DNA from: Strigamia acuminata
Taxonomy: Eukaryota
DNA length: 64,000 nt
Direction: 5' to 3'
NCBI GenBank assembly: GCA_949358305.1
Contig: OX442314.1
Coordinates: 4,712,001 to 4,776,000 of the forward strand
The notes under the pieces are model-generated. The model made no database searches and was not told the DNA's origin. It worked only from the letters and a program-made list of their open reading frames with translations. Both the position numbers and the translations under genes were made by a program. Below are positions 1-64,000 of the stretch, in pieces. Numbering within the stretch: the first letter of the stretch is position 1; each line of letters starts with the position of its first letter.

Positions 1-98
1 GTTCAGTTTGATCTCTGGATGACGGATTGATTTTCCAGTACTTTTGTCATCCGATCAGTCAAGACTATTATTATGTAGTGAGAATCGAAGTGAATAAA

Positions 99-1369
99 AT
101 GTCGGAAACAAATTTAGAAGCAAGCAGCGATCAACAGGCGAGCGACACGCAGTCGGTCACGGTGATTAAAGCGAGTCAAGTCGCCAAATATCTCAAGAAG
201 TGTGTCCCGGCGCTGCTCGAAGATGACGATTCGTTTTCGCCGGCCCTGGATATCGCTCTCAAGGACCAACAATCCGTGGAAAACATCCGCAAATTCATCA
301 CCGATCCGCAAATCAGAGCGATCATCATCGAAAGAACATCAACCGAGGGTAGATTAGTATATTTGTTTTGAAAAATTAATCCTAATCCTCTTGGTTTGGA
401 ATTTCCAGTCCGGTTGTGAATTCGCAACCTGACTGGAATCAGCACGACGCCATTTTTAGGGTTAAGTTTTAATCTCGTCGTTCATTTCGTTCTTTTTTTG
501 TTCGCAGACGAAGAAGCTGATCAGGAGATGGTTAGTTATATTATCTCGACGGATGTGCGATTTTCAAAGACAAAAATCAACAGGTAATTGAAATAAATTG
601 TGATTAAAATGGCGGATGTAATTAATTTTTTCTCTTGTTGCAGCGTCGTGCTCATCAAACGTGGCGCTGTGGTCGAGGCGGATAAATCGGTGGCTTCGCA
701 AGTGCGGGTTTTGAACTTGAGCGATGGGTCGCCTTACGAGACCCTTCACGCTTACATCAGCAATGCGGTTGGTCCGTATTTCAAGTCTTTCGTCAAGGAG
801 AGCGGCAAAGCCGAGCGGTGACTAATGAAACTAAATGAAATGAAATGAAATGAAAGAAACAAATTCTTAATTGATTTATTTGTTGCAGCCATGGCGACAA
901 GATGGCTCCGTGGGTGGAGAAAAAGATGGCGGAACTGGAGATGGGGTTGTTGCATTTGCAGCACAATATCGACAATTCCGGAAATCAGTTTGAGCGTCCA
1001 TCCTCAGATAATGAAGAAATGCAGGGACAAAAATGTGCGCCCAAAAGTGTTTGATTTCGGCGACAGGGTGGAGGATTCCACTTTTTTGAATGAATTGCAG
1101 AACGAAGTGATTCGTTGGGTCAAAGAAATACAAAAAGTAGTTTTTTTTTAAATGAATAAAGTTAAGTGACTTAAAATTAATTTAATTGAATTTGTTAGGT
1201 GACTAAATTGGACCGAGATCCGTGCAGGAAGTGAGCTTTTGGCTCAATTTGGAACGAGCGCTTTTGCGCATTCAAGAGAAGAGGGAGAGTTTGGAAGTGG
1301 CGCTTACCCTCGATATACTCAGACGTGGAAAACGGTTTCATGTGACAGTCAGTTTCGATAACGACACTG
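99..1369 (+). pseudogene. DYNC1H1: Cytoplasmic dynein 1 heavy chain, N-terminal (tail) fragment; 5 exons (99-348, 508-583, 644-817, 889-1137, 1199-1369), frameshifted and apparently truncated
   Basis: Spliced GT-AG exons translate to recognisable dynein HC N-terminal motifs: [139 protein letters not shown]. There is an extra A near 974 and a frameshifting deletion near 1222. No downstream dynein exons were recognised in the window. Confidence 0.88.
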
Positions 1370-1385
1370 GTATAATTATAATGAA

Positions 1386-1501
1386 CAATTTTTGGAATTT
1401 TTAAGCAATTTTTGGAATTTTTAAGCAATTTTTGGAATTTTTAAGCATTTTTTGGAATTTTTAAGCAATTTTTGGAATTTTTAAGCAATTTTTGGAATTT
1501 T
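1386..1501. repeat. 20-bp minisatellite (CAATTTTTGGAATTTTTAAG)n, about 5-6 copies
   Basis: Directly visible tandem repeat just after the last dynein exon. Confidence 0.95.
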
Positions 1502-2177
1502 GTTGCTGTTTTTCCTGCATTTTGATAACTTTATTTTCTTTTTTCCTCAGTTTTTATTGTTGTTGCATTTTTGATTATTCCTGTGAGTATTTCTAAGTTT
1601 TTCTGCATTGTATTATGTTTTTTCTGCATTTTTTTACATTTTACATATTTTGTAGCATTTTGAGACCAAAAAATGGATTTTCAGACAAAAAAAATGCATT
1701 TTGTTACAGAACATGTTTAAGAACCCCCCCTCCCCGTCTTAACAAGCCATAACAAAATTTAAACACCCCCCCCCACCTCCAGGCGTTTTGTAATTTATGG
1801 ACGGCCCCTAGACAATAAAAAAAATTTTCTTTAATTCAGTAATTTGATACGTCTTTGTGAACAGACCAAGCAAATTTGAAACTGTAAGTGCAAAGAGAAA
1901 AAGATAAAAATTGTGAGTTTAAACATTTAAGCAAGCCTGTCAGACAGTCCTACCCTACAGACAGAATAGACGAACCTAAAAGGGGCGAGAGAGAAGTCCG
2001 AGTGGTGAGAGGGATAATTCTAGAGTAACGCCTGGCGACAAAGAGTTCCTCAGCCAGGAGTGACTAATGCTATTTCTTGGTTTTTTGCATGTTCTTCGGT
2101 TTTTTCTTAACAAGGGGGGGCAGTGCTCCTTTGACCCCCCTTCCCTCTGCGAACCTCACCTTAACTGTTTTTTTTTA

Positions 2178-2480
2178 CGAAGTGGCTATGTTCATGTCCG
2201 ACGTGAACGTATTATTTTCATGACGCGCTGTGATTGGTTGAGAGATGCATTGAAATACATTGATGAAAATCCTCATTTCGTCGACTTTGCTAAAAACGGA
2301 TAAGGTTAGGTCTGGGGGGGTCAAGAAGGTCTTGTAAGAAAAAGAGAAGCTAAAACCTCGAGAACATCGAATTTGAGAAAACTTACGTCGAGGAAACGAA
2401 TCAACATCAATGTGTCTCGGCCAATCACAGCGTGTCATGAAAATAATACGTTCACGTCGGACATGAACGTAGCCACTGCC
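2178..2480. mobile_element. MITE (Mutator-like by TSD length), terminal inverted repeat (TIR) AGTGGCTAYGTTCAYGTCCGAC...; family copy 1
   Basis: About 55-bp inverted termini; TTTTTTTA on both flanks; same family at 9910, 27837 and 52324. Confidence 0.75.
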
Positions 2481-3689
2481 TTTTTTTAAATGTGATTGGA
2501 AATTTGGCACTTATTTACTCGCGGTATGGTTGGCATGCATTAGTCATTCCTGGTTTGTGTCTGTAATTTCATTGGTCAAAGCCTCCTGTCGCCAGGCGCT
2601 TTTTAATTCTAGTAGTTGAGTTCTAGTAGTTGACGCCAGGGACCTTCTCCCTGTTCAGAGTGTTCACCACTGTGATGCCCAGTAACCTGGTTCAGACCCA
2701 GTTGCAGCCTACATGAGTGTTCAAGTAAGTGTGATGAGAACAGACAAAGTAAGCAACCGCCCCGTACATGAGACATTTGAATGTTGTCTGTTGGCCTTGT
2801 GTGCAATGGGCCGGTTGGTATGTGGCATCTCCTTTAGGCAGTGTCAGCACATAGACGAGCTATAAGCAAACCCCTAGAGTAGATCCGTGCACCCCAAAGT
2901 GTGGTCCATGAGCAATGTTGGACTGGCCCGGCGGGCTACCGGGAATTTCCCGATGGCCTGTGTGACCCGGTGGCCCGTGGCAGGCCCACCGTAACCTGTC
3001 CCTGTGGCCCAACCATCCAGATTTCCCGGTACTAAATTCGTACCCAGTCCAGCCCTGTCCGTGAGTAAGAGGTTGCAGACCGGCCTCTTACTGTTGAAGC
3101 GCAAAAATTAAATAGGCTTAGTAGAGCAATGTTAGGTTTCAGGTCTGTGACACATTGTTACATCACGGACCAGACAGTCACATCACATTTTGATAATTGA
3201 GCTTGTAGTAGATCTCTGGCAGATCAAGTGAATCGGTCGGCGTCTCCTTTTAAAGAAATGGTTGGCGCTCGTTTATGTGCCAAGATTTGTCAGAAAATTG
3301 ATTATGAAAGGCACCGGCAATGAAATTCATGAATAAACGATCGTTGCAAGCATTCTAAATGCAAAACATTTTATTTTTATATTCTAAATATTGATTTGGA
3401 GCGTCCACAGATGTATGTTACTTTTTTCCCACACACAACTCAAGGATTTAATAATTTTAGAGGAAAAATTAGTGGCAGAAAAAAAGATCTCGAAAGCTGT
3501 GATGATAATTGGAGATAGTCGTGAGGCCTATGGCCTAAAGGACCACCAACAGTACATTGGTTATTATTAGGCAACTAGCATCACGGTGCACCATGAAGCC
3601 TGAAACTTGAAGTTACCAATCAGCTAAAATGATCACCGAGGTGCACCTGTTTGGAATTCATTTTATTCATTAAACTCATTCAGAAACTG

Positions 3690-4920
3690 CAACTCCAACT
3701 TCATAAAGTTAATTACCTAAGAAATTGAAAGTATACGGTATATCTGTTAAATTATTCATTCTTGGAACGAAACATAGAATTACAAACCAAATGTTTTGCA
3801 TTTAGATTAAACTCACTCAACAAACTCCAACGTCATAGATTAGATTTTCTTTGAAATTAGAAATTATATAGTATGTCTGGTGAATTATTCCATCTTGGAA
3901 CATGACATGGAATAACAAATGAAATGTTTTGCATTTAGATTAAACTTGTTCAAGAAACTGCAACTTCATCAAGTTGAGTTTCTTTGAAATTACAAATTAT
4001 ACAGTACATTCGGTGAATTATTCATTCTTGGAACATTGAATATGAAATGAATTATTTTGTATTTAGATTAAATTCATTCAACAAATGTTAGTGGCAGACA
4101 GACATAACATGGCATGAGAAATACCATGGTGATGCTGGACTGATCACACTTAGAAGAGAGTTTTGGTCGTTATTCACAAGATTGTCTGGGGTTAGTTCCC
4201 AGAAGTGTTTCCCTAGTCTGGGTTGCATCGCTGCAACCCAACCTAATATCAACCCCTGATTGTGTGGTTAAGATCTGATTTCTGCAGTGTCTCTGCACAG
4301 GCTTGCTGACAGCTTCAGGTTGGTACCTTCTCTGGATACACAAGTGCGGTCATGCATCCGTTCAAATTGCTGTTCCAGAAAGAACTGGTCAAAGAACGTC
4401 TCATTCACGAGACCTTGGCAGACCCTGCTTTTCATTGGCTGCCAGGCTACATCCGGGACTGGCATCGCCACCTGACAGGGGGCGCTGCCCAGGATAACAC
4501 CTTGTAATAAGTGTCAGTAACCGACAGTCACACAAACTCCTGCTTCATAGATTCGATTTTCTTTCAAATTAGAAATTATACGGTATATCTGGTAAATTAT
4601 TCATTTTTGGAACGTGACATTGAAATGAAATGTTTTGCATTTAGATCAAACTCATTCAAGCAACTCCAACTTCATAAAGTTGAGTTTCTTTGAAATTAGA
4701 AATTATATGTTACATCTGGTGAATTATTCAGTCTTGGAAAGTAACATAAATAACAGATGTAGAATTTTGCATTTAGATAAAACTTCACGCAAGAAACTTC
4801 AACGTCTAAAATTCATTTTCTTTGAAATTAGAAATTATACAGTACATCTGGTGAATTATTCACTGTTGAAGAGTAACATGAATAACAGATGAAAAATTTT
4901 GCATTTAGATTAAACTCATG
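3690..4920. repeat. ~120-bp tandem satellite array (…TTTGCATTTAGATTAAACTCA…TTTCTTTGAAATTAGAAATTAT…GGTGAATTATTC…), interrupted by a solo LTR
   Basis: Units recur at ~120-bp spacing; homologous arrays lie upstream of each channel gene copy. Confidence 0.85.
4086..4532 (-). mobile_element. Solo LTR (TG…CA, 4-bp TSD CAAA) inserted in the satellite; paralogous copies at 22129-22588, 34368-34845, 46612-47071, 58855-59332
   Basis: TGTTAG…GTCACA termini flanked by CAAA on both sides; TTTATT (minus-strand polyA signal) in the paralogous copies. Confidence 0.7.
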
Positions 4921-6756
4921 CGGTATCCGATCACTTCAGTGACCATCGTGAAGTCGTGAACTGGAGAAAACGGTAAGTCAAATTTTGAATTGAAGATACA
5001 GTGTACACTGTACGGATCGGACAGTGTTCATCCGGAAAGATTTGTGATCCAAACAGGTTTGCTGGACCCAACCTATAACCAGTAATGTTACATTACCCTC
5101 TCCTAGCCTGTTAATCTGGATAACTTTCTTAGACCGGTCCTACGTCCAAGCTTCACAGAGTACACTGTAGATATGAAAATGTAACAGGTTAATTCTTTAA
5201 ATTGTTTTTCTGTGATTCAGTAGTTTTGTGAGTTGGGTAGGTAGTCGAGCTGCCCGGTGCCTCAGTGTGTTCTCTTGGTCAAAATGCAATCAGTTTGCAA
5301 CAATTTGCAACAGTTGTGATTGCATTCCCAATGCATAAAGAATTTTATATTGTTACGTATACCATGGTTTTACCCTCCATTTTATTTTTTAACTCTTCAA
5401 GTGACTTATGGGCTACACTTCCTACTAAAATCACTTCTTGCTTAATTGTCAACAAAGACATAAGCTTACCTCTCATAGTTCTATAAGTGAGATTATAAAT
5501 AGTGTTGTTATTCCAAAGAGCTGGGATTTCTAACCGCCCAACTCAAATAATTGACGCAGCTTTTTAACTTCTTGTCTGCACATGAAGTAAAAACACGGTT
5601 CCTGATGCGTTTTTTCGCGGACTCAATGATACTTACCGTATATTAGAAAATATGTAGTCAGCCGGGGCCAAGTTGTTCTAATATATCTCACACAACAGCT
5701 GTAACGTTAGATTTTACTCATCTGCTGTCTCATTCTAAGCTTGAGGCATCATTTGCAGACCCAAGTTCAAGTAAGCCTTCTAAAGATGAGTAAAACATCT
5801 AAAATTAAGAAATTTTGATTTTGACCAACAACCAAAAATCAAACCACCAAAATAAAAACCAAATTAATTATTATTTTCATTCTTTTCAAGAAAATTTTGT
5901 TAAGCCATAAAAATTCATTTTAATAAGTTATTCTATGCCCAAAACAAAAATTTATGTATGAATGGGAAGAAAAATCAAACAGCATTTTGGCCAATTACTG
6001 TTAAAATTTAATTTCATTGTTAATTGACGTACTGTATAAACTTAAAGTTTCATAATTTTTCTTAAGAATTTGGAAATGAAAAACATTCAGACTATTGTGT
6101 CTTCCATTCAGACTAGCTCTTGTTTCCACCCAAAAATGTACAGTGATCGATTTTTAGCATTCTGCCCAGGTGATATCGATGCGTTGTTACAAATAACATG
6201 TGACGGTTATGGTCTCGCCCATGATAAACTGGGGACTGGATACCATTGGGTGGGACGCATACTCACGTAAATAACAGACAAAGACTCCAAATTGTTGAGT
6301 TGTTGGCCTTTCATCCTTTTATCTAGGGGTTGGATTCTCCCATCTACACCCGTGTTGGCAGGGCAACACCAGCAACCAACCCGTCACACACAGGGAAGGA
6401 CCCCATGGGTAACGTGGCCGGTTAGACATAACTATTCTGGCGTATTCACCCATGCAGCCCGTTTTGTTACCGTTGTCTGATAATAATTTCGTTTTGTTGT
6501 CAGCCAGCAAGATTACCTAGATTCGTTTTTGCGTTCGTTTTTGCGTTCACTTGTAAAAGTGAACTAGTTGGCGATCTTAGTTTGCGAACTAACAAACTTA
6601 GTTCCCGAACGCGAACTGATAGTTCGCGTTCGACACAACACTGGCGCCATGATAGTCGACAATGAAGAGTTGGTAAACTTGTACCCAAACTAGACTCCTT
6701 AATTTAAAATTTTAAATAGTTTAACGATGTAAAGATATTACCATATTATTGTTTAA

Positions 6757-7378
6757 CCTTCCCCACCCCAACCTAGGGTCAATTTTGACCCTAGAAAGTG
6801 TTTTTTATTTTTTTTTATATTAAAAAAAATGTTTTTCTTTCCGATTTTTTTTGTATTTTACTTTTTTATCATTTAAAACAATGAAAAAAATATAGGAATT
6901 AATAATTTAAAATTTTTTTTTTGGCTAATAACTTTGATTTTGGGCTAAAAACACAATTTTAAGGTCGAAAATATCATTTTTTGGTCCAAACTAATATTTA
7001 TTTTTACTAAAACCATTGTTATTTTCTAAAACAACCAATATTTTAACTAAAACCATCGATTTTTTGTTATGTCGCTAGGATGAACTGGTGCATGGCCCCC
7101 TGTACCGTACCGTCCGTGTGTTGCGATATTTCATGGTGTGGTATTGTTGCAGCTTAACCATTGTTACAAAGAAAATTTTGTTCTTATTGACTCTAATGTA
7201 ATCACTGGATCCAAAAACACCAAAATAACTGAAATTAGATGTCCAATAAACAGAAAAACAATCGAATCATTTGGACACCTACATGCGTCCATGTGCTGTG
7301 GCGACCATCTTGTTTGGGGTCAAAAATGACCCAGGTTGGGTGAGAAGGAATTTTTTTTTTAGGTTGGGGCTGCTAGGG
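6757..7378. mobile_element. Non-autonomous TTAA-inserting (piggyBac-like) element
   Basis: TTAA|CCTT…AGGG|TTAA; subterminal GGGTCAAWWWTGACCC motifs; empty site TTATTGTTTAATTTCCACAA seen at ~24981. Confidence 0.7.
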
Positions 7379-8155
7379 TTAATTTCCACAATTAAAAATT
7401 TTTCATTTTTATTTTTAACAAATATTACTAACTTGTTCCTGGCATTTTGTCAACTGTATTGAAGATACAGTCATATTTCTTTCAAAATATGATTGATGTT
7501 TGCTGTGTAATAAAAAACAGAAACATTTTCATGTCGTAAAAATTCTCAAGTATTAATATCAAAAACACCGGAAATATAATTCATTGGCTTTTTTAACGAC
7601 ATATAATCATCATCATAAAATGCACAAATGCACAAAGCATGACTGCTCTTGCTAGCTTCAGGACTTCACTTCTACTGTCTGACTTGAGATCCAGCAGTCT
7701 CTTCTCTCCCCATACCACTCAGCTCCCCCTTCTCCATCCTGGATCACACCACTCCACAAGAATGGATGACCTTGGGGCCATTGGGCAGTGTGTGGAATGA
7801 GGCAGGTCACCTTTGGGTGGCCAAGAGTCACAACTAATCTTGTGCATGTCTCCTAATGAGCCCGTTTATGTATATCGATTTGGTCTAACACTGCCAAATT
7901 GTTTGTGGTATAACAAATAAATTGCCAGAATTCGTCCATTTTTTTACCTTAAAATAGGATTAAGTTTTTCTTTTCAACTTTGTGACTTACCTTGATACTG
8001 GTTGGGTGTGATGCATTTTTTAACATTTGCGCAGACATCAATTTGATCAATGTCGCCGTATAGTTTTGTTTGGGCGTTGTGGTGATTTCGTTGATCGTTT
8101 TGTTACCGTTGTCTGAGAATAATTTCGTTTTGTTGTCGGCCAGCAAGATTATTTA

Positions 8156-8325
8156 CCGTACTGTCTCATTTAAACGCCCGGGCGTTTAATTTTTTTTTTG
8201 GGCCGACCCCCTCCCGGTAAAGTTGGTTCGGGGCGACGCACGGTGCAATAAACGCCGCCGAACCCCCGGCGTTTATTCGGGGCCGGCGTTTGAATGAACC
8301 CGGGCGTTTAAATGAGGCAGTACGG
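8156..8325. mobile_element. Small Tc1/mariner-type MITE (TIR CCGTACTGYCTCATTTAAACGCCCGGG, TA flanks)
   Basis: Near-perfect 27-bp TIRs flanked by TA. Confidence 0.75.
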
Positions 8326-8373
8326 TAGGTTCCTTTTTGCGTTCTTTTTGCGTTCACTTGTAAAAGTGAACTA

Positions 8374-9771
8374 CAGTGACTCAAAAAATTGTTCACATGT
8401 TTGTAGTAGTATCGTTAATTGGCAAAAAAAAAGAGTTAAAATGATTTCTCAGAAAGAAAATATTTTAAATTTTAACACAAATAGCTCATGATCTTTCAGA
8501 AAAAGTAAATAATTTTTAAAAATTTCAAAAAACAAAAAAGATATGACCGAAAAAGCATCGTTCTTTCATGTGAACAATTATTTTGCCATAGAACTTCCAT
8601 GGATTTTAATGTTGTGTATGACCTCCTTTTGCCTTGAGAACTTCAGAAATATGTTGGGGCATACTGTCAATTAACTTTAGACATGTGCCTTTACCTATTG
8701 TGTCCCAAACCTTTTCAATTCTCTTTTCAATTGTCATGTTGAAACACTACATTTTTCGTTTTAAGCTTGTAGTATTTTAATGGTCCCATCAAATCTTCTT
8801 TAAGAATAGTGCAATACAATTCTACATCAATACTATCAAGATTTCGTGTTCCATTAGCAATTATGCATCTCCAAATCATTAAGAAACTACCTCCATGTTT
8901 TACTGTTGGGATCATCTGGTGCAATTGTAGTGCTGACTTTTGTTTTTTCCAGCACCCTTTGCGCCCATCACTTCCTAAACAGTAAATCTTTGTTTCATCT
9001 GAGAAAATAACTCTTCTCCAATCGTATATTGTCCAGTCTTTGTACTTTTGGGCAAATTCCATTCTGAGGTGTTTATGACGAGCTGTTAATAAGTGCTTTT
9101 TAACATTGACTGATGACTTCAATCTATTTCTCTTTAGCACATTGAGTACAGTTTGAGCACTAACAACATTGTTATGATGTTTAGAAAGATCAATTTGCAT
9201 GTCTACAGCTGTATCTAGGCGAACTGATGTAACTGCTCTAACAATGTTTCGCTCCTGTGTGGCTGTTAAAATTTTTGGGCACCTGCTTTTGGTTTTTTTG
9301 CATCTAAAGCATATGTTTTGTGAATTTTAGACACACATCCAATGCTAACTCGGACTTCTGCAGCAATTTTTCGAACAGAAATCCCTTTTTCACCTAATGG
9401 TAGAACATTTTGTGGTTTTTCCAATGAGAGAGGGCACATGATGATTTCTAATGTTTAAAATACAGCTATGATACATAATGTTGCTATATAACCCCAATTT
9501 CGAATATACTTGCACAATAACAGTGATTCCAACACCAAAAATCAATCACATTGGAGCAGCAAAAAAATTGTTCACATGAAATAACGATGCTTTTTCGGTC
9601 ATATCTTTTTTGTTTTTTGAAAATTTTAAAAATTATTTACTTTTTCTGAAAGATCATGAGCTATTTGTGTTAAAATTTAAAATATTTTCTTTCTGAGAAA
9701 TCATTTTAACTCTTTTTTTTTGCCAATTAACGATACTACTACAAACATGTGAACAATTTTTTGAGTCACTG
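8374..9771 (-). mobile_element. Tc1/mariner DNA transposon, defective (internally deleted, frameshifted transposase)
   Basis: About 200-bp TIRs starting CAGTGACTCAAAAAATTGTTCACATG; TA TSD; empty site GTGAACTAGTTGGCG at ~6559 and ~27674. Minus-strand ORF 8727-9200 has WRRVIFSDETKI, TVKHGG, FQHDN*, and the third catalytic (SPDLNPIE-type) segment is missing. Confidence 0.93.
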
Positions 9772-9909
9772 TAGTTGGCGATCTTAGTTCCCGAACGCGA
9801 ACTGATAGTTCGCGTTCGATACAACACTGGCGCCATGATAGTCGACAATGAAGAGTTGGTAAACTTGTACCAAACTAGACTCCTTAATTTAAAATTTTAA
9901 ATAGTTTAA

Positions 9910-10183
9910 CGAAGTGGCTTTGCTCACGTCCGACACTGAATGTATTATTTTCAAGGCGTGCTGTGATTGGTTGAGAGATGCATTGACGAAAAACCCCGTT
10001 CTGTCTAGATTGTCAAAAAAAGATAAGGTTAGGTCTGCTAGGAAAAAAGAAGCTAACACGTCGAAATACATCGATTTGAGAAAACTTACATTGACGAAAC
10101 GAAGCGCCATCGTTAGCTCCCAACCAATCACAGCGCGCCTTGAAAATAAAACAGTCACGTCAGACGTGAACGTAGCCACTGCC
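9910..10183. mobile_element. MITE family copy 2, 9-bp TSD ATAGTTTAA (Mutator-like)
   Basis: ATAGTTTAA|CGAAGTGGC…GCCACTGCC|ATAGTTTAA; the homologous site near 11320 lacks it. Confidence 0.8.
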
Positions 10184-11704
10184 ATAGTTTAAATATACAA
10201 AGTTGTGACCGATTGCCAGTCACTTCAACACAATGCCCACAAGGAATAGTCCAACCCCGCCCCGCCTGGTTTAGTTGATGGTTAATGTAATCGCATGACA
10301 TACCGTAATATGATATGAGATCACGTGGTAGCATCCTGCAACCAGCAACTCCACCTGGCATGATGACATTGTATTAGTAAGGAAGGATCCGCATGGGTGA
10401 TGTGGCCAGTGACACATAACTATTCTGGCGTATTCACCCATGCGGCCCATGGAGGTTGTGATGGATCCGACATCTCACCACTGCGCATCACAGTAATGAA
10501 TAGCTAGAGAGCAGAGTCAGCACAAAGCACGACTGCTCTTGCTAGCTTCAGGACTTCACTTCTACTGTCTCGCTGGAGATGCAGCACTCTCCTCTCTCCC
10601 CACAACACTCAGCTAGCCCTTCCCCATTCAGGGTCATACCACTCCAAAAGGATGGATGACCTTGGGGCCATTGAGCTGTGTGTGGAGTGAGGCAGGTCAC
10701 CTTTGGGTGGCCAAACAGTCAAAACTAATCTTGTGCATGTCTCCTAATGAGCCTTTTTATGTATATCAATTTGGTCTAACACTGCCGAATTGTTTGTGGT
10801 ATAACGAATAAATTGCCAGAATTCGTCAATTTTTTTACCTTAACATAGGATTAAGTTTTTCCTTTCGACTTTGTGTCTTACCTTGATAGTGGTTGGGTGT
10901 GATGCATTCAATAACATTTTCGCAGATATTAATTTGATCAATTTCGCCTTATCCTTTTGTTTGAGCGTTGTGGTGGTTTCGTTGATCGTTTTGTTACCGT
11001 CGTCTGTGGATAATTTCATTTTGTTGTCGGCCAGCACTGAGTTGTCTTTAGTTGCGGTTGAAGCTAACATAATTTTGCGTTCGTAACAGTCCGCCTTTAT
11101 TTCTTGGGCTCTGTACTTTTGATTAATTTCACGTTCATCGAAATTAGTACGGAGTATATTATTATCTGTAATATTGTTTGCCCTATTCAAGGTAGCTTCG
11201 TTTTTATCGTTTCATTAGCAATTTCTAGCATGTGTTGTTCGTTATTTAATCCGTGCGCTATGGGGGTCGAGAACGAAGAGTTGGTAAACTTGTACTAAAC
11301 TAGACTCCTTAATTGAGAATTTAAAATATTTTATATATTCAAAGTTGTGACTGATTGTCAGTAACTTCAACACAATGCCCACAAGGAATAGTCTTACCCC
11401 ACCCCAACTGGTTTAGTTTATGGTTAATGTATTCACATGACATTTTATTGGTTGATGTCATAATATGATATGATATCACGTGGTAGCATCCTGCAACCAC
11501 GAACTCCTCCTGGCATGGTAAAATTGTATTAGTAAGTTAGGCCATATGGGTGTTTGTTGGTTTGGTTGACTTTTTTAAATGAAGAAAATGATACGACACA
11601 TGAAAGCAATTTGCACATGTCAGCTCACAATCAATCTAAGTAATCAATATTAATCTCAACAGCTTGGTACCACATTGATAACTGTATTGTACTTGAAAGA
11701 AACA

Positions 11705-14700
11705 ATGGAGAGAGAGGATTCAAATCGACCACTCGGCCGAATTCAACAAATGAGAAGACGAAAACTGCTTCAACTTGTTCGCATTACTATGTCGAAGCAA
11801 GAGAGGACTCCGCCATTCATCAAAAGTTTGACAAAAATATTGGAGAAGAAAAGAAATATCAAGATTTTACTTTGTGTGTTACTAATTATCAATTTGGCAG
11901 CTTGTGTTTATCAAACAGTAGATCGGGTATTGTATTTCATGGACGAACCCACAGCAGTTGATGCACACATGATTGAAACAACGCATGGTTCCTTCCCCTA
12001 TGTTTATTTATATCCGTTTACTACGCAAGAATTTAACAATTTCATTTTCAACAAAACAAAAAAATCTAACGACAAAGATCAATGTACAGGATGTGAAATG
12101 TTCCCAACATGTTCAAAATATAGTATCAGTGATATTCTACAATATTCTACTACACATAGTTACATAACTGATGCCTACTTCAAAACAGTAAATCATTTTC
12201 ATTTTTTCTCCTAACCAAACTAGAAAAGTTTAACCAAATGAGGAAAAAATTATATTTACAGCCTAAAATGCGCATTAACCTTACAATTGCAAATTATGAG
12301 ACTGTGGGTTTGGCCATTGCACAAGTTTCCAGTCGTAAGTCAACAATATTTCCTGTTTTCTTTATTTTTACAAGTTCCTTTTTCCCTTAGCAATTTCGAT
12401 TCCATATGGGAATGCTGCTTATAAGATGGTCATAAAACTTAATTTTCCCAAGAAATGTGAAATAGTTCGAGTGAGTATTTAATTTCATCGACAATTCACA
12501 CAATTTATTTTGCATTTCTCACAGCCACAAAATTACACACCACATTTTTAAAAAAATGAGCGTCCCTTTTTAGCTGTCAAAATTGTGAAATACTCAGTAA
12601 TATAAATTTGATAATCATTCTTGAAACGATTGCATTCTATTTTAAGGTGTTAATAGATCCATCATCAGTCGTTTATCATGTATACAAGCCATTCATACAA
12701 CAAATAAAACGTGGCAAACATACAGTTGGGATTAGAGTGCAAGAAGTAAGGATTAAATTGATAATTATTCACACAGAAAAAAGAATTATTTTCTAGCCAT
12801 AAATCAAAAGTATTTCTTGGATCTATCAGCCTTATTTAAGTACAATTGCTAATTATTTACTGATATGTATAAGGGCCATCCGTAATTTACATAATGTTGG
12901 TTTTTGGTTGACTAGAATTAACATCAACATGTAACCTCAAATTTCTGTTACAAGGTCGTAACAAATTCCCTCCCTTCCTCCAGAGAAAATAAGATAATAA
13001 AAAAGACCTCCTTCAGGTGCTATGTTATTTAAGGAAGGCCCCATAATAATACAGGAATTTGAAACATTTACTTTAGAATCATTATATCAACACTAAGAAA
13101 AATCCATGCGATAATAATTTACACGATTGCTTACGCCCATGCCTCGTCAAACGAATGAAATGCAAGTAAGTTTTTTAATTCGACTCAATAACAGAATTCA
13201 ATGAAAGAATATTTATTTCTGTGCATAAATCACAAATCAAAAAATTTCAAAAATATTTTTTTATCTGACTGCTATTAATAAAAATTTGAAGTTAACTTAA
13301 ATATAGGTTGTCACATTAGATATCCATTTTATGAAGCGAGAAATCTACCGGAATGCAATGACAAAGACACTTTGATTCAGTTCAGACTAATAGATAACTT
13401 TATCGGCTCAAATGGTTTAGAATCACAGTGTAGGTGTGCTCATTTATGTGATGAGACAAGTTTCAGCCAAACATTCGAAAGAACACCTGATGATGGATAT
13501 AAAATAGAGATTTATGTTGTCAATACTTTCGTTCGAACATTAGTCGAACACTTTTCTTATGACATCATCAATTTGCTATGCGACATTGGAGGAAACATCG
13601 GCCTCTACTTCGGAATGTCTTGCTTGACACTAGTCGAAATATTCATTCACTTATGCAAAATGTGCATCACCAAACCAATAACACCAAATTACAAGTTGAC
13701 AGATAAAATTGAAATGACGCTTGAAAAGATGCAGAATCGCCGAAAACCAACTTTTGTTAAAAAGTTGATCAAAATCACAACTTCACTTTTCCTTGGCTCG
13801 ATGTCAGTCTACTACATTTACCATTTGATTGATTCTTATTTTCAATTTCCACTCTTGAAAACTGTTAAACTCATTAGAGATGAAAAAATTAATTTTCCAC
13901 TAATTATTGCATGTGCAGACAGTGCAAACATATTACATGCTAAAAAAGAATTAGCCAAAAAACTCAACACAATTGATTGTGATCATTTCCAACTGTTGGA
14001 TTTACTCCATCCACTATCTGAATTCGCAAATCAACCACTGCAATTGTGGAATGCCTCCTCTCTTCTTGATGTCTACGACAGAGACCGGAGAAACGCTCTC
14101 GAGGTAAAAAAAAATTAGAATATTAAATTCAAATATTAAATTCAAACGCGTAGAAATTTAACAAACTTGTAGAGAGGGGCAACAGCAGAAGAAAGTGAAT
14201 TACATTTTGCTAAATTATCATTAAAACCAACAGTGTATGGAATGTGTACTGTGTTTAATGAAGGTAAAAAAACAAGTCACTTTTAATTCTCACTAAATTA
14301 TTTTTACACAGTTGACCGGCCGTTTTCTCGAAAGCAAAACTTTATATGGATTTACGAACAGCTCAGAAGTGACTGTTTTAAACGAGAAGTGAGATAGCAG
14401 CTCATCCTTGACACTGTTAATTGCAGCAGTTACAAATTTCGCTTTCTGTATTCCAGCACTTCATTTTGCCAACAAATCAATTTTTTCATCCGAAATTTCG
14501 TTTAGATGTATCCAACAATTTAAGTTATTTTGTCAACTTCGTCCCTCAAACAGTAAATTCAAAAAATGATAAATCCACTATACTCTGGCTCACTATAAGG
14601 TTGCCCTTTCTCCCATTGGCCGAGTCTCACTACTTCTAACTGTAGACTGTGTTCTACTACTAGACCTGTGCGCCGAGCCCAATTTGTCGGCGGCGGCTTG

Positions 14701-16927
14701 TTGCGGCTGATCGCCACGAGATGGCGGCGGCTCGGATCGGCTTCGTTCGTAGGAGCCGGCGGCTGGCGGCTCAGCCGATGACGTATGGTATCGGCGGCGG
14801 CCAGCCAGCTGATCGGCTAAGCCGAAATTTTTCGATAAAAAATAATGAAAATAACAAAACGAATACGAAATAAACCTGTAAAACCTCCAAACCAAAAAAA
14901 GAAAAGAAAAAAAAATGAAAACAGAAGTGAAATTAAAAAAAAAGAAAGAAAATCCAAAAATATGTTGTTTTTTTTGTTAAGCCTGGTTCACACTTGCGGA
15001 TATGCTGCGAAATTGTTGCATCCGCGGTTTGCTACAATGAGCTGTGATTGGCTGCGAAAAAAAAATTGCGCGGAAAACTAGAAAATATTTCCGCAGCCAA
15101 TCACAGCCCATTTGCAGCAAACCACGGATGCAACGTATCCGTGGCGTATCCGCAAGTGTGAACCAGGCTTTACAAAAAATTTCAGCCGTTCGACGCCGGA
15201 AGATCAGCGGCGGCGGCGGCTTGTAAATTGTCGCCAGGACTCGCCACACGGCGGCGGCGGCTGGGGTCCAGCCGACCAGCCGCCGAGCCGAGTCGGCTAA
15301 GCCGACTCGGCGCACAGGTCTATCTACTACCAGGAAAAGTAGTTTTTATTTTTGTGATTATTATAAAATAAAGATTAAAATGATAGAATTTAAATTTTAT
15401 CTTATAGTAAAATGTTTTTTCCATTTAAAAAATACAGTTTTAAGCTGTGTCTATTTCTACAAACATGTCTGTTCAGTTTATTGGTTGCTTTGTCTGAAAA
15501 GCACACTGTCTGTACATCGATTGCAATTCTGGTGTTTTGGTCTATTTTTCGTATCACTACATAAGTGAAATGGGTCGGCCAATGGGAGAAAGGCCAACCG
15601 TAATAGTAAGCCAGAGTATAGCGCATTCGAAAAGCCGTTGCAACAGTTTAAATAGCGTGATTAGACTTCAAAAATGGCACCAAATTTAATCTGCATCGGG
15701 TGTCATTTAAATGTCTCGATTAAAAAAGTATAAATAAAAAAAAAAATGTTTAACGAGTGCTTTTGAATGCGCCGACCGTTATTTGACAAGTTTATCACTG
15801 CTTAACCAAACCAACTAACAAATTTGAAAACTTGTCGTCACTATTGAGAAATTATCGACAGTTTTGAAAAAATCAAACTTTTCTTTGGTTTGGGACCCCA
15901 ATTTGTTCAAGGGCTCACACTGCAACTTATGTGGGTGTGGCCAAATTGCCATTTAGTTGATTAATCTTTCCAGCTTGTTCGATTAAATACCCCGAGAAGT
16001 CCTTGCAGACCAAATGATGAAGTTTTAAGATGTGAAGAAAACTGCTATGAAAAGATACTCGAGCAACAAACTTTCAATTGCAGGTAACTTGTAATTCATC
16101 CACTAATTACTCTGAATCCCATATTGCACTTTACAAATCATACATTGTTTGAGTATATTCCTAACAATCAAATGGAGCAAATTTATTGGTAACAGCATGT
16201 GTATCCAGGTTTCCATTTATAAACAGCAAAAACAGCCAAAAGGTGTAGAGCACCATTTATTTAGTTTAAAAATTAAACAGTTTAATCGTCTGAAGAAAAA
16301 CTGTTTCAGAATGTTTAATTAAAAAAAAAAAGACTTGCCACAGCTTTGAAGATGAATGATAATATTATTTATTTTTAAAACTTTCAAAGATAGAAATTAA
16401 AATGATTGAAAAAAATGCTCATGAGCATTTGTCATTGTTGCCAATAAATTTAATTTGCCACATTTGATCTACCTTGCTAAGTTGCTACCTTAGCACACTC
16501 AAACAGTTCAAGTGTTTACCCAATTTTTAATAAGTGGAAAAAATCATGTGTCATGGCACACTGTGTATTTCCAGTATATTGTTATATTACTAGACTTCCA
16601 TCCATGGATAAGAGTAAATTTCCCCTTTGCCTAACTCAAGAGACGGCTAAAACAACTTACGAGACATATTTGAAAACTCAGATGAAGACAAACCCCCGGG
16701 AAGACTGTTTCTGCAAACCATCCTGTAACGAAACCATCTTCAATCCTTCAATTATCAGCAGCATAGAGCGCAAATCACAACCGTTTGTTTGGTATGTGAT
16801 TGAAAATAACATGAGAGAAATAATTGAAGAACAGCAAGAGGTTACCATTGTAAAGTTATTGTGTCAGATTGGATCTATTATTGGTATTCTCACCGGTTTC
16901 TCCTTATTTTCTCTTCTTCAATTTTGA
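11705..16927 (+). CDS. DEG/ENaC (ASIC/pickpocket-family) channel, tandem two-subunit protein, copy A; ~771 aa; exons 11705-12187, 12262-12334, 12391-12470, 12647-12745, 13077-13165, 13320-14103, 14173-14263, 14312-14388, 14457-14552, 15974-16083, 16594-16927
   Basis: All 10 introns are GT-AG and the frame stays open (2316 nt). Domain 1: TM1 ILLCVLLIINLAACVYQTV, FPYVYL, Cys-rich thumb, TM2 LLCDIGGNIGLYFGMSCLTLVE. Domain 2: TM1 ITTSLFLGSMSVYYIYHLI, FPLIIAC, TVYGMCTVFN, thumb CFCKPSCNE, TM2 LLCQIGSIIGILTGFSLFSLL. AATAAA at 16955. Confidence 0.88.
12871..13042. mobile_element. Degenerate MITE (GGGCCRTCC…GGAAGGCCCC, Harbinger-like) in intron 4, shared by all gene copies; related end at ~1790-1809
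   Basis: Imperfect inverted termini; similar sequence TAATTTATGGACGGCCCCT near 1800. Confidence 0.4.
14661..15322. mobile_element. Non-autonomous hAT-like element in intron 9 of copy A
   Basis: TIR TAGACCTGTGCGCCGAG; 8-bp TSD TCTACTAC; absent from the same intron in copies B and C. Confidence 0.85.
14980..15169. mobile_element. PIF/Harbinger-like MITE nested in the hAT element
   Basis: TIR AGCCTGGTTCACACTTGCGGATA; TTA on both flanks; largely palindromic. Confidence 0.8.
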
Positions 16928-16954
16928 TTGCCTTTAATTCCACGAGTTTAAAAT

Positions 16955-16960
16955 AATAAA
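16955..16960 (+). promoter_or_regulatory. Candidate polyadenylation signal of copy A (copy C equivalent 41438-41443)
   Basis: AATAAA 28 nt after the stop codon. Confidence 0.55.
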
Positions 16961-17759
16961 ATGTTGCTTAACTTATAACTGGATGCATTCAATTTGTACT
17001 GTAAATGCACTAATAGAATGTGACGTGTGCTTTACAACGCAGGTCTAAATCAAACTAAATTGAAAAAAACGACTAGAATAAATGTCTAAATTGATCAAAA
17101 ACACTAAAAAAAATCGTGGGGGAAATTTAAGTTCTAACAACAAAACGCCTGCATTTATTTAAAGAATCTAGAGTTAGTGGTTAAGCCACTTGTGCAGTGT
17201 CTTACAGTGAAGTTTTACTCCCTTTATTGCACACTTGCAGATCCTCTTTTATTATCATCCTTCTTACTGTGTCTGACCTCCTGAAAATTACGTAAACCAA
17301 TCTTCAGGGTGCTCACGTTGTTTCTCCCTATGCACTTCTCCAAACAACAATTAATCAAGCTCAGTGTTTGTTTTATACGAGAATTTACCAATTAAAAGTC
17401 AATAATACCATCATGTTGAATTTAATTTGAATGCAACATGTTTGAAACACTCATTAGTTATGAGTGTTTCAAACATGAGTCATAACAGATGGCAGCACCA
17501 GCAAAATAAAACCTATCTCTTATCATACGCGGTTTGTTACATGCTTTTGGATTGGTCATTGGAGAGCTAAACGATGACTGTTTTGCAGTCTCCACATTGG
17601 TTGTTAGTTTATGACATAGGTAGTTTACTTCATTTATTGTTGAACATAGAAATACTATATCTTGTAAGCACAATTAAAATCTCACAGAACTTGGAACTTC
17701 ATTCCCAACTTATTATGTACTCTGTATTAATTTATTAAGATAAATGTCAGTTACCATGT

Positions 17760-18008
17760 TGTGACGATTTTACCTTTTCTACCTTTTGCTAAAGATGAGA
17801 TAAACCTAACCTACCAAAATAAGCTAAACTACAGTGTGCGCGCTAAGTGAAAATACAACGTGAATAACTTACAAAGAATATCGATAAATAGTATTGTTTA
17901 TTAACAAGGAGTCCGGGTTCTAAATACACGTGAAATAATGGGGGGCAACATCTGGTTGGATGTGCTGGGCGGGCCGAGAGAAAGGGCTGGCTTCGCGGCA
18001 TTGTCACA
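17760..18008. mobile_element. Possible short solo LTR (TGTGACGAT…ATTGTCACA); copy at 42243-42491
   Basis: Inverted TGTGAC/GTCACA termini; flanks ATGT/ACGT (one mismatch). Confidence 0.4.
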
Positions 18009-19755
18009 ACGTATCGGAGCTAGGCCTAGTTTTAGGCCTACGCAACAATAACGCACGTGGATGCGGAGATTTCTCCGCATCGCTTTTAAACCTATATTTC
18101 ATCGATTAGATCAATCGATTAGATGAGAATTGAACAATTCTCATATGCTACTCTCTATTAATTTATTAAGACAAATGTCAGTTATCATGTACAATTTTGA
18201 TTTCGATTAATTAATGTAACGTTGTAGACAGAAGGTGAACTCACAGTGTCATTTAAACTTATTTCCTGTATATTTTTTAAACCAGTCTAAACGTAAAATT
18301 TTGCTCGTTAAATGTGTAGTGTTTTAATTCATTAAAGCAATTAAATTTGAGTCAAACATGTGCGAGTAATTGATTTTAATTTAAACTCTATTTTCAATTC
18401 AGCAATATTAATATTCATCTAGAAAAACAGATCAATCCCATATTTTACGCCATTATACGCCATTCATGTCCCCTTGTCTTTCTATCAACTTAGATAAACG
18501 GATAAAACCACAGTTGGCTTGTCAGTAGATTTAATCGATACCAAAATGCCAAAATATCTGACACTTAACAAGATGGCCACCTCAAGACCGGTCGCTTTTC
18601 ACTGTCGTCCCTAAGATAGATCGAGAACTTATTTTTAAAAATATCTGATCAGTTGACAAGATGGCCACCGAGACCGGTCGCTTTTCACTGTCGTCACTAG
18701 ATCGAGAACTTATTTTTAAAAATGTTGATAATATGGTCGTTATATTCAACGAAATAGCTAGTGTCAAACCTCCCGGTCGTGCTGCTATCAACAAATTCGA
18801 ATCCAGTGTGAAGAAAATCTATCAAATACTGAATAATGCGCCCATCTCCGAAGCTGACCACGCGGACCATGATTCTGGATCTCGTAGGCGACGAAAAAGA
18901 CAAAAACCAGGTACAGATAGCACAGTAATTAAACCTACTTTGCAACAATCCGCTGATCTCAACCGTGACAATGACTGGCAAACTGATTATTCCAACTTTA
19001 CCAACCACGCGCCTAACCCTAATTCGACAAAACCGCCGGCAAATCAATTGTCTTTCACGCACACCACCATTGCTGATGTCCCCAACTTCATCTCTAAGGA
19101 CACTGAGTACCAATATCGTCAATCCTTCCAATATTGCTGAAAATAATGCTGAAAATAATTTCGTAACGCCCGCATCAACCGCTGCTCGGGCCGACGCCAA
19201 TGAAGCGGACACAGATGTGGCCCGTGCCGCCGCTGCTGCCGCCATTTCCGCGGGTGCCCCAACCACGCTCGTCGTCGGTCTGCTGCATCTTTCCTTCCAC
19301 TTCACCCAGAGAAGAGAGGACCCAATGTATAAAATAATCCAACAATTGACTCTTTTCGTTACCGAAAGTCACACCGAAATTGTCTCTCTACAATAATCGT
19401 TCACCAGTCGCCAGATTTCAACTCCGCCAGTCAGCAACCAACTCCGGACCCAGCGCCCCAACCATTGTGCCCAGTCGACCCTGCTGACGTTCGCACAGGC
19501 GGCAGCCCAGCCTCGCCCGGTGATTGAATACAGCGAATCTCCTCCTGTCGACCCAGTGATGGACTCACGTGCAAACAACACCGCTCAAACTACACGTACC
19601 CGCTCCAACATTGGCACTGTTGATGACTGCACTATCCACGCTGCCACCCCCCTCGATGACCGCCCGACGTCACGCATTCTCCTAAGCAATTTACAGAACT
19701 CCACCACGAACAAAAAAGTCCAGTCATATGCCGAGTCCAGTGCGCCAGGTGGACG

Positions 19756-20928
19756 TGTGACCGTTTTGCCACTGTGGGTCGCCCACGGTGACTCACGTCA
19801 CTCCACACACTGCTCTCTGACCCCTGGTCACCCCCTCTAGCGAGTAGGGCTGACCCAGTGGGGAAGGAGGGAGCTGAGTGGTGTGACTGCTATGGTCTCG
19901 CCAGTGTAGTCAGGGGACTGATAACACTGGGTAGGGACGCATACTTCATGTAAATAACGGGGAATCCCACAATATTGGTTGGTTGGCCTTTATTGTCTTG
20001 TCTAGGGGTATGGGGAATCCCGTTACCCGTTGCAAGGGTGCCACGAAGGCACGCCGCACCGGCAACCGACCCGTCACACACTGGGCGCGAGCCCAATGGG
20101 TGACGTGGTCGGTTCAACGTTACATTCATGCTGTACTTACCTACAGCCCGCAGTGACCACTCATGGAGGCTGTATTGGGTGGAAAACCCAGATACTGAGC
20201 ATCGCTGTGGTGAATGGGAAGGAGTGCAGAGTCCTCTCAGCCGGGACACGCCTTGTCCCCTCATCAACTACAACACCCTGGAACTCTGTCAACACACGAC
20301 CTGCCTGGTCGGTGTCCGCACTCTCTCTCTCTGCAACTCCTCCCCACACCACTTAGCTCCCTCCTTCCCCCGGGCTAGATCACCTTGCCCAATCAGGGGG
20401 TGATCTTGGGGCCGTATGGTGGTGTGTGGCAGTGACGTAGGTCACCCCAGGTGGCCCGACGGTCACAGTGGTGTGGGAGGAGGAGCATTGAGTCGAGAGA
20501 GAGAGTTTGGACAGCACAGAGTGAGGACGTGTGCTAGAGAGTTCCCTTAGCCAGCCTGGGCAGTGCAGTGCCCCAGTTGACTCTGCTTTTCTCCCATTCA
20601 CCACTGTGACGCTCAGTGATAGGGAGATGACCCTATTGCAGCCTCCATGAGCAGCTACATGGGCTGAGGTAAGTAATACCGCAGGAGAATGAGTTACGCC
20701 AACCGACCACGTCATTCATAGCCAAATCGCCCTGTGGATGACGGGCCGGTTGAAGGTGTGGTAGGCCTAATGGCCCCGACACGGGTGAGGTGTACTCCGA
20801 CCCCTAGCCAACGGCTTAAAGGCCAAAAACCAACAATCCGGAGTCCCTGTATCCATTATTTACGTGAGAGTCGATCCCACCCGCGGTAATCAATCCCCAG
20901 ATTGTCGTGAGAGCGATGACCCGTCACA
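19756..20928 (+). mobile_element. Solo LTR (TSD GACG) containing a nested opposite-orientation solo LTR; copy at 44239-45411
   Basis: GACG|TGTGAC…GTCACA|GACG. Confidence 0.85.
19882..20467 (-). mobile_element. Nested solo LTR of the same family (TSD GTGG); copy at 44365-44950
   Basis: GTGG|TGTGAC…GTCACA|GTGG; reverse-complement similarity to the host LTR. Confidence 0.85.
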
Positions 20929-21899
20929 GACGAAGGAAGATAAAACTATTAGAAAGTCCTTTTTCTTGCTCATCGCCACAGACAATATCACCCCGCTTCT
21001 ATCCACGGCCCTCTGGCTTTGTAGCATCGGCGTCCGCCCCTTTCGTGGTAGAAACCCCCCACTTCTTTCATCAACTCAAATTAATGTTTAATTACGCTTA
21101 ATTTGTTTAATTTGTTTTTACCTTGTAATTTACTCCATGGGAGTGCTTAGAATAAAACAAACAAACTATCAATTACGTCAACTCTGCCATGACCTAAGCG
21201 CCATCTGTCGGCTCAAATACAAAATTAAATAACACTGACCATCCGATTCGATCAGCTTTTCGGTTTTGGTCATCTAAATCCGATCCGAATTTTTCCAATG
21301 TATTTGCTCATTTGTCATTTCAATAAAACAAATGAAATGAAGTCATTTCAAACCGAATTTTTCAGCATTCCGATTACATTCTGATTACATTTTGATCACG
21401 TTACGGCCATATTTTGCCGATTCACGGATGTAGATTCTTCTGCCCACCAATTCAATTCTTATTATTGTTTCCAACAACATGAAAAGGCAAAAATGCACTT
21501 ACTGTTTACGGGTGAACGTGGTAGCAACAGAATTCCCAGTGCGCCGATGCGTTCGTGCGCGCCACTGTCCTTCGAACCTCGTTTTCGTCCAGCAAATACT
21601 CCAACATAAATGGCAACTTGATGCAGTTTTCACTTGCTTTTTTTTATTTTTCTGAAAATATTACCAAAAATGATTTAACAATTGTGTTTTCACAACAAAA
21701 GAATCACATTAGGACTCGCTTTGGTTCCGGTGGTGAGTCGTGGAACCTGGAAACCGAGTCGTTCGATTCGTTAACTCGCCGCTAGATGTCACACAAGTAA
21801 GAAACAATTTCCTACATACGAAATTGGAAATAGTTTGATTTCATTTAAAAATCATTTTTTTAAGGCCAAATGTGACATATCAATAGACCACTTATTGCA

Positions 21900-23237
21900 A
21901 TTGAATTATCATTTTAGTGAATTATTCATTGTTGGAAAGTAACTTAGATTACCCCATTAAATGTTTTGTATTTAGATTAAACTCAAACACAAAACTGCAA
22001 CTTCATCAAGTTGAGTTTCTTTGAAATTAGAAATTATACAGTATGTTTGGTGAATTATTCGTTCTTGGAACATTGAATTACAAATGAAATACTAGTATTT
22101 TGTATTTAGATTAAACTCATTCAACAAATGTTAGTGGTAGACAGACATCACATGGCATGAGTGATGCTGCACTGATCTCACTTAGAAGAAAACAACAACT
22201 AGAAACTATATTTGTATTGGCCTTTATTCACATGGTTGTCTAAGGCTTAGTTCCCAGAAATGTTTCCCTTGTCTGGTTTTCATTGCTACAATCCAACCCA
22301 ATATCAACCCTTGACCGTGTTGTTAAGAGACCATGTGGCCAGCGAGATATGATTTCTGCTGTGTCTCTGCACAGGCTTGCTGAGAGCTTCAGGTCAGTAC
22401 CTTCTCAGGTCACACGAGTGCGGTCATGCATCCGTTCATGGTAGTCTAAGAATGTCTCATTCATGAGACCTTGCCAGTCCTTTCTTTCCATTGGTTGCCA
22501 GACTACTTCCGGGACCGGCAGCACCACCTGACAGGGGGCGGTGCCCAGGATAAAAACTAGTAATAAGTGTCAGTAACCGACGGTCACACAAACTCCGGCT
22601 TCATACGATTTTCTTTGAAGTTAAAAATTATATGGTATATCTTGTAAATTATTCATTTTTGGAACGTGACAGACTGACAAATGAAATGTTTTGCATTTAG
22701 ATTAAACTCATTCAACAAACTTCAACGTTATAGATTAGATTTTCTTTGAAATTAGAAATTGTACTTACATCTGGTGAATTATTCATTCTTGGAAAGTAGC
22801 ATGAATAACAAATGTAGAATTTTACATTTAGATTAAACTCACGGAAGAAACTTCAACGTCTAAAATTCATTTTCTTTGAAATTAGAAATTATACAGTACA
22901 TCTGGTGAATTATTCACTGCTGAAGAGTAACATGAATAACAGATGAAAAATTTTGCATTTAGATTAAACTCATTCAACAAACTCCAACGTCATAGATTAG
23001 ATTTTCTTTGAAATTAGAAATTATATGTTACATCTGGTGAATGATTCTTTCCTGGAAAGTAACATGAATAAGAGATGTAGAATTTTGCATTTGGATTAAA
23101 CTCACGCAAGAAACGTCAACGTCTAAAATTCATTTTCTTTGTAATTAGAAATTATACAGTACATCTGGTGAATTATTCATTCCTGGAAAGTAACATGAAT
23201 AACAGATGAAAAATTTTGCATTTAGATTGAACTCATG
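21900..23237. repeat. ~120-bp satellite array with solo LTR (upstream of copy B); duplicate at ~46385-47720
   Basis: Same unit as 3690-4920, different copy number. Confidence 0.85.
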
Positions 23238-24384
23238 CGGTATCCGATCACTTCAGTGACCATCGTGAAGTCGTGAAGTCATGAACTGGAGAAAACGGTA
23301 AGTCAAATTTTGAATTGAAGATACAGTGTACTCATTTGGAAAGATGTGTGATCCAAACAGGTTTGCTGGACCCAACGTATAGCCAGTAATGTTATATTCC
23401 CTCTCCTAGCCTGTTAGTCTGGATAACTTTCTTAGATCGTCCTATGTCCAAGCTTCACAGAGTTTACTGTAGATATGAGAATGTAACAGGTTAATTCTTT
23501 AAATAGTTTTTCTGTGATTCAGCGGATGGAAAGCAGGTGTAGTAGTTTTGTGAGTTTGGTAGGTAGTCGAGCTGCTCGGTTCCTCAGTGTGTTCTCTTGG
23601 TCAAAATGCAATCAGTTTGCAACAATTTGCAACAGTTGTGATTGCATTCCCAATGCATAAAGAATTTTATATTGTTATGTACACCATGGGGTATGATATA
23701 TATTGTCAGGTGCTTGGTTTTAATTTTAATCTCTTCCATCCTAAATTTTCTTATTTTTCAATTCATTTATTTTTATTTATTTTGCCGACTCACCTTTTGT
23801 AATGAATGCACATAAAAGATCTTTGTGCATTTTATGACTCTTAAACTTTTTAGTTTGCCCCATCCCTGATCATAATTGATATGACTTGTCAATCAAGTGA
23901 TCAGACCTGACTTATGAGCTACATTACCTACAAAAATCACTTCTTGCTTAATTGTCAACAGAGTTCTATACGTGAGATCGTCATTATAAATAGTGTTGTT
24001 ATTCCAAAGAACTGGGATTTCTAACCGTCCAACTCAAATAATTGATGCAGCTTTGTAACTTCCTGTCTGCACATGAAGTAAAAACACGGTTCTTGATGCG
24101 TTTTTTCGCGGACTCAATGATATATACCATAAATTAGAAATATGTAATGTTACCAGAGAATTTATAGATTTAAAGAAAGCTGCCAAACTCGCCAATGTTA
24201 CATGTAACAGTCATTAGTATAATTAAACACCACTTATTGTGAGATAAAGCAACTAATGAGTTTATTTCAGGCTGAATAATTTTAATGAAAGGTTGGGCAA
24301 AGTACAAGTGCAAAGTACAAGAATTCGTTTTATGTTATTTGAACAAAGGGGGAATATTAATCGATATTGCTTGCCATATTATTC

Positions 24385-24929
24385 TGTGACTGTTTGGCCA
24401 CCCTAGTGGCCTACGTCACTCCAAACACCACCTGGCGGCCCCAAGCCGACCTCCTCTTGGAGGAGTGGACCGGCCTAGTAGGGGAGGTAAGAGCAGAGTG
24501 GTGTGGTGAGCGAGAGACTTGCTGAGGGAGCTGAGGGTGAAGACGTGTCAGGTGCAGCTGCCGCGCTCCTAACCATAAGTAGAGACAACTACTGCTCAGT
24601 TCCGCTCACCATTCACCACTGTGACGCTCAGTGGCAGTCTCATTACTATGAGTGGCTACATGGGCTGTAGGTAAGTACAGCAGAATGTTTGTCCGAGGCA
24701 TCCGACCACGTCGTACACGGGCGTAAAGCCCTGTGTGCGACGAGCCGGTTGCCGGTGTAGCGTGCCTAAGAGCACTCTACACAGTGAGGCGAGAGGCCCC
24801 AACCCCTAGACAACGATTAAAGGCCAAAAGCCACCAATCTGGAGTCTCTGTCTCGCCTTTACGTGATGTAAGCGTCCCTCTCGTGTAGTAACTTCCCACA
24901 CTATACGGGTCTGACCATAGCCAGTCACA
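24385..24929 (+). mobile_element. Solo LTR, same family as 19756 (TSD ATTC); copy at 48868-49412
   Basis: ATTC|TGTGAC…GTCACA|ATTC; shares CCATTCACCACTGTGACGCTCAGTG and TTAAAGGCCAAAA with the 19756 LTR. Confidence 0.85.
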
Positions 24930-25320
24930 ATTCGATAATGCATTTAAACTACACAAGTGATGTAAAACAATATAAAGATATTATTGTTTAATTTCCACAA
25001 TTAAACATTTTACATTTTCATTTTTAACAAATTTTGCTAACTTGCTCCTGGCGTTTGGTCAACTGTATTGAAGATTTGTTTCCGAAAGAAACAAAAGCAA
25101 AAGCTTAGCATACACCTAACTAATAAGGCCGTTTGAATCTAAATTGAAGAGTTAGAAAGATGAAGAAATTATCAAACTAAAAGCGTTTGTTCGTGTTTGT
25201 TCCCATTCAATTAGTCATATTTCTTTCAAAATATGATTGATGTTTGCTGTGTAATAAAAAACAGAATCATTTTCATGTCGTAAAAATTCTCAAGTATTGA
25301 TTTCAAAAACACTGGAAATA

Positions 25321-26084
25321 CAGGGTGGACAAAAAGTATGGTTCACAGTAAATAATTCCCAAACTGTTTTAGTTGTTGATTTAGCAAAATGATTGTAAGG
25401 GTAATTTTTTGGGGGAAATCCAATTATGACATCGAACTTGATCTCAGAGGTCATATTCAAGGTCATTCATCTTGTAACTCGAGAACCGTGACAGATAGAG
25501 CAAAAAGGTGAATCAGAAAGTTGTAGAGCATCATCCAATTAATCAAGAACCGTTCTGAAAAAAATTATTTCTTACTGAAAAGTTTTGAGAAAAAAGGTCT
25601 GAAACATTAGTCTACTCAGCATTGTAACTCAGCTTTGTAACCTAAAACTATTGAGGCAACCAAGCTAATCCTCAATTAGGACACTTTATTCGGTCATACT
25701 TGTAAGTGGAAGAGAGGAAACACAAACAAAAAGAAATAAATTATTTTGGAAATACATTCCAACATGATAGTTTTAGGTTACAATGCTGAGTAGACTAATT
25801 TTTCAGACCTTTTTTCTCAAAACTTTTCAGTAAGCAATAATTTTTTTCAGAACGGTTCTAGACTAATTGGATGATGCTCTACAACTTTCTAATTCACCTT
25901 TTTGCTCTATCTGTCACGGTTCTCGAGTTACAATATGAATGACCTTGAGGATGACCTCAGAGGTCAAATTGGATATCATAATTGAATTTCCCCCGACATT
26001 CTACCCTTACAATAATTTTGCTGAATCAACATCTAGAACAGTTTGGGAATTATTTACTGTGAACCATACTTTTTGTCCACCCTG
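25321..26084. mobile_element. Long-TIR mariner-type MITE (CAGGGTGGACAAAAAGTATGG…, ~300-bp arms, TA TSD); copy at 49804-50567
   Basis: Large foldback flanked by TA; empty site GGAAATATAATTCA at ~7570. Confidence 0.88.
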
Positions 26085-26758
26085 TATAATTCATAGCTTT
26101 TTTTAACGACGCACAATCTTCATCATAAAATGAATGATTTACTACCTTGTTTTTCTGTCTGCATTTGGAAGCAAGCAGTTGCTGATACTGAGTCAGCCGG
26201 GGCCAAGTTGTTCTAATATATCTAACACAACAGCTGTACGGTGTTAGAAACAAACAACGATAGATTTTACTCGTCGGCTGTCTCATTCTAAGCTTGAGCC
26301 ATCATTTGCAAACCTAAGTTCAGGTAAGCCTTCTAAAGATGAGTAAAACATCTTAAAGTTAAGAAATTTTGATTTTGACCAACAACCAAAAATGAAACCA
26401 CCAAAATAAACACCAAATTAAATCATTCTTTTCATTCTTTTTAAGAAAATTTTGTTTCAGCCATAAAAATTCATTCTAATAAGTTATTCTATGTCCAAAA
26501 CAAAAATTTATGTATGAGTGGGAAGAAAAATCAAACAGAATTTTGGCCAGTTAGTGTTAAAATTTCATTTCATTGTTAATTGACGTACTGTATAGACTTA
26601 AAGTTTCGTACATTTTCTTAAGAATATGGAAATGAAAAACATTCAGATATTTGTGTTTTCCATTCAGACTAGCTCTTGTTTCCACCCAAAAATGTACAGT
26701 GATCAATTTTTAGCATTCTGCCCAGGTAGTGATATCGATGCGTTGTAACAAATACCAT

Positions 26759-27304
26759 ATGACTGTTATGGTTTTGCCCATGATAACCTGGGGACTGGAT
26801 ACCATTGGGTGGGACGCATACTCACGTAAATAACAGACAAAGACTCCAAAGTGTTGAGTTGTTAGCCTTTCATCCTTTTATCTAGGGATTGGAGTCTCCC
26901 ATCTACACCCGTGTTGGCAGTGCCACACCAGCAACCAACCCGTCACACACAAGGAAGGGTCCCCATGGGTGATGTGGCCGGTTAGACATAACTATTCTGG
27001 CGTATTCACCCATGCGGCCCATGAAACCGCTCATGGAGGTTGTGGTGGATCCGACATCTCACCACTGCGCATCGCAGTAATGAATAGCTAGAGAGCAGAG
27101 TCAGCACAAAGCACGACTGCTCTTGCTAGCTTCAGGACTTCACTTCTACTGTCTCGCTTGAGATTCAGCACTTTCCTCTCTCCACACACCACTCAGCTCC
27201 CCCTTCCCCACCCTGTGTCATACCACTCCACAAGGATGGACCTTGGGGCCATTGGGAAGTGTGTGGAGTGGGGCAGGTCACCTTTGGGTGGCCAAGCAGT
27301 CACA
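26759..27304 (-). mobile_element. Older solo LTR of the same TGTGAC…GTCACA family; fragments at ~6199-6460, ~7630-7832, ~10393-10722; duplicate ~51243-51791
   Basis: Colinear similarity to 19882-20467; TSD not clear. Confidence 0.65.
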
Positions 27305-27836
27305 ACTGATCTTGTGCATGTCTCCTAATGAGCCCGTTTATGTATACCAATTTGGTCTAACACTGCGCATAGGTTGTGGTATAACGAATATATTGTCAGA
27401 ATTCGTTCGTTTTTTTTTTTACCTTAAAATAGGATTAAGTTTTTCTTTTCGACTTTGTGTCTTACCTTGATACTGGTTAGGTGTGATGCATTCTTTAACA
27501 TTGTCGCAGATATTAATTTGATCAATGTCGCCATATCGTTTTGTTTGGGCGTTGTGGTGGTTTCGTTGATCGTTTTGTTACCGTTGTCTATGAATAATTT
27601 CGTTTTGTTGTCGGTCAGCAAGATTACCTATATAGGTTCGTTTTTGCGTTCGTTTTTGCGTTCACTTGTAAAAGTGAACTAGTTGGCGATCTTAGTTCGC
27701 AAACTAACGAACTTTGTTCCCGAACGCGAACTGATAGTTCGCGTTCGACACAACACTCGCGCCGTGAGTCGACAATGAAGAGTTGGTAAACTTTTACCAA
27801 ACTAGACTCTTTAATTTAAAATTTTAAATAGTTTAA

Positions 27837-28110
27837 CGAAGTGGCTACGTTCACGTCCGACACTGAACGTATTGTTTTCAAGGCGCGCTTTGATTGGTTG
27901 AGAGATGCATTGACGAAAAACCCCGTTCTGTCTACATTGCCAAAAATAGATAAGGTTAGGTCTGCTAGGAAAAAAGAAGCGAACACCTCGAAATACATCG
28001 ATGTGAGAATACTTACATTGACTAAACGAAGTGCCATCGTTAGCTCCTAACCAATCACAGCGCGCCTTGAAAATAATACGTTCACGTCGGACGTGAACGT
28101 AGCCACTGCC
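27837..28110. mobile_element. MITE family copy (same insertion as 9910); duplicate 52324-52597; 3' remnant at ~36560-36644
   Basis: Same TIRs; TSD ATAGTTTAA/ATAGGTTAA. Confidence 0.8.
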
Positions 28111-28217
28111 ATAGGTTAAATATACAAAGTTGTGACCGATTGCCAGTCACTTCGATACAATGCCCACAAAGAATAGTCCAACCCAACCCCGCCCCGCCTA
28201 GTTCAGTTGATGGTTAA

Positions 28218-28706
28218 AGGTCAAGTGCACTGAGTGGGTTTTATTTTTTTTCTGATAGAGCATAATGAATAATAATTTTTCATATCAAAAAAAAATAAAA
28301 TTTGGGCCTTTATCACTGTTTAATAACAATTGAAAAAGTTGACTTTTTCAATATGATGCATCATGGTTGTTGGCTGGATGACCTACGTCATCAGTTCTGT
28401 GGTGGTTGGTGGTGGTGTTGTTGCGCATGCGCATCAGACTGCACATGCGCAAAAGACAGTTTTAAACTCGGCAATCAAGGTCATCCATTATGAATCCACC
28501 CTAGGCTCGGAACTAGTTCCAGGTCAACTGAACTAGAGAACTGACAACGTCATACTCCCATGATTCTTTGCCTCGTCAACACCCGATATTGCGATTGTTA
28601 TTAAACAATGATAAAGGCCCAAATTTTATTTTTTTTTGACATGAAAAATTATTATTCATTAGGCCCTATCAGAAAAAAAATAAAACCCACTCAGTGCACT
28701 TGATCT
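28218..28706. mobile_element. TTAA-inserting MITE (AGGTCAAGTGCACTGAGTGGG TIR, Kolobok-like ends) just upstream of copy B; duplicate 52705-53193
   Basis: About 115-bp TIRs; TTAA TSD; empty site GATGGTTAATGTAATC at ~10277 and ~36738. Confidence 0.85.
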
Positions 28707-28992
28707 TTAATGTAATCACATGACATTATATTGGGTGATGTCATAATAAAATACGAGATCACGTGGTAGCATCCTGCAACCAGCAACTCCTCCTGGCATG
28801 GTGACATTGTATTAGTAAGTTAGGCCATATGGGTGTTTGTTGGTCTGGTTGACTTTTTTAAATGAATAAAATGTTACAACACACGAAAGCAATTTGCATA
28901 ATATGTCAGCTGACAATCAATTAAAGTAATCAATATTAATCTCAACAGCTTCGTGCCACATCGATAACTGCACTTACAAGTTAGAAGAAATA

Positions 28993-31826
28993 ATGGAGAG
29001 AGAGGATTCAAATCGACCAACAGGCCGAATTCAACAAATGAGAAGACGAAAACTGCTTCAACTTGTTCGCGTTACTATGTCGAAGCAACAGAGGACTCCG
29101 GATTTCATCAAAAGTTTGACAAAAATATTGGAGAAGAAAAGAAATATCAAGATTTTACTTTGTGTGTTACTAATTATCAATTTGGCAGCTTGTGTTTATC
29201 AAACAGTAGATCGGGTATTGTATTTCATGGACGAACCCACAGCAGTTGATGCACACATGATTGAAACAACGCATGGTTCCTTCCCCTATGTTTATTTATA
29301 TCCGTTTACTACGCAAGAATTTAACAATTTCATTTTCAACAAAACAAAAAAATCTGACGACAAAGATCAATGTGCAGAAGATGAAATATACCCAGAATTT
29401 TCAAAATTTAAAATCAGTGATATTCTACAATATTATACTACACTTAGTTACATAACTGATGCCTACTTCAAAACAGTAAATCATTTTCATTTTTTCTCCT
29501 GACCAAACTAAAAAAGTTTAATCAAATGAGGAAAAAATTATATTTGCAGCCTAGAATGCGCATTAACCTTACAATTGCAAATTATGAGACTGTGGGTTAT
29601 GCCACTGCACAGGTTTCCAGTCGTAAGTCAACAATATTTCCTGTTTCCTTTATTTTTACAAGTTCCTTTTTCCCTTAGCAATTTCGTTTCCATATGGGAA
29701 TCCTGCTTATAAGATGGTCATAAAAATTAATTTTCCCAAGCAATGTTCACATGTTCGAGTGAGTATTTAATTTCATCGACAATTCTCACAATTTATTTTG
29801 CATTTCTCACAGCCACAAAGTTGCACAACACATTTTTTAAACACTAAGCGTCCCTTTGTAGCTGTCAAAATTGCGAAATACTCAGTAATAAAATTTGATA
29901 ATCATTCTTGAAACCATTGCATTCAATTTCAAGGTGTTAATAGATCCATCAGCAGTCGTGTATCATTTACACAAGCTATCCATCCAAGGCCTACAAATAA
30001 AACATGACAAACATACAGTTGGGATTAGAGTGCAAGAAGTAAGGATTAAATTAATAATTATTCACCCAGAAAAGAGAATTATTTTCTAGCCATTACTAAA
30101 AAGTATTTCTTGGATCTATCAGCTTTATTTAAGCACAATTGCTAATTATTTACTAATATGTAATAAGGGTCATCCGTAATTTACATAATGTTGGGTTTTT
30201 GTTGACTAGAATTAACATCAAATTTCTGTTACAAGGTCGTAACAAATTCCCTCCCTCCCTCCCTAGAAAATGAGATAATAAAAAAGACCGCCTTAAGATG
30301 CTGTGTTATTTAAGGAAGGCCCCTATAATCATACAGGAATTTGAAAAATTTATTTTAGTATCATTATATCAACACTAAGAAAAATCCATGCGATAATAAT
30401 TTACACGATTGCTTACGCCCATGTCTCGTCAAAAGAATGAAATGCAAGTAAGTTTTTTAATTCGACTCAATAACAGAATTCGATAAAAGAATATTTATTT
30501 CTGTGCATAAATCACAAATCAAAACATTTCACAAAATATTTTTTTATCTGACTGCTGTTAATAAAAATTAGAAGTTAACTTAAATAAAGGTTGTCACATT
30601 AGATATCCATTTTATGAAGCGAGAAATCTGCCGGAATGCAATGACAAAGACACTTTGATTCAGTTCAAACAAATAGAAAACTTTATCTTCATAAATGGTA
30701 CAGAATCACAGTGTAGATGTGGCAATTTATGTGATGAGACAAGTTTCAGCCAAACATTCGAAAGAACACCTGGTGATGGAGATAAAATTGACATTTATGT
30801 TGGCAATACTTTTGTTCGAACATTAATCGAACACTTTTCTTACGACATCATCAATTTGCTATGCGACATTGGAGGAAACATCGGCCTCTACTTCGGCATG
30901 TCTTGCTTGACACTGGTCGAAATATTCATTCACTTTTGCAAAATATGTGTCACCAAACCAACAACAAATTCCAAGTTAACAGATAAAATTGAAATGACGC
31001 TTGAAAATATGCAGAATCGCCGAAAACCAACTTTCGTTAAAAAGTTGATCAAAATCACAACATCACTTTTCCTTGGCTCGATATCAGTCTACTACATTTA
31101 TCATTTGATTGATTCTTATTTTCAATTTCCACTCTTGAAAACTGTTAAACTCATTAGAGATGAAAAAATTCATTTTCCATTCATTATTGCTTGTGCAGAC
31201 AGTGCAAACATATTACATGCTAAAAGCCAATTAGCCCAAAAACTCAACTCAACTGATTGTGATCATTTCCAACTGTTGGATTTACTCCATCCACTATCTG
31301 AATTCGCAAATCAACCACTGCAACTGTGGAATGCCTCCTCTCTTTTTGATTTCTACGACAAACAACGGATATTATTACTCAAGGTAAAAAAATCAGAATA
31401 TTAAATCATCAATTCAAACGTGTATAAATTTAACAAACTTGTAGACCGGGAAAACAGCAAAGGAAATTGAATTATATCTTCCCAAATTATCATTAATACC
31501 GACAGTGTATGGAATGTGTACTGCGTTTAATCAAGGTAAAAAAACAAGTCACTTATAATTCTCACTAAAATATTTTTACACAGCTGACAAGCCGTTTTCA
31601 CGAAAGCAAAACTCTGTACTGATTTTCAATTGGCACAGTGGTCACTGTAGTTTTAAACGAGAAGTGAGATAGAAGTTTATCCTTCATACTGTTAATTGCA
31701 GCAGTTACTAATTTGACTTTTGTATTCCAGCACTTCATTTTGCCAACAAATCAATTTTTTCATCCGAAATATCGTTTAGATGTATCCAACAACTTAGGTG
31801 TTTATGTCAACTTCGCCCCTCAAACG
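28993..31826 (+). CDS. Tandem DEG/ENaC gene copy B: exons 1-9 intact, exons 10-11 absent (3'-truncated; could be a pseudogene)
   Basis: Exons 28993-29475, 29550-29622, 29679-29758, 29934-30038, 30359-30447, 30603-31383, 31445-31535, 31584-31663, 31731-31826 are open and GT-AG. Intron 9 homology stops at ~32070. Read-through stop at 31847. Confidence 0.7.
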
Positions 31827-32070
31827 GTGAATTCAAAAAATGATTAATCCACTGACTATAAGGTTGCCCTTTCTCCCATTGGCCGAGTCTCACTACTTAT
31901 AACCGTAGACTGTGTACTACCACAAAGAAAAGTAGTTTTTATTTTTGTGATTATTATAAAATAAAGATTAAAATGATACAATTTTAATTTTATTTTATAG
32001 TAAAATGTTTTTTTCCGTTTATAAAATACAGTTTTATATATTATATGCTGTGTTTATTTCAACAAACATG

Positions 32071-33868
32071 TGTCACGGGCAGGCTACCCACCCTTCCTTT
32101 TTAATTCATTTTCCACTTGGTTTAACTCATCCTAAGTTTTTCTTATTTTTTTCCAATCTCTCTTATCATCTAAGATAGATGATTCATCTTTTTAAATATA
32201 TGCGCAGCTTCAGCTCGAGCATGTTATTATTTTTAACAATAGGAATTATTTTACACCTTTCACCCCCTCACCCACTTTCATAGATCTGACCAGGTGACTC
32301 AAGTCTTCTTAGTCATCATTTTTCCTATCTAAACCACTTCTCACACCTCTGTCAACCGAGGATTAAATTTACGAACAACTTTAGACAAAGGAAAAGTGGC
32401 AATATCGCCTTTACAAAATAAACCTTGAACAATCAAATCCTTGCTGGTAATATAATAATAAATACTAGTTGGTTTATTTGTCACATAATTCTATTGAATT
32501 ATGTGCAAACTTTACACCTGGTGAAGTCACCCTTCATCACCCACTGTGAGTTGGACTCCTTTGGATTATAGTCAAAAGGACTTAATCCAAAATGTGTCCT
32601 GCGTATCCAGTTCCTGTAGTGGACCTAGTAGAAGACTATGTCCTGAGTATCCACTTCCTATGTTCTAGGATTGGATGAATTAGGCTGCCCAGTGATCCCA
32701 TTGGATCACTGAACAGCTATTCTCCTCACCGAGTATATATTCCCTTGCAAAACGGATATAGCTCGCTCTTGTTCTTGTTTTGTTTGATACCGATATTTAC
32801 TTGAGCACATACTATACTTCTCTGCGTTCCGACAATCCATTGTAGAAATACTTTGTATTTAGTGTAAGTATCTAGAGTGGGTAGAAGACTCACAGACACA
32901 CTTCCCGCCTCTTCATGCCAACATTCCGTTGTAGAAATGTAGTAACTAGAGTGGAGAGATTCACAGACACATTTAAGTGTAGTATCTAGAGTGGGGTACA
33001 ACCCACAGACGCACTCCCTCCAGCTTCATGCCAACATTCCGTTGTAGAATGCAGAATCTAGAGTGGAGTAAAATTCACAGACGCATTGGTAATGTAGAAT
33101 CTAGAGTGGAGTATTTATATTTCACAGACGCATTATCAGAGTAATCGACGCGGAGTAATTTCCCGGTTACTCTCCCGCCAGCCAGAACCGAGTGGAGTAA
33201 TTTCCCGGCAATGGATAACCTTTCCTGCGAAATACCTTGATTCATTTCGTTGTTGGTTTGATGGAACATTTAAGTCTGACTTAAATGTTGATTGCACTCG
33301 GGGCAAAAATAGCTCGGCGCTATTTTAATTATTTCTTTATTTTTATAGTTATTTATCCAGCTTTGAGAACACAATATCATGTTTAATTCAATGGAATTTA
33401 CGTGAATATTTATTCCAATTGTTTCATCATTCTTATGATCGCGCTGTGTAATTATTAACAATATAATAATTACACGTGTGATGATTGTGCCAAAGTCAAC
33501 CGCACCTCTCGGATATAACACACCCAAGCCTAACCATTACACATCATTTTAGAACCAATCCAGGACCATTTGAAAGCCAGAACCATATTCAGACGACATC
33601 TTTTACGTCACCGTAATAAGAAAGATACACATTCTTATTACGAGACTGAAAACCGCAAGTGATATTATTTCAGGGCTTTTGCCAACCCATTGTATATTTA
33701 ACATGAAGTTATTTAGCCAGTTGTAGGCATAGGTTTTATATAAGTCTTCCATTCGTAATAAACTGTTATATGATTTGAGAAATCACAAGCCTCCGTACGT
33801 TTACACTTTCACACGAGTTCTCGCTCTAATTGTTAAGCAATTTGTATCTCGCCAAGTCAATCGTCACA
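32071..33868. mobile_element. ~1.8-kb TG…CA LTR-like segment with internal TCTAGAGTGG…CACAGAC repeats at the deletion junction of copy B; duplicate 56558-58355
   Basis: Starts TGTCAC and ends GTCACA; no TSD; left flank is intron 9 and right flank matches sequence at ~21626. Confidence 0.5.
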
Positions 33869-34149
33869 AGTTTTCACTTGCTTTTTTTTATTTTTCTGAA
33901 AATATTACCAAAAATGATTTAACAATTGTGTTTCCACAACAAAAGAATCACATTAGGACTCGCTTTGGTTCCGGTGGTGAGTCGTGGAACCTGGAAACTG
34001 AGTCGTTCAATTTGTAAACTCGCCGCTAGATGTCAGACAAGTAAGAAACAATTTCCAACATAGAAAAATTGGAAATAGTTTGATTTCATTTAAAAATCAA
34101 TTTTTTAAGGCCAGGTGTGACATATCAATAGGCCACTTATTGCAATTGA

Positions 34150-35500
34150 ATTATCATTTTAGTGAATTATTCATTATTGGAAAGTAACTTAGAATACCAC
34201 ATTAAATGTTTTGCATTTAGATTAAACTCAAACACGAAACTGCAACTTCATCAAGTTGAGTTTCTTTGAAATTAGAAATTATACAGTATGTTTGGTGAAT
34301 TATTCGTTCTTGGAACATTGAATCACAAATGAAATATTTTGTATTTAGATTAAACTCATTCAACAAATGTAAGTGGTAGACAGACATCACATGGCATGAG
34401 TGATGCTGGACTGATTTCACTTAGAAAAAAACAACAACTAGAAACCTTATTTGTATTGGCCTTTATTCACATGGTTGTCTAAGGCTTAGTTCCCAGAAGT
34501 GTTTCCCTGGTCTGGTTTGCATTGCTACAATCCAACCCAATATCAACCCTTGACCGTGTGGTTAAGAGACCATGTGGCCAGCGAGATATGATTTCTGCAG
34601 TGTCTCTGCACAGGCTTGCTGAGAGCTTCAGGTCGGTACCTTCTCAGGTGACATGAGTGCGGTCATGCATCCGTTCATGTTGCTGTTCCAGAAAGAACTG
34701 GTCTAAGAATGTCTCATTCATGAGATCTTGCCAGTCCTTTCTTTCCATTGGTTGCCAGACTACTTCCGAGACCGGCAGCACCACCTGACAGGGGGCGCTG
34801 CCCAGGATAACAACTAGTAATAAGTGTCAGTAACCGACGGTCACACAAACTCCGGCTTCATACTATTTTCTTTGAAGTTAAAAATTATATGGTATATCTG
34901 GTAAATTATTCATTTTTTGAACGTGACATAGAATGACAAATGAAATCTTTTGCATTTAGATCAAACTCATCCAAGCAACTCCAACTTCATAAAATTGATT
35001 TTCTTTGAAATTAGAAATTATATGTTTTACATCTGGTGAATTATTCTTTCCTGGAAAGTAACATGAATAACAGATGTAGAATTTTGCATTTAGATGAAAC
35101 TCACGCAAGAAACTTCAACGTCTAAAATTCATTTTCTTTGAAATTAGAAATTATATAGTATGTCTAGTGAATTATTCCATCTTGGAACATGACATAGAAT
35201 GACAAATGAAATGTTTTGCATTTAGATTAAACTCATTCAACAAACTCCAACGTCATAGATTAGATTTTCTTTGAAATTAGAAATTATATAGTATGTCTAG
35301 TGAATTATTCCATCTTGGAACATGACATAGAATGACAAATGAAATGTTTTGCATTTAGATCAAACTCATTCAAGCAACTCCAACCTCTTAAAGTTGATTT
35401 TCTTTGAAATTAGAAATTGTACGTTACATCTGGTGAATTATTCACTGTTGAAGAGTAACATGAATAACAGATGAAAAATTTTGCATTTAGATTAAACTCA
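34150..35500. repeat. ~120-bp satellite array with solo LTR (upstream of copy C); duplicate ~58640-59990
   Basis: Same unit as the other arrays. Confidence 0.85.
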
Positions 35501-36089
35501 TGCGGTATCCGATCACTTCAGTGACCATCGTGAAGTCGCGAACTGGAGAAAACGGTAAGTCAAATTTTGAATTGAAGATACTGTGTACTCTGTACAGATC
35601 GGACAGTGTTCACCCGGAAAGATTTGTGATCCAAACAGGTTTGCTGGACCCAACTTATAGCCAGTAATGTTACATTACCCTCTCCTAGCCTGTTAGTCTG
35701 GATAACGTTCTTAGACCGGTCCTATGTCCAAGCTTCACAGAGTAAACTGTAGATATGAGAACGTAACAGGTTAATTCTTTAAATAGTTTTTCTGTGAATC
35801 AGCGGATGGAAAGTACGTGTAGTAGTTTTGTGGGTTGGGTAGGTAGTCAAGCTGCCCGGTACCTCAGTGTGTTCTCTTGGTCAAAATGCAATCAGTTTGC
35901 AACGATTTGCAACAGTTGTGATTGCATTCCCAATGCATAAAGAATTTTAAGTTGTTACGTATACCATGGGTATGATATATATTGTCAGGTGCTTGGTTTT
36001 ACCCTCCATTTTATCTTTAAACTCTTCAGGTGACTTATGGGCTACACTCCCTACTAAAATCACTTCTTGCTTAATTGTCAACAAAGACA

Positions 36090-36285
36090 TCGGGTCAGAT
36101 CGTTTAGTCGAGTGTCGTCTAGTCGACGACAGCGATTTAACGTTCATTTTGTCGACAAAACGTTTAGTCGACAAACGTTTTGTCTACGGACTTCATTTGG
36201 CCGTTTAGTCGACCGAGTACAAGGGTTCGTTTAGTCGACGTACCACCTAGTCGACAAACGTCTAGTCGACGTTACCTCTCAGACG
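36090..36285. repeat. ~190-bp insertion built from repeated CGTTTAGTCGAC/CGTCTAGTCGAC motifs; duplicate ~60577-60772
   Basis: About 8 motif copies; absent from the homologous site at ~5460. Confidence 0.7.
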
Positions 36286-37028
36286 TACCTCTCATAGTTC
36301 TATAAGTGAGATCGTCATTATAAATAGTGTTGTTATTCCAAAGAGCTGGGATTTCTAACCGCCCAACTCAAATAATTGACGCAGCTTTGTAACTTCCTGT
36401 CTGCACATGAAGTAAAAACATGGTTTCCAATGCGTTTTTTCGCGGACTCAATGATACATACCGTATATTAGAAAATATGTAATGTTACCAAAGAATTTAT
36501 AGATTTAAAGAAAGCTGCCAAACTCGCCAATACTTACATTTAACAGTCATTACTTGTAAACGAAGCGCCATTGTTAGCTCCGAACCAATCACAGCGCGCC
36601 TAGAAAATAATACGTTTACGTCGGAAGTGAACGTAGCCATTGCCATAGTTTAAATATACAAAGTTGTGACCGATTGCCAGTCACTTCAACACAATGCCCA
36701 CAAGGAATAGTCCAACCCCGCCCCGCCTGGTTTAGTTGATGGTTAATGTAATCACATGACATTATATTGGGTGATGTCATAATATGACACGAGATCACAT
36801 GGTAGCATCCTGCAACCAGCAACTCCTCCTGGCATGGTGACATTGTATTAGTAAGTTAGGCCATATGGGTGTTTGTTGGTCTCGTTGACTTTTTTAAATG
36901 AAGAAAATGTTACTACACACGAAAGCAATTTGCATAATATGTCAGCTGACAATCAATTAAAGTAATCAATATTAATCTCAACAGCTTCGTGCCACATCGA
37001 TAACTGCACTTACAAGTTAGAAGAAATA

Positions 37029-40000
37029 ATGGAGAGAGAGGATTCAAATCGACCAGTAGGCCGAATTCAGCAAATGAGAAGACGAAAACTGCTTCAACTT
37101 GTTCGCGTTACTATGTCGAAGCAACAGAGAACTCCGGCATTCAACAAATGTTTGACAAATATCTTGCAGAAGAAAAGAAATATCAAGATTTTACTTTGCG
37201 TGTTACTAATTATCAATTTGGCAGCTTGTGTTTATCAAACAGTAGATCGGGTTTTGCATTTCATGGACGAACCCACAGCAGTTGATGCACACATGATTGA
37301 AACAACGCATGGTCCCTTTCCCTATGTTTATTTATATCCACCTACTACGCAAGAATTTAACGATTTCATTTTCAACAAGACAAAAAAATCTAAAGACAAA
37401 GATCAATGTACAGAAATATACCTACCATTTTCAAAATTTAATATCAGTGATATTCTACAATATACTACTACACTTAGTTACATAACTGATGCCTACTTCA
37501 AAACAGTAAATCATTTTCATTTTTTCTCCTAACCAAACTAGAAAAGTTTAATCAAATGAGGAAAAAATTATATTTCCAGCCTGAAATGCGCATTAACCTT
37601 ACAATTGCAAATTATGAGACTGTGAGTTCGGCCACTGCACAAGTTTCCAGTCGTAAGTCAACAATAATTCCCGTTTTCTTTATTTTTAAAAGTTCCTTTT
37701 TCCCTTAGCAATTTCGTTTCCATATGGGAATCCTGCTTATAAGATGGTGATTAAACTTAATTTTCCCAAGCAATGTAAAATTGTTCGAGTGAGTATTTAA
37801 TTTCATCGACAATTCTCACAATTTATTTTGCATTTCTCACAGCCACAAAGTTGCACAACACATTTTTTAAACACTAAGCGTCCCTTTGTAGCTGTCAAAA
37901 TTGTGAAATCCTCAGTAATAAAATTTGATAATCATTCTTGAAACCATTCCATTCAATTTCAAGGTGTTAATAGATCCATCATCAGTCGTTTATAATTTAA
38001 ACAGTATATTCATGCAAGAGATACAAATAAAACATGGCAAACATACAGTTGGAAATAGAGTGCAAGAAGTAAGGATTAAATTAATAATTATTCACACAGA
38101 AAAGAGAATTATTTTCTAGCCATTAATAAAAAGTATTTCTTGGATCTATCAGCTTTATTTAAGCACAATTGCTAATTATTTACTAATATGTAATAAGGGC
38201 CATCCGTAATTTACATAATGTTGGGTTTTGGTTGACTACAGTTAACATAAACATGTAAACATCAAATTTGTGTTACAAGGTTTAACAAATTCCCTCTCTT
38301 CCTCCCTAGAAAATAAAATAATAAAAAAGAACGGCTTAAGATGCTATGTTATTTAAGGAAGGCCCCATAATAATACAGGAATTTGAAACATTTATTTTAG
38401 TATCACTACATCAGCACTAAGAAAAATCCATGCGATAATAATTTACACGATTGTTTGCGCCCATGTCTCGTCAAACGAATGAAATGCAGGTAAGTTTTTT
38501 TGATTCGACTCAATAACAGAATTCAATAAAAGAATATTTATTTCTGGGTATAAATCACACATCAAAACATTTAAAAAATATTTTTTATCTAACTGTTATT
38601 ATTATTAATAAAAATTAGAAGTTAACTTAAATAAAGGTTGTCACATTAGATATCCATTTTATGAAGCGAGAAATCTACCGAAATGCAATGACAAAGACAC
38701 TTTGATTCAGGTCGGACAAATAGAAAACCTTATCATCTTAGATGGTATAGAATCACAGTGTAGATGTGGTAATTTATGTGATGAGACAAGTTTCAGCCAA
38801 ACATTCGAAAGAACACCTGATGATGGAGATAAAATAGACATTTATGTTGTCAATACTTTCGTTCGAACATTAGTCGAACACTTTTCTTATGACATCATCA
38901 ATTTGCTATGCGACATTGGAGGAAACATCGGCCTCTATTTCGGAATGTCTTGCTTGACACTGGTCGAAATATTCATTCACATATGCAAAATATGCGTCAG
39001 CAAACCAACAACAGCAAATTCCAAGTTGACAGATAAAATTGAAATGACACTTGAAAAGATGCAGAATCGCCGAAAACCAACTTTCGATAAAAAGTTGATC
39101 AAAATCACAACATCACTATTCTTTGGTTTGATATCAGTCTACTACATTTACCATTTGATTGATTCTTATTTTCAATTTCCACTCTTGAAAACTGTTAAAC
39201 TCATTAGAGATGAAAAAATTCATTTTCCACTCATTATTGCATGTGCAGATAGTGCAAACATATCAGATGCTAAAAAGGAATTAGCCCAAAGACTCAACAC
39301 AACTGATTGTGACGATTTACAACTGTTGGATTTACTCCATCCACTATCTGAATTCGCAAAGCAACCACTGCAATTGTGGAATGCCTCGTCTCTTCTTGAT
39401 TTATACGACGAAGAACGGATAAAGCATCTCAAGGTAAAAAAAATCAGAATATTAAATCATCAATTCAAACGTGTATAAAATTAAGAAACTTGTAGAACGG
39501 GATAGCAGCAGATACAATTGAATTATATATTCCCAATTTATCATTAAAACCAACAGTGTATGGAATGTGTACTGCGTTTAATAGAAGTAAAAAAACAAGT
39601 CACTTTTAAATTTTAATTCTCACTAAAATATTTTTACCCAGCTGACCGGCCGTTTTCTAGAAAGCAAAACTTTGTAATGATTACCGATCTGCCCAGTGTT
39701 CACTGTAGTTTTAAACGAGAAGTGAGATAGAAGTTTATCCTTCGTACTGTCAATTGCAGCAGTTACTAATTTCACTTTCTGTATTCCAGCACTTCATTTT
39801 GCCAACAAATCAATTTTTTCATCCGCAATATCGTTTAGATGTATCCAACAACTTAGGTGTTTATGTCAACTTCGCCCCTCAAACGGTGAATTCAAAAAAT
39901 GATTAATCCACTATACTCTGGCTCACCATAAGGTTGCCCTTCCTCCCATTGGGCGAGTCTCACTACTTCCAACTGCAGACTGTACTACCACCAGGAAAAG

Positions 40001-41410
40001 TAGTTTTTATTTTTGTGATTAATTGATTATTATAAAATAAAGATTAAAATGATAGAAATTTTATTTTATTTTATAGTAAAATGTTTTTTCCATTTATAAA
40101 ACATGTTTGTTCAGTTTATTGGTTGCTTTATCTGAAAAGCACAATGTCTGTACATCGATTGCAATTCTGATGTTTTGTATCACTCGGGAGAAAGACCACC
40201 CTAATAGTAAGCCAAAGTATAGCGCATTCGAAAAGCCATTGCAACAGTTTAAATAGCGTAATTAGACTTCAAAAATGGCACCCAATTTAATCTGCATCAG
40301 TCACTATTGAGAAATTGTAGCCATTTTGGAGAAATTATCAACAGTTTTGAAAAACTCAAATTTTTCTTTGGTTTGGGGCCCCAATTTGTTCAAGGGCTCA
40401 CACTGCAACTTATGTGGGTGTGGCCAAATTGCCATTTAGTTGATTAATCTTTCCAGCTTGTTCGATTAAATACCCCGAGAAGTCCTTGCAGACCAAATGA
40501 TGAAGTTTTAAGATGTGAAGAAAACTGCTATGAAAAGATACTCGAGCAACAAACTTTCAATTGCAGGTAACTTGTAATTCATCCACTAATTACTCTGAAT
40601 CCCATATTGCACTTTACAAATCATACATTGTTTGAGTATATTCCTAACAATCAAATGGAGCAAATTTATTGGTAACAGCATGTGTATCCAGGTTTCCATT
40701 TATAAACAGCAAAAACAGCCAAAAGGTGTAGAGCACCATTTATTTAGTTTAAAAATTAAACAGTTTAATCGTCTGAAGAAAAACTGTTTCAGAATGTTTA
40801 ATTAAAAAAAAAAAGACTTGCCACAGCTTTGAAGATGAATGATAATATTATTTATTTTTAAAACTTTCAAAGATAGAAATTAAAATGATTGAAAAAAATG
40901 CTCATGAGCATTTGTCATTGTTGCCAATAAATTTAATTTGCCACATTTGATCTACCTTGCTAAGTTGCTACCTTAGCACACTCAAACAGTTCAAGTGTTT
41001 ACCCAATTTTTAATAAGTGGAAAAAATCATGTGTCATGGCACACTGTGTATTTCCAGTATATTGTTATATTACTAGACTTCCATCCATGGATAAGAGTAA
41101 ATTTCCCCTTTGCCTAACTCAAGAGACGGCTAAAACAACTTACGAGACATATTTGAAAACTCAGATGAAGACAAACCCCCGGGAAGACTGTTTCTGCAAA
41201 CCATCCTGTAACGAAACCATCTTCAATCCTTCAATTATCAGCAGCATAGAGCGCAAATCACAACCGTTTGTTTGGTATGTGATTGAAAATAACATGAGAG
41301 AAATAATTGAAGAACAGCAAGAGGTTACCATTGTAAAGTTATTGTGTCAGATTGGATCTATTATTGGTATTCTCACCGGTTTCTCCTTATTTTCTCTTCT
41401 TCAATTTTGA
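37029..41410 (+). CDS. Tandem DEG/ENaC gene copy C, complete 11 exons (exon 1 37029-37505, exon 6 38650-39433, exon 10 40457-40566, exon 11 41077-41410); probable C/A chimera
   Basis: Same architecture as A. Exons 1-9 are diverged from A, while exons 10-11 appear identical to A. Confidence 0.85.
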
Positions 41411-44400
41411 TTGCCTTTAATTCCACGAGTTTAAAATAATAAAATGTTGCTTAACTTATAACTGGATGCATTCAATTTGTACTGTAAATGCACTAATAGA
41501 ATGTGACGTGTGCTTTACAACGCAGGTCTAAATCAAACTAAATTGAAAAAAACGACTAGAATAAATGTCTAAATTGATCAAAAACACTAAAAAAAATCGT
41601 GGGGGAAATTTAAGTTCTAACAACAAAACGCCTGCATTTATTTAAAGAATCTAGAGTTAGTGGTTAAGCCACTTGTGCAGTGTCTTACAGTGAAGTTTTA
41701 CTCCCTTTATTGCACACTTGCAGATCCTCTTTTATTATCATCCTTCTTACTGTGTCTGACCTCCTGAAAATTACGTAAACCAATCTTCAGGGTGCTCACG
41801 TTGTTTCTCCCTATGCACTTCTCCAAACAACAATTAATCAAGCTCAGTGTTTGTTTTATACGAGAATTTACCAATTAAAAGTCAATAATACCATCATGTT
41901 GAATTTAATTTGAATGCAACATGTTTGAAACACTCATTAGTTATGAGTGTTTCAAACATGAGTCATAACAGATGGCAGCACCAGCAAAATAAAACCTATC
42001 TCTTATCATACGCGGTTTGTTACATGCTTTTGGATTGGTCATTGGAGAGCTAAACGATGACTGTTTTGCAGTCTCCACATTGGTTGTTAGTTTATGACAT
42101 AGGTAGTTTACTTCATTTATTGTTGAACATAGAAATACTATATCTTGTAAGCACAATTAAAATCTCACAGAACTTGGAACTTCATTCCCAACTTATTATG
42201 TACTCTGTATTAATTTATTAAGATAAATGTCAGTTACCATGTTGTGACGATTTTACCTTTTCTACCTTTTGCTAAAGATGAGATAAACCTAACCTACCAA
42301 AATAAGCTAAACTACAGTGTGCGCGCTAAGTGAAAATACAACGTGAATAACTTACAAAGAATATCGATAAATAGTATTGTTTATTAACAAGGAGTCCGGG
42401 TTCTAAATACACGTGAAATAATGGGGGGCAACATCTGGTTGGATGTGCTGGGCGGGCCGAGAGAAAGGGCTGGCTTCGCGGCATTGTCACAACGTATCGG
42501 AGCTAGGCCTAGTTTTAGGCCTACGCAACAATAACGCACGTGGATGCGGAGATTTCTCCGCATCGCTTTTAAACCTATATTTCATCGATTAGATCAATCG
42601 ATTAGATGAGAATTGAACAATTCTCATATGCTACTCTCTATTAATTTATTAAGACAAATGTCAGTTATCATGTACAATTTTGATTTCGATTAATTAATGT
42701 AACGTTGTAGACAGAAGGTGAACTCACAGTGTCATTTAAACTTATTTCCTGTATATTTTTTAAACCAGTCTAAACGTAAAATTTTGCTCGTTAAATGTGT
42801 AGTGTTTTAATTCATTAAAGCAATTAAATTTGAGTCAAACATGTGCGAGTAATTGATTTTAATTTAAACTCTATTTTCAATTCAGCAATATTAATATTCA
42901 TCTAGAAAAACAGATCAATCCCATATTTTACGCCATTATACGCCATTCATGTCCCCTTGTCTTTCTATCAACTTAGATAAACGGATAAAACCACAGTTGG
43001 CTTGTCAGTAGATTTAATCGATACCAAAATGCCAAAATATCTGACACTTAACAAGATGGCCACCTCAAGACCGGTCGCTTTTCACTGTCGTCCCTAAGAT
43101 AGATCGAGAACTTATTTTTAAAAATATCTGATCAGTTGACAAGATGGCCACCGAGACCGGTCGCTTTTCACTGTCGTCACTAGATCGAGAACTTATTTTT
43201 AAAAATGTTGATAATATGGTCGTTATATTCAACGAAATAGCTAGTGTCAAACCTCCCGGTCGTGCTGCTATCAACAAATTCGAATCCAGTGTGAAGAAAA
43301 TCTATCAAATACTGAATAATGCGCCCATCTCCGAAGCTGACCACGCGGACCATGATTCTGGATCTCGTAGGCGACGAAAAAGACAAAAACCAGGTACAGA
43401 TAGCACAGTAATTAAACCTACTTTGCAACAATCCGCTGATCTCAACCGTGACAATGACTGGCAAACTGATTATTCCAACTTTACCAACCACGCGCCTAAC
43501 CCTAATTCGACAAAACCGCCGGCAAATCAATTGTCTTTCACGCACACCACCATTGCTGATGTCCCCAACTTCATCTCTAAGGACACTGAGTACCAATATC
43601 GTCAATCCTTCCAATATTGCTGAAAATAATGCTGAAAATAATTTCGTAACGCCCGCATCAACCGCTGCTCGGGCCGACGCCAATGAAGCGGACACAGATG
43701 TGGCCCGTGCCGCCGCTGCTGCCGCCATTTCCGCGGGTGCCCCAACCACGCTCGTCGTCGGTCTGCTGCATCTTTCCTTCCACTTCACCCAGAGAAGAGA
43801 GGACCCAATGTATAAAATAATCCAACAATTGACTCTTTTCGTTACCGAAAGTCACACCGAAATTGTCTCTCTACAATAATCGTTCACCAGTCGCCAGATT
43901 TCAACTCCGCCAGTCAGCAACCAACTCCGGACCCAGCGCCCCAACCATTGTGCCCAGTCGACCCTGCTGACGTTCGCACAGGCGGCAGCCCAGCCTCGCC
44001 CGGTGATTGAATACAGCGAATCTCCTCCTGTCGACCCAGTGATGGACTCACGTGCAAACAACACCGCTCAAACTACACGTACCCGCTCCAACATTGGCAC
44101 TGTTGATGACTGCACTATCCACGCTGCCACCCCCCTCGATGACCGCCCGACGTCACGCATTCTCCTAAGCAATTTACAGAACTCCACCACGAACAAAAAA
44201 GTCCAGTCATATGCCGAGTCCAGTGCGCCAGGTGGACGTGTGACCGTTTTGCCACTGTGGGTCGCCCACGGTGACTCACGTCACTCCACACACTGCTCTC
44301 TGACCCCTGGTCACCCCCTCTAGCGAGTAGGGCTGACCCAGTGGGGAAGGAGGGAGCTGAGTGGTGTGACTGCTATGGTCTCGCCAGTGTAGTCAGGGGA

Positions 44401-47400
44401 CTGATAACACTGGGTAGGGACGCATACTTCATGTAAATAACGGGGAATCCCACAATATTGGTTGGTTGGCCTTTATTGTCTTGTCTAGGGGTATGGGGAA
44501 TCCCGTTACCCGTTGCAAGGGTGCCACGAAGGCACGCCGCACCGGCAACCGACCCGTCACACACTGGGCGCGAGCCCAATGGGTGACGTGGTCGGTTCAA
44601 CGTTACATTCATGCTGTACTTACCTACAGCCCGCAGTGACCACTCATGGAGGCTGTATTGGGTGGAAAACCCAGATACTGAGCATCGCTGTGGTGAATGG
44701 GAAGGAGTGCAGAGTCCTCTCAGCCGGGACACGCCTTGTCCCCTCATCAACTACAACACCCTGGAACTCTGTCAACACACGACCTGCCTGGTCGGTGTCC
44801 GCACTCTCTCTCTCTGCAACTCCTCCCCACACCACTTAGCTCCCTCCTTCCCCCGGGCTAGATCACCTTGCCCAATCAGGGGGTGATCTTGGGGCCGTAT
44901 GGTGGTGTGTGGCAGTGACGTAGGTCACCCCAGGTGGCCCGACGGTCACAGTGGTGTGGGAGGAGGAGCATTGAGTCGAGAGAGAGAGTTTGGACAGCAC
45001 AGAGTGAGGACGTGTGCTAGAGAGTTCCCTTAGCCAGCCTGGGCAGTGCAGTGCCCCAGTTGACTCTGCTTTTCTCCCATTCACCACTGTGACGCTCAGT
45101 GATAGGGAGATGACCCTATTGCAGCCTCCATGAGCAGCTACATGGGCTGAGGTAAGTAATACCGCAGGAGAATGAGTTACGCCAACCGACCACGTCATTC
45201 ATAGCCAAATCGCCCTGTGGATGACGGGCCGGTTGAAGGTGTGGTAGGCCTAATGGCCCCGACACGGGTGAGGTGTACTCCGACCCCTAGCCAACGGCTT
45301 AAAGGCCAAAAACCAACAATCCGGAGTCCCTGTATCCATTATTTACGTGAGAGTCGATCCCACCCGCGGTAATCAATCCCCAGATTGTCGTGAGAGCGAT
45401 GACCCGTCACAGACGAAGGAAGATAAAACTATTAGAAAGTCCTTTTTCTTGCTCATCGCCACAGACAATATCACCCCGCTTCTATCCACGGCCCTCTGGC
45501 TTTGTAGCATCGGCGTCCGCCCCTTTCGTGGTAGAAACCCCCCACTTCTTTCATCAACTCAAATTAATGTTTAATTACGCTTAATTTGTTTAATTTGTTT
45601 TTACCTTGTAATTTACTCCATGGGAGTGCTTAGAATAAAACAAACAAACTATCAATTACGTCAACTCTGCCATGACCTAAGCGCCATCTGTCGGCTCAAA
45701 TACAAAATTAAATAACACTGACCATCCGATTCGATCAGCTTTTCGGTTTTGGTCATCTAAATCCGATCCGAATTTTTCCAATGTATTTGCTCATTTGTCA
45801 TTTCAATAAAACAAATGAAATGAAGTCATTTCAAACCGAATTTTTCAGCATTCCGATTACATTCTGATTACATTTTGATCACGTTACGGCCATATTTTGC
45901 CGATTCACGGATGTAGATTCTTCTGCCCACCAATTCAATTCTTATTATTGTTTCCAACAACATGAAAAGGCAAAAATGCACTTACTGTTTACGGGTGAAC
46001 GTGGTAGCAACAGAATTCCCAGTGCGCCGATGCGTTCGTGCGCGCCACTGTCCTTCGAACCTCGTTTTCGTCCAGCAAATACTCCAACATAAATGGCAAC
46101 TTGATGCAGTTTTCACTTGCTTTTTTTTATTTTTCTGAAAATATTACCAAAAATGATTTAACAATTGTGTTTTCACAACAAAAGAATCACATTAGGACTC
46201 GCTTTGGTTCCGGTGGTGAGTCGTGGAACCTGGAAACCGAGTCGTTCGATTCGTTAACTCGCCGCTAGATGTCACACAAGTAAGAAACAATTTCCTACAT
46301 ACGAAATTGGAAATAGTTTGATTTCATTTAAAAATCATTTTTTTAAGGCCAAATGTGACATATCAATAGACCACTTATTGCAATTGAATTATCATTTTAG
46401 TGAATTATTCATTGTTGGAAAGTAACTTAGATTACCCCATTAAATGTTTTGTATTTAGATTAAACTCAAACACAAAACTGCAACTTCATCAAGTTGAGTT
46501 TCTTTGAAATTAGAAATTATACAGTATGTTTGGTGAATTATTCGTTCTTGGAACATTGAATTACAAATGAAATACTAGTATTTTGTATTTAGATTAAACT
46601 CATTCAACAAATGTTAGTGGTAGACAGACATCACATGGCATGAGTGATGCTGCACTGATCTCACTTAGAAGAAAACAACAACTAGAAACTATATTTGTAT
46701 TGGCCTTTATTCACATGGTTGTCTAAGGCTTAGTTCCCAGAAATGTTTCCCTTGTCTGGTTTTCATTGCTACAATCCAACCCAATATCAACCCTTGACCG
46801 TGTTGTTAAGAGACCATGTGGCCAGCGAGATATGATTTCTGCTGTGTCTCTGCACAGGCTTGCTGAGAGCTTCAGGTCAGTACCTTCTCAGGTCACACGA
46901 GTGCGGTCATGCATCCGTTCATGGTAGTCTAAGAATGTCTCATTCATGAGACCTTGCCAGTCCTTTCTTTCCATTGGTTGCCAGACTACTTCCGGGACCG
47001 GCAGCACCACCTGACAGGGGGCGGTGCCCAGGATAAAAACTAGTAATAAGTGTCAGTAACCGACGGTCACACAAACTCCGGCTTCATACGATTTTCTTTG
47101 AAGTTAAAAATTATATGGTATATCTTGTAAATTATTCATTTTTGGAACGTGACAGACTGACAAATGAAATGTTTTGCATTTAGATTAAACTCATTCAACA
47201 AACTTCAACGTTATAGATTAGATTTTCTTTGAAATTAGAAATTGTACTTACATCTGGTGAATTATTCATTCTTGGAAAGTAGCATGAATAACAAATGTAG
47301 AATTTTACATTTAGATTAAACTCACGGAAGAAACTTCAACGTCTAAAATTCATTTTCTTTGAAATTAGAAATTATACAGTACATCTGGTGAATTATTCAC

Positions 47401-50400
47401 TGCTGAAGAGTAACATGAATAACAGATGAAAAATTTTGCATTTAGATTAAACTCATTCAACAAACTCCAACGTCATAGATTAGATTTTCTTTGAAATTAG
47501 AAATTATATGTTACATCTGGTGAATGATTCTTTCCTGGAAAGTAACATGAATAAGAGATGTAGAATTTTGCATTTGGATTAAACTCACGCAAGAAACGTC
47601 AACGTCTAAAATTCATTTTCTTTGTAATTAGAAATTATACAGTACATCTGGTGAATTATTCATTCCTGGAAAGTAACATGAATAACAGATGAAAAATTTT
47701 GCATTTAGATTGAACTCATGCGGTATCCGATCACTTCAGTGACCATCGTGAAGTCGTGAAGTCATGAACTGGAGAAAACGGTAAGTCAAATTTTGAATTG
47801 AAGATACAGTGTACTCATTTGGAAAGATGTGTGATCCAAACAGGTTTGCTGGACCCAACGTATAGCCAGTAATGTTATATTCCCTCTCCTAGCCTGTTAG
47901 TCTGGATAACTTTCTTAGATCGTCCTATGTCCAAGCTTCACAGAGTTTACTGTAGATATGAGAATGTAACAGGTTAATTCTTTAAATAGTTTTTCTGTGA
48001 TTCAGCGGATGGAAAGCAGGTGTAGTAGTTTTGTGAGTTTGGTAGGTAGTCGAGCTGCTCGGTTCCTCAGTGTGTTCTCTTGGTCAAAATGCAATCAGTT
48101 TGCAACAATTTGCAACAGTTGTGATTGCATTCCCAATGCATAAAGAATTTTATATTGTTATGTACACCATGGGGTATGATATATATTGTCAGGTGCTTGG
48201 TTTTAATTTTAATCTCTTCCATCCTAAATTTTCTTATTTTTCAATTCATTTATTTTTATTTATTTTGCCGACTCACCCTTTGTAATGAATGCACATAAAA
48301 GATCTTTGTGCATTTTATGACTCTTAAACTTTTTAGTTTGCCCCATCCCTGATCATAATTGATATGACTTGTCAATCAAGTGATCAGACCTGACTTATGA
48401 GCTACATTACCTACAAAAATCACTTCTTGCTTAATTGTCAACAGAGTTCTATACGTGAGATCGTCATTATAAATAGTGTTGTTATTCCAAAGAACTGGGA
48501 TTTCTAACCGTCCAACTCAAATAATTGATGCAGCTTTGTAACTTCCTGTCTGCACATGAAGTAAAAACACGGTTCTTGATGCGTTTTTTCGCGGACTCAA
48601 TGATATATACCATAAATTAGAAATATGTAATGTTACCAGAGAATTTATAGATTTAAAGAAAGCTGCCAAACTCGCCAATGTTACATGTAACAGTCATTAG
48701 TATAATTAAACACCACTTATTGTGAGATAAAGCAACTAATGAGTTTATTTCAGGCTGAATAATTTTAATGAAAGGTTGGGCAAAGTACAAGTGCAAAGTA
48801 CAAGAATTCGTTTTATGTTATTTGAACAAAGGGGGAATATTAATCGATATTGCTTGCCATATTATTCTGTGACTGTTTGGCCACCCTAGTGGCCTACGTC
48901 ACTCCAAACACCACCTGGCGGCCCCAAGCCGACCTCCTCTTGGAGGAGTGGACCGGCCTAGTAGGGGAGGTAAGAGCAGAGTGGTGTGGTGAGCGAGAGA
49001 CTTGCTGAGGGAGCTGAGGGTGAAGACGTGTCAGGTGCAGCTGCCGCGCTCCTAACCATAAGTAGAGACAACTACTGCTCAGTTCCGCTCACCATTCACC
49101 ACTGTGACGCTCAGTGGCAGTCTCATTACTATGAGTGGCTACATGGGCTGTAGGTAAGTACAGCAGAATGTTTGTCCGAGGCATCCGACCACGTCGTACA
49201 CGGGCGTAAAGCCCTGTGTGCGACGAGCCGGTTGCCGGTGTAGCGTGCCTAAGAGCACTCTACACAGTGAGGCGAGAGACCCCAACCCCTAGACAACGAT
49301 TAAAGGCCAAAAGCCACCAATCTGGAGTCTCTGTCTCGCCTTTACGTGATGTAAGCGTCCCTCTCGTGTAGTAACTTCCCACACTATACGGGTCTGACCA
49401 TAGCCAGTCACAATTCGATAATGCATTTAAACTACACAAGTGATGTAAAACAATATAAAGATATTATTGTTTAATTTCCACAATTAAACATTTTACATTT
49501 TCATTTTTAACAAATTTTGCTAACTTGCTCCTGGCGTTTGGTCAACTGTATTGAAGATTTGTTTCCGAAAGAAACAAAAGCAAAAGCTTAGCATACACCT
49601 AACTAATAAGGCCGTTTGAATCTAAATTGAAGAGTTAGAAAGATGAAGAAATTATCAAACTAAAAGCGTTTGTTCGTGTTTGTTCCCATTCAATTAGTCA
49701 TATTTCTTTCAAAATATGATTGATGTTTGCTGTGTAATAAAAAACAGAATCATTTTCATGTCGTAAAAATTCTCAAGTATTGATTTCAAAAACACTGGAA
49801 ATACAGGGTGGACAAAAAGTATGGTTCACAGTAAATAATTCCCAAACTGTTTTAGTTGTTGATTTAGCAAAATGATTGTAAGGGTAATTTTTTGGGGGAA
49901 ATCCAATTATGACATCGAACTTGATCTCAGAGGTCATATTCAAGGTCATTCATCTTGTAACTCGAGAACCGTGACAGATAGAGCAAAAAGGTGAATCAGA
50001 AAGTTGTAGAGCATCATCCAATTAGTCAAGAACCGTTCTGAAAAAAATTATTTCTTACTGAAAAGTTTTGAGAAAAAAGGTCTGAAACATTAGTCTACTC
50101 AGCATTGTAACTCAGCTTTGTAACCTAAAACTATTGAGGCAACCAAGCTAATCCTCAATTAGGACACTTTATTCGGTCATACTTGTAAGTGGAAGAGAGG
50201 AAACACAAACAAAAAGAAATAAATTATTTTGGAAATACATTCCAACATGATAGTTTTAGGTTACAATGCTGAGTAGACTAATTTTTCAGACCTTTTTTCT
50301 CAAAACTTTTCAGTAAGCAATAATTTTTTTCAGAACGGTTCTAGACTAATTGGATGATGCTCTACAACTTTCTAATTCACCTTTTCGCTCTATCTGTCAC

Positions 50401-53400
50401 GGTTCTCGAGTTACAATATGAATGACCTTGAGGATGACCTCAGAGGTCAAATTGGATATCATAATTGGATTTCCCCCGACATTCTACCCTTACAATAATT
50501 TTGCTGAATCAACATCTAGAACAGTTTGGGAATTATTTACTGTGAACCATACTTTTTGTCCACCCTGTATAATTCATAGCTTTTTTTTAACGACGCACAA
50601 TCTTCATCATAAAATGAATGATTTACTACCTTGTTTTTCTGTCTGCATTTGGAAGCAAGCAGTTGCTGATACTGAGTCAGCCGGGGCCAAGTTGTTCTAA
50701 TATATCTAACACAACAGCTGTACGGTGTTAGAAACAAACAACGATAGATTTTACTCGTCGGCTGTCTCATTCTAAGCTTGAGCCATCATTTGCAAACCTA
50801 AGTTCAGGTAAGCCTTCTAAAGATGAGTAAAACATCTTAAAGTTAAGAAATTTTGATTTTGACCAACAACCAAAAATGAAACCACCAAAATAAACACCAA
50901 ATTAAATCATTCTTTTCATTCTTTTTAAGAAAATTTTGTTTCAGCCATAAAAATTCATTCTAATAAGTTATTCTATGTCCAAAACAAAAATTTATGTATG
51001 AGTGGGAAGAAAAATCAAACAGAATTTTGGCCAGTTAGTGTTAAAATTTCATTTCATTGTTAATTGACGTACTGTATAGACTTAAAGTTTCGTACATTTT
51101 CTTAAGAATATGGAAATGAAAAACAATCAGATATTTGTGTTTTCCATTCAGACTAGCTCTTGTTTCCACCCAAAAATGTACAGTGATCAATTTTTAGCAT
51201 TCTGCCCAGGTAGTGATATCGATGCGTTGTAACAAATACCATATGACTGTTATGGTTTTGCCCATGATAACCTGGGGACTGGATACCATTGGGTGGGACG
51301 CATACTCACGTAAATAACAGACAAAGACTCCAAAGTGTTGAGTTGTTAGCCTTTCATCCTTTTATCTAGGGATTGGAGTCTCCCATCTACACCCGTGTTG
51401 GCAGTGCCACACCAGCAACCAACCCGTCACACACAAGGAAGGGTCCCCATGGGTGATGTGGCCGGTTAGACATAACTATTCTGGCGTATTCACCCATGCG
51501 GCCCATGAAACCGCTCATGGAGGTTGTGGTGGATCCGACATCTCACCACTGCGCATCGCAGTAATGAATAGCTAGAGAGCAGAGTCAGCACAAAGCACGA
51601 CAGCTCTTGCTAGTTTCAGGACTTCACTTCTACTGTCTCGCTTGAGATTCAGCACTTTCCTCTCTCCACACACCACTCAGCTCCCCCTTCCCCACCCTGT
51701 GTCATACCACTCCACAAGGATGGATGACCTTGGGGCCATTGGGAAGTGTGTGGAGTGGGGCAGGTCACCTTTGGGTGGCCAAGCAGTCACAACTGATCTT
51801 GTGCATGTCTCCTAATGAGCCCGTTTATGTATACCAATTTGGTCTAACACTGCGCATAGGTTGTGGTATAACGAATATATTGTCAGAATTCGTTCGTTTT
51901 TTTTTTTACCTTAAAATAGGATTAAGTTTTTCTTTTCGACTTTGTGTCTTACCTTGATACTGGTTAGGTGTGATGCATTCTTTAACATTGTCGCAGATAT
52001 TAATTTGATCAATGTCGCCATATCGTTTTGTTTGGGCGTTGTGGTGGTTTCGTTGATCGTTTTGTTACCGTTGTCTATGAATAATTTCGTTTTGTTGTCG
52101 GTCAGCAAGATTACCTATATAGGTTCGTTTTTGCGTTCGTTTTTGCGTTCACTTGTAAAAGTGAACTAGTTGGCGATCTTAGTTCGCAAACTAACGAACT
52201 TTGTTCCCGAACGCGAACTGATAGTTCGCGTTCGACACAACACTCGCGCCGTGAGTCGACAATGAAGAGTTGGTAAACTTTTACCAAACTAGACTCTTTA
52301 ATTTAAAATTTTAAATAGTTTAACGAAGTGGCTACGTTCACGTCCGACACTGAACGTATTGTTTTCAAGGCGCGCTTTGATTGGTTGAGAGATGCATTGA
52401 CGAAAAACCCCGTTCTGTCTACATTGCCAAAAATAGATAAGGTTAGGTCTGCTAGGAAAAAAGAAGCGAACACCTCGAAATACATCGATGTGAGAATACT
52501 TACATTGACTAAACGAAGTGCCATCGTTAGCTCCTAACCAATCACAGCGCGCCTTGAAAATAATACGTTCACGTCGGACGTGAACGTAGCCACTGCCATA
52601 GGTTAAATATACAAAGTTGTGACCGATTGCCAGTCACTTCGATACAATGCCCACAAAGAATAGTCCAACCCAACCCCGCCCCGCCTAGTTCAGTTGATGG
52701 TTAAAGGTCAAGTGCACTGAGTGGGTTTTATTTTTTTTCTGATAGAGCATAATGAATAATAATTTTTCATATCAAAAAAAAATAAAATTTGGGCCTTTAT
52801 CACTGTTTAATAACAATTGAAAAAGTTGACTTTTTCAATATGATGCATCATGGTTGTTGGCTGGATGACCTACGTCATCAGTTCTGTGGTGGTTGGTGGT
52901 GGTGTTGTTGCGCATGCGCATCAGACTGCACATGCGCAAAAGACAGTTTTAAACTCGGCAATCAAGGTCATCCATTATGAATCCACCCTAGGCTCGGAAC
53001 TAGTTCCAGGTCAACTGAACTAGAGAACTGACAACGTCATACTCCCATGATTCTTTGCCTCGTCAACACCCGATATTGCGATTGTTATTAAACAATGATA
53101 AAGGCCCAAATTTTATTTTTTTTTGACATGAAAAATTATTATTCATTAGGCCCTATCAGAAAAAAAATAAAACCCACTCAGTGCACTTGATCTTTAATGT
53201 AATCACATGACATTATATTGGGTGATGTCATAATAAAATACGAGATCACGTGGTAGCATCCTGCAACCAGCAACTCCTCCTGGCATGGTGACATTGTATT
53301 AGTAAGTTAGGCCATATGGGTGTTTGTTGGTCTGGTTGACTTTTTTAAATGAATAAAATGTTACAACACACGAAAGCAATTTGCATAATATGTCAGCTGA

Positions 53401-53479
53401 CAATCAATTAAAGTAATCAATATTAATCTCAACAGCTTCGTGCCACATCGATAACTGCACTTACAAGTTAGAAGAAATA

Positions 53480-56313
53480 ATGGAGAGAGAGGATTCAAAT
53501 CGACCAACAGGCCGAATTCAACAAATGAGAAGACGAAAACTGCTTCAACTTGTTCGCGTTACTATGTCGAAGCAACAGAGGACTCCGGATTTCATCAAAA
53601 GTTTGACAAAAATATTGGAGAAGAAAAGAAATATCAAGATTTTACTTTGTGTGTTACTAATTATCAATTTGGCAGCTTGTGTTTATCAAACAGTAGATCG
53701 GGTATTGTATTTCATGGACGAACCCACAGCAGTTGATGCACACATGATTGAAACAACGCATGGTTCCTTCCCCTATGTTTATTTATATCCGTTTACTACG
53801 CAAGAATTTAACAATTTCATTTTCAACAAAACAAAAAAATCTGACGACAAAGATCAATGTGCAGAAGATGAAATATACCCAGAATTTTCAAAATTTAAAA
53901 TCAGTGATATTCTACAATATTATACTACACTTAGTTACATAACTGATGCCTACTTCAAAACAGTAAATCATTTTCATTTTTTCTCCTGACCAAACTAAAA
54001 AAGTTTAATCAAATGAGGAAAAAATTATATTTGCAGCCTAGAATGCGCATTAACCTTACAATTGCAAATTATGAGACTGTGGGTTATGCCACTGCACAGG
54101 TTTCCAGTCGTAAGTCAACAATATTTCCTGTTTCCTTTATTTTTACAAGTTCCTTTTTCCCTTAGCAATTTCGTTTCCATATGGGAATCCTGCTTATAAG
54201 ATGGTCATAAAAATTAATTTTCCCAAGCAATGTTCACATGTTCGAGTGAGTATTTAATTTCATCGACAATTCTCACAATTTATTTTGCATTTCTCACAGC
54301 CACAAAGTTGCACAACACATTTTTTAAACACTAAGCGTCCCTTTGTAGCTGTCAAAATTGCGAAATACTCAGTAATAAAATTTGATAATCATTCTTGAAA
54401 CCATTGCATTCAATTTCAAGGTGTTAATAGATCCATCAGCAGTCGTGTATCATTTACACAAGCTATCCATCCAAGGCCTACAAATAAAACATGACAAACA
54501 TACAGTTGGGATTAGAGTGCAAGAAGTAAGGATTAAATTAATAATTATTCACCCAGAAAAGAGAATTATTTTCTAGCCATTACTAAAAAGTATTTCTTGG
54601 ATCTATCAGCTTTATTTAAGCACAATTGCTAATTATTTACTAATATGTAATAAGGGTCATCCGTAATTTACATAATGTTGGGTTTTTGTTGACTAGAATT
54701 AACATCAAATTTCTGTTACAAGGTCGTAACAAATTCCCTCCCTCCCTCCCTAGAAAATGAGATAATAAAAAAGACCGCCTTAAGATGCTGTGTTATTTAA
54801 GGAAGGCCCCTATAATCATACAGGAATTTGAAAAATTTATTTTAGTATCATTATATCAACACTAAGAAAAATCCATGCGATAATAATTTACACGATTGCT
54901 TACGCCCATGTCTCGTCAAAAGAATGAAATGCAAGTAAGTTTTTTAATTCGACTCAATAACAGAATTCGATAAAAGAATATTTATTTCTGTGCATAAATC
55001 ACAAATCAAAACATTTCACAAAATATTTTTTTATCTGACTGCTGTTAATAAAAATTAGAAGTTAACTTAAATAAAGGTTGTCACATTAGATATCCATTTT
55101 ATGAAGCGAGAAATCTGCCGGAATGCAATGACAAAGACACTTTGATTCAGTTCAAACAAATAGAAAACTTTATCTTCATAAATGGTACAGAATCACAGTG
55201 TAGATGTGGCAATTTATGTGATGAGACAAGTTTCAGCCAAACATTCGAAAGAACACCTGGTGATGGAGATAAAATTGACATTTATGTTGGCAATACTTTT
55301 GTTCGAACATTAATCGAACACTTTTCTTACGACATCATCAATTTGCTATGCGACATTGGAGGAAACATCGGCCTCTACTTCGGCATGTCTTGCTTGACAC
55401 TGGTCGAAATATTCATTCACTTTTGCAAAATATGTGTCACCAAACCAACAACAAATTCCAAGTTAACAGATAAAATTGAAATGACGCTTGAAAATATGCA
55501 GAATCGCCGAAAACCAACTTTCGTTAAAAAGTTGATCAAAATCACAACATCACTTTTCCTTGGCTCGATATCAGTCTACTACATTTATCATTTGATTGAT
55601 TCTTATTTTCAATTTCCACTCTTGAAAACTGTTAAACTCATTAGAGATGAAAAAATTCATTTTCCATTCATTATTGCTTGTGCAGACAGTGCAAACATAT
55701 TACATGCTAAAAGCCAATTAGCCCAAAAACTCAACTCAACTGATTGTGATCATTTCCAACTGTTGGATTTACTCCATCCACTATCTGAATTCGCAAATCA
55801 ACCACTGCAACTGTGGAATGCCTCCTCTCTTTTTGATTTCTACGACAAACAACGGATATTATTACTCAAGGTAAAAAAATCAGAATATTAAATCATCAAT
55901 TCAAACGTGTATAAATTTAACAAACTTGTAGACCGGGAAAACAGCAAAGGAAATTGAATTATATCTTCCCAAATTATCATTAATACCGACAGTGTATGGA
56001 ATGTGTACTGCGTTTAATCAAGGTAAAAAAACAAGTCACTTATAATTCTCACTAAAATATTTTTACACAGCTGACAAGCCGTTTTCACGAAAGCAAAACT
56101 CTGTACTGATTTTCAATTGGCACAGTGGTCACTGTAGTTTTAAACGAGAAGTGAGATAGAAGTTTATCCTTCATACTGTTAATTGCAGCAGTTACTAATT
56201 TGACTTTTGTATTCCAGCACTTCATTTTGCCAACAAATCAATTTTTTCATCCGAAATATCGTTTAGATGTATCCAACAACTTAGGTGTTTATGTCAACTT
56301 CGCCCCTCAAACG
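53480..56313 (+). CDS. Tandem DEG/ENaC gene copy D (duplicate of B; exons 1-9 only)
   Basis: ORF translations identical to B at offset 24487. Confidence 0.7.
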
Positions 56314-59300
56314 GTGAATTCAAAAAATGATTAATCCACTGACTATAAGGTTGCCCTTTCTCCCATTGGCCGAGTCTCACTACTTATAACCGTAGACTGT
56401 GTACTACCACAAAGAAAAGTAGTTTTTATTTTTGTGATTATTATAAAATAAAGATTAAAATGATACAATTTTAATTTTATTTTATAGTAAAATGTTTTTT
56501 TCCGTTTATAAAATACAGTTTTATATATTATATGCTGTGTTTATTTCAACAAACATGTGTCACGGGCAGGCTACCCACCCTTCCTTTTTAATTCATTTTC
56601 CACTTGGTTTAACTCATCCTAAGTTTTTCTTATTTTTTTCCAATCTCTCTTATCATCTAAGATAGATGATTCATCTTTTTAAATATATGCGCAGCTTCAG
56701 CTCGAGCATGTTATTATTTTTAACAATAGGAATTATTTTACACCTTTCACCCCCTCACCCACTTTCATAGATCTGACCAGGTGACTCAAGTCTTCTTAGT
56801 CATCATTTTTCCTATCTAAACCACTTCTCACACCTCTGTCAACCGAGGATTAAATTTACGAACAACTTTAGACAAAGGAAAAGTGGCAATATCGCCTTTA
56901 CAAAATAAACCTTGAACAATCAAATCCTTGCTGGTAATATAATAATAAATACTAGTTGGTTTATTTGTCACATAATTCTATTGAATTATGTGCAAACTTT
57001 ACACCTGGTGAAGTCACCCTTCATCACCCACTGTGAGTTGGACTCCTTTGGATTATAGTCAAAAGGACTTAATCCAAAATGTGTCCTGCGTATCCAGTTC
57101 CTGTAGTGGACCTAGTAGAAGACTATGTCCTGAGTATCCACTTCCTATGTTCTAGGATTGGATGAATTAGGCTGCCCAGTGATCCCATTGGATCACTGAA
57201 CAGCTATTCTCCTCACCGAGTATATATTCCCTTGCAAAACGGATATAGCTCGCTCTTGTTCTTGTTTTGTTTGATACCGATATTTACTTGAGCACATACT
57301 ATACTTCTCTGCGTTCCGACAATCCATTGTAGAAATACTTTGTATTTAGTGTAAGTATCTAGAGTGGGTAGAAGACTCACAGACACACTTCCCGCCTCTT
57401 CATGCCAACATTCCGTTGTAGAAATGTAGTAACTAGAGTGGAGAGATTCACAGACACATTTAAGTGTAGTATCTAGAGTGGGGTACAACCCACAGACGCA
57501 CTCCCTCCAGCTTCATGCCAACATTCCGTTGTAGAATGCAGAATCTAGAGTGGAGTAAAATTCACAGACGCATTGGTAATGTAGAATCTAGAGTGGAGTA
57601 TTTATATTTCACAGACGCATTATCAGAGTAATCGACGCGGAGTAATTTCCCGGTTACTCTCCCGCCAGCCAGAACCGAGTGGAGTAATTTCCCGGCAATG
57701 GATAACCTTTCCTGCGAAATACCTTGATTCATTTCGTTGTTGGTTTGATGGAACATTTAAGTCTGACTTAAATGTTGATTGCACTCGGGGCAAAAATAGC
57801 TCGGCGCTATTTTAATTATTTCTTTATTTTTATAGTTATTTATCCAGCTTTGAGAACACAATATCATGTTTAATTCAATGGAATTTACGTGAATATTTAT
57901 TCCAATTGTTTCATCATTCTTATGATCGCGCTGTGTAATTATTAACAATATAATAATTACACGTGTGATGATTGTGCCAAAGTCAACCGCACCTCTCGGA
58001 TATAACACACCCAAGCCTAACCATTACACATCATTTTAGAACCAATCCAGGACCATTTGAAAGCCAGAACCATATTCAGACGACATCTTTTACGTCACCG
58101 TAATAAGAAAGATACACATTCTTATTACGAGACTGAAAACCGCAAGTGATATTATTTCAGGGCTTTTGCCAACCCATTGTATATTTAACATGAAGTTATT
58201 TAGCCAGTTGTAGGCATAGGTTTTATATAAGTCTTCCATTCGTAATAAACTGTTATATGATTTGAGAAATCACAAGCCTCCGTACGTTTACACTTTCACA
58301 CGAGTTCTCGCTCTAATTGTTAAGCAATTTGTATCTCGCCAAGTCAATCGTCACAAGTTTTCACTTGCTTTTTTTTATTTTTCTGAAAATATTACCAAAA
58401 ATGATTTAACAATTGTGTTTCCACAACAAAAGAATCACATTAGGACTCGCTTTGGTTCCGGTGGTGAGTCGTGGAACCTGGAAACTGAGTCGTTCAATTT
58501 GTAAACTCGCCGCTAGATGTCAGACAAGTAAGAAACAATTTCCAACATAGAAAAATTGGAAATAGTTTGATTTCATTTAAAAATCAATTTTTTAAGGCCA
58601 GGTGTGACATATCAATAGGCCACTTATTGCAATTGAATTATCATTTTAGTGAATTATTCATTATTGGAAAGTAACTTAGAATACCACATTAAATGTTTTG
58701 CATTTAGATTAAACTCAAACACGAAACTGCAACTTCATCAAGTTGAGTTTCTTTGAAATTAGAAATTATACAGTATGTTTGGTGAATTATTCGTTCTTGG
58801 AACATTGAATCACAAATGAAATATTTTGTATTTAGATTAAACTCATTCAACAAATGTAAGTGGTAGACAGACATCACATGGCATGAGTGATGCTGGACTG
58901 ATTTCACTTAGAAAAAAACAACAACTAGAAACCTTATTTGTATTGGCCTTTATTCACATGGTTGTCTAAGGCTTAGTTCCCAGAAGTGTTTCCCTGGTCT
59001 GGTTTGCATTGCTACAATCCAACCCAATATCAACCCTTGACCGTGTGGTTAAGAGACCATGTGGCCAGCGAGATATGATTTCTGCAGTGTCTCTGCACAG
59101 GCTTGCTGAGAGCTTCAGGTCGGTACCTTCTCAGGTGACATGAGTGCGGTCATGCATCCGTTCATGTTGCTGTTCCAGAAAGAACTGGTCTAAGAATGTC
59201 TCATTCATGAGATCTTGCCAGTCCTTTCTTTCCATTGGTTGCCAGACTACTTCCGAGACCGGCAGCACCACCTGACAGGGGGCGCTGCCCAGGATAACAA

Positions 59301-61515
59301 CTAGTAATAAGTGTCAGTAACCGACGGTCACACAAACTCCGGCTTCATACTATTTTCTTTGAAGTTAAAAATTATATGGTATATCTGGTAAATTATTCAT
59401 TTTTTGAACGTGACATAGAATGACAAATGAAATCTTTTGCATTTAGATCAAACTCATCCAAGCAACTCCAACTTCATAAAATTGATTTTCTTTGAAATTA
59501 GAAATTATATGTTTTACATCTGGTGAATTATTCTTTCCTGGAAAGTAACATGAATAACAGATGTAGAATTTTGCATTTAGATGAAACTCACGCAAGAAAC
59601 TTCAACGTCTAAAATTCATTTTCTTTGAAATTAGAAATTATATAGTATGTCTAGTGAATTATTCCATCTTGGAACATGACATAGAATGACAAATGAAATG
59701 TTTTGCATTTAGATTAAACTCATTCAACAAACTCCAACGTCATAGATTAGATTTTCTTTGAAATTAGAAATTATATAGTATGTCTAGTGAATTATTCCAT
59801 CTTGGAACATGACATAGAATGACAAATGAAATGTTTTGCATTTAGATCAAACTCATTCAAGCAACTCCAACCTCTTAAAGTTGATTTTCTTTGAAATTAG
59901 AAATTGTACGTTACATCTGGTGAATTATTCACTGTTGAAGAGTAACATGAATAACAGATGAAAAATTTTGCATTTAGATTAAACTCATGCGGTATCCGAT
60001 CACTTCAGTGACCATCGTGAAGTCGCGAACTGGAGAAAACGGTAAGTCAAATTTTGAATTGAAGATACTGTGTACTCTGTACAGATCGGACAGTGTTCAC
60101 CCGGAAAGATTTGTGATCCAAACAGGTTTGCTGGACCCAACTTATAGCCAGTAATGTTACATTACCCTCTCCTAGCCTGTTAGTCTGGATAACGTTCTTA
60201 GACCGGTCCTATGTCCAAGCTTCACAGAGTAAACTGTAGATATGAGAACGTAACAGGTTAATTCTTTAAATAGTTTTTCTGTGAATCAGCGGATGGAAAG
60301 TACGTGTAGTAGTTTTGTGGGTTGGGTAGGTAGTCAAGCTGCCCGGTACCTCAGTGTGTTCTCTTGGTCAAAATGCAATCAGTTTGCAACGATTTGCAAC
60401 AGTTGTGATTGCATTCCCAATGCATAAAGAATTTTAAGTTGTTACGTATACCATGGGTATGATATATATTGTCAGGTGCTTGGTTTTACCCTCCATTTTA
60501 TCTTTAAACTCTTCAGGTGACTTATGGGCTACACTCCCTACTAAAATCACTTCTTGCTTAATTGTCAACAAAGACATCGGGTCAGATCGTTTAGTCGAGT
60601 GTCGTCTAGTCGACGACAGCGATTTAACGTTCATTTTGTCGACAAAACGTTTAGTCGACAAACGTTTTGTCTACGGACTTCATTTGGCCGTTTAGTCGAC
60701 CGAGTACAAGGGTTCGTTTAGTCGACGTACCACCTAGTCGACAAACGTCTAGTCGACGTTACCTCTCAGACGTACCTCTCATAGTTCTATAAGTGAGATC
60801 GTCATTATAAATAGTGTTGTTATTCCAAAGAGCTGGGATTTCTAACCGCCCAACTCAAATAATTGACGCAGCTTTGTAACTTCCTGTCTGCACATGAAGT
60901 AAAAACATGGTTTCCAATGCGTTTTTTCGCGGACTCAATGATACATACCGTATATTAGAAAATATGTAATGTTACCAAAGAATTTATAGATTTAAAGAAA
61001 GCTGCCAAACTCGCCAATACTTACATTTAACAGTCATTACTTGTAAACGAAGCGCCATTGTTAGCTCCGAACCAATCACAGCGCGCCTAGAAAATAATAC
61101 GTTTACGTCGGAAGTGAACGTAGCCATTGCCATAGTTTAAATATACAAAGTTGTGACCGATTGCCAGTCACTTCAACACAATGCCCACAAGGAATAGTCC
61201 AACCCCGCCCCGCCTGGTTTAGTTGATGGTTAATGTAATCACATGACATTATATTGGGTGATGTCATAATATGACACGAGATCACATGGTAGCATCCTGC
61301 AACCAGCAACTCCTCCTGGCATGGTGACATTGTATTAGTAAGTTAGGCCATATGGGTGTTTGTTGGTCTCGTTGACTTTTTTAAATGAAGAAAATGTTAC
61401 TACACACGAAAGCAATTTGCATAATATGTCAGCTGACAATCAATTAAAGTAATCAATATTAATCTCAACAGCTTCGTGCCACATCGATAACTGCACTTAC
61501 AAGTTAGAAGAAATA

Positions 61516-64000
61516 ATGGAGAGAGAGGATTCAAATCGACCAGTAGGCCGAATTCAGCAAATGAGAAGACGAAAACTGCTTCAACTTGTTCGCGTTACTA
61601 TGTCGAAGCAACAGAGAACTCCGGCATTCAACAAATGTTTGACAAATATCTTGCAGAAGAAAAGAAATATCAAGATTTTACTTTGCGTGTTACTAATTAT
61701 CAATTTGGCAGCTTGTGTTTATCAAACAGTAGATCGGGTTTTGCATTTCATGGACGAACCCACAGCAGTTGATGCACACATGATTGAAACAACGCATGGT
61801 CCCTTTCCCTATGTTTATTTATATCCACCTACTACGCAAGAATTTAACGATTTCATTTTCAACAAGACAAAAAAATCTAAAGACAAAGATCAATGTACAG
61901 AAATATACCTACCATTTTCAAAATTTAATATCAGTGATATTCTACAATATACTACTACACTTAGTTACATAACTGATGCCTACTTCAAAACAGTAAATCA
62001 TTTTCATTTTTTCTCCTAACCAAACTAGAAAAGTTTAATCAAATGAGGAAAAAATTATATTTCCAGCCTGAAATGCGCATTAACCTTACAATTGCAAATT
62101 ATGAGACTGTGAGTTCGGCCACTGCACAAGTTTCCAGTCGTAAGTCAACAATAATTCCCGTTTTCTTTATTTTTAAAAGTTCCTTTTTCCCTTAGCAATT
62201 TCGTTTCCATATGGGAATCCTGCTTATAAGATGGTGATTAAACTTAATTTTCCCAAGCAATGTAAAATTGTTCGAGTGAGTATTTAATTTCATCGACAAT
62301 TCTCACAATTTATTTTGCATTTCTCACAGCCACAAAGTTGCACAACACATTTTTTAAACACTAAGCGTCCCTTTGTAGCTGTCAAAATTGTGAAATCCTC
62401 AGTAATAAAATTTGATAATCATTCTTGAAACCATTCCATTCAATTTCAAGGTGTTAATAGATCCATCATCAGTCGTTTATAATTTAAACAGTATATTCAT
62501 GCAAGAGATACAAATAAAACATGGCAAACATACAGTTGGAAATAGAGTGCAAGAAGTAAGGATTAAATTAATAATTATTCACACAGAAAAGAGAATTATT
62601 TTCTAGCCATTAATAAAAAGTATTTCTTGGATCTATCAGCTTTATTTAAGCACAATTGCTAATTATTTACTAATATGTAATAAGGGCCATCCGTAATTTA
62701 CATAATGTTGGGTTTTGGTTGACTACAGTTAACATAAACATGTAAACATCAAATTTGTGTTACAAGGTTTAACAAATTCCCTCTCTTCCTCCCTAGAAAA
62801 TAAAATAATAAAAAAGAACGGCTTAAGATGCTATGTTATTTAAGGAAGGCCCCATAATAATACAGGAATTTGAAACATTTATTTTAGTATCACTACATCA
62901 GCACTAAGAAAAATCCATGCGATAATAATTTACACGATTGTTTGCGCCCATGTCTCGTCAAACGAATGAAATGCAGGTAAGTTTTTTTGATTCGACTCAA
63001 TAACAGAATTCAATAAAAGAATATTTATTTCTGGGTATAAATCACACATCAAAACATTTAAAAAATATTTTTTATCTAACTGTTATTATTATTAATAAAA
63101 ATTAGAAGTTAACTTAAATAAAGGTTGTCACATTAGATATCCATTTTATGAAGCGAGAAATCTACCGAAATGCAATGACAAAGACACTTTGATTCAGGTC
63201 GGACAAATAGAAAACCTTATCATCTTAGATGGTATAGAATCACAGTGTAGATGTGGTAATTTATGTGATGAGACAAGTTTCAGCCAAACATTCGAAAGAA
63301 CACCTGATGATGGAGATAAAATAGACATTTATGTTGTCAATACTTTCGTTCGAACATTAGTCGAACACTTTTCTTATGACATCATCAATTTGCTATGCGA
63401 CATTGGAGGAAACATCGGCCTCTATTTCGGAATGTCTTGCTTGACACTGGTCGAAATATTCATTCACATATGCAAAATATGCGTCAGCAAACCAACAACA
63501 GCAAATTCCAAGTTGACAGATAAAATTGAAATGACACTTGAAAAGATGCAGAATCGCCGAAAACCAACTTTCGATAAAAAGTTGATCAAAATCACAACAT
63601 CACTATTCTTTGGTTTGATATCAGTCTACTACATTTACCATTTGATTGATTCTTATTTTCAATTTCCACTCTTGAAAACTGTTAAACTCATTAGAGATGA
63701 AAAAATTCATTTTCCACTCATTATTGCATGTGCAGATAGTGCAAACATATCACATGCTAAAAAGGAATTAGCCCAAAGACTCAACTCAACTGATTGTGAC
63801 GATTTACAACTGTTGGATTTACTCCATCCACTATCTGAATTCGCAAAGCAACCACTGCAATTGTGGAATGCCTCGTCTCTTCTTGATTTATACGACGAAG
63901 AACGGATAAAGCATCTCAAGGTAAAAAAAATCAGAATATTAAATCATCAATTCAAACGTGTATAAAATTAAGAAACTTGTAGAACGGGATAGCAGCAGAT
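61516..64000 (+). CDS. Tandem DEG/ENaC gene copy E (duplicate of C exons 1-7; continues beyond the window)
   Basis: Matches C at offset 24487 except ISDA>ISHA and NTT>NST in exon 6. Confidence 0.8.

What the first reader, a model, noticed from the sequence alone, without database searches (positions are those of the whole stretch)
11705..16927. Natural covalent tandem-dimer DEG/ENaC channel: two complete subunits in one ~771-aa, 4-TM polypeptide
Seen in sequence: exon 6 (13320-14103) is one uninterrupted frame. It runs from the thumb and TM2 of subunit 1 (LLCDIGGNIGLYFGMSCLTLVE, ~13573-13638) through a ~35-aa basic linker into TM1 and the FPLIIAC motif of subunit 2 (~13765-13914). Later exons supply TVYGMCTVFN, a second Cys-rich thumb and a second TM2 (LLCQIGSIIGILTGFSLFSLL*). 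Because the junction is inside one exon and is conserved in all five copies, it cannot be a gene-model merge of neighbouring genes. Established: DEG/ENaC/ASIC/ppk subunits have 2 TMs and assemble as trimers, and concatemers are familiar as engineered constructs. I know of no characterised natural one but cannot check the literature. Inference: a dimer cannot fill a trimer alone. It would need a monomeric partner (fixed 2+1 heteromer), three chains forming two linked pores, linker proteolysis or a non-canonical stoichiometry.
Basis: partly seen in the sequence, partly recalled or inferred. Interest (0 to 1): 0.92.

Follow-up and report, generated by a model that had tools for sequence, protein, structure and literature searches.

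The report
Centipede ion channel with fused subunits
This gene, likely from a soil centipede, joins two different subunits of a normally three-subunit sodium-channel family (DEG/ENaC) in one reading frame; the same layout recurs in a large, old gene family of the centipede Strigamia maritima, and it likely fixes two of the three positions in a sensory channel.

Summary
Confirmed. Eleven GT-AG exons give an open 771-aa frame with two DEG/ENaC (Pfam ASC) units. The junction (TM2, 36-aa basic linker, TM1) lies inside exon 6. Both halves repeat the intron phases 0,1,0,0,2, so exon 6 is a last exon fused to a first exon.

The fusion is old. Strigamia maritima models tile the protein at 43-56% identity, 16 named models carry the junction, and two (T1JD34, T1ITL7) are full doubles. 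First and second halves form separate groups in a tree. The second half has an altered pore helix (non-Gly at 3' in 10 of 11 rows; Gln at 0' and 18' here). The membrane core is under purifying selection, while outer patches diversify. A separate group, with two named decapod members, has three units per chain.

Most likely the chain fills two positions of a trimer and a monomer fills the third; this is inferred. No RNA evidence was available and both structure predictions failed. Correction: the five window copies are three distinct sequences, and two lack exons 10-11. Ten paper searches found no description of a natural concatemer.

The parts
11705..12187 (+). Exon 1: start codon, basic N-terminus, TM1 of unit 1 (about 11849-11932), finger region
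   Evidence: S. maritima P0008 starts at the same place and matches aa 1-269 at 48%
12262..12334 (+). Exon 2 (ends phase 1; counterpart of exon 7)
12391..12470 (+). Exon 3 (ends phase 0; counterpart of exon 8)
12647..12745 (+). Exon 4 (ends phase 0; counterpart of exon 9); holds a hypervariable patch
13077..13165 (+). Exon 5: start of the Cys-rich thumb of unit 1 (ends phase 2; counterpart of exon 10)
13320..14103 (+). Exon 6, the fusion exon: thumb and TM2 of unit 1, linker, TM1 and finger start of unit 2
   Evidence: 784 nt against 334+483 nt for last plus first exon
13573..13659 (+). TM2 of unit 1, canonical pore residues D0', G3', G6', G10'-M-S12', E18'
   Evidence: 28-29 of 34 residues identical in four S. 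maritima models
13660..13767 (+). 36-aa basic linker (9 K/R, 3 D/E), inferred cytoplasmic; aligns with the N-terminal segment of unit 1
13768..13914 (+). TM1 of unit 2 and FPLIIAC motif
14173..14263 (+). Exon 7 with the GMCTVFN motif
14312..14388 (+). Exon 8; holds a hypervariable patch
14457..14552 (+). Exon 9
   Evidence: P0004, P0006 and P0007 match across it
15974..16083 (+). Exon 10: start of the thumb of unit 2
16594..16927 (+). Exon 11: thumb and TM2 of unit 2 (Q0', S3', G6', G10'-F-S12', Q18'; stop after 19'); AATAAA at 16955
   Evidence: P0004 ends at nearly the same place
28993..31826 (+). Paralog B: exons 1-9 open with intact splice sites; no exons 10-11 of its own
37029..41410 (+). 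Paralog C: 772 aa, open; exons 1-9 about 90% to A, exons 10-11 identical to A (likely a crossover chimera)
53480..56313 (+). B', duplicate of B
61516..64000 (+). C', duplicate of C; runs off the window after exon 6
15824..40306 (.). 24.5-kb unit repeated in tandem at 40307-64000 (99.89% identity), with its border in intron 9

Best explanation
The gene encodes two unlike DEG/ENaC units head to tail in one frame, the product of an old tandem duplication and fusion, and the predicted four-helix chain likely fills two neighbouring positions of a trimeric cation channel, with a separate single subunit likely filling the third. Shown by sequence: the fused frame, its origin (last exon of one copy joined to the first exon of the next), its age and family expansion, a conserved difference between the two pore helices, and fast change in outer patches. 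Inferred: that the full chain is made; that it assembles 2+1; that the third subunit is a monomer from another gene (such monomer-length models exist in S. maritima) or an in-frame exon-skipped product of the same gene; and that the channel is an antennal or cuticular sensory receptor like its nearest solved relatives BRTNaC1 and PDPNaC1. Fusion would fix the order and the interface of two unlike subunits, and would allow only one altered pore helix per channel.
For: Fusion: intron phases 0,1,0,0,2 in both halves; 3 of 5 intron pairs align exactly, 1 is off by one column and 1 by six; halves are 24% identical; whole-length HMM-HMM E 1.1e-13. Age: S. maritima models tile aa 1-771 at 43-56%; T1JD34 and T1ITL7 align end to end with the spliced protein at 21-22% (E 8e-34, 2e-31); first units (13 rows, 91/93) and second units (16 rows, 92/92) each form one side of a branch; the G10'-to-post-TM1 spacing is 79-107 aa in 21 of 22 aligned rows. 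Selection: exon indels were multiples of 3 in 8 of 8 pairwise counts, while intron indels are mostly 1 nt; dN/dS 0.21-0.41 over TM2a-linker-TM1b; non-synonymous change in ectodomain 2 (0.12-0.15) exceeds intron change (0.045-0.073), p about 1e-5 to 5e-5 in 3 of 3 pairs, and variable sites cluster (0 of 2000 shuffles). Pore asymmetry: Gly at 3' in 12 of 12 first units, non-Gly in 10 of 11 second units read. The 3' Gly is the narrowest gate in PDPNaC1 (PMC12714832 passages). Engineered ASIC1a trimers with E18'Q in one of three subunits keep the Na>K>Cs order, and lose it with two or three (PMC5449180 passages); unit 2 here carries Q18'. One Ser and two Gly at 3' is the ENaC alpha/beta/gamma pattern (recalled, not found). 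The nearest solved relatives are centipede antennal channels; PDPNaC1 is reported as a homotrimer.
Against: No transcript or protein evidence bears on this gene, and no partner subunit was identified. The window encodes no single-unit relative. The S. maritima monomer-length models (for example T1IGW0, P0029) could be partial models. Engineered ASIC1a dimers give currents without a co-expressed monomer, with smaller by-products (PMC4529235 passages), so a partner need not be required. Support for the two unit groups is below the tool's star threshold, and one first-unit row fell outside its group in the 84-row quick tree. The selection tests rest on three related copies and pairwise counts, and gene conversion could shape them. 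Sensory function is borrowed from relatives that match only in the thumb-TM2 region.
Confidence: 0.5

Rival explanations
1. The fused chain assembles with itself and needs no partner gene: two chains make one trimer with one unit left outside, or three chains make two pores bridged by one chain.
For: Engineered ASIC1a dimers and tetramers give normal currents alone, and the authors raise the option that only three units take part (PMC4529235 passages). No monomer gene lies in the window. Linkers in the family vary by about 28 residues, which would suit a loose tether.
Against: Some pores would then hold two second units with a non-Gly 3' and Gln 18'; in ASIC1a two E18'Q subunits collapse the selectivity order. 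A dangling unit may hinder export from the ER (general knowledge, untested here).
Confidence: 0.27
2. The two units are separated again before they work, by transcripts that end or start near the junction or by cleavage of the linker, so the fusion only co-regulates two ordinary subunits.
For: Concatemers of ASICs shed monomer and dimer by-products in oocytes. ATTAAA words lie in intron 6 of A, B and C. Most S. maritima models of the closest subfamily are partial.
Against: No stop interrupts the frame at the junction in any of five window copies or in 21 of 22 aligned rows. A transcript ending in intron 6 would still encode TM1 of unit 2. The linker is inferred to face the cytoplasm, and no cleavage word is conserved across the family. 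No poly(A) hexamer lies within exon 6.
Confidence: 0.1
3. Two chains form a four-unit channel (dimer of dimers) with alternating first and second units.
For: An even number of units fits this most simply. One cross-linking study argued for tetrameric ASIC1a (PMC4529235 passages).
Against: PDPNaC1 is reported as a homotrimer, ENaC is a trimer, and the BRTNaC1 entries list three chains each. A separate arthropod group concatenated three units, not four.
Confidence: 0.07
4. This copy is a decaying duplicate in a repeat-rich array, or one unit is a non-conducting appendage.
For: Overall dN/dS is near 1 for A-B and A-C. B and B' lack the last two exons. Unit 2 stops at 19' and lacks the 0' and 18' acids; unit 1 lacks two family Cys motifs. 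A frameshifted dynein fragment and transposon pieces lie nearby.
Against: There are no stops or frameshifts over about 1.9 kb in three copies that differ by about 8-10%. The near-1 average hides purifying selection in the membrane core and excess change outside. The unusual unit-2 pore residues and short end are shared with S. maritima P0004, and several insect PPKs also have C-termini of 2-14 aa.
Confidence: 0.06

Closest known systems
BRTNaC1 (PDB 8YMR-8YMX; PMC9974506) and PDPNaC1 (PDB 9JF7; PMC12714832), Scolopendra subspinipes mutilans
   Same: Best solved matches for both thumb-TM2 regions (E 1e-7 for unit 1; E 7e-4 for unit 2); short subunits (421-431 aa against about 385 here); PDPNaC1 also lacks the pre-TM1 HG motif; G6' is kept.
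   Different: Single-unit proteins with two helices, 7 and 9 exons. Neither paper's text mentions a fused form (word search). No claim of orthology; ligands untested.
ENaC alpha/beta/gamma and heteromeric ASICs
   Same: Unlike subunits in a fixed order in one trimer (passage; PMC10329638 abstract and passages); asymmetric pore residues (ENaC detail recalled).
   Different: The subunits are separate gene products; here two are one frame.
Engineered ASIC concatemers (PMC4529235, PMC5449180, PMC10329638)
   Same: Head-to-tail fusion through a cytoplasmic linker gives working channels; a one-in-three E18'Q construct mirrors unit 2.
   Different: Laboratory constructs of near-identical subunits with full tails; this one is natural, 24% identical between halves and has a short linker.
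Uncharacterised S. maritima double-ASC models (UniProt T1JD34, T1ITL7, T1IPM9, T1JBK6, T1J963 and others)
   Same: Same architecture and junction; units group by position.
   Different: Unnamed automatic models, mostly partial; 21-27% identical outside the closest subfamily.
Three-unit ASC proteins: Halocaridina rubra KAK7028032.1, Penaeus vannamei XP_069977668.1, and unnamed P0041, P0099, P0092
   Same: Natural concatenation of DEG/ENaC units in one frame.
   Different: Three units and a separate branch (99/99), so likely an independent origin; the middle unit is shortened in P0092 and P0101.
Repeat-fused channels such as Nav, Cav, TPC and K2P (recalled)
   Same: Subunit fusion that fixes order and allows pore asymmetry; TPC and K2P are two-repeat chains.
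   Different: Those are four-fold channels, which two-repeat chains can complete by pairing; two units cannot complete a trimer.

Membership tests
DEG/ENaC (Pfam ASC PF00858) | ASC domain match | tested here: met
   Exon 6: 2 stretches, 45.9 bits; exon 11: 33.9 bits; cut-off 23.6. The S. maritima unit-2 counterpart P0004 spans profile 27-451 of 455. Exon 1 alone has no ASC hit; P0008 has only E 0.32 at profile 8-76.
DEG/ENaC (Pfam ASC PF00858) | Two membrane helices per unit flanking a large ectodomain | tested here: met
   Met per unit by profile; hydropathy alone finds 3 of 4.
DEG/ENaC (Pfam ASC PF00858) | One unit (two helices) per polypeptide | tested here: not met
   Two units in one frame; this is what makes it a variant.
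DEG/ENaC (Pfam ASC PF00858) | Cys-rich thumb | tested here: met
   Eight Cys at matching places in each unit (256-318; 635-705).
DEG/ENaC (Pfam ASC PF00858) | G-x-S belt in TM2 | tested here: met
   GMS at 373-375 and GFS at 762-764.
DEG/ENaC (Pfam ASC PF00858) | FPxxTxC and GxCxxFN ectodomain motifs (as tabulated in PMC8438182 Table S1) | tested here: inconclusive
   Present in unit 2; in unit 1 the FP is kept but both Cys are absent, and aa 101-245 are not recognisable alone.
DEG/ENaC (Pfam ASC PF00858) | Pre-TM1 HG motif | tested here: not met
   The only HG lies at aa 94, after TM1; the bona fide member PDPNaC1 also lacks it.
DEG/ENaC (Pfam ASC PF00858) | Palm-thumb-finger fold | tested here: inconclusive
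   The Atlas model of P0004 residues 62-394 matches an ASC cluster at TM 0.68; my own AlphaFold2 runs were uninterpretable; unit 1 was not modelled whole.
DEG/ENaC (Pfam ASC PF00858) | Trimeric assembly and cation current | not testable with these tools
ASIC (proton-gated, Na-selective) | E18' and D21' lower-pore acids in each subunit | tested here: not met
   Unit 1 has E18' but I21'; unit 2 has Q18' and ends at 19' (numbering as in PMC5449180).
BRTNaC1/PDPNaC1-type centipede sensory channels | Orthology and heat or proton gating | not tested
   Only local similarity; their sequences were not in my trees.

The most novel reading that the evidence does not exclude
Covalent concatenation of DEG/ENaC subunits is an undescribed architecture that arose at least twice in arthropods. 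In geophilomorph centipedes it produced a large, diversifying family of two-unit sensory receptors with a built-in asymmetric pore, completed by one monomer. That monomer may come from the same gene, since skipping five exons gives an in-frame single subunit in five ways. In decapod crustaceans it produced three-unit genes that encode a whole channel in one chain.
Probability: 0.45. Interest if true: 0.92.

Novelty: new variant of a known kind. Interest (0 to 1): 0.82.

Why it matters
DEG/ENaC subunits are described as two-helix monomers that form trimers, and I found fused versions in print only as laboratory tools. A natural two-unit chain poses a counting problem that can be tested directly, and it revisits the trimer-versus-tetramer question with a native protein. 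It shows which pore positions diverge once subunits are locked in order (3', 0', 18'). It also points to a large, mis-annotated candidate receptor family in a centipede described as blind (PMC9974506 passage). The three-unit crustacean proteins suggest that trimeric channels took the same repeat-fusion route as Nav and Cav channels. They would also be natural scaffolds for single-subunit mutagenesis.

Tried and rejected
No whole genome is held for this window, so copy number, B's missing exons and partner genes could not be surveyed.

RNA: no RNA holder listed. The two listed runs, X1 and X2 (one study), cover introns and show no joint matching my introns, so they behave as DNA; they may be the source sample and are not independent. 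One X1 contig spans 13584-13728 with no difference.

The word-index search for 458-2000-aa relatives found 0 of 1108 candidates; the later HMMER search did find long relatives, so that blank was a sensitivity limit. Metagenome contigs: 176 pattern matches, none confirmed.

AlphaFold2 on P0003 (pLDDT 35) and P0004 (pLDDT 38) failed on shallow alignments, so no fold search was run.

HMM-HMM comparison of the N-terminal parts alone was no better than shuffled columns (7-29 of 40 as high). A PDB search with P0008 found no ASC relative, and one with alignment A4 found ASIC5 only at E 0.38.

An upstream third unit was rejected: the frame before the ATG differs between A and B/C, and P0008 starts at the same Met. 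P0031 was rejected as a monomer: it begins inside a linker-like segment and groups with second units. The P0011/P0012/P0013/P0021 group is not counted as proven fusion: its units are close to each other and to single-unit models, so these could be merged neighbours.

Earlier scan findings: nothing by sequence, place or words; one search gave only potassium-channel analogies, which I did not use.
Full report
Observation. I read 10500-18000 and spliced eleven exons, all with GT-AG ends, into 2316 nt: 771 aa, open. Exon 6 (13320-14103) runs without a stop from the thumb and TM2 of one DEG/ENaC unit, through a 36-aa basic linker, into TM1 and the FPLIIAC motif of a second. Pfam ASC matches exon 6 in two stretches and exon 11 once; the other five exons I scanned gave no ASC hit (7 of 11 exons scanned). 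A profile of 20 single-unit relatives outside the window's subfamily recognises both TM1 regions and both thumb-TM2 regions (29-112 bits, 0 of 200 shuffles each), but not the middle of either ectodomain. Simple hydropathy finds three of the four helices.

How it arose. The introns of the two halves have the same phases in the same order (0,1,0,0,2). On a pairwise alignment three pairs coincide, one is off by one column and one by six. Exon 6 (784 nt) is about the sum of the last exon (334) and the first exon (483), and the linker aligns with the N-terminal segment of unit 1. So a six-exon gene was duplicated in tandem and the last exon of one copy was joined to the first exon of the next. The halves are 24% identical (82 of 343 columns). 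A by-product of the repeated phases is that joining exon k to exon k+6 gives an open single unit of 385-396 aa for all five k, in both A and C. Whether the cell does this is unknown.

The copies. The window holds five copies, but a 24.5-kb tandem duplication at 99.89% makes them three distinct sequences. A and C are complete and share identical exons 10-11. The mismatches at the start of the repeat unit suggest that C is a crossover chimera. B and B' have open exons 1-9 and no exons 10-11 of their own; C' runs off the window. B may be a recent truncation, may end at a stop six codons into intron 9, or may splice to the exons downstream of C. I could not tell.

Relatives. The near-length search returned 6 of 631 candidates, all Strigamia maritima, and exon 1 returned one more (1 of 156). 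Together they tile aa 1-771 at 43-56% identity and support my exon joins independently. Four of the six carry the full junction; two models skip part of it. From this I infer a geophilomorph centipede; the organism is not shown. A HMMER search with the junction alignment gave 550 hits, of which the best 150 were listed. Of 163 sequences then in hand (those 150, two earlier ones, ten cluster members and the spliced protein), 46 show a TM2-to-TM1 junction: 2 from the window, 14 from the three-unit group and 30 others. I looked up 27 proteins by name. Sixteen of the 30 are named S. maritima and 14 were not looked up. T1JD34 (791 aa) and T1ITL7 (805 aa) are complete doubles with four hydropathy peaks and align end to end with the window protein at 21-22%.

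Tree. I cut the proteins into units (84 rows). In a 55-row tree (29 long-branched, distant or redundant rows left out; LG+G4) the 13 first units form one side of a branch (91/93) and the 16 second units another (92/92), with partly mirrored subgroups. This fits one old fusion followed by expansion. Support is below the star threshold, and in the 84-row quick tree one first unit fell outside. A separate group (P0011, P0012, P0013, P0021) has units close to each other and to single-unit models and may be merged neighbours.

Three-unit chains. P0041, P0063 and P0099 (1244-1272 aa) have three ASC stretches each and three TM2 motifs; P0092 and P0101 have three TM2 motifs and a shortened middle unit. 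P0063 is named Halocaridina rubra, and P0101's cluster holds a RefSeq Penaeus vannamei protein. Five Logan contigs of 3.4-4.0 kb carry the 1001-aa frame and three of 4.4-4.6 kb carry the 1268-aa frame; contigs that short leave little room for introns or for merged neighbours. Their units form their own branch (99/99; the two shortened middle units were among the rows left out), so concatenation likely arose twice.

Division of features. Unit 1 has a canonical pore helix (D0', G3', G6', G10', S12', E18') that is 28-29 of 34 identical to four S. maritima models, but lacks two ectodomain Cys motifs. Unit 2 keeps those motifs but has Q0', S3' and Q18' and stops at 19'; P0004 shares an amide at 0', S3', Q18' and the short end. 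Across the family 3' is Gly in 12 of 12 first units and not Gly in 10 of 11 second units. In PDPNaC1 the 0' Asp and 3' Gly are the two gates. In engineered ASIC1a trimers one E18'Q subunit keeps the selectivity order and two do not. These points favour one second unit per pore, which is the 2+1 model, but they are an analogy.

Selection. Among A, B and C, exon indels were multiples of three in 8 of 8 pairwise counts, whereas intron indels are mostly single bases. dN/dS is 0.21-0.41 over TM2a-linker-TM1b (p 0.002-0.09), near or above 1 in the ectodomains, and 0.67-1.07 overall. Non-synonymous change in ectodomain 2 exceeds intron change in 3 of 3 pairs, and in ectodomain 1 in 1 of 3. Six hypervariable patches cluster beyond chance. 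This is the pattern expected of diversifying ligand-sensing receptors, but it rests on three non-independent copies.

Mechanism and rivals. I put 0.5 on a four-helix chain that supplies two adjacent subunits of a trimer completed by a monomer, acting as a sensory cation channel like its nearest solved relatives. Self-assembly without a partner gets 0.27, since engineered ASIC1a dimers conduct alone. Separation into monomers gets 0.10, a dimer of dimers 0.07, and decay 0.06.

Literature. Ten searches listed no description of a natural multi-unit DEG/ENaC. Limits: the term 'DEG ENaC' scored zero in every listed paper, so it does not match the slash form, which weakens; one search was swamped by a generic term; subscription papers are missing, including Vizueta et al. 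2020 on S. maritima, which PMC8438182 cites and which I did not see; bioRxiv supplements are closed. What I saw: PMC12714832 (passages, sections 7 and 10); PMC9974506 (passages, section 7); PMC8438182 (passages, which report 46 of 578 insect PPKs with 3-5 predicted helices, and about 125 of 578 rows of Table S1, the longest 656 aa); PMC5203786, PMC4529235, PMC10329638, PMC3866589, PMC7067487, PMC5449180 and PMC6197857 (passages only). The ENaC one-Ser-two-Gly pattern and the comparison with Nav, Cav, TPC and K2P are recalled.

Verdict. The feature is real and old. It is a DEG/ENaC by domain, thumb and pore belt, but it breaks the one-unit-per-chain rule. Such proteins sit uncharacterised in databases and I found none described in print. 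New variant of a known kind; interest 0.82.

Noticed in passing
P0041, P0063, P0099, P0092, P0101 (protein hits): Three DEG/ENaC units in one chain; the named members are from the decapods Halocaridina rubra and Penaeus vannamei. Candidate single-chain trimers that deserve their own study.
   Followed up: partly
P0123 and P0127 (ENA contigs): 929-940-aa proteins with six hydropathy peaks and a shortened middle unit, grouping with the three-unit proteins in the quick tree; their last unit has Ser at 3'.
   Followed up: partly
window 28993-31826 and 53480-56313: Copies B and B' keep nine open exons with intact splice sites but have no last two exons; they could be truncated, or could share the exons downstream of copy C.
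   Followed up: partly
window 15824-64000: 24.5-kb tandem duplication at 99.89% identity with its border in intron 9; a recent unequal crossover or a haplotype artefact of assembly.
   Followed up: partly
window 1-1385: 5' fragment of a cytoplasmic dynein heavy chain gene (PDB match E 1e-20) with an apparent frameshift near 975 and no visible continuation after a 20-bp tandem repeat at 1386-1501.
   Followed up: partly
window 14650-15330: Insertion of about 690 bp in intron 9 of copy A, absent from B and C, with a 210-bp palindrome at 14970-15179 (MITE-like); contigs of X1 and X2 show the empty form.
   Followed up: no
window 8730-9326 (-): Tc1/Tc3-type transposase fragment (Pfam HTH_Tnp_Tc3_2, E 1e-13).
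   Followed up: no
window 13341-13572: One contig in each of X1 and X2 skips 230 bases inside exon 6, with non-splice ends and a short side; possibly a broken copy elsewhere in the genome.
   Followed up: no
window 3750-4916, 22608-23238, 34865-35500 and duplicates: Arrays of a 131-133-bp tandem repeat at about 82% match, in several places between the genes.
   Followed up: no
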